64,000 nucleotides of DNA from Dehalococcoidia bacterium (lineage in GTDB: Bacteria > Chloroflexota > Dehalococcoidia > Lucifugimonadales > UBA3495), in assembly GCA_965208015.1 (NCBI GenBank), contig OZ242309.1, forward strand, positions 800,247 through 864,246. Reading direction: 5' to 3'. This document shows, one piece after another, positions 1-64,000 of this stretch. How positions within the stretch are numbered: position 1 is the first letter of the stretch; each line of letters starts with the position of its first letter. A program made the position numbers and the translations under genes. The notes beneath the pieces were generated by a model, which was not told the origin of the DNA, searched no databases, and saw only the letters and a program-made list of their open reading frames with translations.

Positions 1-1
1 C

Positions 2-880
2 CAGCTGGGCAAACAAGCAATCCGATGCGCGCTGAACGGCGAATGGGAACAAGCCGCCGCGGCAAACCGCCAGATACTGGACGTTTGTCCCACTGACTGT
101 GAAGCGTCCAACCGGTTGGCGAAAGCCCTGATGGAACTCGGTCGATATTCCGAGGCCCGAGAGACCCTGGAGGAACTCCGGCTGCGTTCTCCCGCCAACG
201 TCATTGCACGCAAGAATCTCGCTCGACTCGACCAACTCCAAAGCCAATCCGGCGAACCCCGCTCGCAATCTGCGGTAGCGGGAAAATCTCCCGGCATGTT
301 CATTGCCGAAAGCGGCAAATCATGCACCACCGTGCTGCACCGGCTGGCGGGCGCGCCGCAAACATTACCCGTCAGCGCCGGTGACGTCGTTGCATTGCAC
401 ACGCGGAACGACGGGATCACGGTCAATACGCCGGACGGCCAGTACTTGGGAACTCTCCAGCGCCGATTGGGCCGGCGTGTAAACCGGCTCATTGCCGGTG
501 GGAACCGGTACGAGGCCGCGGTGGTTGGGGTCGACCCGGACGGACTGTCGGTGATCTTGCGCGAAACGGGCCAGGCTCCGGCGTTGCGTCACGTGGTCTC
601 GTTTCCGGCCCAAGTCAGCGAACCACAACGGATTGAGCCGATGGCGGATACCGATGAGTTCATGCCGTCACCCCCCGCGGATCCAGACCTTGGCCCGATT
701 GATGCTGGCGACACTGAAGAGGCCGTGGACCCGGCTGAAACCGCGGTGATGGAGATGCCCGACGATGCCCCGGATGAGTCGATAGGCGACGACGAAGTCC
801 CAACCCTGGACACCGACGACGATACGACCGCCTGGTCGCCGGTAACCCCGCCGTCAGACGACGACGAAGACTGGGATTAG
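2..880 (+). CDS. TPR-like repeat protein with strongly acidic C-terminal tail (5' end outside window)
   Basis: Frame of ORF 116..880 stays open back to nt 2 (QLGKQAIRCALNGEWEQAAAANRQILDV...). Helical TPR-like repeat text (ALMELGRYSEARETLEEL). The last ~80 aa are D/E/P/T-rich. No specific family recognised. Confidence 0.5.
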   Translation, partial: QLGKQAIRCALNGEWEQAAAANRQILDVCPTDCEASNRLAKALMELGRYSEARETLEELRLRSPANVIARKNLARLDQLQSQSGEPRSQSAVAGKSPGMFIAESGKSCTTVLHRLAGAPQTLPVSAGDVVALHTRNDGITVNTPDGQYLGTLQRRLGRRVNRLIAGGNRYEAAVVGVDPDGLSVILRETGQAPALRHVVSFPAQVSEPQRIEPMADTDEFMPSPPADPDLGPIDAGDTEEAVDPAETAVMEMPDDAPDESIGDDEVPTLDTDDDTTAWSPVTPPSDDDEDWD

Positions 881-902
881 CCTGTCGATAGCCGGCGCGG
901 GA

Positions 903-2537
903 TCAGATCTGCCCGGCGCCCCTGGCGCGGGAATCCAGGCTCACCGCCAATCGGGACCGGAACGGGCGCACCCGGTTGTCCTGGTGCGGTACGCCCATGG
1001 GCACCACGAAAACCGCTTCCTGGCCAGCAGCATGAGGGCCGAAGAACTCGACCACCGCATCGTCAAAGAAAGTGAGTCCGGTGGCTCCCAGCCCCAGCGC
1101 GTGCGAGGCCAGGTAGATACGGCCACCGATGATACCGGCCACGGTCTGCGCCATCCGATATCCTCGTGGACCGAATTTCTGCTCGATCAACGGCAGGTCG
1201 GCGGTAATGAACGCTACAGCCGCAGCGTCGGCTGGAAGCGCTTGCTCGAAGCCCAGATGACCGGCCGTTTCCCGGAAATCGCCTTCCTTGAGTAACCGCA
1301 GTCCGTTGTAGAAACGGTTGTAATAATAGGCTCCGGGGGCGAGGCCGGTAACCGCGTTCACTATCAGATAGACGCTCAAATACGGTGAGAACCCGTCTGC
1401 CAGGTGCGGAGCGTTGATCGGGTTTCCTGCGGCGTCAACGATGGAGCGAAAATCCTCCCACGCGATCGGTTCGGTGGCGAATCGCCGAGTGGAGCCCCGG
1501 GAACGGATGCACTCGCCCAGCGATTGCGCCGGCCGCGCCGCAAGGTTCAACTCCCCGTCAAAGCTGCCGTCCGGACCCGAGCGCAAGGGTCTAAAACCCT
1601 CGCCGGTGCCGTCGAGTTCGTCCTTATCACTGCCGCGGCCCCGGCCCCCGGAACCGTTCCAGGCTGCAACTTCCTCCCCGTTCTTCAACCAGGACGCCAG
1701 GTGAATCTCACGAGACAGCGGATACTCCAGCGCCCCGGCTGCAAGTTCGTTGCTTTCCTGGGGCAACATCCCGGGAACGTCGCCGGAACCAGGGTTCAGC
1801 ATCCCGTCGGGACTGCCGATCGTCGCCAGCAGCGAAGGCGCTTCCTCTAACCCGTCGATCCCGATGTACCCGGTGAGGGAGCGATCCACAAATCCGAATT
1901 TGAGGCCAACCGAAGTACTTGTAGCGTTTCCAGCCGCAGTGAGATTGGCGGCTATAGTGCCCAGATCCCAGTAGCAATACCGGTAGCCCCGCTCCCGATA
2001 TTTCCAGGCGCTCCTCCAAAACACGGTGGTGAACACCAGGGTAGCCGGGTACGCGGCATGGTCCTGCGCGGCCGCACCCACCCAGCGCCGCAGGTCTCCG
2101 TTGCGCAGGCGCGCCAGCGTGAAATTCAGCGGATCGAAGTGGTAAACCCCGGCTCGCAGGCCTTCCAGGTCGCCGCAGACGACGTACACTTCGGTCGGAT
2201 AAAGCGCCCCCGCGGACGCCGCCGCTCTATAGTGAACCTCGCCGTCCTGCAACGTTCGTCGCCGGATCACCGCCGCCGCGTGGTAGAGCAGCTCAGCCAA
2301 GGTCTGCAAAGTCGGCGGATCTTCCGAAACGGGACCCTGTCCGTCTCCTTGGATCGATCGCAAAGTCGACATATCCAGATTGGATGTCGAGGCCACGTCG
2401 GGCAGTGTGATCGCCCGCAGCCCAGGATAGGTCTTGTACAGCGGCGGCTTATTGCTCAGGTTGATGTATTGAAGCTTGGTCGTCTCGTTGAACGTGGTCG
2501 CCACGCCGGCGCCGTCGGATGTCTGGTTAGTAACCAT
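903..2537 (-). CDS. SagB/ThcOx-type dehydrogenase (double nitroreductase fold)
   Basis: Motif YRAAASAGALYPTEVYVV is typical of SagB-type dehydrogenase domains, and a second nitroreductase-like half is present (RSTRRF..., GAYYYN..., GLGATGLTFFDD). ATG at 2537 (MVTNQTS) is preferred over the track start at 2669, which would overlap folB. Confidence 0.7.
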   Translation of the reverse strand: MVTNQTSDGAGVATTFNETTKLQYINLSNKPPLYKTYPGLRAITLPDVASTSNLDMSTLRSIQGDGQGPVSEDPPTLQTLAELLYHAAAVIRRRTLQDGEVHYRAAASAGALYPTEVYVVCGDLEGLRAGVYHFDPLNFTLARLRNGDLRRWVGAAAQDHAAYPATLVFTTVFWRSAWKYRERGYRYCYWDLGTIAANLTAAGNATSTSVGLKFGFVDRSLTGYIGIDGLEEAPSLLATIGSPDGMLNPGSGDVPGMLPQESNELAAGALEYPLSREIHLASWLKNGEEVAAWNGSGGRGRGSDKDELDGTGEGFRPLRSGPDGSFDGELNLAARPAQSLGECIRSRGSTRRFATEPIAWEDFRSIVDAAGNPINAPHLADGFSPYLSVYLIVNAVTGLAPGAYYYNRFYNGLRLLKEGDFRETAGHLGFEQALPADAAAVAFITADLPLIEQKFGPRGYRMAQTVAGIIGGRIYLASHALGLGATGLTFFDDAVVEFFGPHAAGQEAVFVVPMGVPHQDNRVRPFRSRLAVSLDSRARGAGQI

Positions 2538-2571
2538 GTTTTGCTGTCCTGTTAGGGTGGGCCCAGACCGG

Positions 2572-2961
2572 TCAACGCGAGCGCGGCCGGCAGATTTCCA
2601 CCGCCGCGGCCTCGATGACCGAGCCCTTGATCGGCGGACGGGGTTTTTGAACTCGGACGCGAACCGCATCGATTTGTGGATGCTGTTCCAGTACTCTGCT
2701 GGCGATGGTTCCGGCCGCGGCTTCCAGCAGGTTGCAGGGCTCGCCTTCCATCACCGCTTTGACCGCCCGGTACAGTTCCGTGTAACTCACCGTGTCATCC
2801 AATCGGTCGGAGGCCGCCGGGCCGCTCAGATCCAGTTCAGCCTCGAGATCCACGACGAATGTCTGACCTAAGCTGCGCTCTTCGGGGTTGACCCCGTGGA
2901 AGCCGTAGAACTGGAGGCCGGTCAGGATGATGCGGTCTGACGACATCAGATAGGCGCTCAA
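2572..2961 (-). CDS. folB: dihydroneopterin aldolase
   Basis: RIILTGLQFYGFHGVNPEERSLGQTFVVDLEAELDL matches the FolB N-terminal signature. Start is either TTG 2961 (4-nt overlap with the upstream gene) or ATG 2946. Confidence 0.8.
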   Translation of the reverse strand: MSAYLMSSDRIILTGLQFYGFHGVNPEERSLGQTFVVDLEAELDLSGPAASDRLDDTVSYTELYRAVKAVMEGEPCNLLEAAAGTIASRVLEQHPQIDAVRVRVQKPRPPIKGSVIEAAAVEICRPRSR

Positions 2962-3836
2962 CCGGCCTGCGCTTCAATGGCCGCAGCTTGAGCCAGCAAA
3001 TTCTGCGCCCGTTTCACCACCGGCACGTCCACCATGCGCCCGTCAATCGAAAGCGAACCTCGCCCAGCCGCCTCGGCTTCATCCCAGGCTTCCACCACCC
3101 GGCGCGCGTAGGCCACATCGTCAGGGTCGGGCGAAAACGTCTCGTTGATGATGTCTATCTGCGCGGGATGGATCGCGAACTTGCCCGTATACCCCATGCG
3201 TCGGGCTGCGCTGGAGTCCGCCCTCAAGCCATCCGGGTCACGGAATCCGACGAACGGGCCGTCCAGCCCGGCTACTCCGGCGGCCCGCGCCGCCACGGCC
3301 ACCGAGGACCGGGCAAAGTAGCATTCCTCGCCGAAGTCGCTGCGGGTAACGCCCATGTCGTTGGTGTAGTCCTCGCCCCCGAACGCGATCCCCACGATCC
3401 GCTGTGAAGCCCGCGCCATCTCGTAGACGTGGACGATGGCCATAGCGGTTTCGATCCACGGGACCACCTTGATACTGCCAGCCGCGATCTTTGCCTTATC
3501 CTCCAATGGGGCAAGCAATTGGTCAACCTGCTGCAAATCCCAAGCCGTGTTTCCCTTGCCGATGCTGATCCCGGCCAGGTCGGGCGAGACCACTGCTGAC
3601 AATTCTCCGGCGGCAAGCCCGGTCTCCAGAGCGTTGACGCGCACCATCACTCGTTTGCCGGCCGCCGCAAGGCGCGGGACCCATTCCGTTGCCAACTCGC
3701 ACGCCGCGGCCTTTTCGCCGGGCGGCACCGAGTCTTCCAGGTCCACCATGATGATGTCGGCGCCAAATCCCAAGGCGCGCTCCAGCATGTTGGAACGGTT
3801 GCCAGGAACGAAAACTATGCTGCGGAGCAACTGCAC
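2958..3836 (-). CDS. HpcH/HpaI aldolase / citrate lyase beta (CitE)-like acyl-CoA lyase
   Basis: VFVPGNRSNMLERALGFGADIIMVDLEDSV and the later GFDGPF/IHPAQI-type motifs fit the CitE/malyl-CoA lyase family. GTG start with GAGAGG 9 nt upstream. Confidence 0.75.
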   Translation of the reverse strand: MQLLRSIVFVPGNRSNMLERALGFGADIIMVDLEDSVPPGEKAAACELATEWVPRLAAAGKRVMVRVNALETGLAAGELSAVVSPDLAGISIGKGNTAWDLQQVDQLLAPLEDKAKIAAGSIKVVPWIETAMAIVHVYEMARASQRIVGIAFGGEDYTNDMGVTRSDFGEECYFARSSVAVAARAAGVAGLDGPFVGFRDPDGLRADSSAARRMGYTGKFAIHPAQIDIINETFSPDPDDVAYARRVVEAWDEAEAAGRGSLSIDGRMVDVPVVKRAQNLLAQAAAIEAQAG

Positions 3837-3898
3837 GTCGAAAAACCTCTCTGTGGGGTTGGTTCGCGGTCAGCCGGAGCGACGCCAGTGGTTTGGGA

Positions 3899-6694
3899 TC
3901 AGAAGTCGCCCCAGGAGTAACCCGACTTAACGTCCACCTTGAGCGTAACGTCGAGATCCATTGCGGCCGGCATTTCGTCCAGCACCAACTCGGTCATCAC
4001 GTCCATTTCATCGTCCGGCACCTCGAACACCAGCTCGTCGTGCACCTGCAAGATCATGCTGGAGCGCATCTGCTCGTTGATCATTCGAGCGCGAACGTTG
4101 ATCATGGCGATCTTCATGATGTCGGCCGCGGTGCCCTGGATCGGCATGTTGATTGCCATGCGCTCGGCGGCCGCACGGGTGTTGTGATTCGTGGACTGGA
4201 TGTCCGGCAAATACCGACGGCGTCCCAACAGCGTTTCAGCGTACATTACGTTTCGGGTGCGTTCCTTCACGGATTCCAGATAACCATTGATGCCTGGATA
4301 CCGCGAAAGATAAGTCTCAATGAAATGCCGCCCCTCTTCGCGGCTGAACCCGGTCTGTTGCGAAATCCCATAGGGGCCCAAACCGTAAATCACGCCGAAG
4401 TTGAGCACCTTGGCGATCCGACGTTGTTCTGCGTCCACATCGTTGATAGGCACGTCGAACATCTGGCTCGCGGTCGCAGCGTGAATGTCCTCTCCCCGGC
4501 GGAAAGCTTCGAGCAGCGAGGGGTCTTGCGACATGTGAGCCAGTACCCGCAGCTCGATCTGGGAATAGTCCGCAGACAGCAGTTGGCAGCCGGAATCGGC
4601 CACAAAGGCCCGTCGCACCTGGCGGCCTAATTCGGTTCGCACCGGTATGTTCTGCAGGTTAGGATCGCTGCTGCTGACCCGGCCGGTTGCCGACCCGGTC
4701 TGGTGATACGACGTGTGGATCCGTCCCGTCGCGTCGTTCACCATTTCCGGCAGAGCATCCACGTAGGTTGACTTCAGTTTCGATACCTGGCGGTAGTCGA
4801 GGATCTTGTCCACTGCCGGATGCAGGCCCTTCAAGGCCTCGAGAGCGTTGGCGTCGGTGGAATAGCCGGATCGCGTTCGCCGCGACTTGGGCAAGCCCAA
4901 CTCGCCAAACAGCAGGTCGCTCAGCTGTTTGGGGGAGTTGATGTTGACGCTGTGGCCAATGGACTCGAACAGTTCCGTCTGGATTTGCTCCAGCTGCTCG
5001 TGCAGGTCGCGGGACATCTCGTGCAGGATGCCCGCGTCCAGCCGAACACCCGCACGCTGCATTTCGACGAATACCGGAATTAACGGCATTTCCACGTCGG
5101 CGAAAAGGTCACCCAGCCCCTGGGTATCCAGCGGCGGGTCGAAGTGCCGGCGCAACCGCAGGGTGCAATCGGCATCGGCCGCCGCGTAGGGAGCGCCGTC
5201 GGTGATTTCAACCTCGTTGAACGTTTTCTGCCGGGCTCCCTTGCCGATCAGGTCGGTGATCTCGGTCATCTCTCGACCCAGGATGGACAGAGCCAGCGGC
5301 TTCAACCCCAATCGGTTATTGCCCAGCAGATGGGCGGCGATCATGGTGTCGTGGTCCACCACCCGGTAAGGATCCACGCCGTAGTTGCTCAATAGGGTCA
5401 GGTCGTAGTTGGCGTTGTGCGCCGACCGCTTCAGGCCGTTAGCAGTGAACAGCGGGCGCACGGCTGCCATTACATCCTCCAACGGCAGTTGCTGCCCATT
5501 CTGATGCCCCACCGGCACGTACCAGGCCAACCCGCCATCCACCGCGAAGCTCAGGCCGGCCAGTTCCGCCGCCATCGGGTCGGTGCTGCTCGCCTCGGTG
5601 TCAAAGGCAAAGGAACTGGCCTCCTGGATCGAGGCTATCATCGCTTCCAACTCGTCCCGCGTCGCAACGATCCGGTAATCGCAGTCCGTCGGATCTTCCG
5701 AGCCGGTTGGGGCAGCAACCGACGACCGATCGGCGTTTTCCGAGGCAGTAGCCCACGGCGCGTCCGGCGAAGGCACCCGTCCCACGATGCTGTGAAACTC
5801 CAGCGCGGTCATTAGGGCGACCACCTCGGATCCCTCGTAATCTCCGAATTTGCAGGCTTCGAGGTCCAAGTTAGCGGGAGCATCGCATTTGATGGTAGTC
5901 AAAAAGCGATATTCGAAAGCTTCCTCCCGGTTCGCCGCCAAGTTGTTCTGCACCCGTTTCTGGGTAATCTCCTCCAGATGCTCGTAAATGCCTTCCAGGG
6001 TGCTGTAATTGCTCAACAACGTAGTTGCCGTCTTATCGCCGACGCCGGGCACGCCTGGGATGTTGTCGGATTTGTCGCCAACCAGGGCCTTGTAGTCCGG
6101 CTGCTGCTCGGCGGTCAGCCCGCCGTATCGCGCCGCCAATTCCTCTTCATCCACAATCCGACGGTCGCGCTCGCTGCTGGCCAGGTCGACCCGAACCATC
6201 GGAGATATTAGCTGAAAGGTATCCCTGTCGCCCGTGAGGATCACCGTGGGCACGTGGGCTGCCTCGGCCTGGCGACTCAACGTACCTATGATGTCGTCGG
6301 CCTCGTACCCCGGCAGTTCGTAAATCGGCACGGCGAAAGTCGCCATCAGCTCTTTCACGCGGTCGAACTGTCCGCGCAGTTCCGGCGGGGTGGGCGGTCG
6401 CTGCGCCTTGTATTCCGGGAAACGCTCGTGCCGGAAAGTCGGGGTCGGCGTGTCAAAAGCGACGGCGACGTGAGTCGGTTGCCACTCGTTCAGCGCACGA
6501 ATGAAAACGCTGGCGAACCCGTAAACGCCGGTGACATCCTCGCCGGTGGTCGAAACTGTGAGGTTGCGGCTGGCGCTGATGGCGCGGAAAGACCGATGCA
6601 CCATTGCGTGTCCATCGATCAGCAGCAGCAGCGGAGACCTCTGATCGCTGGCGGTAAAGGTCATCTCCATGGACATCTGGTTGGCGCTGGACAT
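3899..6694 (-). CDS. polA: DNA polymerase I
   Basis: 5'-3' exonuclease N-terminus (LLLIDGHAMVHRSF), central exo-like domain, and polymerase motifs DYSQIELRVLAH and QVHDELVFE. ATG 6694 (MSSANQ) has GGAGA upstream. Confidence 0.95.
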   Translation of the reverse strand: MSSANQMSMEMTFTASDQRSPLLLLIDGHAMVHRSFRAISASRNLTVSTTGEDVTGVYGFASVFIRALNEWQPTHVAVAFDTPTPTFRHERFPEYKAQRPPTPPELRGQFDRVKELMATFAVPIYELPGYEADDIIGTLSRQAEAAHVPTVILTGDRDTFQLISPMVRVDLASSERDRRIVDEEELAARYGGLTAEQQPDYKALVGDKSDNIPGVPGVGDKTATTLLSNYSTLEGIYEHLEEITQKRVQNNLAANREEAFEYRFLTTIKCDAPANLDLEACKFGDYEGSEVVALMTALEFHSIVGRVPSPDAPWATASENADRSSVAAPTGSEDPTDCDYRIVATRDELEAMIASIQEASSFAFDTEASSTDPMAAELAGLSFAVDGGLAWYVPVGHQNGQQLPLEDVMAAVRPLFTANGLKRSAHNANYDLTLLSNYGVDPYRVVDHDTMIAAHLLGNNRLGLKPLALSILGREMTEITDLIGKGARQKTFNEVEITDGAPYAAADADCTLRLRRHFDPPLDTQGLGDLFADVEMPLIPVFVEMQRAGVRLDAGILHEMSRDLHEQLEQIQTELFESIGHSVNINSPKQLSDLLFGELGLPKSRRTRSGYSTDANALEALKGLHPAVDKILDYRQVSKLKSTYVDALPEMVNDATGRIHTSYHQTGSATGRVSSSDPNLQNIPVRTELGRQVRRAFVADSGCQLLSADYSQIELRVLAHMSQDPSLLEAFRRGEDIHAATASQMFDVPINDVDAEQRRIAKVLNFGVIYGLGPYGISQQTGFSREEGRHFIETYLSRYPGINGYLESVKERTRNVMYAETLLGRRRYLPDIQSTNHNTRAAAERMAINMPIQGTAADIMKIAMINVRARMINEQMRSSMILQVHDELVFEVPDDEMDVMTELVLDEMPAAMDLDVTLKVDVKSGYSWGDF

Positions 6695-6789
6695 TGGAGG
6701 TCTCCGGGCGCGGATTAAGCGGTCACAAGCTGTGGCTGCGATGATGGGCGCATTATACATGAGGCGACGCGGAGCACGTTCCTGCCCTG

Positions 6790-6798
6790 TGCTACAAT
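6790..6798 (+). promoter_or_regulatory. extended -10 element TGCTACAAT, probable leaderless start of the next gene
   Basis: TGCTACAAT ends 10 nt before ATG 6808 and no Shine-Dalgarno lies between them. The identical 9-mer precedes tRNA-Pro at 61500. Confidence 0.45.
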
Positions 6799-6807
6799 GC
6801 CCACGTT

Positions 6808-7125
6808 ATGCCCGTTTATGAATACCGATGCAACGGCTGTGGCGAGCGGCAGTCGCGCCTGATATTCAGTTGGACACCGTCCGATTCCCTCATCTGCAAT
6901 AGCTGCGACGGCATCGACTTGACCCGGCTGGTGTCCGGGTTCTCCTTCCACCGCTCCTGGGGTGACAGCCTGAACTGGATGCCCGACAACGCTGCCGCGG
7001 ACCTGGACAACAGCCACATCGGCAGCATCGACTCGCACATGGGTCGCATGGGCGAGGCAATGGGCGGGCAGGTTACCCCGGAATTCCACGAGCACCGGCA
7101 CGAAATTATCCACCCCGATTCCTGA
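6808..7125 (+). CDS. FmdB-family zinc-ribbon protein
   Basis: N-terminus MPVYEYRCNGCG...(17 aa)...CNSCDG matches the CxxC_CxxC FmdB-type putative regulatory zinc ribbon. Confidence 0.75.
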   Translation: MPVYEYRCNGCGERQSRLIFSWTPSDSLICNSCDGIDLTRLVSGFSFHRSWGDSLNWMPDNAAADLDNSHIGSIDSHMGRMGEAMGGQVTPEFHEHRHEIIHPDS

Positions 7126-7185
7126 CCGCCATCGGGCCAACCCCGGGCCATCAGGTAGCTTCAACCCCCGTTCGTCGCGAATACC

Positions 7186-7521
7186 ATGCCCATCTACGAA
7201 TACCGTTGCCATCAGTGCCGGCAGATCTCCTCGATCTTCGTGCGCTCGATCAGTTCCCCCTTGACGCCGAAGTGCCAGGCTTGCGGCAGCGACGACATGG
7301 AGCGCCGCATGTCCACATTTGCCATGGGTAAAACCACCGGCGAAATCCATAGCGCGCACCCCATGGGCAGCAATTCGCGAGACTACTACAGCGACCCGCG
7401 CAACATCGGGCGCCACGTGGAAGAGTCTTTCGCTCGCCACGGTGTCGACATGCCCGCTTCGGTTCGTGAATCCATCGATTCCGCTCGCAGCGGCGACGCG
7501 CCCAAAGGATTGGACCTGTGA
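7186..7521 (+). CDS. FmdB-family zinc-ribbon protein (tandem paralogue)
   Basis: MPIYEYRCHQCR...(17 aa)...CQACGS. The stop overlaps the thiE GTG start (GTGA). Confidence 0.75.
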   Translation: MPIYEYRCHQCRQISSIFVRSISSPLTPKCQACGSDDMERRMSTFAMGKTTGEIHSAHPMGSNSRDYYSDPRNIGRHVEESFARHGVDMPASVRESIDSARSGDAPKGLDL

Positions 7522-8495
7522 CGGAGCAACAAAGCAATTCGCCATCTGACCTGCTGGCTGCCCTTATCGCCTGCTTGGACGGAATCGTCGCATCGGATTC
7601 GCTCCCCGAGGGCCTGATGCGCGGTGAAGTCGGTTGGCTGGGGGACGGCCTCAGTGACCCCGGCCGGGCATCCACCGCGCCATTTGCTGTCGAGAGTCGC
7701 CACCAGGCGCTGGAAATGGCAGACGCTGCTCGTGGCTTGTTGGACGTTTTGGGCACAACCCAGGGAATCCCCGCCGATGGGGCGTTGCAGTTGCGCCGCG
7801 CCCTGGATGACGCGGGTGCACGCATCGGCTCCGCGGTGCGCCGAGACCAGGCGGACCGGATCCGCGGCCTCTACGTCATCATAGATCCCGAAGTGACGGG
7901 CGGCCGGGATCCGATGGAAATCGCCCGTGCCGCCATCAGCGGCGGGGCCCGCATGTTGCAGTTGCGTGACAAGCTGCGCGACAAGGGCGAGCAGTTGCCG
8001 CTGGGTCTCGCGTTGCGCGATTTGTGCACCGCCAACGACGCCCTGCTGATAATCAACGATCACGCGGACTTGGCCGCCGCGTTGGGTCCCGACCACGTAG
8101 GACTGCACGTCGGGCAAACCGATCTTCCGGTTGCGGAGGCCAGGAAGATCCTGGCGCCGGGACAGGTGTTGGGCCGCTCCAACCGCGAGATCGATCTGAT
8201 AATCGAATCCCAGGAAATGGGCGCCGATCACGTCGCGTTCGGCGCGATGTATACCACGACCACTAAGCAGGTCACGCGAGCGCCGCAGGGCCCGGAGCGC
8301 TTGAAGCAGGCTCGGGCCGCCGCAAACGTGCCCCTGGTGGCCATCGGCGGAATTACAGCGGGGAACGTCGCGCCGGTGGTGGAAGCCGGCGCTGACGCGA
8401 TCTGCGTTACGGCGGCGGTGGGCAGCGCTCCGGAACCTGAAGCCGCGGCGGCAGCGCTGACTGAAGCCATACGGGCAGCCGGCGGACGGGTTTAG
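7518..8495 (+). CDS. thiE: thiamine-phosphate synthase with ~110-aa N-terminal extension
   Basis: The ThiE core starts near aa 115 (GLYVIIDPEV, GARMLQLRDK, GADHVAFGAMYTTTTK, PLVAIGGI). The preceding 110 aa are in the same ORF and match no family I recognise. Confidence 0.8.
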   Translation: MTEQQSNSPSDLLAALIACLDGIVASDSLPEGLMRGEVGWLGDGLSDPGRASTAPFAVESRHQALEMADAARGLLDVLGTTQGIPADGALQLRRALDDAGARIGSAVRRDQADRIRGLYVIIDPEVTGGRDPMEIARAAISGGARMLQLRDKLRDKGEQLPLGLALRDLCTANDALLIINDHADLAAALGPDHVGLHVGQTDLPVAEARKILAPGQVLGRSNREIDLIIESQEMGADHVAFGAMYTTTTKQVTRAPQGPERLKQARAAANVPLVAIGGITAGNVAPVVEAGADAICVTAAVGSAPEPEAAAAALTEAIRAAGGRV

Positions 8496-8506
8496 GGGGA
8501 GCCGTC

Positions 8507-9139
8507 ATGCCCACTCGCTATGGGCCACATCTGACCGCTCTTTCCAACAAAGCGGTTGAAGAACTCACCGCCAGGCATCGCGCTCGGGAGCAGGCTCTCG
8601 GTGTGTCCCGACAGGTTATCAGGAACTCGGCCAACGCCATCCGCGCCGTGCACCGCAACGATTTCGCAGAGGCGCGTCGCCTGATTGCCGAAGCGGCGAC
8701 CCGGCTGGACGAAACCCGGAGCATTCGCGTCGACAACCCGGAGATTTACTACGCCGGGTTTCTGTCTGATGCGCGCAAGGAGTTCACTGAGGCGAACATA
8801 ACGTTAGCGGTGATTTCCGGGGCCGAAATACCCGACGCCGAGTCCCTCAACATGGATCCGCCGGCCTACCTGAACGGCATGGCGGAGGTGATCGGCGAAT
8901 TGCGCCGTTACATCCTGGACGCCCTGCGCCGCGACGATACCTCCCGGTGCGAAGAGCTGATGGAGTTGATGGACGAGATTTACGGCATCCTGGTTACCGT
9001 CGATTTCCCCGAAGCCGTCACCGGCGGCCTGCGCCACAGCACGGACGCCATGCGTGGCGTCCTGGAGCGCACCCGAGGCGACCTGACGATTTCCCTTCAG
9101 CAGCGCCGTCTGGAACGGCGCCTCGAAAACCTCACCTAG
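8507..9139 (+). CDS. translin-family protein
   Basis: ARKEFTEA, AYLNGMAEVIGELRRYILDAL and GLRHSTDAMRGVLERTRGDL match the conserved helices of translin/TRAX-like proteins (COG2178-type). This assignment is from memory. Confidence 0.65.
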   Translation: MPTRYGPHLTALSNKAVEELTARHRAREQALGVSRQVIRNSANAIRAVHRNDFAEARRLIAEAATRLDETRSIRVDNPEIYYAGFLSDARKEFTEANITLAVISGAEIPDAESLNMDPPAYLNGMAEVIGELRRYILDALRRDDTSRCEELMELMDEIYGILVTVDFPEAVTGGLRHSTDAMRGVLERTRGDLTISLQQRRLERRLENLT

Positions 9140-9157
9140 CCCGTTTTTAGTCGGTGT

Positions 9158-9940
9158 ATGGCGGTGGTTTCGCCGCCTGGCCAAAACCATCGAGCGCTCT
9201 CAGTGAGGATAGCCGGCCCAACCGTGATAACCGCCCGTTGGCGCGATATTGCGATCCTCTCCTGGCCGGTTGACGACTATATTCTGGCGCCCTTCTTGCC
9301 TACAGGCTTGGATATCGATCATTGGCGAGGCGACGCCTACATCAGTCTGGTATGCCTGTTTATGGAAAACGTCAGGGCATTGGGCTTGCCGGCTCTCCCC
9401 CGCCGCTTCGCGGAGGTGAACCTCAGGTTCTACGTGCGGTTCGCGCATCAAGCCGAAGAACGCCAGGGCGTAGTGTTCCTGAGACAACTGGTTTCCAGCC
9501 CATTTGTCGCCTTCGCCGGACGCTTCGTTTTCTGGGAACCGATGCTCAAATCGGCAGTGTCCCATCAGTTTGCGACGACGGATTCTCCCATCGGCCCCGG
9601 CCAGCGCCGTTTGCATTACCGCTGGCTGAACGGCGGCCGCGACGAAGGATTGCGGCTCACTGCCGCCGGCGACGCTTACCTTGCTGAGCCCGGCTCGCTG
9701 GACGAATTCCTCACCGACCGGCACTGGGGCTTCAACGCCCAATCCGACCGCCGAGTTCGAGCGTACCGAATTTCCAGGGAGCCGTGGCCACTGGTCCCCG
9801 CCTTTGAGCACGAATTACAGTGCGACGTCAGAACCCTCGGCGGACCGCGTATGGCGAATTTCGTCGCTGGTCTTCCGGCATCTGTCTTGTGGGCGGTGGG
9901 TTCCGATACCCGGATACATTGGCCGACCAAGTTGAGATAA
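9158..9940 (+). CDS. DUF2071 (YqjF-like) domain protein
   Basis: WRDIAILSWPVDDYILAPFLPTGLDIDHWRGDAYISLVCLFMENVR resembles the DUF2071 N-terminal signature. Assignment is from memory. Confidence 0.55.
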   Translation: MAVVSPPGQNHRALSVRIAGPTVITARWRDIAILSWPVDDYILAPFLPTGLDIDHWRGDAYISLVCLFMENVRALGLPALPRRFAEVNLRFYVRFAHQAEERQGVVFLRQLVSSPFVAFAGRFVFWEPMLKSAVSHQFATTDSPIGPGQRRLHYRWLNGGRDEGLRLTAAGDAYLAEPGSLDEFLTDRHWGFNAQSDRRVRAYRISREPWPLVPAFEHELQCDVRTLGGPRMANFVAGLPASVLWAVGSDTRIHWPTKLR

Positions 9941-10012
9941 ACGATTAGCCGTTGTTAGAATGCTCTATCGCAGCCGGTTCCCCGGAGTGTGGATCGGCAA
10001 GGCAGGGTTTGA

Positions 10013-11050
10013 GTGGTTGAAGCAACGCCGCGAGCGGCCGTACATACGATCCCCGACTCTCTGGACGCCATTGAAGAGTGCTACCGGCGCGGCTGGACCG
10101 ACGGCCTCCCCGTGGTTCCTCCCACCGCCGACCGGGTCCAGGCGATGCTGGAAGCGGTCGGCCTGGACCCGGACCACGTGCTGGGAGAAGTCCCGGTGCG
10201 GCGCAGGACCTTGACCGCTGAGCAGGCCGCGGCCAACGCGGTGATGGCCGGCTGTCTGCCATCTTATTTCCCCGTTGTTCTGGCGACAATGCGGGTGCTG
10301 TTCGAACACGACCCCAATTGCATCCATGAAGTTTCGGCAGTCACCAATTCCACCGGCTTGCTGGTGGCGGTCAACGGTCCAATCCGGCGCCAGATCGACT
10401 TGAACTGTACCGACAACCTGTTCAGTCCCGGCCATCGCGCCAACTCCACCATCGGTCGAGCGTTGCGGCTGATCTTGATCAACGTGTTTGAACAGCGACC
10501 CGGCCTTTTGGATCGCGGCTGCATGGGCAGCTTGACCAAGTTTGGCGTGGTCATCGGCGAAGACGAGGAGAACAGCCCGTGGGAACCGTTCCACGTCAGC
10601 CAGGGCTACTCGCCGGAACAGTCGACGGTCACGGTGGCAACCATTCAGGACCCTTCCATGCACAGTAACCGCTACGGAACCACCGCCGAGAGCCTTCTGG
10701 ACTCCATCGCGGACGGGATGGCCTCCCACGGGTTGGCCTCGTACTTCGGGCGGAACATAAAATGGGTTTGGGTGATCGGCTACTGGCACTCCGAGCTGCT
10801 GAGCCGCTTCGGCTGGACCCGCCCCGATATGCAACAGTACCTGTACGAGCGCGCGTGGCGGTCTACCGGGGAATTGAAGAGGCTCGGCATGGTGCACGGC
10901 GCTGTACAGCCGGGGGATGACGATCTGCGGCGCATGAGTATAGACGGACCCGAAGACATTCTGATATTCAAGGCCGGTGGCGACAGCGGCATGTACAGCG
11001 AACTGATCATGAACTACTACGGTGTGCCCGCAGTCACCACGGTGATTTAG
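10013..11050 (+). CDS. conserved hypothetical protein (GWTDGLPVVPPT motif)
   Basis: 345-aa ORF with globular-looking composition and a GTG start. The long antisense ORF 9965..10897 is Arg/Gly/Pro-rich and judged spurious. Family not recognised. Confidence 0.6.
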   Translation: MVEATPRAAVHTIPDSLDAIEECYRRGWTDGLPVVPPTADRVQAMLEAVGLDPDHVLGEVPVRRRTLTAEQAAANAVMAGCLPSYFPVVLATMRVLFEHDPNCIHEVSAVTNSTGLLVAVNGPIRRQIDLNCTDNLFSPGHRANSTIGRALRLILINVFEQRPGLLDRGCMGSLTKFGVVIGEDEENSPWEPFHVSQGYSPEQSTVTVATIQDPSMHSNRYGTTAESLLDSIADGMASHGLASYFGRNIKWVWVIGYWHSELLSRFGWTRPDMQQYLYERAWRSTGELKRLGMVHGAVQPGDDDLRRMSIDGPEDILIFKAGGDSGMYSELIMNYYGVPAVTTVI

Positions 11051-11082
11051 CGTAAGCGCACCGAATCCTTAAAGGAGTTTTC

Positions 11083-11655
11083 ATGGCCTCCCAAGCAATT
11101 CCCACCGTGCAGTTGATCGACCCCACGGGATTTGATCCCGGAGAGGAATCAATGATCATGGCGGCCCGTCCCATCGACCTGCGTGGCGGACGACTGGGCC
11201 TGCTCGACAATTCCAAGGCCAATGCGGACGCGATCCTCTGGTCCATCGCCAACGCCCTGAATGAAGAGTTCGAGTTTGCCGACATCTTCTATGCGCGCAA
11301 GCACAGCTCGTCGCTGCCGCCCCATCCGGAGGTCCTCGCCGACCTCCACCGCAATGCGGACTTCGTCATCGCCGGTGTGGGGGATTGAGGGGGATGCTCG
11401 TCGGGCAGTTTGCACGATGGAATTACACTGGAACGCCAGGGCATCCCGGCGGCGACCATCATCACCACTGTGTTCGCCAACACCGCCCGTGCGTATACTC
11501 GCCTCATGGGCGTGCCGAATTTCCCGTATCTCATGTGCGCCCACCCTATCGGCAGAGCCACCAGTGAGGAGCTTCAGTCGCGCGCTCGGCTGCTGACCCC
11601 GGCGGTGCGCCACCTGCTGATCAACGGGGAACTTGCGGGACCTCAAGCCGCATGA
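11083..11655 (+). CDS. candidate selenoprotein, UGSC-like family (in-frame TGA at 11386..11388 read as Sec)
   Basis: ORFs 11083..11388 and 11410..11655 share one frame with no other stop between them. TGA sits in VIAGVGD-U-GGCSS (U-x-x-C). Strong RBS AAAGGAG lies 5 nt before ATG 11083. The downstream half has only a TTG and no RBS. Confidence 0.65.
11399..11419 (+). promoter_or_regulatory. candidate bacterial SECIS hairpin
   Basis: CGTCGGGCA-GTT-TGCACGATG gives a 9-bp stem with one G.A mismatch and an apical loop starting with G about 20 nt after the UGA. Outer pairing GGGATGC 11391..11397 with GCATCCC 11441..11447. Folded by eye only. Confidence 0.35.
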
Positions 11656-11671
11656 ACCTGCGGAGCTGAAC

Positions 11672-13489
11672 ATGCCTGGTATTGGGGACATATTCCGCAG
11701 GATTACTCAGCGCTCACGAGCGCCGGAGCCAGAGTCGGCTGAAACGTACGATACCGGAACGGATTTGCCGCCGCCAGATCCTGCTGATTTGGCACCTCCC
11801 GAACCGCTCGCGTGGGAGCCCGAAGATGGAGGTTCTGCGCTGGCTTCTGCCCCGGAATCGGACGACCAGCGGTTCGCGTCGCCCGATCGACCGGCATCAT
11901 CCCAGGCGGCGTTTGATGATCGACCGCCCCGTGAAACCCTGGTTTCTCCTTCGCTCGAACCTCAGGTGAGTTTTGCGACTGACACGCGAGATGACAGCAA
12001 TGTCAGCATACTTGATCCTCCCGTTGTTGAAGTTGGAGACGACGTCCTGGTCGATGATCCCCTGGTGTTGGCCTGTCCGTATTGCGGGGCGGAAGGCCAA
12101 CGGGTCGGGTCCCGCTGCGCCAATGAGAGATGCAACCGGGTGATCGTGCGGCTGCCGCCCTGGGCGCAGCACCGGCGGCACAATTGGTTCACACGACGCA
12201 TTTCGTGGCGCCGTGTTGTCATGGCTTGCATCGCGGCGCTCCTGATCGTATTCGTAATTTGGGTCAATTACCCGTTTGCGCCTGACCCGGTGGTGTTGTT
12301 CAAAAAGACTCAGACCCAGTTGACCATAGACGCCGGTCCCGGTTCGTGGACCGGCGTTGGCAGAGACCTCAGACACAGTCGTCGGGTGGACATTGGACCG
12401 CCGCCGCCTTCAGGTCAGATCAGGTACTGGAACTTCGACGTTCCCGGCGACCCGTTGCTGTCCGAACCTGTCGCACAGGACACGCACGTTTACATAGGTT
12501 CGTCCAAAGGCATGTACGCGTTATCCCACGCGGACCTGTCCTTGATCGAAAAATGGGAAGGTGACACGCCAGGTCGGATAACAGCCGGCGCCGCGGTGAT
12601 CGGCTTGTATCTATTCTTCGGGAGTACAGACCATACCGTCAGTTCATGGAACGCATTTGACGGCCAGGTGCGCTGGAGCTTTCCCGCCGCTGACACGGTT
12701 GAAACCGCCCCCGTGGTTTCGGATGGACTGGTGTACATCAGCTCAGGGGAGAGTTGGATCTATGCTCTGGATGCCCACACTGGGGCGTTGATCTGGAAAG
12801 AGCAGTTGGACAGCAACGCCAGTGACGCTGCTACCATTCACGACGGCAAGCTGTTCGTTGGCGACGAAAAAGGCGTGTTCTACATTTTATCCGCCCGGAC
12901 CGGCCAAGAATGGTTCCGTTTCCGAACCCCGCGAGCCATCAGCGGTTCGCCCGTGGTTTCTGAAGATGGGGAACGCGCGTATTTCAGCGCGGGTGGCCAG
13001 TTGTACGCCGTGGAAGCGACCCGCCGGGAAATACCAGGTCTTTATCAGTTCAAACAGTTGTGGGCTCAGCTCTGGCTCTGGCAAGTACCTGGAGTTCCAC
13101 GTCCCAAGGGTCAGCAAGGGGGACTATGGCGGTTCACGCCCGAAAACCCTCTTCAGGGAGTCAAGAGCAGCCCCGCACTGGTCGACCACGAAAACGGCGG
13201 CACGTTATACGCCGGGGGCCACGACAACAATGTCTATGCTTTAGACGCCATAACCGGCGATCCCCTGTGGACTTTCCACACGGAGAATGCCGTGTGGGCT
13301 TCTCCCCTCGTAATCAAGGACCACCTGATCGTTGGCGACGAGTCCGGTTTCTTGTACTCGTTGGACCGATTGACTGGGCACGAGAACTGGAGCATGAACC
13401 TGGGGGCTCCCATCAAGATCCCGCCGATAGTGAGCAACGGGTTGCTGATCGTGCGCACCGCCGACGGAAACGTATACGGCATCGAATAG
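11672..13489 (+). CDS. membrane-anchored PQQ-like beta-propeller repeat protein with cytoplasmic zinc ribbon
   Basis: Disordered acidic/Pro-rich N-terminus, CPYCG...CANERC zinc ribbon and one TM segment (VVMACIAALLIVFVIWV). These are followed by repeated YALDAxTGxxxW blades typical of BamB/PQQ-like propellers. ATG 11672 has GGAG upstream. Confidence 0.7.
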   Translation: MPGIGDIFRRITQRSRAPEPESAETYDTGTDLPPPDPADLAPPEPLAWEPEDGGSALASAPESDDQRFASPDRPASSQAAFDDRPPRETLVSPSLEPQVSFATDTRDDSNVSILDPPVVEVGDDVLVDDPLVLACPYCGAEGQRVGSRCANERCNRVIVRLPPWAQHRRHNWFTRRISWRRVVMACIAALLIVFVIWVNYPFAPDPVVLFKKTQTQLTIDAGPGSWTGVGRDLRHSRRVDIGPPPPSGQIRYWNFDVPGDPLLSEPVAQDTHVYIGSSKGMYALSHADLSLIEKWEGDTPGRITAGAAVIGLYLFFGSTDHTVSSWNAFDGQVRWSFPAADTVETAPVVSDGLVYISSGESWIYALDAHTGALIWKEQLDSNASDAATIHDGKLFVGDEKGVFYILSARTGQEWFRFRTPRAISGSPVVSEDGERAYFSAGGQLYAVEATRREIPGLYQFKQLWAQLWLWQVPGVPRPKGQQGGLWRFTPENPLQGVKSSPALVDHENGGTLYAGGHDNNVYALDAITGDPLWTFHTENAVWASPLVIKDHLIVGDESGFLYSLDRLTGHENWSMNLGAPIKIPPIVSNGLLIVRTADGNVYGIE

Positions 13490-13513
13490 CGCATTGCCCA
13501 AGCCACTGATGAA

Positions 13514-13546
13514 AACGCCCCTGGCCAAGCAGTGACCAGGGGCGTT
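13514..13546. terminator. perfect 11-bp hairpin between convergent genes
   Basis: AACGCCCCTGG / CCAGGGGCGTT with an 11-nt loop, between the stop at 13489 (+) and the stop at 13572 (-). No clear U tract. Confidence 0.5.
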
Positions 13547-13571
13547 CGCCATTATATTCGGAAGCGGTCGG

Positions 13572-14552
13572 TTAGTAGAGGTGGCACGAAACCCGGTGAC
13601 CCGGAGATACCTCTTTCTCGACTGGCGCCTCTTCCGAGCACTGGGGCATTGCGAAGGGGCAGCGCGGGTGGAACCGGCAGCCGCTGGGCGGGTTGATCGG
13701 TGACGGAACCTCACCCTGCAGCACGATGTCTTCCCGAATTAGGTCCGGGTGCGAAGGCAGCGCAGCGGAGAAGAGCGCCTTGGTGTAAGGATGCAGCGCG
13801 TTGTTGTAAAGCTCCTCGGTCTCGGCATATTCGACGATTTGCCCTAGGTACATCACCGCCGTTTGATGCGCCATGTAACGCACCGTTGCCAAGTTGTGCG
13901 CGATGAGCAGGTAGCTGACGTTGTACTGTTCTTGCAGGTCTTTGAGAAGATTCATGACCTGTGCGCGAATGGACACGTCGAGCGCGGATACCGGCTCGTC
14001 CAGGACGATCAGCTTGGGGTACGACACCAATGCGGAGGCGACTGCGATCCTCTGCCTCTGGCCTCCACTGAACTCGTGGGGATAGTTGTTGGCCTGCTGG
14101 GAGTGCAAACCGACCTGTGCCAGCACCTCGGCAACTCGGTCGTTTTTCTCCTGGGTGGTCACGTTGCGGTTAACCACCAGCGGCTCGGAAACGATATCGC
14201 GAACCCGCATTCGGGGGCTGAGCGAAGACCACGGATCCTGGAAAACCGCTTGCACGGTGGTTCGGTATTCCTGGAGTTGGGAGCCTCGGAAAGTGTTGAT
14301 GTCCTCGCCATCAAGCAGGATTTCGCCATCGGTGGGCGTTTCCAGGCGCAGCAGAAGTTTGCTGGTGGTGGTCTTGCCGCAACCCGATTCACCCACCAGG
14401 CCCAGGGTTTCCCCTTGTTTGATGGTGAAGGATATCCCGTCCACGGCCTGAACGTATCCGATGGTCTTCATCAAAATCAGACCCTTGGTGACCGGAAAAT
14501 ATTTCTTCAGGCCGGTGACTTCCAGAAGGTTATTGTCAGTAGCGACTGCCAT
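13572..14552 (-). CDS. peptide/nickel-type ABC transporter ATP-binding protein (OppF/DppF-like)
   Basis: Walker [10 protein letters not shown], signature FSGGQRQR, Walker [13 protein letters not shown] and a C-terminal oligopeptide-type extension with CRFHPRCP. Confidence 0.9.
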
Positions 14553-14605
14553 CGTGGTCGGGACCTCCTCTGCGGGGAATTACGGAGTGCGGTGGGGCGC
14601 GTAGT

Positions 14606-15649
14606 CTATCCGGTCGTCCCGGTCGGCGCCACGTATTCTGCAATGGGCGTTCCTTCCCAGTCCGAGTGCAGCGCCCAGCAGTCGGCGTGATGCGCCTCCG
14701 CCAGTTGGATGGACGTGGGATACGTTTCCAGACACCGGTCGGAGACGTACGGGCAACGCGGCGCGAAGCGGCAGCCTTCCGGCAGGTTGGACAGCAACGG
14801 CGGCTGCCCTTCGATGGAGTACAGGCGGTCAACACGTTCTTCCAGCTTGGGCACGGAATTGATCAACGCCTGGGTGTACGGGTGGGCCGGACGGCTGAAG
14901 ATGTCGCGCACGTCACCCTGCTCGATGATCCGGCCCGCGTACATCACCGCCACGCGGTCGCACATGCGGGCCACCACGCCGAAGTCGTGGGTAATGAAGA
15001 TGATCGCGAGCCCGGTCTCTGCCTGGATTTCTTTCAGGAGCCGCAGGTATTGCAGCTGAATCGTCACGTCAAGCGCGGTAGTGGGCTCGTCGGCAATGAT
15101 GATCCCAGGCTCGCACGACATGGCGATCGCGCCCACCACGCGCTGCTTCATCCCGCCCGACATCTGGTGCGGGTAGTCATCCAGCCGCCGCTCTGGCGCC
15201 GCCACGTTCACTTTACGCAATGCGTCCACCGCACGCCCCAGCATCGAGCTCTTGTTTTCCCGGTGCGCGATGCCCAGTGCTTCGCGCAACTGGTTGCCAA
15301 TGGTGAACACTGGATTGAGGGAGGTCTGCGGGTCCTGCAGAATCATCGAAATCTGCCGGCCGCGAACGTCGCGCATCTCGTCTTCGCTTTTCTGCAAGAT
15401 GTCTTCGCCATTGAGGACTATCTCGCCTTCCACGATGCGCCCAGCCGGCCTCGGAACCAAACGCAACAACGACAACGCAGTCATTGTTTTGCCGCAACCC
15501 GATTCACCCACGATACCAAGCGTCTCTCCCTTCTTCAGATCGAAGGAGATCCCGTCAACCGCCTTGACGGTGGCCGCCCGTGTGAAGATGTAGGTCTTGA
15601 GGTTGTTGACCTCGAGGATGGTATCCGTGGCAGTTTGTACAGCGGTCAT
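14606..15649 (-). CDS. peptide/nickel-type ABC transporter ATP-binding protein (OppD/DppD-like)
   Basis: Walker [10 protein letters not shown], signature MSGGMKQR, Walker [13 protein letters not shown] and a C-terminal CRFAPRCP motif. Confidence 0.9.
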
Positions 15650-15736
15650 GGCAGCATTCCCCTCTGCATTGGTTTAGTGGACCTGTCAGTGAGATTATAG
15701 CGTGTTGCGCGCTCGATGTGGTCAACCGTTGGAGAC

Positions 15737-16834
15737 TTACACGTTCCTCAGCTTGGGATCCAACCGATCCCGCAGCCAGTCACCCAGAAGGTTCATCGAC
15801 AGCACGGTCAGCACGATAGCAAGGCAGGGGAACATGAAGATCCAGTAGGAACTGGTGATGACCTCCCGCCCATCGGCCGCCATCAACCCCCACGCGGGGT
15901 TGGGGCGCGGTATGCCGGCTCCCAGGAAGCTCAACGTCGCCTCAAGGATGATCACATGCCCCACCTCCAGCGTTGCCAGCACGATCACCGTGTTGAAAAC
16001 GTTGGGGAAGATATGCCGCATCATGATCCTCATGTTGGAGGCGCCGGCTACCCGGGCCCTATCAATGAAGTCGCGCTCGCGGATCGCCAGCGCCTCTCCG
16101 CGGATCACTCGGGCGTAGCGTGCCCATAGCAACAATGCGATCACGATGATCACCGTGCTGAACCCGGAACCAATGGCGACTACCAAAGTCAGCGCCAACA
16201 AAATCGACGGGAACGCCAGCTTGATGTCCACGATGCGCATCAAAATGGCGTCGAGCAACCCACCGCGGTACGCGGCGACCATTCCCAGGCCGGTGCCTAG
16301 TATGCCACCCAAGAGGATGGCGAGGCATGATACTGCCAGGGAGATGCGAGCGCCGTGCATCATTCGGCTGAGTACATCCCGGCCCTGCTTGTCGGTGCCA
16401 AAGGGATATTCCCAGCTGCCGCCTTCCTCGATGCGGACGACGGTCTCGCCCAGGTCTACCTCGCCGTTTCCGTTAGCGTCCACCAGCGTGGCCACGCCAT
16501 TATTAAGGTTGCGACGGGCGTTGCTGATGCTGATTTCGTTGGGGTTTTTGTCGCGCACCCGCTGCACGACCATCTGGCTGGTTTCCCGGTCCTGAACCCA
16601 GCCCGGCGGCTCAAGAGCCCGGTCCAAATCGCCTATCGTGCTGTCGTGAGGAGACAGGACGTCGGCGAAGATCGCCGGGATGATGAGCAAAAATATCAGG
16701 ACGAAAAACGGAATCACCGGCAATCGGCGGATCTCGCCCCAAATTCGGCCGGCGGATAAACCACGGGCACCGGCGGCAACTCCGGCCGCTGCTCCGGCAG
16801 GTCCTCCCGGCGGCGCGCTTGTTTGAACAGCCAT
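15737..16834 (-). CDS. ABC transporter permease (OppC/DppC-like) with enlarged extracytoplasmic N-terminal region
   Basis: BPD-transport core (RISLAVS..., EAxxxDGA-type ALAIRERDFIDRARVAGAS). ATG 16834 has GGGGAGAA upstream. About 90 aa lie between TM1 and the core. Confidence 0.85.
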   Translation of the reverse strand: MAVQTSAPPGGPAGAAAGVAAGARGLSAGRIWGEIRRLPVIPFFVLIFLLIIPAIFADVLSPHDSTIGDLDRALEPPGWVQDRETSQMVVQRVRDKNPNEISISNARRNLNNGVATLVDANGNGEVDLGETVVRIEEGGSWEYPFGTDKQGRDVLSRMMHGARISLAVSCLAILLGGILGTGLGMVAAYRGGLLDAILMRIVDIKLAFPSILLALTLVVAIGSGFSTVIIVIALLLWARYARVIRGEALAIRERDFIDRARVAGASNMRIMMRHIFPNVFNTVIVLATLEVGHVIILEATLSFLGAGIPRPNPAWGLMAADGREVITSSYWIFMFPCLAIVLTVLSMNLLGDWLRDRLDPKLRNV

Positions 16835-16899
16835 CAGTTTTCTCCCCAAGCGTTGCGCATCGTGATTGGCTCGGCGTCGAACCGACGAATCCGTATGAA

Positions 16900-17820
16900 C
16901 TATTGGTTGTATCGGATCCGCGGGTCGACGTAAGCGTAGGTGATATCGGTAATGATGTTGATCCCGACGTACAGCAAGGCGAACAGCATCACCACCGCCT
17001 GGACCACGATGTGGTCCTTAGAGTTGATGGCTTCGATAACCATCAAACCCAGACCGGGCCAGGCGAAAACAGTCTCGATGACCACGGACCCCGTGATAAG
17101 AATCGCGAAGATCAGGCTGAAGTACGTCAGCGGTCCGATCAACGCGTTGCGGAAGCAGTGCTTCCACACTATCTTCCACTCGGGGATGCCTTTGATCCGG
17201 GCCAGTTTCACGTATTCGGTGTCCAGCACGTCCAGCATCGAAGATCGGGTCAGACGCATGATCGCCGCCACGTTGTAGTAGCCCAAAGCGAAGCCGGGCA
17301 GAATGATATGTTTGAAGCCTCCTTTGCCCGACGTCGGCAGCCACCCCAACTGGACGGCAAATATCCACATCAGAATCAGCCCCACGGCGAACGTCGGAGC
17401 GGACTGCCCTAATATGGCAAACATTTTGCCGCCGGCGTCGAACCACGAGTCTTTTTTCACCGCTGATAAGACCCCGATGGGGAAAGCGATGATACCGGTG
17501 ACAATCAGGGCAAACGCCGATAGTTGAATAGTGGCCGGCAGCCGTTCCGCGATCAACTCCAGCACCGGACGATCCCAGCGGAAGGATACCCCCAGGTCAC
17601 CGGTCATCAGGCGTCGCATATAGGTGAAGTACTGGACGTGAAGGGGCTTGTCGAGCCCCCAGCTCTGACGCAGCCGTTCGATCTGCTCCTTGCCAGCCTC
17701 GTCGTCCAGGATGGCTGCCAGCGGGTCGCCCGCAACGCGTGATAGCGCAAAGACGATGAGGCTGATGACGAACACTGCCAGCAGTCCCTGCAAAATCCTC
17801 AGCACGATGAATCGTTGCAT
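16900..17820 (-). CDS. ABC transporter permease (OppB/DppB-like)
   Basis: MQRFIVLRILQGLL N-terminus, EYVKLARIKGIPEW loop and ADPRIRY-type C-terminus (VDPRIRYNQ). Confidence 0.9.
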   Translation of the reverse strand: MQRFIVLRILQGLLAVFVISLIVFALSRVAGDPLAAILDDEAGKEQIERLRQSWGLDKPLHVQYFTYMRRLMTGDLGVSFRWDRPVLELIAERLPATIQLSAFALIVTGIIAFPIGVLSAVKKDSWFDAGGKMFAILGQSAPTFAVGLILMWIFAVQLGWLPTSGKGGFKHIILPGFALGYYNVAAIMRLTRSSMLDVLDTEYVKLARIKGIPEWKIVWKHCFRNALIGPLTYFSLIFAILITGSVVIETVFAWPGLGLMVIEAINSKDHIVVQAVVMLFALLYVGINIITDITYAYVDPRIRYNQ

Positions 17821-17960
17821 GTTACTGCCCCCTCTTACAGTTCCAGCAGTGGAACGGTATCCATGGTTCCGTGCGAATCTTCAGCGCGTGGCGCCATCTT
17901 GGCCCGGCGCCGCACCCTCCGCACAGACGATGCGGCGATTGCCAGACAAGCCGGCTTGCA

Positions 17961-19910
17961 CTATTCACGCACGCCCTTCACGTATTCCAGGTAGATGAAT
18001 GTCCCGTTATTGGGGCCAAGGAAGACATACTCGGCCACGATATCGGGGTCAATGGTGGCGCTGATGGGAAGTGTCCAACCCGGTATCACGCCAACCTGCT
18101 CGTAGATCTCGTCCGAGACCTTCTGCCACAAGTGCGTAGCATCTGATTCATTCAACGCCCGGAGAGCTTGTTCCTTGTAGTTCTGGATGTCGTCGCTGGT
18201 GTACATGCGGAAGAAGCGTTCCGCGCTGTAGTAAAAGTGGACGCGGGTGTCGATGGGCGCGGCCGGACCGCGGTGCGGATAGATGCAGCAGTCGGTGTTG
18301 AGACCGCGATACTCGTTGCGCCAGTTGGAGAACTCGATGGGTTCAATTGTTGGCTCCAACCCGATCTGAGACCAGTACGCGGACATCGCCTCCAGCATAT
18401 CCGGGATCTCAGGAACCCCGCCCAGCGGATACGAAATCACTCGGAACGAGAACCCGTTGGGGAATCCGGCCTCGGCCAGCAATTGTTTCGCGGCCTCGGG
18501 GTCATAGCCGTAATATTCGTCCCACTTGTCTTCCCATGCCGGGTTGTATCCGGCCGGGAAGTCGGGCACGATGCCGCCGATCCAATGGTGTTCGCCGGCG
18601 CCTCCGAAGATGGCTTCGTTGATGGCGTCGCGGTCGATCGCCTTGTTCATTGCGATGCGAACCGTCCGCCCCGTCTCGCCCGGAATGCTCCACGGCAATT
18701 CTTCGTCCCGATGGTTCACGATGTCGTATTCCTCCACGTACCCTTCCGGTGTTTCGCCCGTGGAGTAGTACAAACCGCCAAAGATAGCCCAGGCCATGGT
18801 GGCCGTAACCGAGGAGTCGACCACTTCAAGGCCGTCATCTATCGCATCCTGCAGCAGCGCCCGGTTTACCGACCCGATGTGAGCCTCCCGGGCCTGCATG
18901 ATCGCCAGCCGGGTAGCCGGTTCCCTGACGTCCTTGATCTCGATTTCGGCGAAATCGGGGTTCACACGCCAGTGGTCATAGTCCACGCGCTTCCATTCCC
19001 AGCCGACGCCCTCTTCAAAGCTCACGTACTCGTAGGGACCGGTTCGGGCTGATTTCTCCGCCACCAGGTCCCGGCTTGCCAGGCAGTAACCCAAGTCAAG
19101 ACCTGATTCGTTGCTTCCGTAGTCTGCGGCGCCATTGGGGCAGGCTTGGTCCCACTGGGCCTTGCTGCTGATGGGCATGCCGCGGAAGCCGGAGAGCCAA
19201 TAGACAAAGTCCACGGCGGGCCGCTTCTGCATCACCATGTTCAGCTCGTAGTCGTTCACGATTTCCACAGCGGCGCCCGGGTTGGACCGGAAGTAGTCTG
19301 AATAGGAAGCGCGGCAATCGGGATTGGTGTAGTAGGCAAGAGAATTCTGCACGTCCCCGGCGGTGAACTCGCCCCAATCGTCATGCCACCGGACGCCCTG
19401 GCGCAACTTGAAATTCCAGATCATTCCATCATCTGAAATGCTCCACTCCGTAGCCAGCGTCGGTTCGTATTCACCGTTATAACGATTTGCGTCGATCATG
19501 AACTCCATGGACATTCGGTAATTCACCACGCCCGAACCGGTCACCTCGCAGTCCAGCATAGATTCCAGTGAAGGCGGGTCCAACACCACGATGAGCCGTT
19601 CCGTAACCAACTCTCCCTCCTGTTGAGTTGGCTCGGCGGTCGGCCTGGGCGTGGCCCCCAATACGGACGCGCGTTGCGTCGGAGTGGGCAGGACGGCGCC
19701 GCTTGCCGCCGGCGTATTGGTCGCCCGCACTACCGGAGTATTCGTGGGAGCCGCAACCTGCGGGGCGGCCGCAGCTGGAGCAGTTGGAACGGCTGGAGCC
19801 GCCGGAGCGGCCGTTTCCTGGGCTCCGCCGCATCCTACGAGGAAAGTCGTGAGGGCCAAGGTGGCAATCAAAGCGATTGCCGGAAATTTCAGTGCCCATC
19901 TAATTGACAT
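17961..19910 (-). CDS. ABC transporter substrate-binding lipoprotein (family 5), paralogue 1
   Basis: Lipobox LVGCGG after the signal peptide (start MSIRWALKF at 19910), about 100 aa of Pro/Ala/Thr-rich linker, then an SBP_bac_5-like body. Confidence 0.85.
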   Translation of the reverse strand: MSIRWALKFPAIALIATLALTTFLVGCGGAQETAAPAAPAVPTAPAAAAPQVAAPTNTPVVRATNTPAASGAVLPTPTQRASVLGATPRPTAEPTQQEGELVTERLIVVLDPPSLESMLDCEVTGSGVVNYRMSMEFMIDANRYNGEYEPTLATEWSISDDGMIWNFKLRQGVRWHDDWGEFTAGDVQNSLAYYTNPDCRASYSDYFRSNPGAAVEIVNDYELNMVMQKRPAVDFVYWLSGFRGMPISSKAQWDQACPNGAADYGSNESGLDLGYCLASRDLVAEKSARTGPYEYVSFEEGVGWEWKRVDYDHWRVNPDFAEIEIKDVREPATRLAIMQAREAHIGSVNRALLQDAIDDGLEVVDSSVTATMAWAIFGGLYYSTGETPEGYVEEYDIVNHRDEELPWSIPGETGRTVRIAMNKAIDRDAINEAIFGGAGEHHWIGGIVPDFPAGYNPAWEDKWDEYYGYDPEAAKQLLAEAGFPNGFSFRVISYPLGGVPEIPDMLEAMSAYWSQIGLEPTIEPIEFSNWRNEYRGLNTDCCIYPHRGPAAPIDTRVHFYYSAERFFRMYTSDDIQNYKEQALRALNESDATHLWQKVSDEIYEQVGVIPGWTLPISATIDPDIVAEYVFLGPNNGTFIYLEYVKGVRE

Positions 19911-19998
19911 GTGCTCTCTCCAAGTTCGCATTCCGTTGGAACTCCTTGATGCGACCAGCGTGCGGCAGCAACAGTCCCCACCATTCGGTAGCGTACGC

Positions 19999-20028
19999 AA
20001 TATAGGTAAATTCGTTAATCCGAGTCAA
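19999..20028 (-). promoter_or_regulatory. sigma70-like promoter TTGACT-18-TATATT for binding-protein gene 1
   Basis: Read on the minus strand: TTGACT (20028..20023), 18-nt spacer, TATATT (20004..19999). The homologous arrangement is conserved upstream of paralogue 2. Confidence 0.45.
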
Positions 20029-20269
20029 ACGCGATCCAATGTGCGTGTTGTACGAAAATCGTAATGTTTCAGTGACAAAAAGCAGTGATACGTACGATAA
20101 TTGCGAAACAGATAGGGAAGTACCGTTGATGATGACGGTATCTCAATGGCCCAACATCATTGTCGTAAATAAATAATATGGCGTGCCGCGATATATTGTC
20201 ATCAGCGATAATAAAATCAGCGCGACGGTGTCGGTGAAACCATTCGATTCTTCAGGGTGATACGCTGCT

Positions 20270-20312
20270 TGCCCCCTGACGCCACATCCTCGGCGCAGCG
20301 TCAGGGGGCAAC
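20270..20312 (-). terminator. perfect 14-bp hairpin downstream of binding-protein gene 2
   Basis: TTGCCCCCTGACGC / GCGTCAGGGGGCAA with a 15-nt loop, 28 nt after the stop at 20340. No U tract on the minus strand. Confidence 0.5.
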
Positions 20313-20339
20313 GCTTCTTCCATCGTTTGCCGTCAGGCG

Positions 20340-22298
20340 CTACTCACGCACGCCCTTCACGTACTCGAGGTAGATGAAGCTGCCCTGGTTCGGGCCCAGG
20401 AAGACGTACTCGGCCACCACGTCCGGGTCGATGGTTGCGCTGATCGGCATCGTCCACCCGGGGATAGTTCCCACTTCGTAGAAGATTTCATCCGAGACTT
20501 TTCGCCAGTCCTCCGTAGCGTCGGCTTCGTTCAGAGCCCTCAGCGCCTTGTTCTTGTGCTCCTGGATGGCGTCGCTGGTGTACGCCCGGAAGAAGCGCTC
20601 AGCGCTGAAGTAGAAGTGGACCCGAGTGTCGATGGGCGCGGCCGGCCCGCGGAACCCATAGATGCAGCAGTCGGTGTCCAGGCCTCGGTAATTGTTGCGC
20701 CAGTTGGAGAACTCGATGGGATCCAGTTCCGGCTCGAGGCCGATCTCAGACCAGAACTTGGCCATGGCTTCCATCTGGTCCGGCAGTTCCGGTACCCCGC
20801 CCAGGACGAACACCGGAACGCGGAATGAGAAACCTTCCGGATATCCTGCCTCAACCAGCAATTCGCGGGCCTTTTCCGGGTCGTACCCGTAGAGCTCGTC
20901 CCACTTGGCCTCCCAATCTGGGTTGAAACCGGCGGGGAAGTCGGGGACCAGGGTGGCAACCCATTGCCGCCCGCCAACGCCACCGTAGATGGCTTCGTTG
21001 ATCTGGTCGCGGTCGATGGCCTTGTTCATCGCCATGCGGACCAGCTTGCCGGACTCGGTGGGCTCGTTCCAGGGCATCATCTCGTCACGCGCGGCAACGA
21101 TGTCGTAGCTCGACCGGATCTCCGCCTGTTTTTCAGCGGACACGTCCGCGGGCACGCCCGTAGCGCCGGTGGAGAAGTACATTCCGCCGAACAGAGCAAA
21201 AGCCGTAACCGACCGCACGGAACTGTCCACCACCTCCAGGCCGTCGTCCACGGCGTCCTGGATGAGGGCCCGGTTGATGGTCGCAATGTGGGCTTCACGA
21301 GCCTGCATGATGGCCAGACGGGTGGCGGACTCCCGCACGTCCTTGATTTCAATCTCGGCGAAATCGGGGTTCACGCGCCAGTGGTCGTAGTCCACCCGTT
21401 TCCATTCCCAGCCCACGCCCTCTTCAAAGCTGACGAATTCGTAGGGGCCGGTGCGCGCGGATTTCGCCGCCACTTTGTCCCGGCTCTGGATGCAATAGTT
21501 CAAGGGCAGGCCGGCCTCATTGTTGCCGTAATCGGCTTCGCCGTTGGGGCATTCCTGGTCCCACTGGGCCTTGCTGCTGTGGGGGATACCGCGGTACCCG
21601 GAGTACCAGTAGACGAAATCAACGGCAGGGCGAAGCTTCATGTGGATGTTGACTTCGTAGTCGTTGACGACTTCTACCTCACCCCCCGGGTCGCTGCGGA
21701 AATAGTCCGAGTACGAAGCCCGGCAGTCGGGGTTGGTGTAGTACGCCATGGAATGCACCACGTCCTTGGCGGTGAACTCGCCCCAGTCGTCATGCCAGCG
21801 CACTCCCTGACGGAGCTTGAAGTTCCAGGTCCGGCCGTCGTCGCTGATGCCCCATTCCGTCGCCAGCATGGGTTCGTATGAACCATCGAAACGGCTGGCG
21901 TCCACCATCCACTCCGCGGACATGCGGTAATTGAGCACTCCGGAGCCCGTAACCTCACAGTCCAGCATCGACTCCAGAGACGGCGGGTCTGCAACCAGGA
22001 TCAGCCGATCGGTGACCAACTCGCCTTCCAGTTGCGGCGCCAGGGTCGGCCGGGGCGTGGCCTGCAAGACGGAGGCGCGCTGCGTCGGGGTCGGCTCCGC
22101 GTCGCCGGCGGTCGGCGTATTGGTCGCCCGCACCACTGGCGTGTTGGTGGGCGCGGCAACCTGCGGAGCAGCCGTGGCCGCGGGAGCCGCCGGCGCGGCC
22201 GATTCCTGCGCTCCCCCACACGCCACAAGGAAGGCGGTGAGCGCCAGGATCGTCATCAGTGCGATTGCCGGAAGTTTCAAGTGCCGTCTGATTGACAT
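20340..22298 (-). CDS. ABC transporter substrate-binding lipoprotein (family 5), paralogue 2
   Basis: MSIRRHLKLPAIALMTILALTAFLVACGG lipobox and the same linker and body as paralogue 1, with long identical runs such as VDYDHWRVNPDFAEIEIKDVRE. GGAGGA RBS. Confidence 0.85.
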   Translation of the reverse strand: MSIRRHLKLPAIALMTILALTAFLVACGGAQESAAPAAPAATAAPQVAAPTNTPVVRATNTPTAGDAEPTPTQRASVLQATPRPTLAPQLEGELVTDRLILVADPPSLESMLDCEVTGSGVLNYRMSAEWMVDASRFDGSYEPMLATEWGISDDGRTWNFKLRQGVRWHDDWGEFTAKDVVHSMAYYTNPDCRASYSDYFRSDPGGEVEVVNDYEVNIHMKLRPAVDFVYWYSGYRGIPHSSKAQWDQECPNGEADYGNNEAGLPLNYCIQSRDKVAAKSARTGPYEFVSFEEGVGWEWKRVDYDHWRVNPDFAEIEIKDVRESATRLAIMQAREAHIATINRALIQDAVDDGLEVVDSSVRSVTAFALFGGMYFSTGATGVPADVSAEKQAEIRSSYDIVAARDEMMPWNEPTESGKLVRMAMNKAIDRDQINEAIYGGVGGRQWVATLVPDFPAGFNPDWEAKWDELYGYDPEKARELLVEAGYPEGFSFRVPVFVLGGVPELPDQMEAMAKFWSEIGLEPELDPIEFSNWRNNYRGLDTDCCIYGFRGPAAPIDTRVHFYFSAERFFRAYTSDAIQEHKNKALRALNEADATEDWRKVSDEIFYEVGTIPGWTMPISATIDPDVVAEYVFLGPNQGSFIYLEYVKGVRE

Positions 22299-22385
22299 GG
22301 TCTTCCTCCAGATTCGCGTTCAACCGTGTACCTTGACGCGATCCACGCGCGGCAGCGCCTACTCGGATCGCTCAAGAGCATAGGC

Positions 22386-22415
22386 ACTATAGGGAATTTC
22401 AATCAGCCCAGTCAA
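22386..22415 (-). promoter_or_regulatory. sigma70-like promoter TTGACT-18-TATAGT for binding-protein gene 2
   Basis: On the minus strand: TTGACT (22415..22410), 18-nt spacer, TATAGT (22391..22386). Positionally homologous to the promoter at 19999..20028. Confidence 0.45.
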
Positions 22416-22523
22416 TCGCATTTTTGCCAATATTAGACACGATAACCGACGCATAATAGCCATGATATAACAGTATTCGTCTCAAACTATCGAAAAACCG
22501 CCAATATTGACGCTGTCAGTTAC

Positions 22524-22542
22524 GACAATATAATATATTGTC
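22524..22542. promoter_or_regulatory. perfect 19-bp palindrome, candidate operator
   Basis: GACAATATA-A-TATATTGTC inside an AT-rich island about 110 bp upstream of the -35. The half-site TATATTGTCAT recurs at 20192..20202. Confidence 0.4.
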
Positions 22543-22682
22543 ATTGGGATTACGAATACGCAATATTTATTCTTGCAATGTATCACTAAAGGCGATACAA
22601 ATGATGCCGCGGCGGCTATCCACACTTGGCAGGTGGACCAACCGCCGCGGCAGCCGATGAGCTTGCCGAGCGTGATGCAGCG

Positions 22683-23525
22683 CTACATCACCGCCTCCGC
22701 GATCCGGTCGATTTCATCCAGCGCACTGGCGTCGGTCGTGTCGCCCAGCCTGATGATCACTCGGTTGGCGCCAGCATCTTCGAACCGGGAGAGCGTGTCG
22801 CGATCCGGGGCTTGACCGAATACGGTGATGTCGATTCCCGATGGATCTCTGCCGGAGGCCTCGGCCAACTCTTCGATAGCGGCCTTGCCGGCGGCGATCT
22901 GCTCGGGGCTGGCCGCAGTGGGCATCCAGCCGTCACCCCATCGAGCGACTCGGCGGAAGACGTTGCGCGCGTTGCCGCCCAGAAGCACCGGAGGGCCACC
23001 CTCCTGGGCCGGCTTCGGATTGCACTGAACCGGCGGGAAATCGTAGTACTGGCCGTGGTATTCGGCGGCGTCCTGCGTCCACAGCGCGCGCATGACCTCG
23101 ATGGCCTCCCGGGCTTGCGTCCACCGATGATCGAAGTCGCCGCCCATGATCTCCGTTTCCTCGCGCAACCATCCGGTGCCGATCCCCAGGATAAATCGCC
23201 CGCCGGAAAAACGGTCCAGGGTCGATATGGCGCCGGCGAGAACCAGCGGGTTGCGTTCCGGAATGAGCGTGATGCCTGTACCCAACTTGATCCGGCTCGT
23301 TACCGCCGAGGCTCGGGCGAGCCCAATATAAGGATCACCCATGTCCGCCATGTACGGAGGGATGGAGCCGTCCGGCGAACCGGGATATTTCGATGCCGGA
23401 TTGACCGGCATGACCGGATGCTCGGGCAACCAAATGGACTCAAACCCGGCGTTTTCAGCCCGCGCGGCAATGTCCGCCACGTCGATCGAGTTGGTCGAGA
23501 TTGACATATTCAAACCGATGTCCAT
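22683..23525 (-). CDS. LLM-class (luciferase-like) F420-dependent oxidoreductase
   Basis: AENAGFESIWLPEHPVMP, GTGWLREE and AEYHGQYYDFPPV fit the luciferase-like monooxygenase/F420 oxidoreductase family. ATG 23525 has GGAGG 5 nt upstream. Confidence 0.8.
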   Translation of the reverse strand: MDIGLNMSISTNSIDVADIAARAENAGFESIWLPEHPVMPVNPASKYPGSPDGSIPPYMADMGDPYIGLARASAVTSRIKLGTGITLIPERNPLVLAGAISTLDRFSGGRFILGIGTGWLREETEIMGGDFDHRWTQAREAIEVMRALWTQDAAEYHGQYYDFPPVQCNPKPAQEGGPPVLLGGNARNVFRRVARWGDGWMPTAASPEQIAAGKAAIEELAEASGRDPSGIDITVFGQAPDRDTLSRFEDAGANRVIIRLGDTTDASALDEIDRIAEAVM

Positions 23526-23683
23526 CGTTGCCTCCAGAGTCAATATCTAATGCCGTGTTCGGCCCGGATAATAGCACTGCGCCCGGCTCGCGTCCATGCG
23601 GCGGTATAGCCGCCCAGTGATATACTTGACGACAGATTTTTCTTTTCAACAACCATTGCACGTTCATAATCAGGAACTCTCCT

Positions 23684-24073
23684 ATGCCTCTGTACGTAAT
23701 GCTCGCCAGCTTCACGGGTCGCGGCCGGCGAATGGGCCAGGATAACCCCAATCTGCTGAGCGACGCCGCGAATGATGCAGAGACCCCCACCAGCAAGGTG
23801 CTGACGCAATACGCCGTGTTGGGACGCTACGATTTCGTCATCATCACCGAAGCACAGGACAACCAATCCGCCGCCAGGCTGTCGCTGGATCTGGGCGTGC
23901 GCGCCGGTTTGAACATCGAAACGCTTCCGGCGCTGCCCATCGGCGTCCTGTCTGATGAGGAACACATCAGCATCCTGCGGGATGTGGCGGTGGCCCTAAA
24001 CGTCCCCGGCGGTCCGGACGAAGCCGGCGAGGAAACCGACGATTCCTGGCGGCTGCCCGACGACCCGGACTGA
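23684..24073 (+). CDS. GYD domain protein with acidic C-terminal extension
   Basis: MPLYVML..., [26 protein letters not shown] matches the GYD family core. Confidence 0.7.
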
Positions 24074-24103
24074 GCGGCTGCGAAACCGAAGGCGGTAACT
24101 GGT

Positions 24104-24901
24104 ATGGCCGATGCGCGCCCACCCACCGTAATGACCATCGCCGGCTCTGACTCGGGTGGCGGCGCCGGCATCCAGGCAGACCTGAAAACTTTCTCCGCGC
24201 TGGGCGTGTTCGGCACGTCCACCCTCACGGCGATCACCGCTCAAAATACCGTGGGCGTCAGCGCGGTGCACGAGATCCCCACCGACGTCATCACCGCACA
24301 AATTGACGCCGTGGTCACGGACATCGGAGCCGACGCGGTCAAGACCGGCATGTTGTCGTCCAGTGAGATTGTGGAAACGGTCGCCGATGCCATCCGACGG
24401 CACGGCATCGCCAATCTGGTGGTTGACCCGGTTATGGTTGCCAAGAGTGGGGATCGTCTCCTGCGCGAAGAGGCTATCCAGTCCATCTGCAACTACCTGA
24501 TACCGCTGGCGGCCGTGGTCACTCCCAACATCCCGGAGGCAGAAGATTTGACGGGTCATGTCATTCGGTCCGATGAGGATGTGCGGGACGTCGCGATGCG
24601 CATCGTGGCCATGGGCGCGCGCTCGGTGGTGGTAAAAGGGGGACACCGGGACGGGCCGCCCACCGACGTTCTATATGATGGCAACGAATTCCAGGAGTTC
24701 ACCACAGAGCGCATCCAGTCCACGAACACCCACGGCACCGGCTGTACGTTCGCCTCTGCCGTGGCCGCCGGGCTTGCCCACGGGCTGGACGTGCCCGCGG
24801 CGGTGGCCCAAGCTAAGGATTACGTGACCGCCGCCATTCGCGCCTCCTATCCGATAGGCCAGGGCCATGGTCCGTTACACCACTTCCACGCGTATTGGTG
24901 A
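24104..24901 (+). CDS. thiD: hydroxymethylpyrimidine/phosphomethylpyrimidine kinase
   Basis: [31 protein letters not shown] and [11 protein letters not shown] motifs. Confidence 0.9.
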
Positions 24902-24997
24902 ATTCGACCCTGCGCTATAATCGTGTCTCAGTCAGGTTTTTTAGGTTTTCGACCAGCGCGCGAGACCCCTTGCGCGGAACGATGAGGTATTGCAGCC

Positions 24998-27900
24998 ATG
25001 CCTGCTTTTGACGTGGTTTCCAGCCGGGTCAGCTTCCCGGAACTCGATGCCGAAATCCTCGATTACTGGAAGGAGCGCGACGTGTTCCGCAGGTCCATTG
25101 ATGACCGGCCGGACGCTCCCCTCTTCATGATGTACGAGGGCCCGCCCACCGCCAACGGCAGCCCCGGCATACACCACGTGCTGGCCCGCGTCTTCAAGGA
25201 CGTCATATCCCGCTATCGCACGATGAAAGGTTGCCGGGTGATCCGCAAGGGCGGCTGGGACACTCACGGCCTGCCCGTGGAGCTCCAGATTGAGCAGGAG
25301 CTCGGCCTGTCGTCCAAGCGGGAGATCGAGGAGTTCGGCATCGCCGAGTTCAACCGGCGCTGCCGCGAGAGCGTTTTCCGGTTCGTTAAAGAATGGGAGG
25401 TCATGACCGACCGCATCGGCTACTGGGTCGACATGGACGATCCCTACGTCACCCTGGAAAACGACTACATCGAAACCGGATGGTGGATCCTCAAGCAGCT
25501 GTGGGATCGCGGCCTGCTCTACCAGGATCGTCGGGGGGCTCCTCATTGCCCCCGCTGCGTTTCCAGCCTGTCCTCCCACGAGGTCGCGCTGGGATACCGG
25601 GAAAATACTCCAGACCCTTCAACGTTTGTAACCTTCGAGGCGATGAAGTGGCTGGATGGCGACGCGCCGGATATCCCCTCCTACTTCCTGGCGTGGACCA
25701 CGACGCCGTGGACGCTGCCTGGCAACACCGCTCTGGCGGTGAGCGAGGATGCGGATTACTCCATCGTCGAAACCGCCAACGCCGCCGGCGAAGCGATCCG
25801 GCTGGCCCTGGCCACCGCGCTGCTGGGCGTGTTGCACGGCGATTACACGGTCACGCAGGAGGTGAAGGGAAGCGACCTGATCGGCCTTCCTTACCGGCCG
25901 CTCTATGACGCCTCCGAATTCGGCACGCCAGTCCGCCAGTTCCTCGCCAACGCAGACGGCCAGATCTCGCTGGAAGACGTTGACTCCTACACAACGAAAG
26001 TCGTGTCAGCTGACTTCGTGAGCATGGATGACGGCAGCGGGATCGTGCACATCGCGCCGGCCTTCGGCGATGAGGACCTCGGCCTGGGGCGGGAACACCA
26101 GTTGGCTTTCGTGCAACCCGTCGACTTGCAGGGCGTTATCACCGGCAGCTATCCCTTCGCCGGCAAGTTCGTCAAGGACGCCGATCCGGAAATCCTCGCC
26201 GACCTGGAAGCTCGCGGCCTCCTGTACCACCAGGGTGTTTACCGCCATACGTACCCGTTCTGCTGGCGTTGCGATACCCCACTCCTCTACTACGCCAAGA
26301 CCTCCTGGTACATCCGAACTACCGCCGTCAAAGACCAACTGGTGGGCAACAATTCCCGGATCAACTGGTACCCGGAACACATCCGCGAGGGCCGATTTGG
26401 GGAGTGGCTGCGCAACAACGTGGACTGGGCCATCTCCCGCGAACGCTACTGGGGAACCCCGATACCCATCTGGCACTGCGACGGATGCGGCGAGATGGAT
26501 TGCGTCGGCGGTGTGAAGGAACTGTCGCAGCGCTGCGGTCGGGACCTGGATGATCTCGACCTCCATCGCCCTTACGTGGACGAAGTCGCCTGGCCATGCT
26601 CGACCGGTGACTGTCACGGGATGTTCCGGCGGATACCCGAGGTGATGGACTGCTGGTTTGACTCCGGCATGATGCCACTGGCCCAGTGGCACTACCCCTT
26701 CGAAAACCGCGACATCGAGACCGATGGTCGGCTGCCCGCCGACTACATCTGCGAAGCCGTCGACCAGACCCGGGGCTGGTTCTACAGCCTGCACGCCCTG
26801 TCCACCCTGCTCAAGGACGACGTCGCTTACCGCAACGTCATCTGCCTGGGCCTGATCCTGGACGGCCGCGGCCGCAAGATGAGCAAGCGCCTGGGCAACA
26901 TCGTCGAGCCCGACAGCATCCTGGATGCCCACGGCGCGGACGCTTTGCGGTGGTATCTGTTCACCGCGTCGCATCCGGGCGAGCCCCGGCGTTTCTCCGA
27001 CCGCCTGGTGCAGCAGACCCTTCGCCAGGTGCTGCTGACCCTGTGGAACGTCTATTCCTTCTTCACCAACTACGCGAACATCGACGAGTTTGAGCCGTCA
27101 CAGATACCCGAGGGCTGGCGACCGGAAGCCGAACTCGACCGCTGGATCCTGGCCGAGCTCAACCAGCTGGTCCAGGTAGTGGACGACCATCTCGACAACT
27201 ACAATCCCACCGACGCGGGGCGCCGCATCGCTGAGTTCATTGACGTGCTCTCGAACTGGTACGTCCGCCGCTCGCGCCGCCGCTTCTGGCGGTCGGAGAA
27301 CGACGCGGACAAGCTCGGCGCTTACGCCACCCTGTACCAGTGCCTGACCAACGTTGCCCGGCTCATGGCGCCGCTGGCTCCCTTCGTGTCCGAGCAGATG
27401 TACCGCAACCTGGAGTTGCGCTACCAACCCGATGCACCCGATAGCGTGCATCTGTCCGCCTACCCGGTGGCCGACACTTCGCTTATCGACCGGCCCATCA
27501 TGGACGCGACCCGCCTGGCGATTCGCGTATCCAGCATGGGTCGCGCGGCCCGCAGCAAGGCTGGCCTCAAGGTGCGCCAGCCATTGGCGGAAGTGGTTGT
27601 CAAGACCCGCAGCGACGCCGAGCTGCAGTATCTGGGGCAGGTGCGTCCGCAGATCCTCGAAGAACTGAACATCAAGGAATTGCGGGCCGCTGACGGCGCA
27701 GGTGATCTCTATGCCCAGGCCCAGGAACTCGCCAGCGACGACGGCGACACGGTGGTGTCGGTAGCCGGCTACTCTGCGGCTCTCGACTCAGGCTACATGG
27801 TCGCCGTTGACGCGCGCATCACGCCCGAACTGGCCGACGAAGGCCTGGCCCGTGAGCTGGCCCACCGGGTTCAAAACTTGCGGAAGAATGCTCGATTCGA

Positions 27901-28102
27901 GATCACCGATCGCATCGTCACTTATTATGACGGGCCGGAAGAGGTGACTCGCGTGATGACCGTGCATGGCGATTACATCAAGCAGGAAACCCTGAGCGAC
28001 GATCTGCTTGCCCCGGTCCCGGATGACACCGCCAAATCGGAAACGGCCCAGATCGAAGGTATGGAAGTCACACTGGGGGTGCGCCGCGCCAACGGCGCCT
28101 GA
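24998..28102 (+). CDS. ileS: isoleucine--tRNA ligase (type 2)
   Basis: PPTANGSPGIHHV (HIGH region), KMSKRLGN, a CP1 editing insertion, and length and C-terminus typical of type-2 IleS. Confidence 0.95.
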   Translation: MPAFDVVSSRVSFPELDAEILDYWKERDVFRRSIDDRPDAPLFMMYEGPPTANGSPGIHHVLARVFKDVISRYRTMKGCRVIRKGGWDTHGLPVELQIEQELGLSSKREIEEFGIAEFNRRCRESVFRFVKEWEVMTDRIGYWVDMDDPYVTLENDYIETGWWILKQLWDRGLLYQDRRGAPHCPRCVSSLSSHEVALGYRENTPDPSTFVTFEAMKWLDGDAPDIPSYFLAWTTTPWTLPGNTALAVSEDADYSIVETANAAGEAIRLALATALLGVLHGDYTVTQEVKGSDLIGLPYRPLYDASEFGTPVRQFLANADGQISLEDVDSYTTKVVSADFVSMDDGSGIVHIAPAFGDEDLGLGREHQLAFVQPVDLQGVITGSYPFAGKFVKDADPEILADLEARGLLYHQGVYRHTYPFCWRCDTPLLYYAKTSWYIRTTAVKDQLVGNNSRINWYPEHIREGRFGEWLRNNVDWAISRERYWGTPIPIWHCDGCGEMDCVGGVKELSQRCGRDLDDLDLHRPYVDEVAWPCSTGDCHGMFRRIPEVMDCWFDSGMMPLAQWHYPFENRDIETDGRLPADYICEAVDQTRGWFYSLHALSTLLKDDVAYRNVICLGLILDGRGRKMSKRLGNIVEPDSILDAHGADALRWYLFTASHPGEPRRFSDRLVQQTLRQVLLTLWNVYSFFTNYANIDEFEPSQIPEGWRPEAELDRWILAELNQLVQVVDDHLDNYNPTDAGRRIAEFIDVLSNWYVRRSRRRFWRSENDADKLGAYATLYQCLTNVARLMAPLAPFVSEQMYRNLELRYQPDAPDSVHLSAYPVADTSLIDRPIMDATRLAIRVSSMGRAARSKAGLKVRQPLAEVVVKTRSDAELQYLGQVRPQILEELNIKELRAADGAGDLYAQAQELASDDGDTVVSVAGYSAALDSGYMVAVDARITPELADEGLARELAHRVQNLRKNARFEITDRIVTYYDGPEEVTRVMTVHGDYIKQETLSDDLLAPVPDDTAKSETAQIEGMEVTLGVRRANGA

Positions 28103-28108
28103 CCGGTC

Positions 28109-28921
28109 ATGCCGGAACTACCGGAGGTCGAAAACACCCGCCAGTACTTGATCCGTTCCGGGCTGGCGGGTCGCCGCTTGGGCGCCCCTGAAATCACCTG
28201 GGCTAAAACCGTTCGGGCGCCGTCCGTAGGGGAGTTCATCGAGGGCGTCGCCGGGCGGCGCGTTGCCGACCTACGGCGACGGGGCAAATACCTGATCGCC
28301 TCGCTGGACGACGACCAGTTTTTGGTCTTGCATCTGGGCATGACCGGCAGCCTGCGCATCCACGACGCCCAAAGCGAACCGCCGCCTATGGTCAGGCACA
28401 CCTTCCCGCTGGACGACGGCCGGGAGATGCGGTTCATTGACCCGCGCAAGTTCGGGCACCTTTGGCTGCTTTCCGACCCGTCCGGCGCCATGCGGAAAAT
28501 GGGCCCGGAACCGTTGGAACCGGCTTTCACGGTTGCCGTCCTCGCTGAGCTTCTAGGCAGCCGCAAGGCGCCGATGAAGGCCATTCTGCTCGATCAGTCA
28601 GTAGTCGCGGGACTGGGAAATCTCTACGCCGACGAAGCCCTGTTCCTGTCTGGCATACACCCGGAACGCGCCGCGAATGATCTGAACGACGACGAGACTC
28701 GCGCTCTCCACGCCGCAATCGTCCAGGCGTTGTCGCATTCCGTGGCCGCCTACTCCGCCGCGCGGGAAGCCGAATGGCCCGACCCGCCGGTGGCTCTCTC
28801 GCCGTGGTCGATCCCCAGATCAGCCGACGAACCCTGTCCCAGATGCTCAGGCGCGGTTGCGATGATACGGGTGCGGGGGCGCAGTTCGTGGCACTGTCCG
28901 GCGTGCCAGCCAGTCAGATGA
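28109..28921 (+). CDS. mutM: formamidopyrimidine-DNA glycosylase
   Basis: MPELPEVE N-terminus, H2TH region (GLGNLYADEALF) and a C-terminal CxxC...CxxC zinc finger (CPRCSG...CPACQ). Confidence 0.9.
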   Translation: MPELPEVENTRQYLIRSGLAGRRLGAPEITWAKTVRAPSVGEFIEGVAGRRVADLRRRGKYLIASLDDDQFLVLHLGMTGSLRIHDAQSEPPPMVRHTFPLDDGREMRFIDPRKFGHLWLLSDPSGAMRKMGPEPLEPAFTVAVLAELLGSRKAPMKAILLDQSVVAGLGNLYADEALFLSGIHPERAANDLNDDETRALHAAIVQALSHSVAAYSAAREAEWPDPPVALSPWSIPRSADEPCPRCSGAVAMIRVRGRSSWHCPACQPVR

Positions 28922-28934
28922 AGGCATTTCGCAG

Positions 28935-29354
28935 TCAGAGGATGTTTTCGCTGCCGATGGCTGCGACGGCCAGAGACCGATTGTCGGCTTTCAGTGCGAT
29001 CATGGCGTATCCTGCCTGGCGGCTCAGGATGTGCATGCTCTCGATGTTGACGCCAGCCTCTTTCAGGTCACCGGCCACTTTGGCCAACGCTCCGGGTTCG
29101 TCGGGCAAGCGGAGCACCAGAGCGTCGTCGCTGATTGCCTTGAAACCCGCCTGATTGAGAACATAAAGGGCTCGGTCGTAGCGATCGGCGGTCAGGATAA
29201 TGGCAGCCTCTTCGCCTACCACCTGCGCATTGATCGATTCCAGGTTGATGCCTTCCGCGGCCAGGACCTGGCTAATGTTGGCAATGACGCCGACCTCGTC
29301 CTGAGTCATGACGATGATGCGGTTCAAGGGGTTCACTTGGTTCATAATGACCAA
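28935..29354 (-). CDS. tandem ACT-domain protein
   Basis: Two ACT-like units (DEVGVIANISQVLAAEGINLESI and DEPGALAKVAGDLKEAGVNIESM). TTG start has GGAGAAAG upstream. Confidence 0.7.
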   Translation of the reverse strand: MVIMNQVNPLNRIIVMTQDEVGVIANISQVLAAEGINLESINAQVVGEEAAIILTADRYDRALYVLNQAGFKAISDDALVLRLPDEPGALAKVAGDLKEAGVNIESMHILSRQAGYAMIALKADNRSLAVAAIGSENIL

Positions 29355-29393
29355 TCTTTCTCCGAATCCGGTGGAGGAGTGAGCGAAGCAAGG

Positions 29394-30542
29394 TCAGCCG
29401 GCGCAGTCGGCGACGAGTTCGTCGATCATCTCCCGGCTGACGTGCGGCATGGTGATAATGTGGGCGATGTCACCTTCAGGGGCCATCTGCCACTTGCGGA
29501 ACACTTCCCGGCGCGGGCGCGGGAACACCACCGTAACCGAGTTCCGGTGCCGCCAAGCGGATATCCCGCGCTCGTTGAACTGCCCCACCGCATATTCCGC
29601 CGTGTCCAGCATTCCGGCGACGACATCGCGAAACCCTCCATGTCCGCGCTGGGCAAAAGCGTACCAGATCATCAGCGGGGCCAGCGCGTTGCGGGAACCG
29701 GACAGGGTTGTGTCTTCAACGCCCACGTACTCGATGGCGCGACCCACCCGTTCCACGTAGGGACGCTTGGTCAGCACCACGCCGCAGGGCAGGGGCGCGC
29801 CGATCAGTTTGTGCCCGCTTACCGAAACGCTGTCTACGCCGGCGTCAAAGCCGTAGGGCTGAGGGTCGTCGACGAATGGCAGGATCATGCCGCTGAGTGC
29901 GGCGTCGGCGTGGATGTAATGGCTGGTCACCGCCTGGTCACTCAGGATGTCCCGTATCCGGCCGATGTCGTCCACCGCGCCGCGCATGGTGGTGCCCACG
30001 TTGGCCATGATCACGGCGGGCAGGTCACGATTGACCCGGATCATCGCTTCCAGGTCATCGTAGTCGATTTCACCATTTTCCTGCCGCCTGATCATGATGT
30101 GGCGGGCGTTCAGCACCCGCACGTTTTTTAGCACGCTGTAGTGCGTTTCTTCCGAGAAGTAGAACATTGCGTTGGGGAACAGCTCCCGTGCCAGGTACAG
30201 ACCGTACATGTTGCCTTCGGTGCCGCCGGAAGTCACGTAACCCCAGGCATCCTCCGGCGCGAGGCGCATCAATCCGGCGAAAATATCGATGACCTCTCGC
30301 TCGATTTCGTGGGTATTGCCCCAGAAATTGCTCGGGTAGAAGGGGTCACCGACATTGTTGATTGAGTAGTCCAGGAAGGGCACCAGAGGGGAGTAGTCGA
30401 AGTCCTGATTCACTGGATAACCAATTTGTTGCCGCGTGGCAGAGTGAATATCGCTCAACAACTGATCCAGCCGTTTTTGGATTTCCGGTTGTGGCAAAGC
30501 CTCTGGCATCGATGTGGTGGTTGACGCTAACACGTTGGACAT
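29394..30542 (-). CDS. PLP-dependent histidine decarboxylase-like (group II) decarboxylase
   Basis: Collinear with Gram-negative Hdc as recalled: INNVGDP, WGYVTSGGTEGNMYG, HADAALSGMILPFVDD and the PLP lysine in SVSGHKLIGAPLPCG. ATG 30542 (MSNVLAS). Confidence 0.8.
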   Translation of the reverse strand: MSNVLASTTTSMPEALPQPEIQKRLDQLLSDIHSATRQQIGYPVNQDFDYSPLVPFLDYSINNVGDPFYPSNFWGNTHEIEREVIDIFAGLMRLAPEDAWGYVTSGGTEGNMYGLYLARELFPNAMFYFSEETHYSVLKNVRVLNARHIMIRRQENGEIDYDDLEAMIRVNRDLPAVIMANVGTTMRGAVDDIGRIRDILSDQAVTSHYIHADAALSGMILPFVDDPQPYGFDAGVDSVSVSGHKLIGAPLPCGVVLTKRPYVERVGRAIEYVGVEDTTLSGSRNALAPLMIWYAFAQRGHGGFRDVVAGMLDTAEYAVGQFNERGISAWRHRNSVTVVFPRPRREVFRKWQMAPEGDIAHIITMPHVSREMIDELVADCAG

Positions 30543-30875
30543 AATCCTGGCTCCAATGGTGAACGGCCCGTTGCGATGGTCTTCTTGCGGGCGGGGCCGG
30601 CAGTCTCTCAGTTGCCCGGCGGACGAGATAGCCACTCTGCGTATCCGATCCGGAGTGACGTTGCTGGGTCCGTTGCCGGTCGCCGGTTAGGGTAGTGAAG
30701 ATGAGCCCAAACCGCAATGTGGGATGCAGCCCCACGGATTCCACGTGAAGGGACCTTGCCTTGCATCAAAGGCAATGTTCGTAATCGGTCGACCATGTCG
30801 GGTTGCACTGAGCGCGGACGTCGGCAATAGCGTTAGCGGGCGCACAATTCCCAGGGACAGGTATTCAGTTAACAA

Positions 30876-32288
30876 TCATTGCGCTTTCATGGGCAGGCGG
30901 ATCGTTACCTTGGCGCCCCTTCCCGGTCCGTCGCTTGTCAATGCAATCGCACCCCCATGTCCTTCAACGATAGCGCGGGCAATGGGCAGCCCCAGGCCGG
31001 TTCCGCCTATCCCTCGACTGCGCGACCGGTCGGTGCGATAGAACCGTTCGAAGACGTGGGTCAGGTCCGCGACGTCGATGCCCAAGCCGTCATCAGTGAC
31101 AGAGACTACCAGCGCTTCGTCGCCTTCGGGCGCCGCACGGAGCACGATCCTACCGCCGGCTTCGGTGCAATGAATGGCGTTGCTGATGACGTTGCCCAAC
31201 GCTTGGCTCATGCGCACCCGGTCCAGGTCCAGGTCAGGCAGGTCGCCGCATACTTGCAGGGAGAGTTCAACCTGTCGAGCCTGGGATTGCGGTTGCCAGC
31301 GCTCGACCTCCGTCGCGAGCAGTTCGGAAACCGAGCTCGCTTCGAGAGCGAGCCTCAACTCACCATGGTCAGTCTCCGCAAGCCAGTTCAAGTCGGTCAC
31401 GAGACCACGCAGCCGGGCCACTTCCTGGATGATGTGGTCTGAAGCGTCGTCCGGCGCCTGTAGTCCGTCGTGCAGCCCCCTGGCCTCCAGTAGGATGACG
31501 CTGAGTGGTGTGTTCAGCTCATGAGCGATATCGTTTATCAACTGGCGTCGGAGTTCGCGCTGGGTTCTCAGGGCCTCGTTCATATGATTGAAAGCCTCGC
31601 TCATCTTTCCCAGCTCGTCCGAGGATGTAACCGGCAGGGAGGTTGACTCTCCCTGGGCAATGGCCTGAGTTGCTTCCGTCAGAGCCGTCACAGGTGCGGT
31701 GATTCGTTTGGACAGCCAGACGGCGAGCACGATGGCGACCGCGACCGTCAGCGCTCCCCCGGTCAAGGTGATGAACAGGAGCGCGTTCAGAAACCCGTGA
31801 GACTCGGTGGACAGGAACTCGCGGTTCACGTCCACGTAGACGTGACCGACCGGCCGGTTCCCGGAGAGGTCGAATACCGTTTCCCGGTGCCCTTCCAGAG
31901 GGGGCGGTGCGACTCCGGGCGGTACCTGGGACAGATTGTCCTTCACCACCAGACCGTCGGCGTCAACGATGACTACGCGCACCCGGTCGTGTTGATTTCC
32001 CTCGGAGTGTTCCCCCTCCCTTTCTTCCGACCGCTCCATTCGTGGCATCCCGGCGTAGAGGAATCCCCCCTCCGACAGCGCCTGGTCCACCGTCGCCCAT
32101 CCGCCGGCGTCCGTGTACTCGCGGCTAAGGTTGCGGGCAAGCTGATCCGCCCGGTCTCCGCCCACCCGTTCCACGAACACCCCCAGGCGGGCCTGCGTCG
32201 CGTAGTAGCCCACACCTATGCTGGTACATACCGTGAGCAGCACGACGAACACGATCGCCGCCAGGATTCTCCAGCGCAGGGATTTCAT
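30876..32288 (-). CDS. sensor histidine kinase (TM-periplasmic domain-TM-HAMP-HisKA-HATPase)
   Basis: H-box IAHELNTPLSVI, G-boxes DDGLGI and GGTGLGLPIARAIVEGHGG. The periplasmic loop contains ERSEEREGEHSEGNQHD. Confidence 0.85.
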   Translation of the reverse strand: MKSLRWRILAAIVFVVLLTVCTSIGVGYYATQARLGVFVERVGGDRADQLARNLSREYTDAGGWATVDQALSEGGFLYAGMPRMERSEEREGEHSEGNQHDRVRVVIVDADGLVVKDNLSQVPPGVAPPPLEGHRETVFDLSGNRPVGHVYVDVNREFLSTESHGFLNALLFITLTGGALTVAVAIVLAVWLSKRITAPVTALTEATQAIAQGESTSLPVTSSDELGKMSEAFNHMNEALRTQRELRRQLINDIAHELNTPLSVILLEARGLHDGLQAPDDASDHIIQEVARLRGLVTDLNWLAETDHGELRLALEASSVSELLATEVERWQPQSQARQVELSLQVCGDLPDLDLDRVRMSQALGNVISNAIHCTEAGGRIVLRAAPEGDEALVVSVTDDGLGIDVADLTHVFERFYRTDRSRSRGIGGTGLGLPIARAIVEGHGGAIALTSDGPGRGAKVTIRLPMKAQ

Positions 32289-32962
32289 GCATCCTCCACG
32301 ACGAACCGGTAACCCGCGCCGTACACGGTCTGGATGGGCTGCCTGCTGTCGCGGTTGATGTGCCGGCGCAGTCGGGCCACCTGGTTGTCGATGGCGCGGT
32401 CAAACCCTTCAAACTCGTCGTTGAAGGTGAGCGAGATCAGCTGGTCGCGGGTGAGCACCTGGTTGGGGTGACGCATGAAGGTCGCCAGCAAGGCAATCTG
32501 TGCCTGGCTCAGGGGCACGGGCTTTTCATCGACCGTCACCGTCCGGGCGGCTTCGTTGAGCGTGATGCTGCCATGAGTGAGGACTTGCTGCACCTTGCCT
32601 TTGACCCGGCGCAGCACGGCGTGGGCGCGGGCGATGACCTCGTCTGGGTCGAAGGGTTTAACGATGTAGTCGTCGGCGCCGCTGTCCAACCCGTTGATGC
32701 GCTCTGCATGGGCCTCCCTGGCGGTGAGCATGATGATAGGAACGTCCGACTCCCGGCGCAGGATCCGGCACAGCTCCACCCCATCGAGACGGGGCAGCAT
32801 CAGGTCCAGGATCAGCAGGTCAGGTTCCAGCTCCCGAGCCAGGTCCAGACCGGCTGCGCCGTCATGAGCGACCTCGGCCGAAAAACCGGCGCGTTCGAAG
32901 TAAACCTTGACCCAGTTGGCGATCCTGGTGTCGTCCTCGACAATCAATACCGCGCCGCTCAT
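32285..32962 (-). CDS. OmpR-family response regulator
   Basis: LIVEDD, DLLILDLMLPRLDG and a winged-helix C-terminus (YGAGYRF). ATG 32962 has GGAGGG upstream. ATGA overlap with the kinase gene. Confidence 0.9.
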   Translation of the reverse strand: MSGAVLIVEDDTRIANWVKVYFERAGFSAEVAHDGAAGLDLARELEPDLLILDLMLPRLDGVELCRILRRESDVPIIMLTAREAHAERINGLDSGADDYIVKPFDPDEVIARAHAVLRRVKGKVQQVLTHGSITLNEAARTVTVDEKPVPLSQAQIALLATFMRHPNQVLTRDQLISLTFNDEFEGFDRAIDNQVARLRRHINRDSRQPIQTVYGAGYRFVVEDA

Positions 32963-33097
32963 CAGCAGCCCTCCGGCGATGTTTGGCAGGACGCGGCGTC
33001 TCCAGGGAGACACCGCGTCGACAGGCTGGTGCTTTTGGGACTGATTATCTCACCGTGAGCTACAGGTCGAAATCTGCCCCAGAGAGTTGCAGCGGTT

Positions 33098-34246
33098 CTA
33101 TCCGCCACCGCGGCGCTCTCCGCCGGATCCGTGTTCGCCGCGGGAACCATGTTCGCCACCGGACCGGCCATTGCCACCGTGTTCACCTCCGGCCTCACCG
33201 CCGCCAACCTCGGCGTGAGCCACCCATCCGGTGAACGACGCCTGGGTCGCGGGCAGGTAAACCCCAATGGCCTGTCCCGGAGCCATGTCCACCGGCACGG
33301 TGGGCCCGAGCTCGGCGCCGTTGGACAGGTGAACTTCGATCCTGACCTGGTTCAACACGTTGCCTGTAGTGTTTTCGACAGCGCCGATGAAGGCGTTGCT
33401 GGCGGCGTCGTAGTTCAGGACCAATCGGGCGCCGCCCCGGATGGCATCGAAAGTTTCATCCAGAGCCAGTAAAGCCCCGCTGCCTTCTTCGCTCCCCGAT
33501 GCGCCGCTCTCGCTGCCGGAGCCTTCTCCGCCGGGACCGTGGCCCTCGCCGCCGGCTCCTTCACTGCTGCTGCCTTCTGCGCCATGCGGAAGCGGGCCAG
33601 GGCCGCCGCAGTCAAATACCTCCATGTGGATCACGTACCCGTCGAAGGAGACCCCAGCGAGGTTGGGCTCGCTCGACACCGGGATGCTGGAAGTGGCCTG
33701 CTGTCCCGGATTCAGGTTCCCCAACTGGTCGGGTCCCAACTCGCCCACCGTCCGGGCACCGGACTTCAGGTGAGGTTCGGCCTGCACGTAGCACAGATTC
33801 TGGGAGAGGGTGTTCTGCACCGTTGAGCGGACGGTCTGGGTGGCCGCATCGTAGCTGGCGGATATGGCCATCCCACCAAGCGCGCCGTTCCAGGTCTGAT
33901 CGAGGGGAGTGATGGGGCTGGACATGGCAGCTTCCCTGGCTGCTTCGTTGCCGGCTCCGCTGCTCTCCGGACCCTCCGGGCCATCGGGACCACTCTCGCT
34001 GCCGGCCTGAGCGCCCTCGGCTCCGCTGGCCTCATCGCTGTCGGAACCGCCGCCTTCGCCGCCAGAGCCGTGTTCACCGGCGGGTTCTCCGGTTGAGATT
34101 TCCTGCGTCGCGGTGGCCCTGCCGGCATCCCGGCCTTCGCCGATAACGGTGTCGTTGCCGCATCCCACCAGGACCGCCGCAGAGAGCATGACGGCCAGGA
34201 TCGAAGCGCCCAAGAATGTCCTCGTCATTAACTTCTTAATAATCAT
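33098..34246 (-). CDS. secreted lipoprotein with duplicated ~100-aa domain and Gly/Glu/His-rich repeats
   Basis: Signal peptide plus lipobox (LVGCGN). Two homologous modules (VQNTLSQNLCYVQAEPHL...GYVIHMEVF and VENTTGNVLNQVRIEVHL...GWVAHAEVG) are separated and flanked by GEHG/GGEG low-complexity segments. No family recognised. Confidence 0.6.
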   Translation of the reverse strand: MIIKKLMTRTFLGASILAVMLSAAVLVGCGNDTVIGEGRDAGRATATQEISTGEPAGEHGSGGEGGGSDSDEASGAEGAQAGSESGPDGPEGPESSGAGNEAAREAAMSSPITPLDQTWNGALGGMAISASYDAATQTVRSTVQNTLSQNLCYVQAEPHLKSGARTVGELGPDQLGNLNPGQQATSSIPVSSEPNLAGVSFDGYVIHMEVFDCGGPGPLPHGAEGSSSEGAGGEGHGPGGEGSGSESGASGSEEGSGALLALDETFDAIRGGARLVLNYDAASNAFIGAVENTTGNVLNQVRIEVHLSNGAELGPTVPVDMAPGQAIGVYLPATQASFTGWVAHAEVGGGEAGGEHGGNGRSGGEHGSRGEHGSGGERRGGG

Positions 34247-34495
34247 CTTTTCGCCTCCTTGTTTGGATTACCCACTTTGGCTACAAACCAAGTTAGAGGC
34301 GAAATGTCGCAGAATTATGTCGCGAAGAGACCATGATCGGAGATCTGCGAAACGGGATTGACGAGTGACCGACTGTATGGTGAGGCTCCCTGGATGCCGG
34401 CGGCAGGAACCAAGTCAACAAGCATCACGCCAATCACACCGCTTGCCGGGACGTAACCCAGCGGGATCAGGGTTATCGTATGAAATTACAATTGC

Positions 34496-34524
34496 GTCAC
34501 TCCGGCGAGAGCCGGAGTCCAGAG
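34496..34524. repeat. REP-like palindromic unit (GTCACTCCGGCGAGAGCCGGAGTCCAGAG)
   Basis: 8-bp hairpin ACTCCGGC-GAGA-GCCGGAGT. Same architecture and same ends (GTCAyTCC...TCCAGAG) as the units at 47307..47382. Confidence 0.45.
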
Positions 34525-34771
34525 CCCATGATTGGCTTGATACTGGCAAGATAAAAGCCGACTTCGGTCACTGGGTATCGGCTTTCACCGGCATGGCGGC
34601 ACTCAAAACGTTCCTATGAGATAGTCCTGCGGCAGGATCGGCGTTTATTGACGGCATCGCAAGTCCGCCCGTACACTGTGAATGCCAAGCGGATCTACCG
34701 CCGGGTGTAACGCCGGCCGTCCGCGTTGATAGCTTACAAGCTACGGCAATTGTCGTTGGAGGCTTTTTATC

Positions 34772-36871
34772 ATGGCCGGTTACCGCAAGCATGAAGCGCA
34801 GGAATGGGCCTGGCAAACCTTGAAGGGGCAATGGACCACGCTGGTCACGCCCTTCACGCCGGACAACCAGGTGGACACTGATGGCCTCCGCCGGAACATT
34901 CGTCATGTCCAGAGCTTGGGCGTGCGCGGCGGCGGTTGCACCTGGAACATGGGCGAATTCTGGAGCCTGACCGAAGGCGAGCGTCGCCTGGTGATGGACA
35001 CGGTGGCCGACGAAGCCGCCGGTCATTGGCTCATCGGCGCGCACGTGACCGACACCTCACTGCGGGAAAGCATTGCGCTGGCCCAGCACGCCGAACGCCG
35101 GGGCTTCGACCTGTTGATCATTGCTCCCTCATACATGGTGACCAAGACTGAAGACCAGGTGGTCGACTTCGTGCGCCAGGTGGCCGAAAACACTGAGCTG
35201 GCGATGATGTTTTACAACTCGCCCCAGTTCGGCATCACCATCAGTCCGCAGGGCTTGAAGCGGCTCTGCGCCATCCCCAACGTCGTCGGCGTCAAAGAAG
35301 CAAGCTTCAATCAGCAAATCTCCATTGAAACCCACCTCCTGGTGGGCCGCGACGCGGTCATCAGCACACCGGACGAGTGGATATTCCACAAGGCCAAGGA
35401 ACTGGGCTTCCACCAGCAGGTGATGTTCGCCAACACCTCCGACTGGCGGTTCGACACCCCCCGGCATAACTACTACACCCAGTTCATCGACCGGGCCACC
35501 GCCGGCAACCTCGATGTGGACTTCTACAACCACTATTTGAAGGACATCAAGGCGCTGTCCGACAAGTGGTGGGGCGGCACCATGAAAAAAACCGGCGGCG
35601 CTCTCCCCGTGGCCATGTGCAAGGCTTGGGGCGAAATGATGGGCATGGCCGGTGGAAGCGTCCGCGCGCCGCTGCATGACCTTACTCACGAGGAGAAGGT
35701 CGAGCTGTGGAGCGAGCTGGAACCCCTGCTCCCACGGGCCGCAGCACCGGCCGCTCCGGCGCGGGAAGTGATCCACGGGCGCCCACATGCCCCCTGGCTC
35801 AACGGCAACGGCGCGCGCGATGGGCGGAGCGGCCTTTCCGAGTCAGGCATGATGCTGCTGGTGAGCGCCCAGAACCGGGCCGAGGCACTGGAAGCCGACC
35901 GGGGCGGCGCCGACATCATCGACCTGAAGAACCTCCAGGAAGCCCTGGTGGGATCAGCACATCCCAGCCTGGTCCGGGAAGTGCGGGAGCTCATCTCCCC
36001 CGAAAAGCACGTCAGCGTTACCCTCGGCGTCGTGCCCAACCAGCCGGGCACCGTCGCGATGGCGGTCCACGCCGCTGCCTTGATGGACGCGACCTCAGTT
36101 AAAGTCGGCTTCCAGGTTGCGGATTACGAAACCGCCGTTGAGGTGCTGCGGGAGTCCCGAGCGGCCATCGGCAACGCCGAGACCAAGCTGATCGGTTCGC
36201 TGTTCGCCGACAACCTGCTCTTCGAGGGCGGTCTCGATCCCCACCTGATGGGCCAGTTGGCCATCGACGGCGAGTGCGACGGCTTCTTGATCGACACTCT
36301 CACCAAGGACGGGCGGAACCTGTTCGACTTCATGCCGGAACCCGTGTTACGGGACATGGTGATGGAGGCCAAGCAGGCCGGCCTGAGCACCGCGCTGAGC
36401 GGTCACCTCAAGCTGGAGAACCTGGACGAGTTGGCACGCATCAACCCCGACATCGTCGGTGTCCGCGGTGCCGTGTGCTCCAGCGGCGAGCGAGACCGCG
36501 CCGTGGCCTGGGAAGCTGTAGCCTACTTCAAGGAGCAGCTGGATCTTCGCAAGACCGGCGTGATCGACGTGCGCGCTCCCGTGGGTGTTGCCGCCACCGG
36601 GAATGGCTACGGCAACGGAAATGGTCATGGAAACGGTTGGACTGTGATCGATGGTCGCGGTAAGAACTGCGCCGGCGTCATCGCCGCTTTGAGTCGCCAG
36701 ATGGAGTACGACCGCGCTTCCTTCGTCGAGGCCATCCTCCACGACGCCCTGAACATCTACGACGTAATCTACTGGGCTGAACAGGCCGGACATCGTCTGT
36801 TGACCCAGCGCAAAGAAAACGACGGTACACTCAGGGTGCTGATCGAGCCCTACGGCAACGGCAACCACTGA
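34772..36871 (+). CDS. tri-domain fusion: DapA-like class I aldolase + MfnB-like (5-formylfuran-3-yl)methyl phosphate synthase + TusA-like domain
   Basis: aa 1-320: DHDPS-family motifs (MFYNSPQF, Schiff-base-type VVGVKEAS). aa 360-595: collinear with MfnB as recalled (LLVSA...GGADIIDLKN, PGTV, VKVG, DTLTKDGRNLFD, PDIVGVRGAVC). aa 623-693: TusA/SirA-like (IDGRGKNCAGVIAAL...DGTLRVLIE). One uninterrupted ORF with GGAGG RBS. Confidence 0.8.
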   Translation: MAGYRKHEAQEWAWQTLKGQWTTLVTPFTPDNQVDTDGLRRNIRHVQSLGVRGGGCTWNMGEFWSLTEGERRLVMDTVADEAAGHWLIGAHVTDTSLRESIALAQHAERRGFDLLIIAPSYMVTKTEDQVVDFVRQVAENTELAMMFYNSPQFGITISPQGLKRLCAIPNVVGVKEASFNQQISIETHLLVGRDAVISTPDEWIFHKAKELGFHQQVMFANTSDWRFDTPRHNYYTQFIDRATAGNLDVDFYNHYLKDIKALSDKWWGGTMKKTGGALPVAMCKAWGEMMGMAGGSVRAPLHDLTHEEKVELWSELEPLLPRAAAPAAPAREVIHGRPHAPWLNGNGARDGRSGLSESGMMLLVSAQNRAEALEADRGGADIIDLKNLQEALVGSAHPSLVREVRELISPEKHVSVTLGVVPNQPGTVAMAVHAAALMDATSVKVGFQVADYETAVEVLRESRAAIGNAETKLIGSLFADNLLFEGGLDPHLMGQLAIDGECDGFLIDTLTKDGRNLFDFMPEPVLRDMVMEAKQAGLSTALSGHLKLENLDELARINPDIVGVRGAVCSSGERDRAVAWEAVAYFKEQLDLRKTGVIDVRAPVGVAATGNGYGNGNGHGNGWTVIDGRGKNCAGVIAALSRQMEYDRASFVEAILHDALNIYDVIYWAEQAGHRLLTQRKENDGTLRVLIEPYGNGNH

Positions 36872-36904
36872 TTGCCTGACGGACGACATAAACGGACTTT
36901 CTCT

Positions 36905-36926
36905 GGGGCGGGGGTGATCCCGCCCC
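36905..36926 (+). terminator. GC hairpin after the fusion gene
   Basis: GGGGCGGG / CCCGCCCC with a 6-nt loop, 34 nt after stop 36871. No U tract, so weak as an intrinsic terminator. Confidence 0.35.
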
Positions 36927-36949
36927 AAACGATTCCGGTTGCCGGTTCG

Positions 36950-36978
36950 TTGACCCGGTTTTCGGCCCGCCATATAAT
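36950..36978 (+). promoter_or_regulatory. near-consensus sigma70-type promoter TTGACC-17-TATAAT
   Basis: TTGACC 36950..36955, exact 17-nt spacer, TATAAT 36973..36978, about 77 nt before ATG 37055. Confidence 0.5.
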
Positions 36979-37054
36979 CCCCGCAGACTGACGCCAAGTG
37001 GGTATTCCGCAAACGAGATCACCCGCACGCTGGCGTCGGCGTTGGAGGGCTGAT

Positions 37055-37975
37055 ATGGCTCGTTTCGACTACCTGGAGCCGCATTCCCTTGATGAGGCGC
37101 TCGGGATGCTGGAGGAACACGGTGACCGGGCCCGACTGGTAGCAGGGAGCACCGATTTTCTGGTCCGCTGGCGCACCGGGTTCTGGCGACCGGAGGCTGT
37201 GGTTTGCATGCAGCACGTCCCTGGGTTGGACGGCTTGAGTTTCAACGATGACGACGGCCTGTCCATCGGCGCGATGGTCACGGTCCAGGACATTGAGCAG
37301 AGCGAGGTGGTCCGGACTCGGTATCCGGCATTAGCCGCCGGCGCCACCGCCTTCGCCGGTGTGCAGGTGCGCAATCTTGCCACCGTCGTCGGAAACGTCT
37401 GCAACGCCTCGCCGGCCGGGGACACGCTGCCGGCGCTGCTGGCTTACGACGCCCAGTGCCGCATCGTGGGTTGCAGCGGTGAGCGCTGGTTGCCGTTGAC
37501 TGACGTTTTCGTGGGCCCCGGGCAAACCGCGCTGGCCGCGGGCGAGATCATGACGGAGATCCGTCTGCCCACTCCTCCGCTGAACTCCGGCGGCCTGTAC
37601 ATCAAGCACAGCCCGCGCGGCGCGATGGATATATCTGCCGTGGGAGCAGCCTCCGTGGTAAGCATCGGATCCGACGGTGCCTGCGCATCGGTACGCATCG
37701 CGCTGGGCGCGGTCGCGCCGACGCCCATGCGCGCCTTCGGAGCCGAGGGTCGCCTGGTAGGACAAACGCCAACCGACGCCAATATTGCCGAGTCGGCCCG
37801 GATTGCGGCCCAAGCCTGTAGTCCCATCGCTGACGTGCGCAGCGGCGCGGAGTATCGCCGGGAGATCGCCCAGGTGCTCACCGAGCGCACTTTGAGACAC
37901 GCCGCGCAAACCGCGGTCGGCGGCGTTGCCGATTACGATGATATCCGGCGTCTGGCCGTGCAAACCGCCTGGTAA
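37055..37975 (+). CDS. xanthine dehydrogenase-family FAD-binding (medium) subunit
   Basis: MARFDYLEPHSLDEAL, LVAGSTDF, NLATVVGNVCNASPAGD and a CO-dehydrogenase flavoprotein C-terminal region (SGAEYRREI). GGAGGG RBS. Confidence 0.85.
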   Translation: MARFDYLEPHSLDEALGMLEEHGDRARLVAGSTDFLVRWRTGFWRPEAVVCMQHVPGLDGLSFNDDDGLSIGAMVTVQDIEQSEVVRTRYPALAAGATAFAGVQVRNLATVVGNVCNASPAGDTLPALLAYDAQCRIVGCSGERWLPLTDVFVGPGQTALAAGEIMTEIRLPTPPLNSGGLYIKHSPRGAMDISAVGAASVVSIGSDGACASVRIALGAVAPTPMRAFGAEGRLVGQTPTDANIAESARIAAQACSPIADVRSGAEYRREIAQVLTERTLRHAAQTAVGGVADYDDIRRLAVQTAW

Positions 37976-37996
37976 CCGGCCCACGAGGTTGATGAG

Positions 37997-38473
37997 ATGA
38001 AACAGCCGCTCAATCTGAACGTCAACGGCGAAAACCGGCTGATGCTGGTGGAGCCGGACTATTCCCTGCTGGATTGCCTGCGCGACGACGCGCATTTGAC
38101 CGGAACCAAGAAGGGCTGCGATGAGGGAGACTGCGGGGCCTGCACCGTCCTCATGGACGGCAAGCCGGTGACTTCGTGCCTGGTCCTGGCCCACAGCGCC
38201 CACGCTTCCGCCATCACCACCATCGAGGGCCTGGCCAGAGTGGATGGTCTCAGCCCGGTGCAAAAAGCCTTCGTGGAGCACGGCGGCCTGCAGTGCGGGT
38301 TCTGCATCCCGGGGCTTATCATGTCGGCTACCGGGTTCCTTCAGGACAACCCGAACCCCACCGAGGAAGACGTCCGCTTCGCCATCGGCGGTAACCTGTG
38401 CCGGTGCACCGGCTACGCCCGCGTGGTAGAGGCGGTCATGGCCGCGGCTGAGGAAATGCGAACAACTAGCTAA
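37997..38473 (+). CDS. (2Fe-2S)-binding small subunit of molybdenum hydroxylase
   Basis: CDEGDCGACTV, QCGFCIPG and CRCTGY cluster ligands. Confidence 0.9.
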   Translation: MKQPLNLNVNGENRLMLVEPDYSLLDCLRDDAHLTGTKKGCDEGDCGACTVLMDGKPVTSCLVLAHSAHASAITTIEGLARVDGLSPVQKAFVEHGGLQCGFCIPGLIMSATGFLQDNPNPTEEDVRFAIGGNLCRCTGYARVVEAVMAAAEEMRTTS

Positions 38474-38492
38474 CCGTCCCGCTCCAGCAACG

Positions 38493-40790
38493 ATGGAGGC
38501 ACATGCAATGACAACGCAGTTCAAAGTCTTGGAGCGCAATCATCCTCGTGTCGATGCGTACGATAAGGTCACCGGGCGCGCCGCCTATGCGTCCGACGTA
38601 TACCTCCCCGGCATGCTGGCGTGCAAGTTGCTTCCCAGCACACGAAACCATGCCCGCATCGTCCGGCTGGACACCAGCAAGGCGGAAGCTCACCCGGGCG
38701 TGCGGTGCGTCATCACCGGAACCGATTTCCCGGATATCCGGTACGGGTCCGGCGCCCTGCGTGACCGGTACGTCATGCCGCGCGAAGTCGTAAATTTCGT
38801 CGGCGAACCCATAGCAGCGGTGGCTGCGGACGACGAAGCCACCGCCCAGGAAGCCGTCGAGCTCATCGAGGTTGAGTACGAGGACCTGCCGTCGGTGGTC
38901 AACCCGCTGTCCGCAATGGGTGCTGACGCTGCCACGGTTCACCCGGAGTTGGAGGAATACGAGGGTTACGGGTTCACCTTGGGGCACAACGTCAGCACGC
39001 TGCTGGACGCGGACCGGGGAGACGTCGAACAGGCTTTCCAGGACGCCGACGTCGTGGTGGAGGACGTGTACCGATCACAGGGCATCAACCAGGGTTTCCT
39101 AGAACCCATGGCGTGCGTGGCGGATGTGGAACCCAATGGCCGCCTGGTCGTTTACGCTTCTACTCAGGGTCCCTACCAGATCCGGGCCGCGCTGGCCGGC
39201 GCGCTCGAAATCCCGGTGTCGCGGATCCGCGTGGTTCCCATGGAACTCGGTGGCGGTTTTGGCGCCAAGTTGCGGCTGGCATTTGAGGCTTTCCCTGCCC
39301 TCCTGGCGATGAAAACCGGGCGACCCGTGAAGTTGGTGAACACCCGCGAGGAAGTGTTCACCATGAACGGCCCGCGCCTCCCCGTAACCAACTACATCCG
39401 ATCCGGGGTGATGCGCGACGGAACTATCATGGCCCGCGAAGCTTACACGATCTTCGACGTGGGAGCGTACCTGGGCGCCGGCCCCAACTCCGGCATCGGT
39501 CACGGCATCGGGGCCTACAACGTGCCCAACTTCCGGCTGCGCTCCTACGGCGTGTACACCAACAAGATCTACGTCGGCTCTTACCGGGCCTCCGGCGTCG
39601 CCGACATGACATTTGCCGTGGAGTCCCACATGGACCGCATCGCCCACGAAATTGGGATGGATCCATACGACCTGCGGGTGAAGAACGCCCTGCGCGAAGG
39701 CGATGTTTCCGTAAGCGGGGCCGTGGTGCCCACCAACGGGCTCATGGAAACCCTCGAGGCGATTAAGGAAAAGATAGGCTGGCCTCGGGATTTGGAGGAC
39801 GGACACGGAGTTGGCTTGGCGCTGTGCGAGTGGAGGAGCGGCAGCGGCCCGTCCACGGCGTCGATCAGTGTCAACGACGACGGGACGGTGAGCCTGCTGA
39901 CGGGTTCGGTTGACATCTCCGGCAGTGACACCTCCCTGGCCGCCATTGCCGCCGAGGCCCTGGGTATCCCCATGGACAAGGTGATTGTAGCCAAGCGCGA
40001 CACCGACCTGGCTCCATACACCGGGCAATCGGGCGGCAGCCGCATCGTGTACAGCCAGGGCACTGCGGTGCAGCGCGCGGCTGAGGACACGGTGCGAAAG
40101 CTCACGGCTCTCGCCGCGGAGCGGCTGGGTGTCCCGGAGGACGCGCTGGACTGCGAAGACGGTCGCGTCTACGTGATGGATAACGAGCCGCAGGGCCTGA
40201 CGTTCGCCCAATTGGCTGCCGCCAGCATCACCTCCCGCGGCGGCCCGATCATCGGAACTGCCGCCCTTTCCAGTATGCCTTACACGCCCGTGTTCGCTGC
40301 TCAGGCCGCCGAGGTCAAGGTCGATCGACAGACCGGCCAGGTCAAGTTGCTCCGTTATATCCAGGCCCAAGACGTTGGGACCGCCATCAACCCCATGGCC
40401 GTCGAGGGCCAGTTGGACGGCGGAGTGGTTCAGGGCATTGGACGGGCGCTGACCGAAGACCAGCAATTTGACCCGGAGACGGGCGCGGTTCGGAATCCAT
40501 CCTTCGCGTCCTACCTGATGCCGCTGGCCATCGACCTGCCGGAACTGGAGAACGTGCTGATCAACGTGCCGGCGCCGGATGGGCCTTTCGGCGCGCGCGC
40601 CGTGGCCGAGCCGCCCGGCTTCGGCCCGCCGGCCGCCATCGCCAACGCGGTGTACGACGCCGTTGGCGTTCGCGTCAAGGAGTTGCCCCTGTCAGGGGAG
40701 CGCGTGCTCGCCGCGTTGAACGGGCAGAACGCTGACATCGACTTCGACGTGGATGCTCTCCGTAGAGCGGAGGGTCTCGCCGCCGATTGA
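38493..40790 (+). CDS. xanthine dehydrogenase/aldehyde oxidase-family molybdopterin-binding large subunit
   Basis: MELGGGFGAKL, GSYRASG and the catalytic-Glu region AVAEPPGFGPPAAIANAV. The CODH form-I loop (VAYRCSFR) is absent. The start may instead be ATG 38508. Confidence 0.9.
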   Translation: MEAHAMTTQFKVLERNHPRVDAYDKVTGRAAYASDVYLPGMLACKLLPSTRNHARIVRLDTSKAEAHPGVRCVITGTDFPDIRYGSGALRDRYVMPREVVNFVGEPIAAVAADDEATAQEAVELIEVEYEDLPSVVNPLSAMGADAATVHPELEEYEGYGFTLGHNVSTLLDADRGDVEQAFQDADVVVEDVYRSQGINQGFLEPMACVADVEPNGRLVVYASTQGPYQIRAALAGALEIPVSRIRVVPMELGGGFGAKLRLAFEAFPALLAMKTGRPVKLVNTREEVFTMNGPRLPVTNYIRSGVMRDGTIMAREAYTIFDVGAYLGAGPNSGIGHGIGAYNVPNFRLRSYGVYTNKIYVGSYRASGVADMTFAVESHMDRIAHEIGMDPYDLRVKNALREGDVSVSGAVVPTNGLMETLEAIKEKIGWPRDLEDGHGVGLALCEWRSGSGPSTASISVNDDGTVSLLTGSVDISGSDTSLAAIAAEALGIPMDKVIVAKRDTDLAPYTGQSGGSRIVYSQGTAVQRAAEDTVRKLTALAAERLGVPEDALDCEDGRVYVMDNEPQGLTFAQLAAASITSRGGPIIGTAALSSMPYTPVFAAQAAEVKVDRQTGQVKLLRYIQAQDVGTAINPMAVEGQLDGGVVQGIGRALTEDQQFDPETGAVRNPSFASYLMPLAIDLPELENVLINVPAPDGPFGARAVAEPPGFGPPAAIANAVYDAVGVRVKELPLSGERVLAALNGQNADIDFDVDALRRAEGLAAD

Positions 40791-40811
40791 TCCACAACAG
40801 TACGACTTTCA

Positions 40812-40847
40812 ACGAGGGCGGGCGCCAGCTCGCCCTCGTTTTTTGTT
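40812..40847 (+). terminator. intrinsic terminator
   Basis: ACGAGGGCG / CGCCCTCGT stem followed by a TTTTTTGTT run, 22 nt after stop 40790. Confidence 0.7.
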
Positions 40848-40850
40848 GGG

Positions 40851-41270
40851 TCAGTCGGCCCGGCCGTAAACGTGTGACGGTGTCACGATCACCGCGTAGC
40901 GACGGTCGTCCAGCATGGCCTGGTCGTATTCCGGCCAGTTGGGATGCTCTTGACCGGCGGCGGTGCGGAATACTTCGCGCAGGGTTTCCCGATACTCGTC
41001 GGCCGATACTTCACTGGCTCCCACCAGCCGGGCCTCGCCTTCCAGAACGAGGAAATTTCGCCAGTCGCCGGTGCCCACCAGGATCGTGCAGCGCGGATCT
41101 CGCCGCAGGTTGCGGAGCTTGGCCCGATCTGCGGTGGTCGTAAAGGCCACCCCGTCCCCGTACAGCCCGCACGTGACGATACTCATCTGTCCAGCGCCGT
41201 TCCGTCGAAAGGTGGTCAAGGCGCCGTTATGGTTTGCCGACAAAAATTCGCGTTGAGCTTCGTTCAACAT
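40851..41270 (-). CDS. PPOX-class (pyridoxamine 5'-phosphate oxidase fold) probable F420-dependent enzyme
   Basis: FLSANHNGALTTFRRNGAGQMSIV..., RAKLRNLRRDPRCTILV and size typical of the family. Confidence 0.75.
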   Translation of the reverse strand: MLNEAQREFLSANHNGALTTFRRNGAGQMSIVTCGLYGDGVAFTTTADRAKLRNLRRDPRCTILVGTGDWRNFLVLEGEARLVGASEVSADEYRETLREVFRTAAGQEHPNWPEYDQAMLDDRRYAVIVTPSHVYGRAD

Positions 41271-41324
41271 GGGATGCTCCTTACTTGATTGGCAATCTGT
41301 CTCCAGCCAACTTCCGTGCGAGGA

Positions 41325-43892
41325 TCAACTCAGCCAGAATTGAGAACCCATCCCAGTTTTCAGCACCTCGATTCTGACCGGGAACAGGTCCTTGAGTTCA
41401 TCCAAGTGGGTGATTACGATGATCTTCTCGAAGTCTTCCTGAATGGACGCGATGGCATCCACGATGCGCTCGCGCCCGGCCGCGTCCTGGGTGCCGAAAC
41501 CCTCGTCGATGAACAGCGTGGGCAGGGGCAGTCCCATCCGCTGCGCCAGCACCTTGGACAAAGCGATGCGCAGGGCCAGGTTGATGCGAAACGCCTCACC
41601 GCCGCTGAACAGATCATAACTGCGCGATCCCAGTTCGTCGCTGACCAAAATATCCAGGGTTTCCGCAACGTTGCCCGATTGCCGGACCCGCTGCGTCTCC
41701 AGCTTGACCGCCAGCCTGCTGTCCGTCATCCGCCCCAGCAGCAGGTTGGCCTCGGCTTCAATCCGGGGTACGGCAGCGTCGATGAGCATGGCGGGGACGC
41801 CACTGCGTCCGAAAGCGTTGTAGAGGTCGGAATAAACGCCCTGCTCCGCGCTTGACGCCGTCCGGCGGTTCTCCAGGGCGTCAATCTCTTCCAGGTACGA
41901 AACTCGGCGCTCGGCGTCCCCGTGCAGCCGGCCTTGCCGGGCCAGCAGCGCGTCTCGTTGGGTGGAGAGACTTGCTACGGCTTCGTCAGCCTCCGTTGAT
42001 GCTCGTTCGATTTTAGGGAGATCTGCAACCGCCGACCGAGCTTCTTCCAAAGTTCCCTCGGCTTTCCGCAACTCTTCACAGAGCCGGGACAGATGGCTCC
42101 GGGTTTGTGTCAACGACGCCTTGTCCTCGGGCAAGCGAGAACGCGCGTCCTGCAGTCTCCGCAATTCGGAGTCCCAGTGTTGTAGCGAGCGGGCTCTCGT
42201 CGTGGCGTTTTCCAGGCTCTTTTCATCGTATCCCAGTTGAGCGACCGCTAAATCCACCTCGGCCAATGCAGCGCGCTCGACTTGGGCGAAATTGTTCTCC
42301 GACAACGCCGCCTGCAACTGCTCCAGGCGCGGAAGCGAATTTGCCAGCTGTTTCGCCGCCTCGTCGCACTGGCGCCGTTCCTGTTCCATACGACCGCGCT
42401 GTTGCTGGAGTCGCGGTTGGCGCTGGGAGATGGAAGAGTCGCGTTGCGCAATCCTGGCCTGCAGCTCCTCATGCCCGGCAGACAAGCTATTCAAAGATGT
42501 CTTGATCTCGTCGTGGTGCGCCAGTTTGGCCTGGATCTCGGCTTCGTACCACGCCGTGATGTCGCCGCAGGAGTCCTCGGTGAGCGGGGCCCGGCATAGA
42601 GGGCAAACGGCATCGGCGGATCGAATCTCACGTTGCTTTGCGCGCAGATCCTTGCCCTCAGCGATGCAACGATCTAGATCAGCCTTTGCCAGCGCGATGT
42701 CGCGCTGCAGGTCCGCGGATTCGGCGATCTCCGCTTCCAGGACGGAACGGTCCGCGGCGAGCGCCCTGTCTGCCTCTGTCAGCGCCTGGAGATCCCGGGC
42801 AAGGCTATCGGCGCGGGCGGCGGAAGGCCGCAGGGTGTCGTCCAGGTGACGCTTCAACTGGTTCGCTTCGGCGGTCGTTTCGGCCCAAATGCGCTCGATG
42901 GCAGCCTGCAATTCGCTGCGCCGATTCCGCAGCCGGTCGTACTCGGATCGCGAAGCTTGCAGGCGTTCCATATCGGTGCGCGCCGCTTCCAATTTCGAGG
43001 CTCCGGCGCAGATTTCGGCAGAGCGCTCCTCAAGTGCATGAGCATGCGCGATGCGTTGCGCGATGGCGGACGCAGCAGTTTCAGCATGATCGATTTCGGT
43101 GCGCAGACTGTCGATGCGATGACCTGTGGCAGCGGCCTCTGCCTGCGTCTGGCGCAACCCGGCGACGGCTTCCCGTAGCCGCTCAGCTCTGGCATTTGCA
43201 TCCTCGATCCGTTCGTCCAAACCTTGGAGTTTTAGCGCTATTTCGCTGAGTTCTCCGGCCGGGTCCGGTATGCCGTCCAGCAGATTGCGATTCTGCGCCA
43301 GCGCCCCCTCTGTGCGGACGACTTCCGACTGCCACTGGTCCCTATGGCCGGCAGCGGACGCCTGAAGGGTCTCATAGAGCCCAAGGTCGAGCACGGACGA
43401 CAAGACGGCTTTGCGTTCTGCGGGCGTCTTGCGCGTAAATTCGTCGGAGCGGCCTTGCAGGAGGAAAGCGGTATTCACGAAGGTCGTGTAGTCCATGCCG
43501 ACGAGGTTCTGGATTTTCCAGTTGGTCTCTCGAACCGAATTCCCGCTCATGGATCGAGGCTGCCCGGCATCGTCCAGAATGAACAGGTCCACCTCGGTGC
43601 GACCCTGACCGGTGCTGCGCCGACGGCGGATGGCGCGGTGTTCCTGCCCCCGGGCCAGAAAGTCCAACTCGACCCGGCACTCCGACTCCCCGTAGGCAAT
43701 CAGGTCGTTGTGGTTCTGGGTGCCGGTGCGCGCCTGCCCCCAGAGGCACCACGTCATGGCGTCCAGCAGGGCCGATTTGCCGTGGCCGTTGGCTCCGCAC
43801 AGGCATGCCACGTGAATGCCACGCAGATCCAAAGGCAGCACGTCGTCTCGGTAGCAAAGAAAGTTGCGGACCGAAAGCCTGAGCGGGATCAT
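41325..43892 (-). CDS. sbcC: SbcC/Rad50-like double-strand-break repair ATPase
   Basis: N-terminal Walker A GANGHGKSALLDAM, long coiled coil with CPLC zinc hook, and C-terminal LSGGEAFRINLALRIALS plus LFIDEGFGTQD. Confidence 0.85.
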   Translation of the reverse strand: MIPLRLSVRNFLCYRDDVLPLDLRGIHVACLCGANGHGKSALLDAMTWCLWGQARTGTQNHNDLIAYGESECRVELDFLARGQEHRAIRRRRSTGQGRTEVDLFILDDAGQPRSMSGNSVRETNWKIQNLVGMDYTTFVNTAFLLQGRSDEFTRKTPAERKAVLSSVLDLGLYETLQASAAGHRDQWQSEVVRTEGALAQNRNLLDGIPDPAGELSEIALKLQGLDERIEDANARAERLREAVAGLRQTQAEAAATGHRIDSLRTEIDHAETAASAIAQRIAHAHALEERSAEICAGASKLEAARTDMERLQASRSEYDRLRNRRSELQAAIERIWAETTAEANQLKRHLDDTLRPSAARADSLARDLQALTEADRALAADRSVLEAEIAESADLQRDIALAKADLDRCIAEGKDLRAKQREIRSADAVCPLCRAPLTEDSCGDITAWYEAEIQAKLAHHDEIKTSLNSLSAGHEELQARIAQRDSSISQRQPRLQQQRGRMEQERRQCDEAAKQLANSLPRLEQLQAALSENNFAQVERAALAEVDLAVAQLGYDEKSLENATTRARSLQHWDSELRRLQDARSRLPEDKASLTQTRSHLSRLCEELRKAEGTLEEARSAVADLPKIERASTEADEAVASLSTQRDALLARQGRLHGDAERRVSYLEEIDALENRRTASSAEQGVYSDLYNAFGRSGVPAMLIDAAVPRIEAEANLLLGRMTDSRLAVKLETQRVRQSGNVAETLDILVSDELGSRSYDLFSGGEAFRINLALRIALSKVLAQRMGLPLPTLFIDEGFGTQDAAGRERIVDAIASIQEDFEKIIVITHLDELKDLFPVRIEVLKTGMGSQFWLS

Positions 43893-44014
43893 GGTGCCCC
43901 GATTTTATCACCAGCCGGATGACGCCGACCGATGCCCCGCCATGGCATGGGCGATAGTCCGGAGAGTGCCAGCGCTCGGCGGTGTTACAATTTTGTCGAG
44001 GAAACGCACAGACG

Positions 44015-44806
44015 ATGTCACTCGCTGATACTAATTCCGCCAAGGGAACCGATCCCGTCATAGTTGTTGAGGATCTGCGCAAACGCTATGGAGATATCCA
44101 GGCGGTTGACGGGATTTCCTTCGAGGTGCGGCGCGGCGAGATGTTCGCCCTGCTGGGGCCGAACGGTTCCGGCAAGACCACCACCGTCGAGATTATCGAG
44201 GGGATGCGCACTTCGGACAGCGGACGCGCCACTGTCGCCGGCATCGACGTGAGCCGCAACCCCAAGGCGGTCAAGCAACTTATCGGCGTGCAGTTGCAGA
44301 GCAGCGCATTCTTCGAGCACCTTAAACTCGCCGAACTGCTCAAGATGCTGGGCAGCATTTACCAGGTAAAGGTCGACCCGGATCCCCTGCTCGAGGCGGT
44401 GGACTTGGGTGAGCGCAAGTCGGCATCCTTTCGCACGCTGTCGGGTGGGCAGAAACAGCGGTTCGCCATCGCGGCTTCGCTGGTGAACGACCCGGACGTC
44501 GTGTTCCTGGACGAGCCGACCACCGGGCTGGACCCCCAGGCCCGGCGCTTGATCTGGGATCTGGCGAAAACCTGGAAGCAGGAAGGCCGCACCGTGGTCC
44601 TGACCACCCACTACATGGAGGAAGCCGAGGAACTGTGCGACCGAGTGGCGGTGATGGACAGCGGCAAAATCATTGCCATGGCGTCGCCCTCTGAGCTGAT
44701 TGACCAGTTGATTTCCCGTGGTTTCCACCGGGAGCAGGAAGTGCGGTTGGCCACGCTTGAGGATGTGTTCCTCGACCTGACCGGCCGTTCGTTGCGGGAG
44801 TTCTAG
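44015..44806 (+). CDS. ABC-2-type exporter ATP-binding protein
   Basis: GPNGSGKTT, LSGGQKQR and VVFLDEPTTGLD. ATG 44015 is preferred over the GTG at 43982. Confidence 0.9.
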   Translation: MSLADTNSAKGTDPVIVVEDLRKRYGDIQAVDGISFEVRRGEMFALLGPNGSGKTTTVEIIEGMRTSDSGRATVAGIDVSRNPKAVKQLIGVQLQSSAFFEHLKLAELLKMLGSIYQVKVDPDPLLEAVDLGERKSASFRTLSGGQKQRFAIAASLVNDPDVVFLDEPTTGLDPQARRLIWDLAKTWKQEGRTVVLTTHYMEEAEELCDRVAVMDSGKIIAMASPSELIDQLISRGFHREQEVRLATLEDVFLDLTGRSLREF

Positions 44807-44807
44807 G

Positions 44808-45908
44808 ATGCCCGCCCGGCCGGCCGTTTATCTGACCTGGTGGTCCATCAAGATGTGGTCGCGGGACCGCGCGGCCATGTTCTGGACCTTCTTCCTGCCG
44901 TTGGTCATTATGGTTATCTTCGGCTTGCTGAACTTCGGTGAACTGGGGAAAGTAGATCTGGGGATAGTGGATGAAGCGCAGAACGAGGCGTCGCGGCGTT
45001 TCATAGCAGAGGCCGAATCCGCAGCTGCGCTGCGCGTGAATGCGGGCGCGGAAGAACACGAACGGGCAGCTCTGGCCGATGGGAAACGCGATCTTGTGAT
45101 TATTCTGCCGGCGAATTTCGGCCCCTCTTCCAACGAGCCGGGGGCCGTTTGGGAACCAACCACGGTTCAAGCCCTGTACCACGGCAGCCGTCCCGGCGAA
45201 TCCCAAGTCGGATTGAGCATATTGCAATCGGGCATCGACGATATGAACTTTGCCATCAGCGGCTCCGAGAGGGTGGTGACTCTGACCGAAGAAGCGGTGG
45301 AGGCGCGGGACCTGGGTTACATCGATTTCCTGATGCCCGGCGTCATCGGCATGGCGATCATGCAATTGGGATTGTTCAGCGTGGCATTCAGCTTCGTGAC
45401 GATGAAACGCGAGGGCGTGCTGCGTCGGCTCCTGGCAACCCCATTGGATCCGACGTCTCTGTTAATAGCCCAGGTGATCACCAGGCTGATCGTCGTGCTG
45501 ATCCAGACGGTGATCCTGGCCGCGGTCGCCGTCTTTCTGTTCGGTGCCGAGTTTGCTGGCAATTTCTTCGCGGTGATGCTGGCGGCGGCAATGGGCGGAG
45601 CGGTTTTCCTAGCGATGGGGTTCGCCGTGTCCGGCTGGGCGCGCACGGAGCAGCAGGCAGCGCCCTTGGCGAACATCGTATCGCTGCCCATGATGTTCCT
45701 GTCGGGTGTATTCTTCTCCCGGGACGTTCTCCCTTCTGTCCTGCAGCGGATCACGGATTTTTTGCCGCTGACCTATCTGGTCGAAGCCATACGGGGCATG
45801 ACTGTGGAAGGGGACACGGTTTTGATGCAGTGGCCGAATTTTCTGGGCTTGGCGGTGTGGCTTGTGGTAGCGTTTGTCATCGCCAACCGCACGTTCCGCT
45901 GGGAATGA
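44808..45908 (+). CDS. ABC-2-type transporter permease
   Basis: N-terminal TM segment, large extracytoplasmic loop, then a 5-TM ABC-2 membrane core. Starts 2 nt after the ATPase stop. Confidence 0.8.
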   Translation: MPARPAVYLTWWSIKMWSRDRAAMFWTFFLPLVIMVIFGLLNFGELGKVDLGIVDEAQNEASRRFIAEAESAAALRVNAGAEEHERAALADGKRDLVIILPANFGPSSNEPGAVWEPTTVQALYHGSRPGESQVGLSILQSGIDDMNFAISGSERVVTLTEEAVEARDLGYIDFLMPGVIGMAIMQLGLFSVAFSFVTMKREGVLRRLLATPLDPTSLLIAQVITRLIVVLIQTVILAAVAVFLFGAEFAGNFFAVMLAAAMGGAVFLAMGFAVSGWARTEQQAAPLANIVSLPMMFLSGVFFSRDVLPSVLQRITDFLPLTYLVEAIRGMTVEGDTVLMQWPNFLGLAVWLVVAFVIANRTFRWE

Positions 45909-45957
45909 CGCCGCCAACCTTACAATAGAAGCGCCGAGGCTACGGGAGTGTGCCGGG

Positions 45958-47283
45958 ATGTTTGACAATCTGACCGATCGATTGACCGGAATTTTCAGCC
46001 GTTTGCAGGGCAAGGGCCGGCTGACGGAAAAGGACATCGATGATGCGCTGGGACAGGTGCGCCGGTCCTTGCTCGAGGCCGACGTCAACTTCCGCGTCGC
46101 CCGGGAGTTCGTGGCCACGGTCAAGGAGCGCGCGCTGGCCGGCGAGGTTTTGGAGAGCCTTTCCCCGGGTCAACAGGTGGTCAAGATCGTCCATGAGGAA
46201 TTGACCGCCGTCCTCAGCGCCGGCGACCACCGGCTCACCCCAGCCAGCCAGTTGCCGTCGGTGCTGATGCTCGTCGGGTTGCAGGGGTCCGGCAAGACCA
46301 CCACCGCCGCGAAGCTGGCGTTGCAGATGAAGCGGCAGCAACACAGCCCGATGCTCATCGCCGCCGACCTTCGCCGCCCTGCGGCCATCGCCCAATTGCA
46401 GTCGTTGGGGAAGCAGCTGGACATCCCGGTATATTCGGAGGAGCCGGGCACCGCCACCCCGGCCAGTGTAGCCGCCGCCGGCGTCAAAAGGGCAACCGAG
46501 TTGGCGTTGACGTGGGCCATTGTCGACACCGGTGGGCGCCTGCACATCGACGACGAGTTGATGACCGAGTTGGAAGAGGTCAAGCAGGCGGTTTCGCCCT
46601 ACCAGACCATCCTCGTCGTCGATGCCATGACCGGCCAGGATGCGGTCAATGCAGCGGAAGAGTTTCATAAGCGCGTGGGACTTGACGGGTTGATCCTGTC
46701 CAAGATGGACGGTGACGCCCGCGGCGGCGCGGCGCTGTCGGTCACCCGCGTAACCGGCGTCCCCATCAAGTTCATCGGCACCGGCGAACGCAGCGACGCC
46801 CTGGAGCAGTTCCACCCGGACCGCATGGCCTCCCGCATCCTGGCCATGGGCGACGTGCTGACTCTGATCGAGCGGGCCCAGGAAGCGGTGGACGAGGAGA
46901 AAGCCCGGGAACTGGAACGCAAGATGCGCACGGCATCTTTTACGCTGGACGATTTTCTCGACCAGATCCAGGGCGTGAAAAAGATGGGCGGTTTGGCTTC
47001 CGTAATGGAAATGATGCCCGGATTGGGCCGTCAATCCAAGAAGATGCAGGGCCAGCTGGACGAATCGGAGCTCAAGAAAACCGAGGCCATCATCCGCTCA
47101 ATGACGCTGGAAGAACGGGAAAAGCCGGAGATCATCAAGGCCAGCCGCCGCCGCCGCATAGCGTTGGGCAGCGGCACGAACCCCTCGGACGTGAACCGGG
47201 TGCTCAACCAGTTCAAGCAAACCCAGCGGCTGATGCGCCAGTTCTCCAACAACCCCAAGGGGTTGATGCGGATGCTGCGCTGA
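45958..47283 (+). CDS. ffh: signal recognition particle protein
   Basis: MFDNLTDRLTGIFSRL, GLQGSGKTTTAAKLA, DTGGRL and a Met-rich M domain. Confidence 0.95.
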   Translation: MFDNLTDRLTGIFSRLQGKGRLTEKDIDDALGQVRRSLLEADVNFRVAREFVATVKERALAGEVLESLSPGQQVVKIVHEELTAVLSAGDHRLTPASQLPSVLMLVGLQGSGKTTTAAKLALQMKRQQHSPMLIAADLRRPAAIAQLQSLGKQLDIPVYSEEPGTATPASVAAAGVKRATELALTWAIVDTGGRLHIDDELMTELEEVKQAVSPYQTILVVDAMTGQDAVNAAEEFHKRVGLDGLILSKMDGDARGGAALSVTRVTGVPIKFIGTGERSDALEQFHPDRMASRILAMGDVLTLIERAQEAVDEEKARELERKMRTASFTLDDFLDQIQGVKKMGGLASVMEMMPGLGRQSKKMQGQLDESELKKTEAIIRSMTLEEREKPEIIKASRRRRIALGSGTNPSDVNRVLNQFKQTQRLMRQFSNNPKGLMRMLR

Positions 47284-47306
47284 CCGACTGCCCTCCGAGT
47301 TAATCA

Positions 47307-47382
47307 GTCATTCCCGCGAAAGCAGGAATCCAGAGGCTCGTGCGAATGAAGCGTCCTGGATTCCCGCGTGCGCGGGAATGAC
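47307..47382. repeat. pair of inverted REP-like palindromic units between convergent genes
   Basis: GTCATTCCCGCGAAAGCAGGAATCCAG and, in reverse complement, GTCATTCCCGCGCACGCGGGAATCCAG. Outer 12-bp arms 47307..47318 / 47371..47382 and inner arms GGAATCCAG / CTGGATTCC. Confidence 0.7.
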
Positions 47383-47384
47383 GA

Positions 47385-48317
47385 TTAGGAACCGGCAACC
47401 CGCCCGGAACGCAGCGCCGCGAACAGGTACGACGTAGCGTAAGACCTCCACGGAGACCAGCGTTCGGAAAATTCCAGCAGTTGGCCGTCGTCGATCTCCA
47501 CGCCATCGAAGTACAGGCTGCTGACCGTCTTGCGCAGCGCCAGGTCACCGACCGGGAACCCGTCAGGGCGGGCCAAAGCGCGGACCAAAACCCACTGCGC
47601 GGTCCACTGCCCGACCCCCCGCATGGCCACCATCCGCTTCACCACCTCGCCGTCCTCCAGGTCGTGCATGCCGTCCAGGTTGTTACCCGAATCCAGCGCG
47701 GCCCGGGCGATTCCCTGGATGTACTCCGCCTTGCGGTAGCTCAGCTTGAGTTGGCGCAAGTCATCCACTTCCGCAGTGGCCAGGGATTCGGCGCGAGGGA
47801 AGGCATACCATTCGCGGTCGATGATCGTCGCCCGGACACCGTAATTCTCGACTAGCAGACTGCGGATTATCCGGGAAACGTTGGTTGCAATCTGCTGACC
47901 CAATACCGCCTGAACCAGTGCCTCATAAACTGATGCGGTGCGCGTGTTGTGGTAGCCGTAGAAATCTCCAACGACATCGGCTAGCACGGGATCTTCGGTC
48001 ACAGCATCGTAAAAGGGCCGCAAGTCCTGATCGCACCCGAGCAGCCAGGCGATTTGTTGCGCCGCACGATCAACGTCGGATTCAGTGAGGTCGTCTCCGG
48101 TCAGATCCACCGACAACTCCGGCTGATCCACCGTGCCCACAGAGCTGATCCTCGCGAGGACGGCCTTACCGCCCAGGTCTAGGAGCCGGATGTAGCAGCC
48201 ATCGACGTACTCCTCGGTTTTGAACGGCTGCTCCCGGGAATAATTGGGCTGCCCGGCGGTCAATTCAAAGTCGTAGGGCGGCACCGGACGCACGGTGGTG
48301 ACCAGGGTCGTTTCCAT
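47385..48317 (-). CDS. DNA-3-methyladenine glycosylase II-like (AlkA-type HhH-GPD)
   Basis: AlkA-like N-terminal domain plus HhH-GPD region (MRGVGQWTAQWVLVRAL...FPVGDLALRK). Confidence 0.8.
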   Translation of the reverse strand: METTLVTTVRPVPPYDFELTAGQPNYSREQPFKTEEYVDGCYIRLLDLGGKAVLARISSVGTVDQPELSVDLTGDDLTESDVDRAAQQIAWLLGCDQDLRPFYDAVTEDPVLADVVGDFYGYHNTRTASVYEALVQAVLGQQIATNVSRIIRSLLVENYGVRATIIDREWYAFPRAESLATAEVDDLRQLKLSYRKAEYIQGIARAALDSGNNLDGMHDLEDGEVVKRMVAMRGVGQWTAQWVLVRALARPDGFPVGDLALRKTVSSLYFDGVEIDDGQLLEFSERWSPWRSYATSYLFAALRSGRVAGS

Positions 48318-48904
48318 CAGATTCGCACCTCGCCAAGATTGGAATACCGAGCGCCGCGGGGCGTCAGCACGCTCCGGTACAACCGAACGGTGTCGGGACG
48401 CCAGCCGCGAGTGGCCGGGAGCCTGGCCCCGGCTACGGCATCGGATATCGCCTGTCGCTGCCTTGCGTTGACTCGATCACGGACCCGGCCCAGGGTCAAG
48501 TGGGGCCGGAAGGGGCGGCGATCCATTGGCCAGCCCAAACCGGAGACCGCTCGCTCGGCTCGCTGGTGCAAGTCTTCCAAGCCTTCCGCGCCGCCGGATA
48601 CCCCAGCCCAGATCACCCGTGGGTTCCGGCCCGCGGGGAAGGTTCCCAGAACCGATAACGACAGCACCGGGGAGCTGGCATGAGAAAAATTCTCGGCTAT
48701 GGCGTCTATTATTCGAGGCGCCACACCGGAGTCCGTGGCGCCGAGGAATTTCAAGGTCAGATGTATCCCATCCGGAGAAACCCAACGCACGCCGTGGGGC
48801 AGTGCCCGGCTCAAATCCGCAATCGTTTCGCCAAGCTGCCCGACCCACTCCTCGGGCAACGGAAGCGCGATGAAGGTGCGGAGGGTTTCCGAGCCGGTGG
48901 TCAC
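48317..48904 (-). CDS. thpR: RNA 2',3'-cyclic phosphodiesterase (2H family)
   Basis: Two HxTx motifs (HLTLKFLG and HLTLGRV). GTG start overlaps the upstream stop (GTGA). Its own stop overlaps the next ATG by 1 nt. Confidence 0.8.
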   Translation of the reverse strand: MTTGSETLRTFIALPLPEEWVGQLGETIADLSRALPHGVRWVSPDGIHLTLKFLGATDSGVAPRIIDAIAENFSHASSPVLSLSVLGTFPAGRNPRVIWAGVSGGAEGLEDLHQRAERAVSGLGWPMDRRPFRPHLTLGRVRDRVNARQRQAISDAVAGARLPATRGWRPDTVRLYRSVLTPRGARYSNLGEVRI

Positions 48905-50286
48905 GACTTCAACTCAATTCGCCAGCGGTTCAGTTCCCGATACCACGCTGCCAGATCATCGAGAGAATAACGTGCGTTGGCCGGGCTGGGATTGGGCAGA
49001 ACGAACACGTGGCTGGGGCCGATTTTCAGATCCTGCCTGCCCAGTTCGATGTTCCCAGCGGTTTTGATCCCCTCCCCGTGGCGAAGGTAGGCACGATAGG
49101 CGGTGAGCCCGTGGAAACAGGCAATGCGGGGCGAATTGCACAGCAGCTTTTCTCGCAGAGCCGGCGCGTCCCGGCGGTAATCGGCAGACGCAAGGCCCGA
49201 TGCCTGGCTGGTGGGGCGCTTCACCACATCGGTGAAACCAATTCCGTGTGCCAGCAACGCGGCGTCGTCTTCCGGGCCTACAGGACGGCCCACAAGGTTG
49301 GCGGCGGACACAGCCCTCCAAAACCGGTTGCGCGGGTTGGCAAAGTAATGGCCGGCCTCCACCGAGCGGGTCGAAGGGTTCAGACCGATCAGGACGATGT
49401 CCAGGCCGGGCCTGAGATAGTCGGGCAGGGTTTCCATGGATGCACAGCCGGCATTCACCAAGAACGACGCGTTGCCTCCCATTATGGCGTCAAGATCGCG
49501 CTGTGGCAGGCCGGCAGACCGGACATAATCGATTACTCGGCGATGGGCAAGCAGCGGGTAATCCGTTCCAAAAAGGATCCGGTCGGGTCCGGCGGTCATG
49601 GCAGTCGCGGCGATCGCTGACGGCCGATACAGAAAGGGAAGCGCGGCGGTATCGTACCAAACATTGCTCAGGGCGTCAGCAATCTCCGGCATGGCGGCAT
49701 AGAAGGGCAGCCCGCCGCCCAGATGGGCGAACACCGTTCGATTTTCCGGGAAGTTAGCCGCAAATCGCAGTAGATCAGGGGGCGTGGTAGAACCTTTGCC
49801 CGGATACTGGTGCCCCACAGGTTCCGATGCGTGAACCACTATGGGCGCGTCGTGGGAGCGGAGCAGCGCCATCAACGGCTCCATCACCGCGGCGTTGGCT
49901 ATGTCAAACCCCTGGGTGTCGGCGTGGATTTCGCCAATGCCGGAAGCCCCGGCATCCAGGCACCGCGACGCCTCGTCCGCTGCTGCGTCGCCCCAAGCCG
50001 GATTTACGGATGCGAAGGCAGTTATCCGATCAGGATGAGACGCAGCCGACCGTATCAGGTAGTTGTTGACCTCCGTGGCTACGTCCGGATCGGTCCAGCC
50101 AAAGCCCATGGCAACTGCGTGATCGACCCTCGCCGCATCCATGTCCCTGAGCAGCCTGTCCACATCGGCGAACCGGCCGCCAGGCTCCGGAAACAGTGCG
50201 GCATACGTGGCGTCCCGTGCAGCCAGTTCATCGTGTCGGGGGCCGAAATCGGGAGGCAGAATATGGCAGTGGCTATCGATGATCAT
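48901..50286 (-). CDS. fusion of amidohydrolase-2 (PF04909-like) domain and Mug/TDG-family mismatch uracil-DNA glycosylase domain
   Basis: N-terminal ~285 aa: MIIDSHCHILPP...GTDYP. C-terminal ~170 aa is collinear with E. coli Mug as recalled (GLNPS, NRFW, FTDVVKRPT, VLPNPSPAN). No stop between the two parts. Confidence 0.75.
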   Translation of the reverse strand: MIIDSHCHILPPDFGPRHDELAARDATYAALFPEPGGRFADVDRLLRDMDAARVDHAVAMGFGWTDPDVATEVNNYLIRSAASHPDRITAFASVNPAWGDAAADEASRCLDAGASGIGEIHADTQGFDIANAAVMEPLMALLRSHDAPIVVHASEPVGHQYPGKGSTTPPDLLRFAANFPENRTVFAHLGGGLPFYAAMPEIADALSNVWYDTAALPFLYRPSAIAATAMTAGPDRILFGTDYPLLAHRRVIDYVRSAGLPQRDLDAIMGGNASFLVNAGCASMETLPDYLRPGLDIVLIGLNPSTRSVEAGHYFANPRNRFWRAVSAANLVGRPVGPEDDAALLAHGIGFTDVVKRPTSQASGLASADYRRDAPALREKLLCNSPRIACFHGLTAYRAYLRHGEGIKTAGNIELGRQDLKIGPSHVFVLPNPSPANARYSLDDLAAWYRELNRWRIELKS

Positions 50287-50377
50287 CAGCGGGAGTATTA
50301 CCGTGCGTTGGATCGCGATTCACCAAATCAGTATAGCCCACTGGCGGGCGCGAGCCGGCCGTAACATTCATCTGATG

Positions 50378-50449
50378 CCGCTCATCCTGAGATTGTCGAA
50401 GGACGTTCATTGCCATCGACGGATGGTTCGACAGGCTCGCCATGAGCGG
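50378..50449. repeat. REP/MITE-like palindromic element of a second type
   Basis: CCGCTCATCCTGAG...CGAAGGACG...GGTTCGACAGGCTCGCCATGAGCGG with terminal arms CCGCTCAT / ATGAGCGG. It translates to ILRLSKD / VRQARHER-type peptides seen in the spurious ORF 50141..50497. Confidence 0.6.
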
Positions 50450-50524
50450 GTGAAAGGGGACTTCGGAAAGGCCCTGGCCTTCGAGCAGAACTTATAGACA
50501 GGGTTTCGGGCCGGGAATATAATC

Positions 50525-51394
50525 TTGTCGGCTCGCATTATTACCCTTTTGTATATCGCAGGTGGCGTTTTGGCAGCAGTCGACCAACCCCTACAGACCG
50601 TTGAGGAAATGCGGGCAACGTCCCTGCAATTGCGGCGCGACAGCCTGGAGATGATTTATGGCGCCGGCAGCGGACATCCCGGCGGTTCATTGTCGGAGAT
50701 CGACATCCTGGTCGCCCTCTATTTCGGGATAATGCGCTACGACGCCGGGGACCCGACCTGGCCGGAACGGGACCGGTTCATCCTCAGCAAGGGCCACGCC
50801 TCGCCGGGATTTTACGCGACGCTTTCGATGGCCGGATACTTCGGCCGAGAGGAGCTTTCGTCCTATCGGAAAACCGACGGCTTGCTGCAGGGCCACGCTC
50901 ACCCCATGACGCCGGGCGTCGAAATGAACTCCGGTTCGCTCGGGATGGGATTGTCCTTCGCCCTGGGTCACGCTTTGGCGGCCCGGCTTGACGGGAAAGA
51001 CTACCGAGTGTTTGCGTTGCTGGGGGACGGCGAATGCCAGGAGGGCGAAGTGTGGGAAGCCGCGATGTCCGCGGCGCACCACCGGGCCACCAACCTGACC
51101 GCCATCGTCGACCGCAATCGCATCCAGAACGACCGGTTCACCGATGAGGTGATGACTCTGGAACCCCTGGCGGACCGCTGGCGCGATTTCGGCTGGAACG
51201 TCATAACGTGCGACGGTCACGAACACGCCGAGGTGTTGCGGGCTCTGGAAGCCGCGTCGGAGGGCGGGCCGACGGCGATCATCGCTAACACCGTAAAGGG
51301 AAAAGGCGTCAGCTTCATGGAGAACAACCCCGCTTTCCACGGGCGCGCGCCCAACGCCGAAGAGTACGAAGCAGCGCTCAAGGAGCTGGCCTGA
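50525..51394 (+). CDS. transketolase, N-terminal (TPP-binding) subunit
   Basis: GSGHPGGSLS, GDGECQEGEVWEA. The start is uncertain (TTG 50525, TTG 50570 or ATG 50609). Confidence 0.85.
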   Translation: MSARIITLLYIAGGVLAAVDQPLQTVEEMRATSLQLRRDSLEMIYGAGSGHPGGSLSEIDILVALYFGIMRYDAGDPTWPERDRFILSKGHASPGFYATLSMAGYFGREELSSYRKTDGLLQGHAHPMTPGVEMNSGSLGMGLSFALGHALAARLDGKDYRVFALLGDGECQEGEVWEAAMSAAHHRATNLTAIVDRNRIQNDRFTDEVMTLEPLADRWRDFGWNVITCDGHEHAEVLRALEAASEGGPTAIIANTVKGKGVSFMENNPAFHGRAPNAEEYEAALKELA

Positions 51395-52341
51395 TGGCGA
51401 CACAACGGGCATCCGCGGCCACGCGGGAAACCTACGGCCGGACCCTGCTGACCATGGCCGACGACCACCCGGACATCGTTGTCCTGGGCGGTGACCTGAA
51501 CGTATCGACGTTCGTGCACCTTTGGCGGGACCAGTATCCGGAGCGGTTCTTCGATTTCGGCCCAGCCGAGCAGAACATTGTCGGTGTCGCCGCTGGGTTG
51601 GCCGCCGCGGGTAAGGTGCCCTTCGTCAGCACGTTCAGCGTCTTCGGGACCGGCCGGCCTTACGACCAGTTGCGGGTGCTGGTATCTCAGCCATCACTTA
51701 ACGTCAAGCTGGTCTGCACCCACGCCGGAATCCTCACCGGCGAGGATGGAATGTCGGCCCACGGGATCGAAGACCTGTCGCTGATGTGCGCGTTGCCGTC
51801 GTTCACGGTGATTACGCCGGCCGACGCCCCCGAAACCGAGCAGGCCGTGAGGGCCGTAGCCAGCACGCAGGGGCCGGTTTACGTCCGGCTGCCCCGGGCG
51901 GCGACGCAGATCGTGCACGACAACGGCTACCAGTTCGAAATCGGCGCCGCGGACGTGATGAAGTCCGGCGGTGACGTGTCCATCATCGCTATGGGGTCGC
52001 TGGTGGCGCCGGCGCTGGACGCCGCCGATAGCCTGGCCGGACAGGGGATCGACGCGCGGGTGGTTAACCTGCACACGTTAGCCCCGGCCGATGAAGCGGC
52101 AATCGTTGCCGCGGCGCAAGAGACGGGCGCAATAGTGACCGCCGAAGAGCACTACGTACACGGCGGGCTGGGCAGCGTAGTCGCCGGAGTGCTGGCCCGA
52201 AACTGTCCTGTACCGGTGGAGATGGTCGCGCTGCACGGGTACACCAGCTCCGGCCCGGCCAACGAGCTGATGGAGAAGAATGGGCTGACCGCGTCAGGCG
52301 TAGAAGCCGCCCTCCATCGAGTTCTGAAGCGAAAGGGCTAG
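51394..52341 (+). CDS. transketolase, C-terminal (pyrimidine-binding) subunit
   Basis: FDFGPAEQNIVGVAAGLA, FSVF and TGEDGMSAHGIEDL. ATGA overlap with the N-terminal subunit. Confidence 0.9.
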   Translation: MATQRASAATRETYGRTLLTMADDHPDIVVLGGDLNVSTFVHLWRDQYPERFFDFGPAEQNIVGVAAGLAAAGKVPFVSTFSVFGTGRPYDQLRVLVSQPSLNVKLVCTHAGILTGEDGMSAHGIEDLSLMCALPSFTVITPADAPETEQAVRAVASTQGPVYVRLPRAATQIVHDNGYQFEIGAADVMKSGGDVSIIAMGSLVAPALDAADSLAGQGIDARVVNLHTLAPADEAAIVAAAQETGAIVTAEEHYVHGGLGSVVAGVLARNCPVPVEMVALHGYTSSGPANELMEKNGLTASGVEAALHRVLKRKG

Positions 52342-52583
52342 GTTGAACCGTCTCGCCGATAACCGGCTGACGATTGATCACATGGAGCAGGATCCGGTCG
52401 GGCTTTGCTCCGCCGTTTCCGGCGCACCCACGGGGCTGGGCGACGCGAAAAGCTGCCGCCCAGACGCTCAACACAGACCCTTGCCCAGTTAGTCTTGCGA
52501 CCCGGACGGCAGCGGCAAACCTGCTGCCGGCGTTACGTAGTGCGCCCGGATCGATCCGCAGCTAGGACGAAAGGTGTGTGCGC

Positions 52584-52907
52584 ATGGGCCCCGTGATCGT
52601 CTTCGCGCTCGTTGGGTTGTCGGTGTACGCTGTGTTGGTTGCGGCGATCCTCAAACGAGGACGAGAGGGCAGGCTACAAACCTCCACGAACCTGCTGATT
52701 TTCGGCGGCTTCTGTCTGGTCTTGGTGGGGGGGTGCTTGATAGCGTCGGCCATTGGGCCATTCCGGGTCTCCACGGATGGGTCGCAGGAATTGGGCTTCG
52801 CGGTAGTGGTCATCGGTTTGCTTGGTGGCGGGGCGTGTATTGTTATCGGCGCCGTCACGGCGCTTGCTGGCGTAGTTTTGAAACTTTTTCCTGATCGAGA
52901 AAGATGA
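52584..52907 (+). CDS. small integral membrane protein (3 predicted TM segments)
   Basis: Three hydrophobic stretches (VIVFALVGLSVYAVLVAAIL, LLIFGGFCLVLVGGCLIASAI, FAVVVIGLLGGGACIVIGAV). AGGTG lies 7 nt before ATG 52584. Confidence 0.45.
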   Translation: MGPVIVFALVGLSVYAVLVAAILKRGREGRLQTSTNLLIFGGFCLVLVGGCLIASAIGPFRVSTDGSQELGFAVVVIGLLGGGACIVIGAVTALAGVVLKLFPDRER

Positions 52908-53079
52908 CCGGCCGTCGCGGACGATAATCGGAAAACGGATGCCCGTACTTACTGGGCACGGAGCGCCGAATTGCGTCAGATGGTCCGTTGCCCCAGCCCC
53001 GAGCAGACATCAGCCGCATTGTCGGAGGGAATGCCAGCGATGCGGTGAAGGGCACCGTGGACGAAATTCGGCGGGCCGG

Positions 53080-53430
53080 TCAGGTTCCCGGCCCGGGTGG
53101 CGACAGCGGGCCATGCCCCCGGCCATTGCCGTTGCCGCCGGGGTAATCGTCGTAGCCGGCGTTGCTGAAAACTCGAATTTCGTTGCCCTGGAAGACGTGA
53201 AAGTGGTGGGTATCACGCTCGGTGCCCACGGTGTTCAGCATATCGGCGTCGATATCGGAGAGGATTTCCTCAATCTGCTCCGGGGTCACGCTGGGGGTGA
53301 CGGCTACGGCAACATGGGCCAGGCCGGGCATGAAGTGGGTGTCAATGCGGCCCACCGGCTGCTCCCCGTCAAGGATCAGGTATGCCTCGGAATGGGGAGT
53401 GCGGACTTCGCGCTCGTAATCGAAGGGCAT
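53080..53430 (-). CDS. hypothetical protein downstream of proA, Gly/Asn-rich tail
   Basis: Globular-looking 116-aa ORF starting 10 nt after the proA stop. The antisense ORF 52939..53472 is Arg/Gly-rich and rejected. Tail reads PGGNGNGRGHGP. Confidence 0.5.
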   Translation of the reverse strand: MPFDYEREVRTPHSEAYLILDGEQPVGRIDTHFMPGLAHVAVAVTPSVTPEQIEEILSDIDADMLNTVGTERDTHHFHVFQGNEIRVFSNAGYDDYPGGNGNGRGHGPLSPPGPGT

Positions 53431-53440
53431 CGCTCCGGCC

Positions 53441-54712
53441 TCACCCGCGAATCTGCCCGTTGCCGCGGATAATCCACTTGTAGGAGGTCAGTTCGCGGAG
53501 TCCCAATGGCCCGCGGGCGTGGAACTTGTCGGTGCTGATCCCTACCTCGGAACCGAAACCAAACTGGGCGCCGTCGGTGAAACGGGTGCTGGTATTGTGA
53601 TACACGGCGGCAGCGTCCACCTCGTTCAGGAACCGTTCAGCCGCTTCGCTGTCCTGGGTCACGATGGCTTCAGAATGGCCGGAGCCGTAGGTTTGGATGT
53701 GGTCCAGAGCATCGTCCAGGCTGTCCACCACCTTGACCGCAGCAATGAGCGCCAGGAATTCCCGGCCCCAGTCGTCCTCCTGGGCGGGAATGGTGTTCGG
53801 GCCGCTGTCCGGACCGAGAATGGTCAGCGCGCGATGATCGCAACGCATCTCGACGCCGGCTTCGTGCAGCTGGCCCGCAATTTTGGGCAGGCAGCGGCCG
53901 GCAACCTCGGAATGAACGAGAACGGTGTCCAGGGCATTGCACACCGTAGGCCGCTGGACCTTCGCGTTATAGATGATCCTGGCTGCCATCTCGGCGTCGG
54001 CGTCGCGGTCAACGTAAGTGTGGCAGACGCCGACCCCGCCGGTCAGCACGGGCATAGTCGCGTTTTCGGCCACAAAGTTGATCAATCCGGAGCCACCACG
54101 CGGCACCAGCAGGTTGATCTCGTCTTTCATCTGGAGCATGACGTCTACCAGGGACCGGTCGGTGTCGCCGACGAACTGGACCGCATCGGTGGAGAGGCCG
54201 GCCTCGCCGATGGCCCGGTGAACTAGGTCAACCAGCGCTGAGTTGGATCGAAGGGTCTCCTTGCCGCCACGCAAAAGGCAGGCGTTACCCGACTTGAGCG
54301 CTAGCGCGACGATGTCGGTGGTGACGTTCGGCCGGCTCTCGTAGATGCTGGCGATAACTCCCAGCGGGATGCGGCGCTTCTGGACGTCTAGGCCGTTTTC
54401 CAGGGTGAAGCCCTCGATCAGTTCTCCCACCGGATCCTCAAGAGAGGCGACCCGGCGAACGTCGGCCGCCATATCGTTCAGCCGATCCGAGGTGAGGAGG
54501 AGCCGATCCAGGAAAGCCGCGTCGATACCGTCGGCCTCCGCGTCACGGTAGTCCGCCTCGTTGGCAGCCAGTACCGGACCCTGCTCGTTCTCCAGCGCCC
54601 GGGCGATGTTCTCCAGGGCATGGTTGCGGATTTCGGTGGGCATGCGGGCCAGCACGGCGGAGGCGGCCTGGGCGGCCACGCCCTGCTTGCGGAGGCGGTC
54701 GACGGCATTCAT
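53441..54712 (-). CDS. proA: glutamate-5-semialdehyde dehydrogenase
   Basis: Full-length collinearity with ProA, including the catalytic Cys region VCNALDTVLVH. Confidence 0.95.
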   Translation of the reverse strand: MNAVDRLRKQGVAAQAASAVLARMPTEIRNHALENIARALENEQGPVLAANEADYRDAEADGIDAAFLDRLLLTSDRLNDMAADVRRVASLEDPVGELIEGFTLENGLDVQKRRIPLGVIASIYESRPNVTTDIVALALKSGNACLLRGGKETLRSNSALVDLVHRAIGEAGLSTDAVQFVGDTDRSLVDVMLQMKDEINLLVPRGGSGLINFVAENATMPVLTGGVGVCHTYVDRDADAEMAARIIYNAKVQRPTVCNALDTVLVHSEVAGRCLPKIAGQLHEAGVEMRCDHRALTILGPDSGPNTIPAQEDDWGREFLALIAAVKVVDSLDDALDHIQTYGSGHSEAIVTQDSEAAERFLNEVDAAAVYHNTSTRFTDGAQFGFGSEVGISTDKFHARGPLGLRELTSYKWIIRGNGQIRG

Positions 54713-54747
54713 TTATGGTTTCTCCCGACGCGAGTTCGCGATTGCGA

Positions 54748-55950
54748 TTAGATCAGGACCAGGTTGTTGCGGTGGATGACTTCCTGGCCGTAATGGTATC
54801 CCAGGGTGTCGACGATGCGGTCGGAACGCATCCCTTGGATCTGTCCCACGTCGGCGGCCGAATAGTTGGCAATTCCGCAGGCAACGTGATTATCCGCGAG
54901 ATCGGATACGTAAATGATATCGCCCCGGCCGAAGCTGCCCACCACGTTGCGGACACCGGCGGGCAGCAGGCTCACCGCGCCGCGCCGCAGGGCGGTTACC
55001 GCGCCGTCGTCGACCACGACCTGTCCCCAATCGGTGTCGCCGACGCGCGACAGCATCCAGCGCTTGCGAGCCTCCAACTTGCTCTGGGCCGGCTTGAAGA
55101 AGGTGCCCACCGGCTCACCGCGCGCGACGCGCAGCAAGGCATCCGGGTTGCGTCCTCGGCAGATGGCCATGGCGATGCCGGAGGTGGTCACCAGGTGGGC
55201 TGCGTGCAGCTTGGTGGGCATTCCGCCCCGCGCCCAGGCGTTCCGGTGCTCGCCGGCCATGGCGAATACGCTGTCGTCGACAGAGTCGACCGTTTCGATA
55301 CGCGAGGCCGTCGGATCCGAGCCGGGGTCGGCGGTGTAAAGGCCGTCCACGTCGGACAGGATGATCAACAGGTCGGCATCGATGAGGGCGGCGATAAGGG
55401 AAGACAGGCGGTCGTTGTCGCCGAATACCTCGCCAATTTCGTCGGCTGCCACCACATCGTTCTCGTTGACGATGGGAACGACGCCAAGATCCAGCAGTGA
55501 GAGCAGCGTGTTGCGCACGTTGAGGTAGGATTGCCGCTGCGAAAGGTCGTGCAGGGTGAGCAAAACCTGGGCCACCCCGAGGTCATGGCCGGCGAACAGA
55601 TCGGCGTAGATGTGCATGAGCCGGCTCTGGCCCAGTGCGGCGTAGACCTGCCGGGTAGGTATATCCGGGATCTCGGCCGCCGACTGACGGCCGGCCGCGA
55701 TGGCCCCCGAAGTAACCAGGAGCATCTGGACCTCATTCACCTTCTGGAGCAGGGCGATCTGGGACACGAGGTCGCGCATGACGCTGATGTCCAGCGCGTC
55801 GCCCGCGTCTCCGGTGAGCACGCCAGTTCCGGCCTTGACCACGATGCGATGGTAAGGAGATGCGTGCGTTGCCTCGCCGGATTCCAGCGGCAGTGTGGCG
55901 GCGTCGGTCATGTGCCGCGAGATTGACATGGCAAGATCCGGATTGTTCAT
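54748..55950 (-). CDS. proB: glutamate 5-kinase with PUA domain
   Basis: RIVVKAGTG, amino-acid kinase core and a C-terminal PUA region. Start uncertain (ATG 55950, 55929 or 55911), and none has an SD. Confidence 0.9.
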   Translation of the reverse strand: MNNPDLAMSISRHMTDAATLPLESGEATHASPYHRIVVKAGTGVLTGDAGDALDISVMRDLVSQIALLQKVNEVQMLLVTSGAIAAGRQSAAEIPDIPTRQVYAALGQSRLMHIYADLFAGHDLGVAQVLLTLHDLSQRQSYLNVRNTLLSLLDLGVVPIVNENDVVAADEIGEVFGDNDRLSSLIAALIDADLLIILSDVDGLYTADPGSDPTASRIETVDSVDDSVFAMAGEHRNAWARGGMPTKLHAAHLVTTSGIAMAICRGRNPDALLRVARGEPVGTFFKPAQSKLEARKRWMLSRVGDTDWGQVVVDDGAVTALRRGAVSLLPAGVRNVVGSFGRGDIIYVSDLADNHVACGIANYSAADVGQIQGMRSDRIVDTLGYHYGQEVIHRNNLVLI

Positions 55951-55965
55951 GGCAGGGGTTAGTGA

Positions 55966-55974
55966 ATTATATCA
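55966..55974 (-). promoter_or_regulatory. extended -10 TGATATAAT upstream of proB
   Basis: The minus strand reads TGATATAAT, ending 15 nt before ATG 55950. This implies a very short or absent leader. Confidence 0.4.
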
Positions 55975-56026
55975 CCAGGGGTATTCGGTCCCGCTCGAAG
56001 AACCCGGCGAGCGGATGTCATATCAC

Positions 56027-56056
56027 TTGGACACGGGCGACCAACAGGCGTACAAT
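56027..56056 (+). promoter_or_regulatory. sigma70-like promoter TTGGAC-18-TACAAT upstream of mfd
   Basis: TTGGAC 56027..56032, 18-nt spacer, TACAAT 56051..56056, 74 nt before ATG 56131. Confidence 0.4.
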
Positions 56057-56130
56057 TTTCGCGCGGGGCTGGCCTACGGTCAGTCCCGTATCGGCGTGTG
56101 ATCAACAACCAACCATTGCCTGGGTGAAAA

Positions 56131-59100
56131 ATGGCTCTGACCGGACTGCTCTCTCTCTTCGCTGCACAACCGAGGATGCGGCAGCATCTGCGGAACCTGG
56201 AGCGGCCGGGCGCACGGGGGAACTTGGCAATCGACGGCGACCACCAGGCAGTGTACGTCGGGGCGCTTTGGCAACTGCAACAGCGGCCCGTTGTGGTGAT
56301 CACGCCACGGCTGGAGGACGCCCGGAGGCTTCACGATCAACTGGTGGAATACCTGGGTGACGAGGCGGCGGTATATTTGCTGCCAGAACCCGAAGTGTTG
56401 CCATTCGAGCGGCTGGCGGTCGACGCGCGAACGGGCAACCAGCGGCTGTCCGCACTGGCGGCGCTGGCAAGCTGCGATCCCAGGGACGCGGAAGGCGCCA
56501 TACCGCTGGTAGTCACTTCGCTTGCTTCGGCGCTCCGGCTGACGCTGTCCCCTGAGCTGGCGACCGGTCGCCACCCAACCGTGGAAGGCGCCCATGAATT
56601 GACGAAGGGCCGGAGAATCGGGTCAATTGACGCGCTGCTCGCTGCCTGGATAGAACTGGGATACCAACGAGAACCCCAGGTAGAGATCCCCGGAACCTTT
56701 AGCCTGCGGGGTGGCATCCTGGACGTTTTTCCGACCAACGCCGGCCTGCCCTACCGGCTGGAGATGTGGGACGACGAAGTCGACACCATCCGGCGTTTCG
56801 ATCCGGAGACGCAGCGGTCGGTGGGCGATGCCGAGCGTGTTGCCATCGTGCCGGCTCGTGAGCAACTGCCGGAGCTTTGCGACGCCGCGTGGTTCGACGA
56901 ACGGCGTGGCAGGATAGACCTGAGCGCGTGCAACGGGGGTACCGTCGCCCGGTTCCAGGAAGAGCTCGCGCATCTGCTGACCGAGCCCAACCCCGAAACA
57001 CTGGCCTTTTACAACGGGTTTCTCAACCGTCATACGCTGGCCGATTACCTGCCCGCGGACGCCATCATCGTGATGGACCGGCCCAACCGGCTGGCCGGGG
57101 AAGCGGAGGAACAGGAGGCAAAGTACGAACAGCAGCGAGCCAACCGTCAGGACCGGGGCGAGTTACCTTTCGGTTTTCCGTCGCCGTCCGCAGATTGGGA
57201 CAGCATCACCCAGAGGATGCGCACGGATGGCATAGCTACCGTGAGTATGGAGCGCTGGGGCAATGAGGAATCCCCAACGATGTTGCAGTCGCTGCCCGAC
57301 CAGAGTGCCGGGTTGACTCACTTCACCGATGATGTGGGAGATAGGGTCGCCAGTGGCGGTGCGGTGGTTACCGTCACGCAGCACGCCGCGCGATTGGTCC
57401 AAGTGCTTGAGGAAGCCGGGGTCGCGGCGACGCTGGAGGACGGCCTGCGGGCCCGTCCCCGGGCCGGTCGGGTACAAGTGCTCACGGGCGCGCTTAGCCG
57501 TGGGTGGCAGACGGAAGCAACGGACAACGAGCCGGCGGTTGCGGTTTATAGCGACGCCGAACTGTTCGGCACCGTCAAAAGACGGAGCTACCGTCCATCG
57601 CGCACACGAAGAGATCTTGGTGATGCGGTGTCCTTGGGTGATCTGACCCCCGGCAGTTTCGTCGTGCACATCGACCACGGTGTCGCCAAATTTGTCGGCA
57701 CCGCCCAGTTGGAATCCACAGGCGATGACCGGGAGTACCTGGTGCTCGAATACGCGGAGGACGACCGGCTCTACGTGCCGACGGAGCAGATCGACCGTCT
57801 GGGCGCATATGTGGCCGCCACTGATCAGCCGCCGACCCTGACTCGACTCGGCGGAAGCGAATGGCAGCGCATCAAGGACCGCGCCCAGGGCGCCGCCAGG
57901 GAAATCGCCGAAGAGCTGCTCCGGCTGTACGCGGTCCGGGAAACGGTGACCGGGCACCGCTTCGGCCCGGACGCGGCCTGGCAACGCGATCTGGAAGATT
58001 CGTTCCCATACCAGGAGACTCCCGATCAGATGCAGGCCATCGACGAAGTCAAGAATGACATGGAAGCCAGCAAGCCCATGGACCGTCTGATCTGCGGCGA
58101 CGTGGGTTACGGCAAGACCGAAGTCGCGCTGCGGGCAGCCTTCAAGACGGTCAACGAGGGAATGCAGGTCGCCGTCCTGGTGCCGACCACGGTGCTGGCC
58201 CAGCAGCACTACGCCACCTTCGCGGAGCGGCTCGCTCCCTATCCGGTAAAGGTGGAGGTTTTGAGCCGGTTCCGGACCCACAAGGAGCAGGACGAGGTGG
58301 TCGGAGCGGCCAAGTCCGGCATGGTGGACATCGTGATCGGAACTCACCGCATCCTGCAAAAGGACATGGGGTTCAAAAACCTGGGGCTGGTGATCATTGA
58401 CGAGGAACACCGGTTCGGGGTGGCGCACAAGGAACGCCTGAAGCAGATGCGCGCCGAGGTGGACGTGATGACGCTGAGCGCGACGCCCATCCCCCGGACG
58501 CTGCACATGGCGCTGGCCGGCGTGCGGGACATGAGCGTGATCCACACGCCGCCGGAAGCCCGATTGCCGGTCAAGACCTTCGTTTCCGAAGACAGCGCCG
58601 AACCCGTGCGCGAGGCAATATTGCGGGAACTGGAGAGGGACGGACAGGTGTTTTTCCTGCACAACCGGGTGCGCACGATACACAACATCGCCGAAGAGCT
58701 GGGCAAGCTGGTGCCCGAGGCTCGAATCCTGGTGGGCCACGGCCAGATGCCCGAATCGGAACTGGAAGAAGTGATGGTGGCGTTCGCCAACCGGGAAGCC
58801 GACGTGCTGGTCTGCACCACGATCATCGAGTCCGGTCTGGACATGCCCAATGTGAACACCATCATCATCGACCGGGCGGACCGGTTCGGCTTGGCGCAGC
58901 TCTACCAATTGCGCGGCCGCGTTGGCCGTGGCGACCACCGGGCCTACGCCTACCTGCTGTTGCCGGACAACCAGGAGATCACCGAGGCCGCCAGCAAGCG
59001 CATCCACGCCATCCTCGAAGCCAACGAACTGGGGGCTGGGTTCCGCATCGCCATGCGCGACCTGGAGATCCGGGGCGCCGGGAACCTGCTCGGCGCGGAC

Positions 59101-59766
59101 CAGAGCGGACAGATCCACGCGGTGGGCCTGAACCTGTACTCCGAGTTACTCAACCAGGCGGTGCAGGACCTGGTGAACGGAAACTCCGGTGAAACCAGCG
59201 CCGCGGCTGAGCCTCCGCCCCGAATTGATCTGCAAATGCCCGCGTTCATTCCGCGGGGATATATCGAGCACATGCCGGCGCGACTCGCTTTCTACCAAAG
59301 GCTGTCCAACATTACCGACCGGGCGCAGATTCCGGCGGTTAAGGGGGACATGGAAGACCGTTTCGGACCCGTCCCGCCGGAGGTCGCCCACCTGCTGGCG
59401 ATCACAGACCTGCGCTGTCTGGGCGCGGCCGCTGGAGCCGAATCCATCGCCAGCGGCGCCGACGGCATCATCACCGTGGTGTTTCGGCATCCGGTGGGAG
59501 ACGCGCGCCAGGCGTTGCAAAACAAGATGGGGCCAGGAATCCGGGTCGGCCGGCGCGACATGGAAGTGCGAACGGCCGGCGATACGGATTTCGGCATGGC
59601 GCGCCTGGGGCGAGCGTTGCGACGAGTGGCATCGTTCATCGACGAAATGCGGGCGGCCATGGAAGCAGCAGAATCCGCTCAGACTACTGCCCAGGTACCG
59701 TCAGAAGCGCCGGCGCGGGGCCGACGACGGCGACGTCCGGTGAGGCAACCGGTCGCCGCCGACTGA
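56131..59766 (+). CDS. mfd: transcription-repair coupling factor
   Basis: UvrB-homology N-terminus, RNAP-interaction domain, and helicase motifs GDVGYGKTEVA, DEEHRFG and QLRGRVGR. Confidence 0.95.
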   Translation: MALTGLLSLFAAQPRMRQHLRNLERPGARGNLAIDGDHQAVYVGALWQLQQRPVVVITPRLEDARRLHDQLVEYLGDEAAVYLLPEPEVLPFERLAVDARTGNQRLSALAALASCDPRDAEGAIPLVVTSLASALRLTLSPELATGRHPTVEGAHELTKGRRIGSIDALLAAWIELGYQREPQVEIPGTFSLRGGILDVFPTNAGLPYRLEMWDDEVDTIRRFDPETQRSVGDAERVAIVPAREQLPELCDAAWFDERRGRIDLSACNGGTVARFQEELAHLLTEPNPETLAFYNGFLNRHTLADYLPADAIIVMDRPNRLAGEAEEQEAKYEQQRANRQDRGELPFGFPSPSADWDSITQRMRTDGIATVSMERWGNEESPTMLQSLPDQSAGLTHFTDDVGDRVASGGAVVTVTQHAARLVQVLEEAGVAATLEDGLRARPRAGRVQVLTGALSRGWQTEATDNEPAVAVYSDAELFGTVKRRSYRPSRTRRDLGDAVSLGDLTPGSFVVHIDHGVAKFVGTAQLESTGDDREYLVLEYAEDDRLYVPTEQIDRLGAYVAATDQPPTLTRLGGSEWQRIKDRAQGAAREIAEELLRLYAVRETVTGHRFGPDAAWQRDLEDSFPYQETPDQMQAIDEVKNDMEASKPMDRLICGDVGYGKTEVALRAAFKTVNEGMQVAVLVPTTVLAQQHYATFAERLAPYPVKVEVLSRFRTHKEQDEVVGAAKSGMVDIVIGTHRILQKDMGFKNLGLVIIDEEHRFGVAHKERLKQMRAEVDVMTLSATPIPRTLHMALAGVRDMSVIHTPPEARLPVKTFVSEDSAEPVREAILRELERDGQVFFLHNRVRTIHNIAEELGKLVPEARILVGHGQMPESELEEVMVAFANREADVLVCTTIIESGLDMPNVNTIIIDRADRFGLAQLYQLRGRVGRGDHRAYAYLLLPDNQEITEAASKRIHAILEANELGAGFRIAMRDLEIRGAGNLLGADQSGQIHAVGLNLYSELLNQAVQDLVNGNSGETSAAAEPPPRIDLQMPAFIPRGYIEHMPARLAFYQRLSNITDRAQIPAVKGDMEDRFGPVPPEVAHLLAITDLRCLGAAAGAESIASGADGIITVVFRHPVGDARQALQNKMGPGIRVGRRDMEVRTAGDTDFGMARLGRALRRVASFIDEMRAAMEAAESAQTTAQVPSEAPARGRRRRRPVRQPVAAD

Positions 59767-59769
59767 GCC

Positions 59770-61425
59770 TTATTCCTCACTCAGGGGTTCCAAGTCTGCC
59801 GTCGTGCGCAAGCCCGCGGTACGGTTCCCCCGACTGCGGCGCCGCAGCTGCACGATGGCCACGATGACGATGATGATTACTACAACGATGACGGCAACGA
59901 TCACCCCAATGATGATCCACATCTCTGCGTCAGAATACTTTGTAGATACCGATACCTGGAGCCTGGCGTCCGGAGCGTCGGCAGCGGGATTTTGGCCCAG
60001 CGCGCTGTAATTCCAACGCTGGATCTCGGCCAGGCCGCCGCCGTATTCCATGATGTCCCTCAAGTCTGAGGACTTCACCACGAGAGCCATGTCCATAGTG
60101 ACGAATTCGTCCTGGTCACTTCTGGTTTCGTTCCAACTGTCCACGTATCCGCCCAGCGATTCGACCCTCTCCCTGATCTGCTCGGCGACGGACAGCGGAT
60201 CGGAGGCCGATAGGTACAAGGATGCCTCCAGGTCCACGTTGGATCGAATGGCCAGCGTGAAACGGGCATTGGACACCTCGTTGAGTGGCGCCGGTCCTAC
60301 CGAGGTTAACTGCCGGCCCGACGCCGCCCCCAAGGTTGCTGCGTAATCCATCAATGGAGCCAGGTCAGCGGGCTTGACGAATACGATCAAATCGACCGCG
60401 CGCCCCTCACCTGCATCGTATGAACGCTTCTGGCCTACGTAACCGTCCAGTGCGCTAACCCGGGCAACAACGGCATCGGCCACGGCGGACGGATCACCCG
60501 TGGTGAGCTCCAGATTGCCCACCGGAGGATCGGCAGCGTACTGCGCGGGCAATCGCAGGTTGACCGTGATAAGAGAAGTGGCGACGCGGCCGGTCAGATC
60601 CCGCTGAGTGGCTTCGACGTGCTCAATGTCGGAACGAACCTCTGCGATGCGCTGCTCGATCTGGATGATGTCCTCAACAGTGGGCGCGTTTTCGAGCAAC
60701 GTGACCAGGCGTTCTTCCTGGGCGTACCAGGCGGTGAGGCGAGCCTGATTATCGATGAGACGCTCGGTCACATCCGTTGACGAAACCCCCTCGTCAGTAA
60801 CGCGCCCCATGGCCCGCAGTGAATCCAGGCCGTTGTTCAGTCGGTCGGCGGGGACTCGGATGCGCACGGTGGCCGAGCGGTAGCCGGCCTCACCGTATAC
60901 TTCGGCCGACTCAACCCAGCCGCCGCTCTGAGCCGCCAAAGTCTCCACCTGTCGCACCGAGGCGTCGATGTTCGCCACCTCAAGGCTCATCCACGACTCG
61001 ACAATCAGCTGACGGGCGGATTGCGGCTGGGCCGGTTGCGTGGACCCGCCGCTCGCCCGGCGAGCGGCGGGTGCGGCCGGCGCCGATTGCTGCTGCGCGG
61101 CTTGTGGGACCGCCGTAGGCACAGCTGCTGCGGCCATTGGGACGACAGCCGCCGGTGTGGCCGCAAATCCCTGCCGTCTATCGGATCGTGCCGAACCGTC
61201 TGTCCCGGCCGGACCGGGTGCGCCTTGCGGGCCGGCTACGCCCGGCGGGCCGGACTCTTGCCGCACCGATTCCGGTTCGGAGTTGGAGTCTTCGGCATGT
61301 TGCGCGGCCGGCGCGGCGGGTGCCATCGCTGGAGCACTCTCCGCCCCGCCGCAGGCAAGCGCCAACGCGGCCATGACCAGCATCAGTGTGGGCAACCAGA
61401 TCTTCTTGAGATTAAGGATACGCAT
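59770..61425 (-). CDS. DUF4349-like lipoprotein with extra repeated modules and C-terminal TM anchor
   Basis: MRILNLKK... with lipobox LACGG and an Ala/Pro-rich linker. The DUF4349-like core follows (SWMSLEVANIDASVRQVETLAAQSGGWVE...coiled coil), then two further copies of the alpha/beta module and the TM segment MWIIIGVIVAVIVVVIIIVIVAIV. AAGGGGGAG RBS. Confidence 0.7.
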   Translation of the reverse strand: MRILNLKKIWLPTLMLVMAALALACGGAESAPAMAPAAPAAQHAEDSNSEPESVRQESGPPGVAGPQGAPGPAGTDGSARSDRRQGFAATPAAVVPMAAAAVPTAVPQAAQQQSAPAAPAARRASGGSTQPAQPQSARQLIVESWMSLEVANIDASVRQVETLAAQSGGWVESAEVYGEAGYRSATVRIRVPADRLNNGLDSLRAMGRVTDEGVSSTDVTERLIDNQARLTAWYAQEERLVTLLENAPTVEDIIQIEQRIAEVRSDIEHVEATQRDLTGRVATSLITVNLRLPAQYAADPPVGNLELTTGDPSAVADAVVARVSALDGYVGQKRSYDAGEGRAVDLIVFVKPADLAPLMDYAATLGAASGRQLTSVGPAPLNEVSNARFTLAIRSNVDLEASLYLSASDPLSVAEQIRERVESLGGYVDSWNETRSDQDEFVTMDMALVVKSSDLRDIMEYGGGLAEIQRWNYSALGQNPAADAPDARLQVSVSTKYSDAEMWIIIGVIVAVIVVVIIIVIVAIVQLRRRSRGNRTAGLRTTADLEPLSEE

Positions 61426-61499
61426 GTCGGGCTCCCCCTTTCGGCTGCCCATGATACGCAAAGGCGCGATGATTGGTTTGCGAGGCGGGCCGGCGGGTA

Positions 61500-61508
61500 T
61501 GCTACAAT
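61500..61508 (+). promoter_or_regulatory. extended -10 TGCTACAAT upstream of tRNA-Pro
   Basis: Same 9-mer as at 6790..6798. It ends 12 nt before the tRNA 5' end. Confidence 0.4.
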
Positions 61509-61519
61509 CTGAATATAGT

Positions 61520-61595
61520 CGGGGTGTAGCGCAGTGGCTAGCGCGCCACGTTCGGGACGTGGAGGTCGGTGGTTCGAATCCACTCACCCCGACCA
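61520..61595 (+). tRNA. tRNA-Pro (anticodon CGG), CCA encoded
   Basis: Hand-folded cloverleaf: acceptor CGGGGTG/CACCCCG, D arm GCGC-AGTGGCTA-GCGC, anticodon arm CCACG-TTCGGGA-CGTGG (CGG, G37), variable AGGTC, T arm GGTGG-TTCGAAT-CCACT, discriminator A, CCA. Confidence 0.9.
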
Positions 61596-61623
61596 TTATT
61601 TTTGCCCGAACAGGAGGGTTGCG

Positions 61624-63228
61624 ATGGCGCGCCGCAGTTTCTGGGCTTGGGGAATGGAGGACCGGGAATCGTCGCCAGCGGACTATGCGGCGATGGCCGA
61701 GCGGATACACCGCAGGTACGGCGTGTCGCTTCCAGCACCGACGCCGCCCACCGACGCCGACCTCAACCTCCGCAAGCCCCGCTTCACGCCGCATCCTCTG
61801 GTCGCCGATTTTTGCAGCATGGACGACCATGACCGTGCGGCGCACACCTACGGGCGCAGCTTCCGGGACCGGATCCGCGGCTTTAACTGCGAGTTTCCCA
61901 ATCCGCCGGACGTGATCGCCTATCCGCGTACCGAGGAAGAGGTGATCCGGGTGCTGGACTGGTGCGTGAACTCCAACATCGTGGCCATCCCCTACGGCGG
62001 CGGCAGCACGGTTGTCGCCGGGGTCGAGCCGCCGGAAGCGGACAAGGTCTGCACCATCGACCTTACCCGTTTGGGCCAGGTGCTGGAGGTGGACGAAACC
62101 TCGCGGGCGGCCCGGATCCAGGCTGGCGTGCTGGGGCCGGCGCTGGAGGCGCAACTGCGTCCCCACGGTTACACGCTCCGCCACTTTCCGCAGAGTTTCG
62201 AGTTCTCGACGCTGGGCGGATGGATCGCCACCCGCAGCGGCGGCCACTACGCCACCAACCACACTCACATCGACGATTTCGTGGAGTCGGTGCGAATGGT
62301 CACGCCGGCCGGATTGTGGGAGTCGCGGCGGCTGCCGGGCAGCGGCGCCGGGCCCTCGCCCGACCGCATGGTGATCGGAAGCGAGGGTATCCTGGGTATC
62401 ATCACCGAAGCGTGGATGCGGATACAGGCCCGTCCGCGGTTCCGGGCTTCCGCCGGCGTGGTCTTCGACGGCATGCACGCCGCATCCGAGGGAGCTCGGT
62501 TGATTGCACAGGCCAAGCAGTGGCCGGCCAACCTGAGGATGCTGGACCCGTCGGAAGCCGAAGACTTCGCGGGCTTGGACGGCCAACAAGCGCTCTTGAT
62601 CATCGGGTTCGAGTCGGCGGAGATACCGCAAGGCGAGAACATTCGGCAGGCGGTGGCCATTGCCAGGGACGCCGGTGGAACCATCAACGAGGATGACATC
62701 GTGGTGGCCGACGCTGCCGAGCGGTCAACATCGTCGGCCGGCCGCCAGGGAGCCGTAGGGAACTGGCGGGATTCGTTCATCAATGCGCCCTACGAAAGAA
62801 ACGCGACCATTGGCTTCGGCATCGTCGCCGAGACGCTGGAAACGTCTATCACCTGGGAGCGTTGGCCGGCAATGGACGAAATGGTGCGCGGAGCGTTGCA
62901 AGAAGCGCTGCAACAGACCTGCGGAGGAGGGCGCGTGTCGTGTCGCTTTACGCACGTCTACCCGGACGGGCCGGCGCCCTACTACACCTTCGAGGGTCTG
63001 GGCCAAGTGGGTGGTGAGCTGGAGGCCCATGCCGAGATCAAGCAGGCGGCGTCGGACGCCGTCATGGCCGCCGGCGGCACGATCACACACCACCACGCGG
63101 TGGGACGGACCCACCGGCCGTGGTATGACGAGCAGCGACCCGACCCGTTCGCCGAAGCGTTGCGGGCGATCAAGCGGTCGGTGGACCCCAACGGAATACT
63201 GAACCCGGGCGTCTTGATCAATCCCTAA
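61624..63228 (+). CDS. FAD-linked oxidase (PCMH-type; alkyl-DHAP synthase/GlcD-like)
   Basis: MARRSFWAWGMED N-terminus, FAD-binding region (VAIPYGGGSTVVAG, LEVDETSRAARIQAGV) and a C-terminal HHHAVG motif. ATG 61624 has AGGAGGG upstream. The track start at 61534 would overlap the tRNA. Confidence 0.8.
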   Translation: MARRSFWAWGMEDRESSPADYAAMAERIHRRYGVSLPAPTPPTDADLNLRKPRFTPHPLVADFCSMDDHDRAAHTYGRSFRDRIRGFNCEFPNPPDVIAYPRTEEEVIRVLDWCVNSNIVAIPYGGGSTVVAGVEPPEADKVCTIDLTRLGQVLEVDETSRAARIQAGVLGPALEAQLRPHGYTLRHFPQSFEFSTLGGWIATRSGGHYATNHTHIDDFVESVRMVTPAGLWESRRLPGSGAGPSPDRMVIGSEGILGIITEAWMRIQARPRFRASAGVVFDGMHAASEGARLIAQAKQWPANLRMLDPSEAEDFAGLDGQQALLIIGFESAEIPQGENIRQAVAIARDAGGTINEDDIVVADAAERSTSSAGRQGAVGNWRDSFINAPYERNATIGFGIVAETLETSITWERWPAMDEMVRGALQEALQQTCGGGRVSCRFTHVYPDGPAPYYTFEGLGQVGGELEAHAEIKQAASDAVMAAGGTITHHHAVGRTHRPWYDEQRPDPFAEALRAIKRSVDPNGILNPGVLINP

Positions 63229-63264
63229 GCTGACGACACGTCTGGCACGAAGGAGGGACTTGCC

Positions 63265-64000
63265 ATGCGCGGAGTAGTTTTCACGGGAGACAAAGAAGTA
63301 GAGATCCGCACCCTGCCTGACCCGCATCCCGGGCCCGGAGAGGTGGTAATCGCCATGAAAGCGTCGGGGCTGTGCGGCAGCGACCTGCGCCATTACCGCG
63401 CGCCCAAGGCGGATCGCGGCGACCCGGGGAACCTCAAGGTGGCCGGCCACGAGCCCTGCGGGGTCATCGCGGAAATCGGATCCGGCGTCACGGAGGTGGC
63501 GGTCGGCGACCGGGTGATGATGCATCACTACACCGGCTGCCGAGCCTGCACCATGTGTCGCGTCGGCTATACGCAGATGTGTCTGTACGGCTCCACGGTA
63601 TACGGGACCGGAGCCAACGGCGGGCACGAGGACTACCTGGTCTGCCCGGCGTACACCTGCGTCAAAATGCCGGAAGGCTTGGATTTTGATGAAGGAGCGG
63701 CGTGCGCGTGCGGAACCGGAACCGCGTTCTGGGCATTGAAGCGGCTGAACATTTCCGGCGACGACACGCTGGCGATCTTCGGCCAGGGACCCGTGGGGGC
63801 CAGCGGAACAATGTTCGCCAAGGCCATGGGCGCCCGGGTCATTGCGGTGGATGTGGACACTGAGCGGCTGGAGTTGGCGCAATGCCTGGGCGCAGACGTG
63901 TGCATCGACGCCGGCACGCAGAACCCCGTCGAAGCCATACGCGAACTGACCCACGGCGAGGGATCTCCGGCGACCTTGGACTGCACGGGCCGGCCTGAAG
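63265..64000 (+). CDS. zinc-dependent medium-chain alcohol dehydrogenase/reductase (3' end outside window)
   Basis: My own translation from ATG 63265 (AGGAGGG RBS): MRGVVFTGDKEVEIRTLPDP..., catalytic GHEPCG, structural-zinc CRACTMCRVGYTQMC and Rossmann GQGPVG. The frame is open to the window end, so it is absent from the ORF track. Confidence 0.85.
   Translation, partial: MRGVVFTGDKEVEIRTLPDPHPGPGEVVIAMKASGLCGSDLRHYRAPKADRGDPGNLKVAGHEPCGVIAEIGSGVTEVAVGDRVMMHHYTGCRACTMCRVGYTQMCLYGSTVYGTGANGGHEDYLVCPAYTCVKMPEGLDFDEGAACACGTGTAFWALKRLNISGDDTLAIFGQGPVGASGTMFAKAMGARVIAVDVDTERLELAQCLGADVCIDAGTQNPVEAIRELTHGEGSPATLDCTGRPE

Follow-up and report, generated by a model that had tools for sequence, protein, structure and literature searches.

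A probable UGSC-family selenoprotein gene in a Dehalococcoidia bacterium, with a conserved SECIS-like hairpin and a conserved partner gene

Positions 11083..11655 (plus strand) of the window (i.e., the whole 64-kb stretch of DNA analyzed here) very probably form a single gene that encodes a UGSC-family selenoprotein of 190 residues, with the UGA at 11386..11388 decoded as selenocysteine (Sec). A candidate selenoprotein had been proposed at this place in a sequence-only reading of the window, and comparison supports it: the product matches the family, the TGA is kept in 91 of 91 related copies, the hairpin that follows it covaries, and the downstream frame bears the signs of translation. The UGSC family has been known since 2005–2008, and the gene described here is a further, unannotated member of it. 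What goes beyond the UGSC literature is a partner gene directly upstream, a modeled flavodoxin-like fold, and a weak similarity to PrdB and GrdB, the selenoprotein B of D-proline and glycine reductases.

Read through its TGA, the gene comprises 190 codons, with Sec as codon 101 and a terminal TGA at 11653-11655. It starts with an ATG at 11083, which is preceded at a distance of 5 nt by a strong Shine-Dalgarno sequence, AAAGGAG (11071..11077, plus strand). Annotated conventionally, the same DNA contains one ORF with this ATG start that is terminated by TGA 11386-11388 (11083..11388) and a second one with a TTG start in the same frame (11410..11655), and no stop codon occurs in the intervening 21 nt. 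The frame beyond TGA 11386 remains open for 88 codons, and the 190-aa read-through product runs ...NADFVIAGVGD-U-GGCSSGSLHDGITLERQGIPAATIITTVF..., the sequence immediately around the Sec being ...VIAGVGD-U-GGC-SSGSLHDGITLERQGIPAATIIT..., so that the UGA opens a U-G-G-C redox motif. The sole start codon available to the downstream half is the TTG at 11410, which has no ribosome-binding site and lies inside conserved sequence. These features (i.e., two ORFs sharing one frame across a stop-free gap of 21 nt, the upstream ribosome-binding site with its spacing, and the poorly equipped downstream half) had been picked out from the letters alone, and all of them, down to each coordinate, held when verified.

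DNA from 6 metagenomic loci and 80 genome loci provided 91 related UGSC copies, the hosts of which are Dehalococcoidia, other Chloroflexota, Entotheonella, Binatia, Rokubacteria/Methylomirabilota, Tectomicrobia, a betaproteobacterium, and Ktedonobacteraceae. The Sec codon is TGA in every copy (84 of 84 pattern matches and 7 copies outside the pattern), and in all 91 the frame after it is open and conserved. Over this gene, the nearest relative in public data (CBDBMT010000003.1) shows 99% identity. In protein databases, nine of the ten closest proteins are 105-123 aa long and end with ...G(V/I)GD, just short of the TGA, and the 85 matches obtained with the C-terminal half are all fragments of 64-96 aa, indicating that UGSC genes are systematically split by gene callers. 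The only "full-length" match of the first search (P0010) is a frameshifted prediction and was rejected as a Cys form. A profile of the N-terminal half detected 1,383 relatives among 1.84 billion cluster representatives. Approximately 132 of the best 150 of these relatives end exactly at the codon before U, and 13 of the best 150 are full-length proteins that continue with C-G-S-C. Since these 13 representatives carry C-G-S-C there, the aligned column holds Sec or Cys; the alignment of the N-terminal fragments relied on the full-length Cys forms to bridge both halves. Homologues that end at this position, or that show no Cys or Sec in the aligned column, had been named beforehand as evidence that would count against a selenoprotein. 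The database proteins do end there, but the underlying DNA runs on in frame with conserved protein sequence.

Substitution patterns in 74 loci indicate that the sequence 3' of the TGA evolves like translated coding DNA. Differences from the window at codon positions 1, 2, and 3 number 921, 754, and 2591 after the TGA and 928, 450, and 2055 before it, and on either side of the TGA synonymous changes are more numerous than non-synonymous ones. The locus combines an in-frame UGA with a conserved downstream frame that appears to be translated, as expected of a selenoprotein gene. We regard it as very improbable that the TGA is a true stop and that the locus consists of a pseudogene or of two small genes (101 aa and 81 aa) without Sec. 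Public gene callers do annotate exactly these two ORFs, and no Sec machinery is visible in the window. Against a true stop, all 91 copies, from several phyla, are split at one and the same codon, which would not be expected of a decaying pseudogene; the downstream piece, for which translation would have to begin at an internal TTG with no ribosome-binding site, is under purifying selection in the same frame; the Cys forms are single polypeptides; and the AF2 model is one domain across both halves.

The case for Sec is strengthened by the RNA. Bacterial SECIS elements are small hairpins that follow the UGA immediately within the coding region and carry a G in their apical loop. The putative SECIS core hairpin of the gene lies at 11399..11419 (plus strand) and was delineated by minimum-free-energy folding and covariation. 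It has a 9-pair stem with one G.A mismatch and a GUU triloop (CGUCG-G-GCA-[GUU]-UGC-A-CGAUG), and the spacer from the UGA to the stem is 10 nt. The sequence-only reading had placed a hairpin with a G-first triloop about 20 nt after the UGA and called for an RNA folding run. The hairpin is confirmed, with its loop G (11408) 19 nt after the A of the UGA, and it is the minimum-free-energy fold of 11386-11425. An outer stem (11391-97 with 11441-47) had been proposed as well; it pairs in the window but is only 62% paired across 27 diverse relatives and was rejected as a conserved feature.

In the same set of 27 diverse sequences, the hairpin is 88.5% paired, with four of its nine pairs changed on both sides, whereas slid registers are only 30-50% paired. 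The covariation score of the whole structure is 0.183, compared with 0.097 in shuffles, and none of 500 shuffles reaches 0.183. In 72 distinct main-clade sequences, the third positions of codons +4 to +11 after the UGA (TCG TCG GGC AGT TTG CAC GAC GGA) have an entropy of 0-0.36 bits, compared with 1.1-1.8 bits for most flanking codons, and this near-zero synonymous variation points to a constraint at the RNA level that coincides exactly with the hairpin. In divergent paralogues, the stem sequences differ but remain paired, and the loop is G-U-N (e.g., CGUCGUGGA-GUG-UCCACGACG, UCGAGCA-GUG-UGCUCGA, and CAUGCA-GUG-UGCAUG). The element is, then, a conserved stem-loop 3' of the UGA with its apical-loop G at the proper distance for a SECIS. 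It resembles the Escherichia coli fdhF-type SECIS, which has a spacer of approximately 10-11 nt before the upper stem and a G starting the apical loop, but differs from it in having a GUN triloop and an internal G.A mismatch in place of the bulged U of fdhF. The folding energy of the hairpin is unremarkable (z = -0.9 for 40 nt and -1.3 for 81 nt), which is the norm for such small bacterial SECIS elements, and an Rfam scan of the window at the gathering threshold returned a tRNA-Pro only, with nothing at the hairpin.

Elsewhere in the window, TGA serves as the commonest ordinary stop. It ends 28 of the 49 likely genes, including those at 7521 and 28102 that had been cited as examples when the candidate was proposed, and TGA reassignment is absent in the window. 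Other TGA-ended ORFs that are followed by long in-frame coding stretches proved to be merely adjacent genes in the same frame. No selA, selB, selD, or tRNA-Sec gene was detected in the 64 kb, where tRNA-Pro is the only tRNA, and approximately 1 Mb of related loci likewise yielded no tRNA-Sec. A selD gene that scores 396 bits on TIGR00476 (cut-off, 125) does occur within a few kilobases of the UGSC locus in two chromosomes of related Dehalococcoidia (L050 and L072). Both of these selD genes have an in-frame TGA at the active site (HCAG-U-AAK, compared with GAG-C-GCK in E. coli), which in the L050 DNA is followed by a GGACCUG-GUG-CAGGUCC hairpin. A 2026 database paper reported Dehalococcoidia metagenome-assembled genomes (MAGs) with 46-49 selenoproteins, which places them among the richest bacteria (PMC13326102). 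Because relatives carry a Sec-containing selD and because of this listing, Sec decoding is well supported at the level of this lineage and is probable in the exact genome studied here.

The UGA might instead be read as another amino acid (Trp, Cys, or Gly), either by near-cognate suppression or under a reassigned code, a reading that we rate as improbable as a true stop. Some uncultured bacteria do reassign UGA, and the Sec reading of the gene rests on comparison; against such a reassignment, TGA terminates 28 of 49 ORFs in the window, the position aligns with the redox Cys of a C-x-x-C motif, a conserved and covarying hairpin occurs at the SECIS distance, and relatives encode SelD. Least probable of all is that the codon is really TGC or TGT (Cys) and was misread in sequencing or assembly. 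A single-base difference would suffice for this, and the existing Cys forms of the family lend it some color. Against it, more than 80 independent assemblies, including closed long-read chromosomes, have the TGA, no Cys codon occurs in the 72 distinct main-clade sequences, and assemblies of different strains share the TGA but differ at the synonymous sites around it, a pattern that speaks against an assembly error. Selenocysteine as the residue encoded by TGA 11386 is strongly supported by these sequence comparisons.

With U replaced by C, the product scores 130.8 bits against NCBIfam NF041046 (UGSC family (seleno)protein; cut-off, 125) and 173.3 bits against Pfam PF24696 (UGSC; cut-off, 25). 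A family of this name had been suggested, with reservations, in the sequence-only reading; it exists, and the joined protein matches both UGSC models above their curated cut-offs. The motif column of the window protein is U-G-G-C, that of the relatives is UGGC, UGSC, or UGAC, and that of the Cys forms is CGSC; a UGSC protein is expected to be a single domain of approximately 180-200 residues spanning the Sec, which the 190-aa product fits. The "UGSC-containing protein" was introduced as a computationally predicted selenoprotein family. In the GOS data, where it has 255 Sec forms and 21 Cys forms, it ranks fifth in abundance among such families; the same paper called it "likely Trx-like" and described its fusion to a domain named "Unknown_1" (PMC2398784). 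Reviews from 2022 and 2026 still give its function as uncharacterized.

The gene described here shares its length and the position of the U-x-x-C motif with the UGSC proteins of Zhang and Gladyshev (Sargasso Sea and GOS). Sec is strongly preferred over Cys in both data sets (255:21 in GOS and approximately 132:13 among the best 150 representatives here), and fusion to another domain, seen in GOS, also occurs among the relatives analyzed here. It differs from the described family in its motif (U-G-G-C rather than U-G-S-C) and in its host, which, unlike those of the described examples, belongs to a marine or sponge-type Dehalococcoidia lineage. The practical value of recognizing the gene is a correction of annotation, since public data nearly always split UGSC genes into two "hypothetical" ORFs. 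Clues to function matter because UGSC is among the most abundant aquatic selenoprotein families.

As a stand-in for the window protein, the Cys-form homologue P0250 was modeled with AF2 (pLDDT, 92.2). The model is a single compact domain of five beta-alpha units, with the C-x-x-C located between strand 3 and helix 3. A Foldseek search with this model retrieved generic flavodoxin-like domains and lumazine synthase, with TM scores of approximately 0.45, and no thioredoxin fold appeared among the top matches. On this model, the UGSC fold is flavodoxin-like, and the Trx-like fold proposed in 2008 is not supported, because the top matches are flavodoxin-like and none is a thioredoxin. U-x-x-C selenoproteins with a thioredoxin fold have a mixed four-stranded sheet (beta-alpha-beta-alpha-beta-beta-alpha), whereas the UGSC model has five successive beta-alpha units. 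Profile and sequence searches of the PDB returned nothing for the UGSC protein or for its partner.

This partner is a 345-aa protein encoded at 10013..11050 (plus strand), the gene for which ends 32 nt before the start of the UGSC gene and is probably co-transcribed with it. A sigma-70-like promoter match with an extended TG (TTGAGA-18-TAGAAT; 9932..9961, plus strand) occurs just upstream. No other match occurs in 9000-14000, for which shuffled sequences average 1.2, so that its position is suggestive but statistically not significant, and it is a weak promoter candidate. Neither Pfam nor NCBIfam has a family that the protein matches. Its homologues, of which there are at least 7,984, are without exception unnamed or "hypothetical," and its invariant residues include Cys23, Cys81, Cys132, and several His. 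In 77 of 85 copies, the partner gene immediately precedes UGSC. In two Rokubacteria/Methylomirabilota loci (L080 and L081), it is fused in frame to the C terminus of UGSC, and in a betaproteobacterium (L083), it is directly downstream of UGSC, either fused or adjacent. Conserved adjacency and gene fusion indicate that UGSC works with this protein, and an obligate genomic partnership of the two genes is strongly supported by their arrangement across genomes. The partner probably corresponds to the domain called "Unknown_1" in the GOS paper. Its AF2 model (pLDDT, 85.9; pTM, 0.88) has no significant fold match in the PDB. The best fold matches, to class I fumarate hydratase and to "Toblerone" cyanuric acid hydrolases (TM scores of 0.2-0.26; E ≥ 8e-3), were not meaningful, and the partner's matches to designed TIM barrels in the sequence and profile searches were spurious, with one short beta-alpha unit counted four times.

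A possible lead to function comes from selenoprotein B, a component of D-proline, glycine, sarcosine, and betaine reductases (PrdB, GrdB, GrdF, and GrdH; TIGR01918 and PF07355). The motif U-G-x-C-(14 residues)-G-I-P is PrdB/GrdB-like, and PrdB and GrdB have been characterized in amino-acid-fermenting clostridia. A strand, U-G-x-C, a helix, and a G-I-P strand are common to selenoprotein B and UGSC, in which the U-x-x-C motifs are in register and the spacing from U to GIP is 18 residues in both. Both are also Sec subunits encoded beside a larger partner subunit. Our PrdB query was a C. difficile sequence, validated by its full-length match to TIGR04483 (429 bits) and by metagenomic PrdB genes that share 78-89% identity with it; in the 77 of these genes from which the Sec region was extracted, the codon is TGA throughout. 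PrdB matched the UGSC models around the Sec with E values of 3.9e-5 (NCBIfam) and 9.5e-4 (Pfam). In the reverse search, 5 of 9 UGSC proteins gave weak secondary matches (E = 0.01-0.09), almost all of them to GrdB, GrdF, GrdH, or PrdB models, with one UGSC protein also giving two weaker unrelated matches; the window's own UGSC protein matched no GrdB or PrdB model. Alignment of UGSC with selenoprotein B by hhalign, with the Sec columns in register, gave E = 2e-4 (probability, 46%) and E = 1.1e-3 (probability, 20%), for a similarity that spans only 40-55 columns.

These matches do not make UGSC a member of selenoprotein B: the relatives score 11-15 bits against models with cut-offs of 65-800, and UGSC has no PrdA/GrdE companion and no grd/prd operon. 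UGSC is also shorter (190 aa, compared with 241 to approximately 435 aa), and its hosts are Dehalococcoidia, Entotheonella, Binatia, and Rokubacteria/Methylomirabilota MAGs, unlike the clostridia of selenoprotein B. The UGSC partner has no detectable similarity to PrdA/GrdE, the pyruvoyl proproteins of selenoprotein B systems; 42 partner homologues searched against Pfam at E ≤ 10 matched neither PrdA/GrdE (Gly_reductase) nor a related or other family. No grd or prd genes were found in the window, and no grdA or trxB was found near UGSC. Homology of UGSC to selenoprotein B is a consistent but weak lead, and the sequence evidence leaves its chances about evenly balanced.

On the mechanism that we propose, the UGA at 11386 would be decoded as Sec, as the comparison supports, with the hairpin at 11399..11419 acting as a SECIS that recruits SelB with Sec-tRNA(Sec) to the ribosome, as in bacterial Sec insertion generally. 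The product would fold as a flavodoxin-like domain of five beta-alpha units that places U101-G-G-C104 between strand 3 and the N terminus of helix 3, as modeled on the Cys-form homologue, and U101 and C104 may cycle between a selenol/thiol pair and a selenenylsulfide. UGSC would act together with the product of 10013..11050, the pair forming a reductase of two subunits, with UGSC contributing the Sec and serving for catalysis or electron relay. In this role UGSC would be the analogue, and possibly a distant relative, of the selenoprotein B (PrdB/GrdB) that belongs to D-proline and glycine reductases. We place the chance of such a two-subunit reductase slightly short of even.

The competing view of function, which earlier literature took for granted, is that UGSC is a stand-alone, general thiol/selenol-disulfide oxidoreductase, comparable to thioredoxin or glutaredoxin, that its partner is a substrate or an unrelated neighbor, and that kinship with selenoprotein B does not exist. 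A U-x-x-C at the N terminus of a helix is typical of such proteins, the GOS paper proposed a Trx-like fold (PMC2398784), and the similarity to selenoprotein B is weak. The modeled fold, however, is flavodoxin-like, with no thioredoxin fold in the top matches; the adjacency in 77 of 85 copies and the fusions in distant phyla argue for an obligate partnership; and the secondary HMM matches are almost all to selenoprotein B models. We consider the stand-alone oxidoreductase rather unlikely. The fullest form of the two-subunit proposal is a little less likely still, i.e., that UGSC and its 345-residue partner, the fold of which has no solved relative, constitute a widespread selenoenzyme of Dehalococcoidia, Entotheonella, Binatia, and Rokubacteria/Methylomirabilota that is evolutionarily related to clostridial protein B and carries out a Sec-dependent reductive cleavage or reduction. 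For experimenters, the leads are a partner from a large family, a predicted flavodoxin-like fold, and a Sec segment resembling selenoprotein B.

The genes surrounding the locus are those of an ordinary chromosome and include polA, two FmdB-type zinc-ribbon genes, thiE, a DUF2071 gene, a PQQ-type beta-propeller gene, and a peptide ABC transporter. Among the neighbors, only the gene at 10013..11050 is conserved with UGSC.

The position directly 5' of the UGSC gene is occupied, almost without exception, by the gene for a partner protein, and in some phyla the partner and UGSC are fused. In the window, the partner gene (10013-11050, + strand) encodes a 345-aa product belonging to a very large family, with at least 7,984 homologues. 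The partner protein contains the motif GW(T/G)DGLP and three invariant cysteines (Cys23, Cys81, and Cys132). It matches no Pfam or NCBIfam model, and its confident AF2 model found no fold match in the PDB. Farther upstream, two tandem genes for FmdB-family zinc-ribbon proteins (CxxC...CxxC; 6808-7125 and 7186-7521, + strand) are followed directly by thiE, the start of which is overlapped by the second of them. The gene order zinc-ribbon, thiE, DUF2071, partner, and UGSC is common to the window and L001, one of the loci carrying related copies.

Two other such loci, L002 (749-2328, - strand) and L062 (- strand copy), each contain a second, divergent pair of partner and UGSC genes, of which the UGSC motif is U-G-S-C-T-A-C; in L002, this pair adjoins a gene for a luciferase-like monooxygenase. 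Because a main-type pair is located on the same contig in both cases, some genomes carry two paralogous partner-UGSC modules.

The codon preceding the Sec UGA (11383-11385 in the window) is GAT in all 72 distinct sequences of the main clade. This constancy, despite the strong preference of the genome for G or C at third codon positions, suggests that the Sec codon requires a particular context immediately on its 5' side. The sole apparently full-length match of the first homologue search, P0010 (194 aa), could be mistaken for a form without Sec. We rejected it as such, as it is a frameshifted prediction that keeps the correct frame over its N-terminal 75 residues and its last approximately 22 but loses it in between.

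In two related Dehalococcoidia chromosomes, selD (L050, 2768-3802, - strand; L072, 9971-10909, - strand) is itself interrupted at its active-site position by an in-frame TGA, with the Sec context HCAG-U-AAK in both genes. In L050, selD and the partner-UGSC module are divergently transcribed, and the selD TGA is followed by a hairpin of 7 bp with a GUG loop.

Several other genes were observed in the window, the annotation of which extended up to its last 4 kb. In a single 699-aa ORF (34772-36871, + strand), a DHDPS/DapA-like domain is joined to one of the 4-HFC-P synthase type (MfnB-like, PF04476), a pairing that is unusual for a Chloroflexota genome. A 588-aa protein (903-2669, - strand) contains two SagB-type dehydrogenase domains (TIGR03605), hinting at a role in peptide maturation or a nitroreductase-like function. 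The gene at 29394-30635 (- strand) encodes a pyridoxal-dependent histidine decarboxylase (NF002748, 478 bits) and is followed by a small ACT-domain gene in the same frame. Finally, a 953-aa ORF (59770-62631, - strand) overlaps a tRNA-Pro gene on the opposite strand (61520-61595, + strand); this ORF is either spurious or shorter in its true extent.

Follow-up and report, generated by a model that had tools for sequence, protein, structure and literature searches.

In the stretch of 64,000 nucleotides from a Dehalococcoidia bacterium that was analysed here (GCA_965208015.1, OZ242309.1:800247-864246; hereafter, the window), a single gene encodes a protein that joins a domain of the dihydrodipicolinate synthase (DHDPS) family, a domain of the MfnB family and a domain resembling TusA (Table 1). 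An earlier description of this DNA, made from the sequence alone, had reported an uninterrupted ORF of 699 codons preceded by a GGAGG ribosome-binding site; the coordinates, the start and stop codons and the spacing were all borne out, and the residues that it quoted, namely Lys175 (VVGVKEAS), Lys386 (ADIIDLKN), Lys444 (VKVG) and Cys633 (GKNCAG), were each located in the translation, as were Asp508 and Lys512, which sit in IDTLTKDG. The initiator methionine, Met1, is invariant among 69 orthologues of the fused ORF. The promoter-like match upstream, found by a consensus scan, is not taken as a sign of function, and the search of positions 34200-34800 against Rfam gave no credible riboswitch or other RNA element; across the whole window, the sole Rfam match is a tRNA at 61520-61592.

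Table 1. Features of the fused gene and its upstream region, in coordinates of the window
Feature	Position	Strand	Basis and remarks
Weak sigma-70-like promoter match, TTGACG-18-TACACT, 9/12	34648..34677	+	Consensus scan
Ribosome-binding site, GGAGG	34758..34762	+	9 nt 5' of ATG; sequence reading
Triple-fusion ORF	34772..36871	+	699 aa, ATG start, TGA end; DHDPS-like, MfnB-like and TusA-like parts
DHDPS/NAL-family class I aldolase-like domain (aa 18-314)	34823..35713	+	Pfam, PDB matches, Foldseek
Linker 1 and fusion junction (aa 324-358)	35741..35845	+	Pro/Ala/Gly-rich, variable, predicted disordered; pLDDT < 50, low conservation
MfnB (4-HFC-P synthase)-family TIM-barrel domain (aa 360-594)	35849..36553	+	Pfam, PDB, Foldseek, residue comparison
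Linker 2, GNGYGNGNGHGNG (aa 602-621)	36575..36634	+	Gly/Asn-rich, low complexity; length varies among orthologues; predicted disordered
TusA/SirA-fold domain, beta-alpha-beta-alpha-beta-beta (aa 623-693)	36638..36850	+	Pfam, model, Foldseek

Provenance and distribution of the fusion

The triple fusion is genuine and narrowly distributed. The ORF has at least 500 homologues, the top 120 of which are full length with 68-97% identity, and the same ORF is present in 111 species-level genomes of SAR202/Dehalococcoidia, several of them closed long-read chromosomes; the abundance of homologues together with this recurrence indicates that the fusion is neither a chance event nor a chimera of assembly. 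The claim of the sequence-only reading that three domains reside in one ORF holds. Among 1.84 billion representatives at 50% identity, there is only one other full-length cluster, and the database survey of the architecture recovered, besides the 111 genomes, forms that are split into two or three genes. Linker 1 is the fusion junction; in other SAR202, where mfnB-tusA is a gene of its own (split forms P0123 and P0124), its start codon is the counterpart of Met360. The packing of the domains against one another is not confidently predicted by AlphaFold (pTM 0.48), and the inter-domain geometry was not used.

A conserved three-part module

The genomes in which the parts are encoded separately make a far better case for functional coupling than the fusion does by itself. 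In archaea of the Thermoplasmata type, the three parts are three adjacent genes; in pelagic SAR202, they form two genes, a dhdps-like gene followed by an mfnB-tusA fusion; and in the lineage of the window all three are combined in one gene. Altogether, at least four gene arrangements were observed, and the triple fusion is one among several of these forms of a three-component module. In every locus with room for it (164 of 164), the TusA-like segment comes immediately after the MfnB-like part or is joined to it in one gene, and this pair is the invariable core of the module; the DHDPS-like gene is adjacent in 115 of 123 loci and not adjacent in the remaining eight. Because loci L103-L182 were retrieved by MfnB-like peptide patterns alone, finding the TusA-like and DHDPS-like parts next to them in this set is an independent observation; in the high-GC archaeal loci, the parts were mapped by tblastn. 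The flanking genes are wholly different between lineages, with no other gene consistently linked, and neither the small ORFs that come after the split genes nor the other neighbours at the archaeal loci, which were considered as additional components, turned out to be conserved.

The earlier description had MfnB as a stand-alone enzyme known from methanogens and methylotrophs; the family extends beyond these, and its TusA-linked clade is frequent in Thermoplasmata, Marsarchaeota, Thermoprotei and SAR202. The module is present in a single copy, highly conserved, and lies amid housekeeping genes (those for IleRS, Fpg, RecG and PheRS), without a transporter or regulator. A literature search found no paper on the three-part module, nor did we find a described pathway that contains this combination, in agreement with the earlier impression that it matches none. 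The three parts very probably constitute one functional unit, and their conservation side by side points to an undescribed pathway for a small molecule or cofactor.

The MfnB-like domain

The assignment of the middle domain, already made from the sequence alone, is firm at the level of the family. Among the HMM domain calls on the ORF, in which DHDPS and 4HFCP_synth were significant and TusA fell below its gathering score, Pfam 4HFCP_synth (PF04476) matched aa 362-584 with an E-value of 8e-55 and 186.5 bits (the cut-off being 22.4), spanning profile positions 1-225 of 228; aa 360-577 align to the MfnB protein MJ1099 (PDB 4rc1) with an E-value of 7e-42, and in Foldseek the modelled domain matches the same structure with a TMt of 0.93 and an rmsd of 1.5 A. 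With MJ1099 (PDB 4RC1/4U9P) the domain shares the TIM barrel, 38% identity and collinearity along the entire enzyme, and the equivalents of Asp25, Lys27, Lys85, Asp151, Lys155, Arg208 and Arg217 are all retained; in the window protein, Asp384, Lys386 (35927-35929), Lys444 (36101-36103), Asp508, Lys512, Arg565 and Arg574 are residues that are invariant in 157 clade members. MfnB cannot do without the lysines Lys27 and Lys85 and the aspartates Asp25 and Asp151, with a Schiff base formed on Lys27 (PMC6604932), and Lys155 and Arg217 have roles in substrate binding (PMC11365854).

Nevertheless, this is a clade apart from MfnB proper. The positions of Asp61, Tyr122 and Gly32 of MJ1099, which are kept in at least 90% of the other MfnB-family proteins (63 others and MJ1099 compared), are occupied here by Val420, Phe478 and Ala391, respectively, and throughout the 157 clade members the Asp61 position is never Asp (Val, Ala or Ser instead) and the Tyr122 position is always Phe; furthermore, Pro29 is replaced by Leu and Ala186 by Ser. 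DSSP of the model places the Asp61 and Tyr122 positions where barrel strands end, on the C-terminal side. The domain represents a distinct subclade and, since these two residues are consistently lacking, 4-HFC-P is not an assured product. Its members also differ from MfnB in being always accompanied by a TusA-like and usually by a DHDPS-like partner, in the lack of nearby methanofuran genes and in their non-methanogenic hosts. The NCBIfam cut-offs for (5-formylfuran-3-yl)methyl phosphate synthase are missed (186.5 versus 341 bits and 178 versus 304 bits), a weak test that the closest ordinary MfnB-family protein, P0160, fails as well; with only 217.6 bits for P0160 and all tested sequences below the threshold, these cut-offs were dismissed as an uninformative discriminator.

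The TusA-like domain

The C-terminal domain is more diverged. Pfam TusA (PF01206) is matched at aa 625-692 with 19.9 bits in the full protein and 25.2 bits in the isolated domain, both under the gathering score of 28.6; in 22 of 22 diverse homologues the profile is matched over its full length, with a best E-value of 2.9e-7. A profile search of PDB sequences with this domain gave no match, so that comparison of folds was needed. In Foldseek, the AlphaFold model of the isolated domain (pLDDT 89) can be superimposed with TM scores of 0.71-0.78 on E. coli TusA, YeeD and a SirA-like protein, the matches including YeeD 8k1r (TMq 0.75), 3hz7 (TMt 0.75) and TusA 3lvj_C (TMt 0.78). The TusA-like fold that had been suspected is borne out, and so is the change of the usual Cys-Pro to Cys-Ala. 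As in TusA, SirA and YeeD (TsuB), helix 1 has a single conserved cysteine at its N-terminus (Cys633, 36668-36670) in the same succession of secondary structure elements, and the later motif D-[VI]-x-x-W-x-x-x-x-G-H is present as well. Unlike in those proteins, C-P-x-P gives way to C-[AST]-G, within a D-G-x-G-K-x-C-A-G motif (C-A-G-V here, C-[ATKRS]-G across the clade), and what the domain pairs with is an enzyme acting on small molecules, not a transporter or a protein of sulfur relay. Conservation of Cys633 and of the C-x-G motif reaches at least 98% among 138 distinct bacterial and archaeal partners; the identity between archaeal and SAR202 partners is only about 30%. Relay of sulfur to other proteins is the usual role of TusA, and sulfur carriage is, to our knowledge, the only biochemistry associated with this fold. 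The suggested connection with selenium, of the YedF type, found no support, in that no gene or motif in its favour was seen. Counted against the reading of this domain as a sulfur carrier are the absence of CPxP and the lack of a cysteine desulfurase or rhodanese in any neighbourhood examined.

The DHDPS-like domain

The N-terminal domain is DapA-like in its family, its fold and its Schiff-base lysine, as had been proposed, without being DapA itself. Pfam DHDPS (PF00701) is matched at aa 18-314 (E 1.4e-29; 103.2 bits, with the cut-off at 22.1), a PDB profile search retrieves DHDPS with an E-value of 5.5e-34, and the modelled domain yields Foldseek matches at a TMt of about 0.8. The fold is thus common to this domain and the DHDPS/NAL aldolases (DapA, NanA, KdgD, archaeal KD(P)G aldolase and the NahE type), and so are the Schiff-base lysine in G-x-K-E-A, the YN-x-P tyrosine and a second tyrosine. 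Among 123 distinct partner sequences, Lys175 (35294-35296, equivalent to Lys161 of E. coli), Tyr148, Glu176 and Ser178 are invariant and Tyr121 is kept in 119, the catalytic tyrosines of the E. coli enzyme being Tyr133 and Tyr107.

In DHDPS-family enzymes, Thr44 and Thr45 of the GTTGE motif bind the pyruvate carboxylate and take part in proton relay, and Arg138 of DapA serves aspartate semialdehyde. Here, in contrast to the known aldolases, GTTGE is replaced by W58-N59-M60-G61-E62, part of an invariant W-x-M-G-E-F-W (W58-[N/G/A]59-M60-G61-E62 in the clade, with W58 and M60 invariant in the 123 sequences), S-P-Q-F-G without an arginine occupies the Arg138 position, and the divergent C-terminal half contains a clade-specific loop, QQVMFANTSDWRFD (aa 215-228), that is invariant in the same 123 sequences. 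Every NCBIfam equivalog cut-off is missed, including that of dapA (TIGR00674, 72.9 versus 206 bits). Lacking both the Thr-Thr pair and the DapA arginine, the domain is not DapA, and with the carboxylate-binding motif gone, its donor may be other than pyruvate. Stand-alone relatives of this part occur in catabolic clusters rich in transporters.

Methanofuran and the molybdenum cofactor

So could the module belong to a pathway that is already known? The obvious candidate is ordinary biosynthesis of methanofuran or a methylofuran, with the middle domain as a true MfnB and the other parts as accessory or unrelated fusions. The strong Pfam and PDB matches, the presence of the catalytic residues and the name (5-formylfuran-3-yl)methyl phosphate synthase that NCBI gives to several archaeal clade members are all compatible with this scenario, which we nonetheless regard as improbable. 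As the sequence-only reading had noted for the window, no other methanofuran gene is in sight: mfnA/C/D/E/F, fwd and fhc are lacking in the window and in the flanks of all 175 related loci, whereas P0160 (45% identity) adjoins a GHMP kinase and a PLP decarboxylase in a methanofuran-type cluster. One PLP decarboxylase gene, at 29394-30635 on the minus strand, 4 kb upstream of the ORF, was considered as a candidate for MfnA and rejected, being a histidine decarboxylase equivalog that is found only in the four closest relatives. The hosts (SAR202, Thermoplasmata, Marsarchaeota and Thermoprotei) are not methanogens, the SAR202 genome papers describe only tetrahydrofolate-linked C1 oxidation (PMC5395668), Asp61 and Tyr122 are lost, and the known pathway has no place for TusA-like and DHDPS-like proteins, which here are obligatory partners; the missed equivalog cut-offs (186 versus 341 bits) point the same way, with the weight of a test that P0160 misses too. 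We conclude that the module probably does not serve methanofuran synthesis. The genes directly downstream of the ORF, an operon for an XDH-family FAD/2Fe-2S/Mo enzyme, suggest another connection, in which the TusA-like cysteine would relay sulfur for molybdopterin or for the Mo=S group of the XDH-family enzyme, and a ligand would come from, or be altered by, the aldolase-type parts. This operon occupies the same place in 53 of the 80 fused loci, MoeA adjoins in L101, L102, L134 and L135 and XdhC in L101, L134 and L135, and E. coli TusA affects Moco synthesis. Most loci, however, have no Moco-related neighbour, among them all split loci of pelagic SAR202 and all three-gene loci of the Thermoplasmata type with long flanks; a strong promoter-like site (TTGACC-17-TATAAT, by consensus scan) in the 127-bp gap separates the ORF from the operon; and we know of no step in Moco synthesis that requires an enzyme of the MfnB or DHDPS type, all of which makes this connection distinctly improbable. 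The downstream operon is a matter of lineage-specific synteny, and the XDH-family genes, missing in 27 of the 80 fused loci and in every split or archaeal locus, were rejected as part of the core of the module. Neither is the enzyme a CO dehydrogenase, its best NCBIfam matches being 4-hydroxybenzoyl-CoA reductase and XdhA, all below the cut-offs.

A possible synthase of a heterocyclic metabolite

The reading that we favour, with a rough probability of 0.45, is that the module is a carrier-assisted synthase with two active sites that makes a heterocycle derived from triose phosphate, possibly containing sulfur and other than methanofuran; the two aldolase-type domains retain their Schiff-base lysines and key acid/base residues and the carrier its cysteine, and from there on the chemistry is our inference. 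In the MfnB-like domain, a triose phosphate would be bound on Lys386 and its phosphate eliminated, after which the product might condense, at the Lys444 site, with another triose phosphate; a route of the MfnB type would lead to a five-membered heterocycle that carries an aldehyde and a CH2-O-phosphate group. The TusA-like domain could swing on its flexible linkers so that Cys633, most likely as a persulfide, would deliver sulfur to an enzyme-bound intermediate, and the clade-wide changes on the active-site face, Asp61 to Val and Tyr122 to Phe, would fit an altered cyclisation. In the DHDPS-like domain, an enamine of a 2-oxo acid (pyruvate-like) on Lys175 would then add to the aldehyde and extend the product by three carbons, and the end product might be a phosphorylated heterocyclic metabolite or cofactor precursor distinct from methanofuran. 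Of these steps, the use of triose phosphate by the MfnB-like domain seems somewhat likely, the placement of the DHDPS-like step after the MfnB-like one can be proposed only tentatively, and the donation of sulfur to the product by the TusA-like part must be called doubtful. Such a delivery would follow the logic of ThiG/ThiS, the thiazole synthase, or of BexX with its sulfur carriers in 2-thiosugar synthesis, where a TIM barrel, a lysine Schiff base with a sugar phosphate and a small dedicated carrier come together as well. The parallel is one of logic, not of homology, because those carriers are ubiquitin-like thiocarboxylates instead of a TusA-fold cysteine, and we know of no TusA-fold carrier that gives sulfur directly to a small molecule. 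In its most specific form, namely a new sulfur-containing heterocycle in SAR202, Thermoplasmata, Marsarchaeota and Thermoprotei, with sulfur passing from the TusA-fold cysteine to a Schiff-base-bound triose-phosphate intermediate, the proposal is unlikely; a thiophene or other thio-analogue of 4-HFC-P plus a pyruvate unit may be the product in that case. Counted against the favoured reading as a whole are the eight loci without an adjacent DHDPS-like gene and the uncertain packing of the domains.

The same parts could also work without any transfer of sulfur. The MfnB-like part would make 4-HFC-P or a close analogue, an oxygen furan; the DHDPS-like part would condense the furan aldehyde with pyruvate; and the TusA-like part would carry the aldehyde as a thiohemiacetal or play a structural or regulatory role. 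This alternative, which we consider rather unlikely, accommodates the conservation of every known catalytic residue of MfnB, the flexible linkers around the small domain, the missing CPxP and the lack of a sulfur-mobilising gene in the neighbourhoods examined; moreover, DHDPS-family aldolases accept aldehydes, the class of compound to which the MfnB-type product belongs, and members of the NahE type join pyruvate to aromatic aldehydes. It sits less comfortably with the one established biochemistry of the TusA fold, with a cysteine that is invariant in archaea and bacteria, with the clade-wide changes at Asp61 and Tyr122, which suggest altered chemistry, and with the pattern of linkage, in which the MfnB-like part is tied more closely to the TusA-like part than to the aldolase, an unexpected trait in something that shuttles from one enzyme to the other. 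A catabolic function would turn the scheme around, such that the DHDPS-like part would cleave a 2-keto-3-deoxy sugar acid or sulfonate analogue into pyruvate and a C3 aldehyde, the MfnB-like part would eliminate phosphate or sulfite, and the TusA-like cysteine would capture the sulfur. SAR202 are known for wide catabolism of dissolved organic matter, the stand-alone DHDPS-like relatives keep company with transporters, and the archaeal KD(P)G aldolases are of the DHDPS family, with a weak NCBIfam match here. Nonetheless, for a single-copy, conserved module set among housekeeping genes with neither transporter nor regulator, and with the residues of both MfnB substrate sites kept, such a function is highly improbable.

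Whichever product is made, its makers are no rarities: in the dark ocean and in sponge microbiomes, few bacteria are as abundant as SAR202, and peat soils and hot springs widely harbour archaea with the module. A highly conserved single-copy system of three parts in all of them suggests a missing piece of core metabolism, be it a cofactor or a signature metabolite. On the favoured reading of a synthase distinct from the methanofuran pathway, MfnB chemistry, known so far only from methanofuran synthesis, would have a second, older or wider use, in which case the labels "(5-formylfuran-3-yl)methyl phosphate synthase" and "dihydrodipicolinate synthase family protein" would be misleading. Were the transfer of sulfur to prove true, a TusA-type carrier would for the first time be seen to supply a small-molecule enzyme of the class I aldolase type, and MfnB chemistry would gain a new branch. 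In practical terms, the single-polypeptide form encoded in the window is a handy object for heterologous expression.

The three-domain protein and its distribution

The ORF in which the sequence-only reading discerned DapA-like, MfnB-like and TusA-like parts behind a GGAGG ribosome-binding site is confirmed as a single triple-domain gene, with all residues quoted in that reading at their positions, and the three domain calls are upheld by Pfam, PDB alignment and fold comparison (see the table). In a phmmer search of the PDB, the N-terminal, DHDPS-like part aligns with many DHDPS and NanA structures, and aa 360-577 align with MfnB of M. jannaschii (MJ1099, 4rc1; E 7e-42). The AlphaFold model, built from 54 homologues, comprises three folded domains separated by disordered linkers (aa 324-358 and 602-621), which are predicted to be flexible; because the pTM of this model is 0.48, its domain packing was left out of consideration. 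Foldseek comparison of the individual domains gives a TMt of 0.93 between the middle domain and 4rc1 and of about 0.8 between the N-domain and DHDPS-family structures. In the full protein, the TusA match falls below the Pfam gathering score, and the sequence profile of the C-terminal domain has no match in the PDB. Modelled alone, this domain reaches a pLDDT of 89, has beta-alpha-beta-alpha-beta-beta topology and superposes at TM 0.71-0.78 on YeeD, a SirA-like protein and E. coli TusA; all 22 of 22 diverse copies match Pfam TusA over the full length (best E 2.9e-7).

A protein search yields at least 500 homologues of the fusion protein, the best 120 of which are all full length (68-97% identity). 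The survey of databases for this architecture that the sequence-only reading had suggested recovers the full-length fusion in 111 genomes, counting one per species, all of them SAR202/Dehalococcoidia/Chloroflexota MAGs, including several closed long-read chromosomes and several from sponges; given this recurrence, the ORF is no chimeric assembly of separate genes. Exhaustive HMMER comparison with 1.84 billion 50%-identity representatives adds a single full-length cluster (P0121, 66% identity), the remaining matches being fragments, split forms or stand-alone proteins, with identity to the fusion of at most 44% for DHDPS-like and 45% for MfnB-like proteins and of 56% for P0131, a 256-aa MfnB-like protein from soil. 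Thus, the triple fusion is real, yet confined to one SAR202 lineage, to which the organism of the window belongs.

A conserved module encoded by one, two or three genes

In pelagic SAR202, a DHDPS-like gene (322-331 aa) lies 13-45 bp upstream of an MfnB-TusA fusion gene (325-330 aa) whose start codon corresponds to Met360 of the window protein. Bounded by aconitase, FakA and RecG at one end and by PheA, Trk and UbiD/UbiA at the opposite end, these split loci have flanks entirely unlike those of the fused loci. P0131 is followed, after 12 bp, by a separate 90-aa TusA-like ORF, and its close relatives (70-86% identical) come from non-methanogenic archaea, namely Marsarchaeota, Thermoplasmata and Thermoprotei. 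One Thermoplasmata contig carries three genes in the order mfnB-like, tusA-like, dhdps-like, and the product of the last of these is 52% identical to the window N-domain and has the same motifs.

A metagenome scan seeded with MfnB-like peptide patterns only contributed 80 further loci. With the three parts mapped by tblastn over all loci (and the counts corrected for three Marsarchaeota loci with overlapping genes), a TusA-like segment is fused to, or directly follows, the MfnB-like gene in 164 of the 164 loci with room for it. A DHDPS-like gene is adjacent in 115 of 123 loci: 96 have dhdps followed by mfnB-tusA, 16 have mfnB, tusA and dhdps on the same strand, and 3 have this last order with dhdps convergent; in the other 8, dhdps is not adjacent. 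No further neighbour is common to different lineages among the mapped loci. Taken together with the linkage counts, this finding of the neighbour survey, another step proposed in the sequence-only reading, establishes the trio as a conserved unit in which the MfnB-like and TusA-like parts are the invariable core. The cautious interpretation put forward there, a possible new route to a furan-type or related heterocyclic product, is supported in part and considerably extended, to a conserved three-part module.

Departures from the characterised enzymes

Each domain of the module belongs to a known superfamily. In comparison with MJ1099 and 63 other MfnB-family proteins, the module-linked clade keeps Asp25, Lys27, Asn28, Glu31, Lys85, Asp124, Asp151, Thr152, Lys155, Arg208, Cys212 and Arg217 (MJ1099 numbering), all twelve invariant over 157 distinct clade members. 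Published work on MfnB finds the two lysines and two of the aspartates indispensable, with the Schiff base on Lys27 (PMC6604932), and implicates Lys155 and Arg217 in binding of the substrate (PMC11365854). The clade keeps these catalytic residues but lacks Asp61, which is conserved in 94% of the comparison proteins and gives way to Val, Ala or Ser, and Tyr122, conserved in 91% of them and always Phe in the clade; two further changes, Pro29 to Leu and Ala186 to Ser, are clade-invariant. Positions 420 and 478 of the fusion protein are at the ends of barrel strands in the AlphaFold model and therefore, given the TIM-barrel topology, would face the active site. The predicted active-site face of the MfnB-like part is altered across the clade. 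The fusion protein also misses the NCBIfam MfnB cut-offs, which is a weak test because they are missed as well by the archaeal proteins and by P0160, the closest ordinary MfnB-family protein (45% identical).

The DHDPS-like partner retains Lys175 for the Schiff base, Tyr148 and, in nearly all sequences, Tyr121, and possesses an invariant loop, QQVMFANTSDWRFD, and an invariant W-x-M-G-E-F-W in place of GTTGE (123 sequences). It shares the Schiff-base lysine with DapA but lacks both GTTGE and the DapA arginine and reaches none of the NCBIfam equivalog cut-offs, so that an identity as DapA is rejected. Its stand-alone relatives (33-44% identical) also carry the W..GEFW motif and belong to catabolic clusters that are rich in transporters and contain no MfnB-like gene. 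Both the MfnB-like and the DHDPS-like part depart from the characterised enzymes in one or more defining features. In the TusA-like partner (138 sequences, with about 30% identity between archaeal and SAR202 forms), the cysteine, an upstream Asp and a Trp are kept and, as in TusA, the cysteine is placed by the models at the N-terminus of helix 1. The loss of the usual Cys-Pro, already apparent in the window protein, holds clade-wide, C-x-G standing in for the C-P-x-P of TusA. Both Schiff-base lysines are intact and the carrier cysteine is conserved.

Methanofuran synthesis or a new product?

Could the module simply represent methanofuran synthesis with a fused MfnB? The conserved catalytic residues are compatible with such a role, but the neighbourhoods of the module loci argue against it. 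P0160 is adjoined by a GHMP kinase and a PLP decarboxylase, a methanofuran-type cluster; such neighbours are present at none of the module loci. As the sequence-only reading held, the window, in which nearly all larger ORFs are now annotated, has no other mfn genes and no fwd/fhc genes, nor any H4MPT genes. The PLP decarboxylase encoded 4 kb upstream of the fusion gene is rejected as MfnA: it exceeds the histidine decarboxylase equivalog cut-off (478 bits; cut-off 305), scores 138 bits with MfnA, far under the cut-off of 299, and occurs only in the four closest relatives. In the SAR202 genome papers, C1 oxidation is folate-linked (PMC5395668), and methanopterin appears only within the names of luciferase-like paralogues.

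Our preferred reading of the module is a synthesis of the MfnB type for which a cysteine carrier is obligatory and an aldolase acts as partner. Under this hypothesis, the MfnB-like domain would carry out MfnB-type chemistry on triose phosphates: after a Schiff base has formed on Lys386, phosphate would be eliminated, and a second triose phosphate would be condensed with the product before ring closure; Cys633 of the TusA-like domain would deliver sulfur to the bound intermediate; and the DHDPS-like domain would add a 2-oxo-acid-derived enamine to the aldehyde from the MfnB-like step. Precedents, by analogy only, are ThiG with ThiS and BexX with its carriers, in which sulfur is delivered to a TIM-barrel enzyme that holds its substrate as a lysine Schiff base, and NahE-type DHDPS-family aldolases, which add pyruvate to aromatic aldehydes. 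Delivery of sulfur by Cys633 is the role that we tentatively favour for the TusA-like domain (probability roughly 0.35-0.4), the main alternative being a carrier or regulatory function without sulfur delivery. No thiazole synthase gene is seen in the window; its presence in SAR202 would bear on the idea of a sulfur heterocycle. The combination had been said to match no known pathway, and indeed our literature search found no paper on it; the public annotations of the module proteins are either generic or probably over-specific. There is a realistic chance that the module makes a new class of product.

Genomic surroundings and other genes of the window

The fusion gene resides within a housekeeping syntenic block, with ThiD, IleRS, Fpg and a variable island before it and an XDH-family operon, an F420 PPOX-class gene, SbcC, an ABC transporter and Ffh after it. 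Most relatives have a gap of under 1 kb between the end of fpg and the fusion gene, in place of the island of the window; no counterparts of its kinase, response regulator and 382-aa protein were found in the closest loci. Resembling a lipoprotein at its N-terminus (LVGCGNDT), the 382-aa protein contains a pair of similar modules, each of about 130 aa, set in low-complexity stretches rich in Gly, Ser and Glu; neither Pfam nor NCBIfam gives a match, and no counterpart was found in related loci.

Features of the window and of two module loci (L, module-bearing locus)
Feature	Position	Strand	Remark
588-aa protein	903-2669	-	C-terminal nitroreductase domain, long N-terminal part with no family assigned
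Dihydroneopterin aldolase (FolB)	2572-2961	-	
CitE/HpcH-type C-C lyase	2958-3836	-	
ThiE (thiamine phosphate synthase)	7518-8495	+	N-terminal extension ~115 aa
F420-dependent luciferase-like oxidoreductase	22683-23543	-	TIGR03619, above cut-off
ThiD (HMP-P kinase)	24104-24901	+	just upstream of IleRS
Variable island	28922-34771		~5.8 kb, between fpg and fusion gene
ACT-domain gene	28935-29354	-	island; only in L001, L002, L005, L007
Histidine decarboxylase equivalog	29394-30635	-	island; only in L001, L002, L005, L007
Histidine kinase	30876-32288	-	island
OmpR-type response regulator	32285-33013	-	island
382-aa protein	33098-34246	-	island
GGAGG	9 nt upstream of fusion ORF start		
Triple-fusion ORF	34772..36871	+	699 codons, no interruption, ATG to TGA
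DHDPS (PF00701)	aa 18-314 of fusion protein		Pfam E 1.4e-29
4HFCP_synth (PF04476)	aa 362-584 of fusion protein		Pfam E 8e-55
TusA (PF01206)	aa 625-692 of fusion protein		Pfam E 7e-4, 19.9 bits; gathering score 28.6
Sigma-70-like site TTGACC-17-TATAAT	36950-36978		in 127-bp gap; 11/12 consensus positions
XDH-family molybdenum hydroxylase operon	36998-40790	+	three genes, 127 bp after fusion gene
XDH-family FAD subunit	36998-37975	+	
XDH-family 2Fe-2S subunit	37997-38473	+	
XDH-family Mo subunit	38493-40790	+	
F420-dependent PPOX-class oxidoreductase	40851-41270	-	TIGR03618, above cut-off; adjoins sbcC
Amidohydrolase_2 + Mug/UDG-type glycosylase ORF	48901-50286	-	461 aa
953-aa protein	59770-62631	-	two DUF4349 stretches, no family assigned to the rest
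tRNA gene	61520-61592	+	Rfam
MoeA/XdhC neighbour region, L101	3533-6135		
MoeA neighbour region, L102	4442-5734		

The XDH-family operon adjoins the fusion gene in 53 of the 80 fused loci. No split or archaeal locus has it, and we treat it as lineage-specific synteny. Its closest NCBIfam families are 4-hydroxybenzoyl-CoA reductase, XdhA and archaeal glyceraldehyde dehydrogenase, all under the cut-offs; an identity as CO dehydrogenase is rejected by these matches. The PPOX-class gene is syntenic in 65 of the 80 fused loci and absent from split and archaeal loci; in the clade devoid of the XDH-family operon, it lies after the fusion gene in convergent orientation, and in one locus (L076) the two are direct neighbours. 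MoeA is encoded within a few kb of the module in L101, L102, L134 and L135, and XdhC in L101, L134 and L135, which makes three further lineages (L101, L102, L134/135) with one or both of these genes. A chlorite-dismutase/HemQ-like (ChdC-like) gene is near the module in six archaeal loci, all without an adjacent DHDPS-like gene. Together with the XDH-family operon of the window, these genes may point to a link with Moco or haem, a lead and not a pattern: most module loci have neither kind of neighbour. No riboswitch was found at the fusion gene or in the window.

Two ORFs are probably shadow ORFs of a high-GC genome: a 292-aa ORF (22626-23504, +) that is nearly co-extensive with the luciferase-like gene and has no family match, and an ORF (29031-30131, +) opposite the histidine decarboxylase gene. 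The three genes at 903-3836 show no link to the fusion module, and the extent of the 953-aa ORF is doubtful because a tRNA gene lies inside it. The 461-aa ORF is an unusual pairing of Amidohydrolase_2 (aa 3-273) with a Mug/UDG-type G/U-mismatch DNA glycosylase (aa 288-448), adjoined by genes for a LigT-like phosphoesterase (48317-48904) and an HhH-GPD glycosylase (47385-48317).
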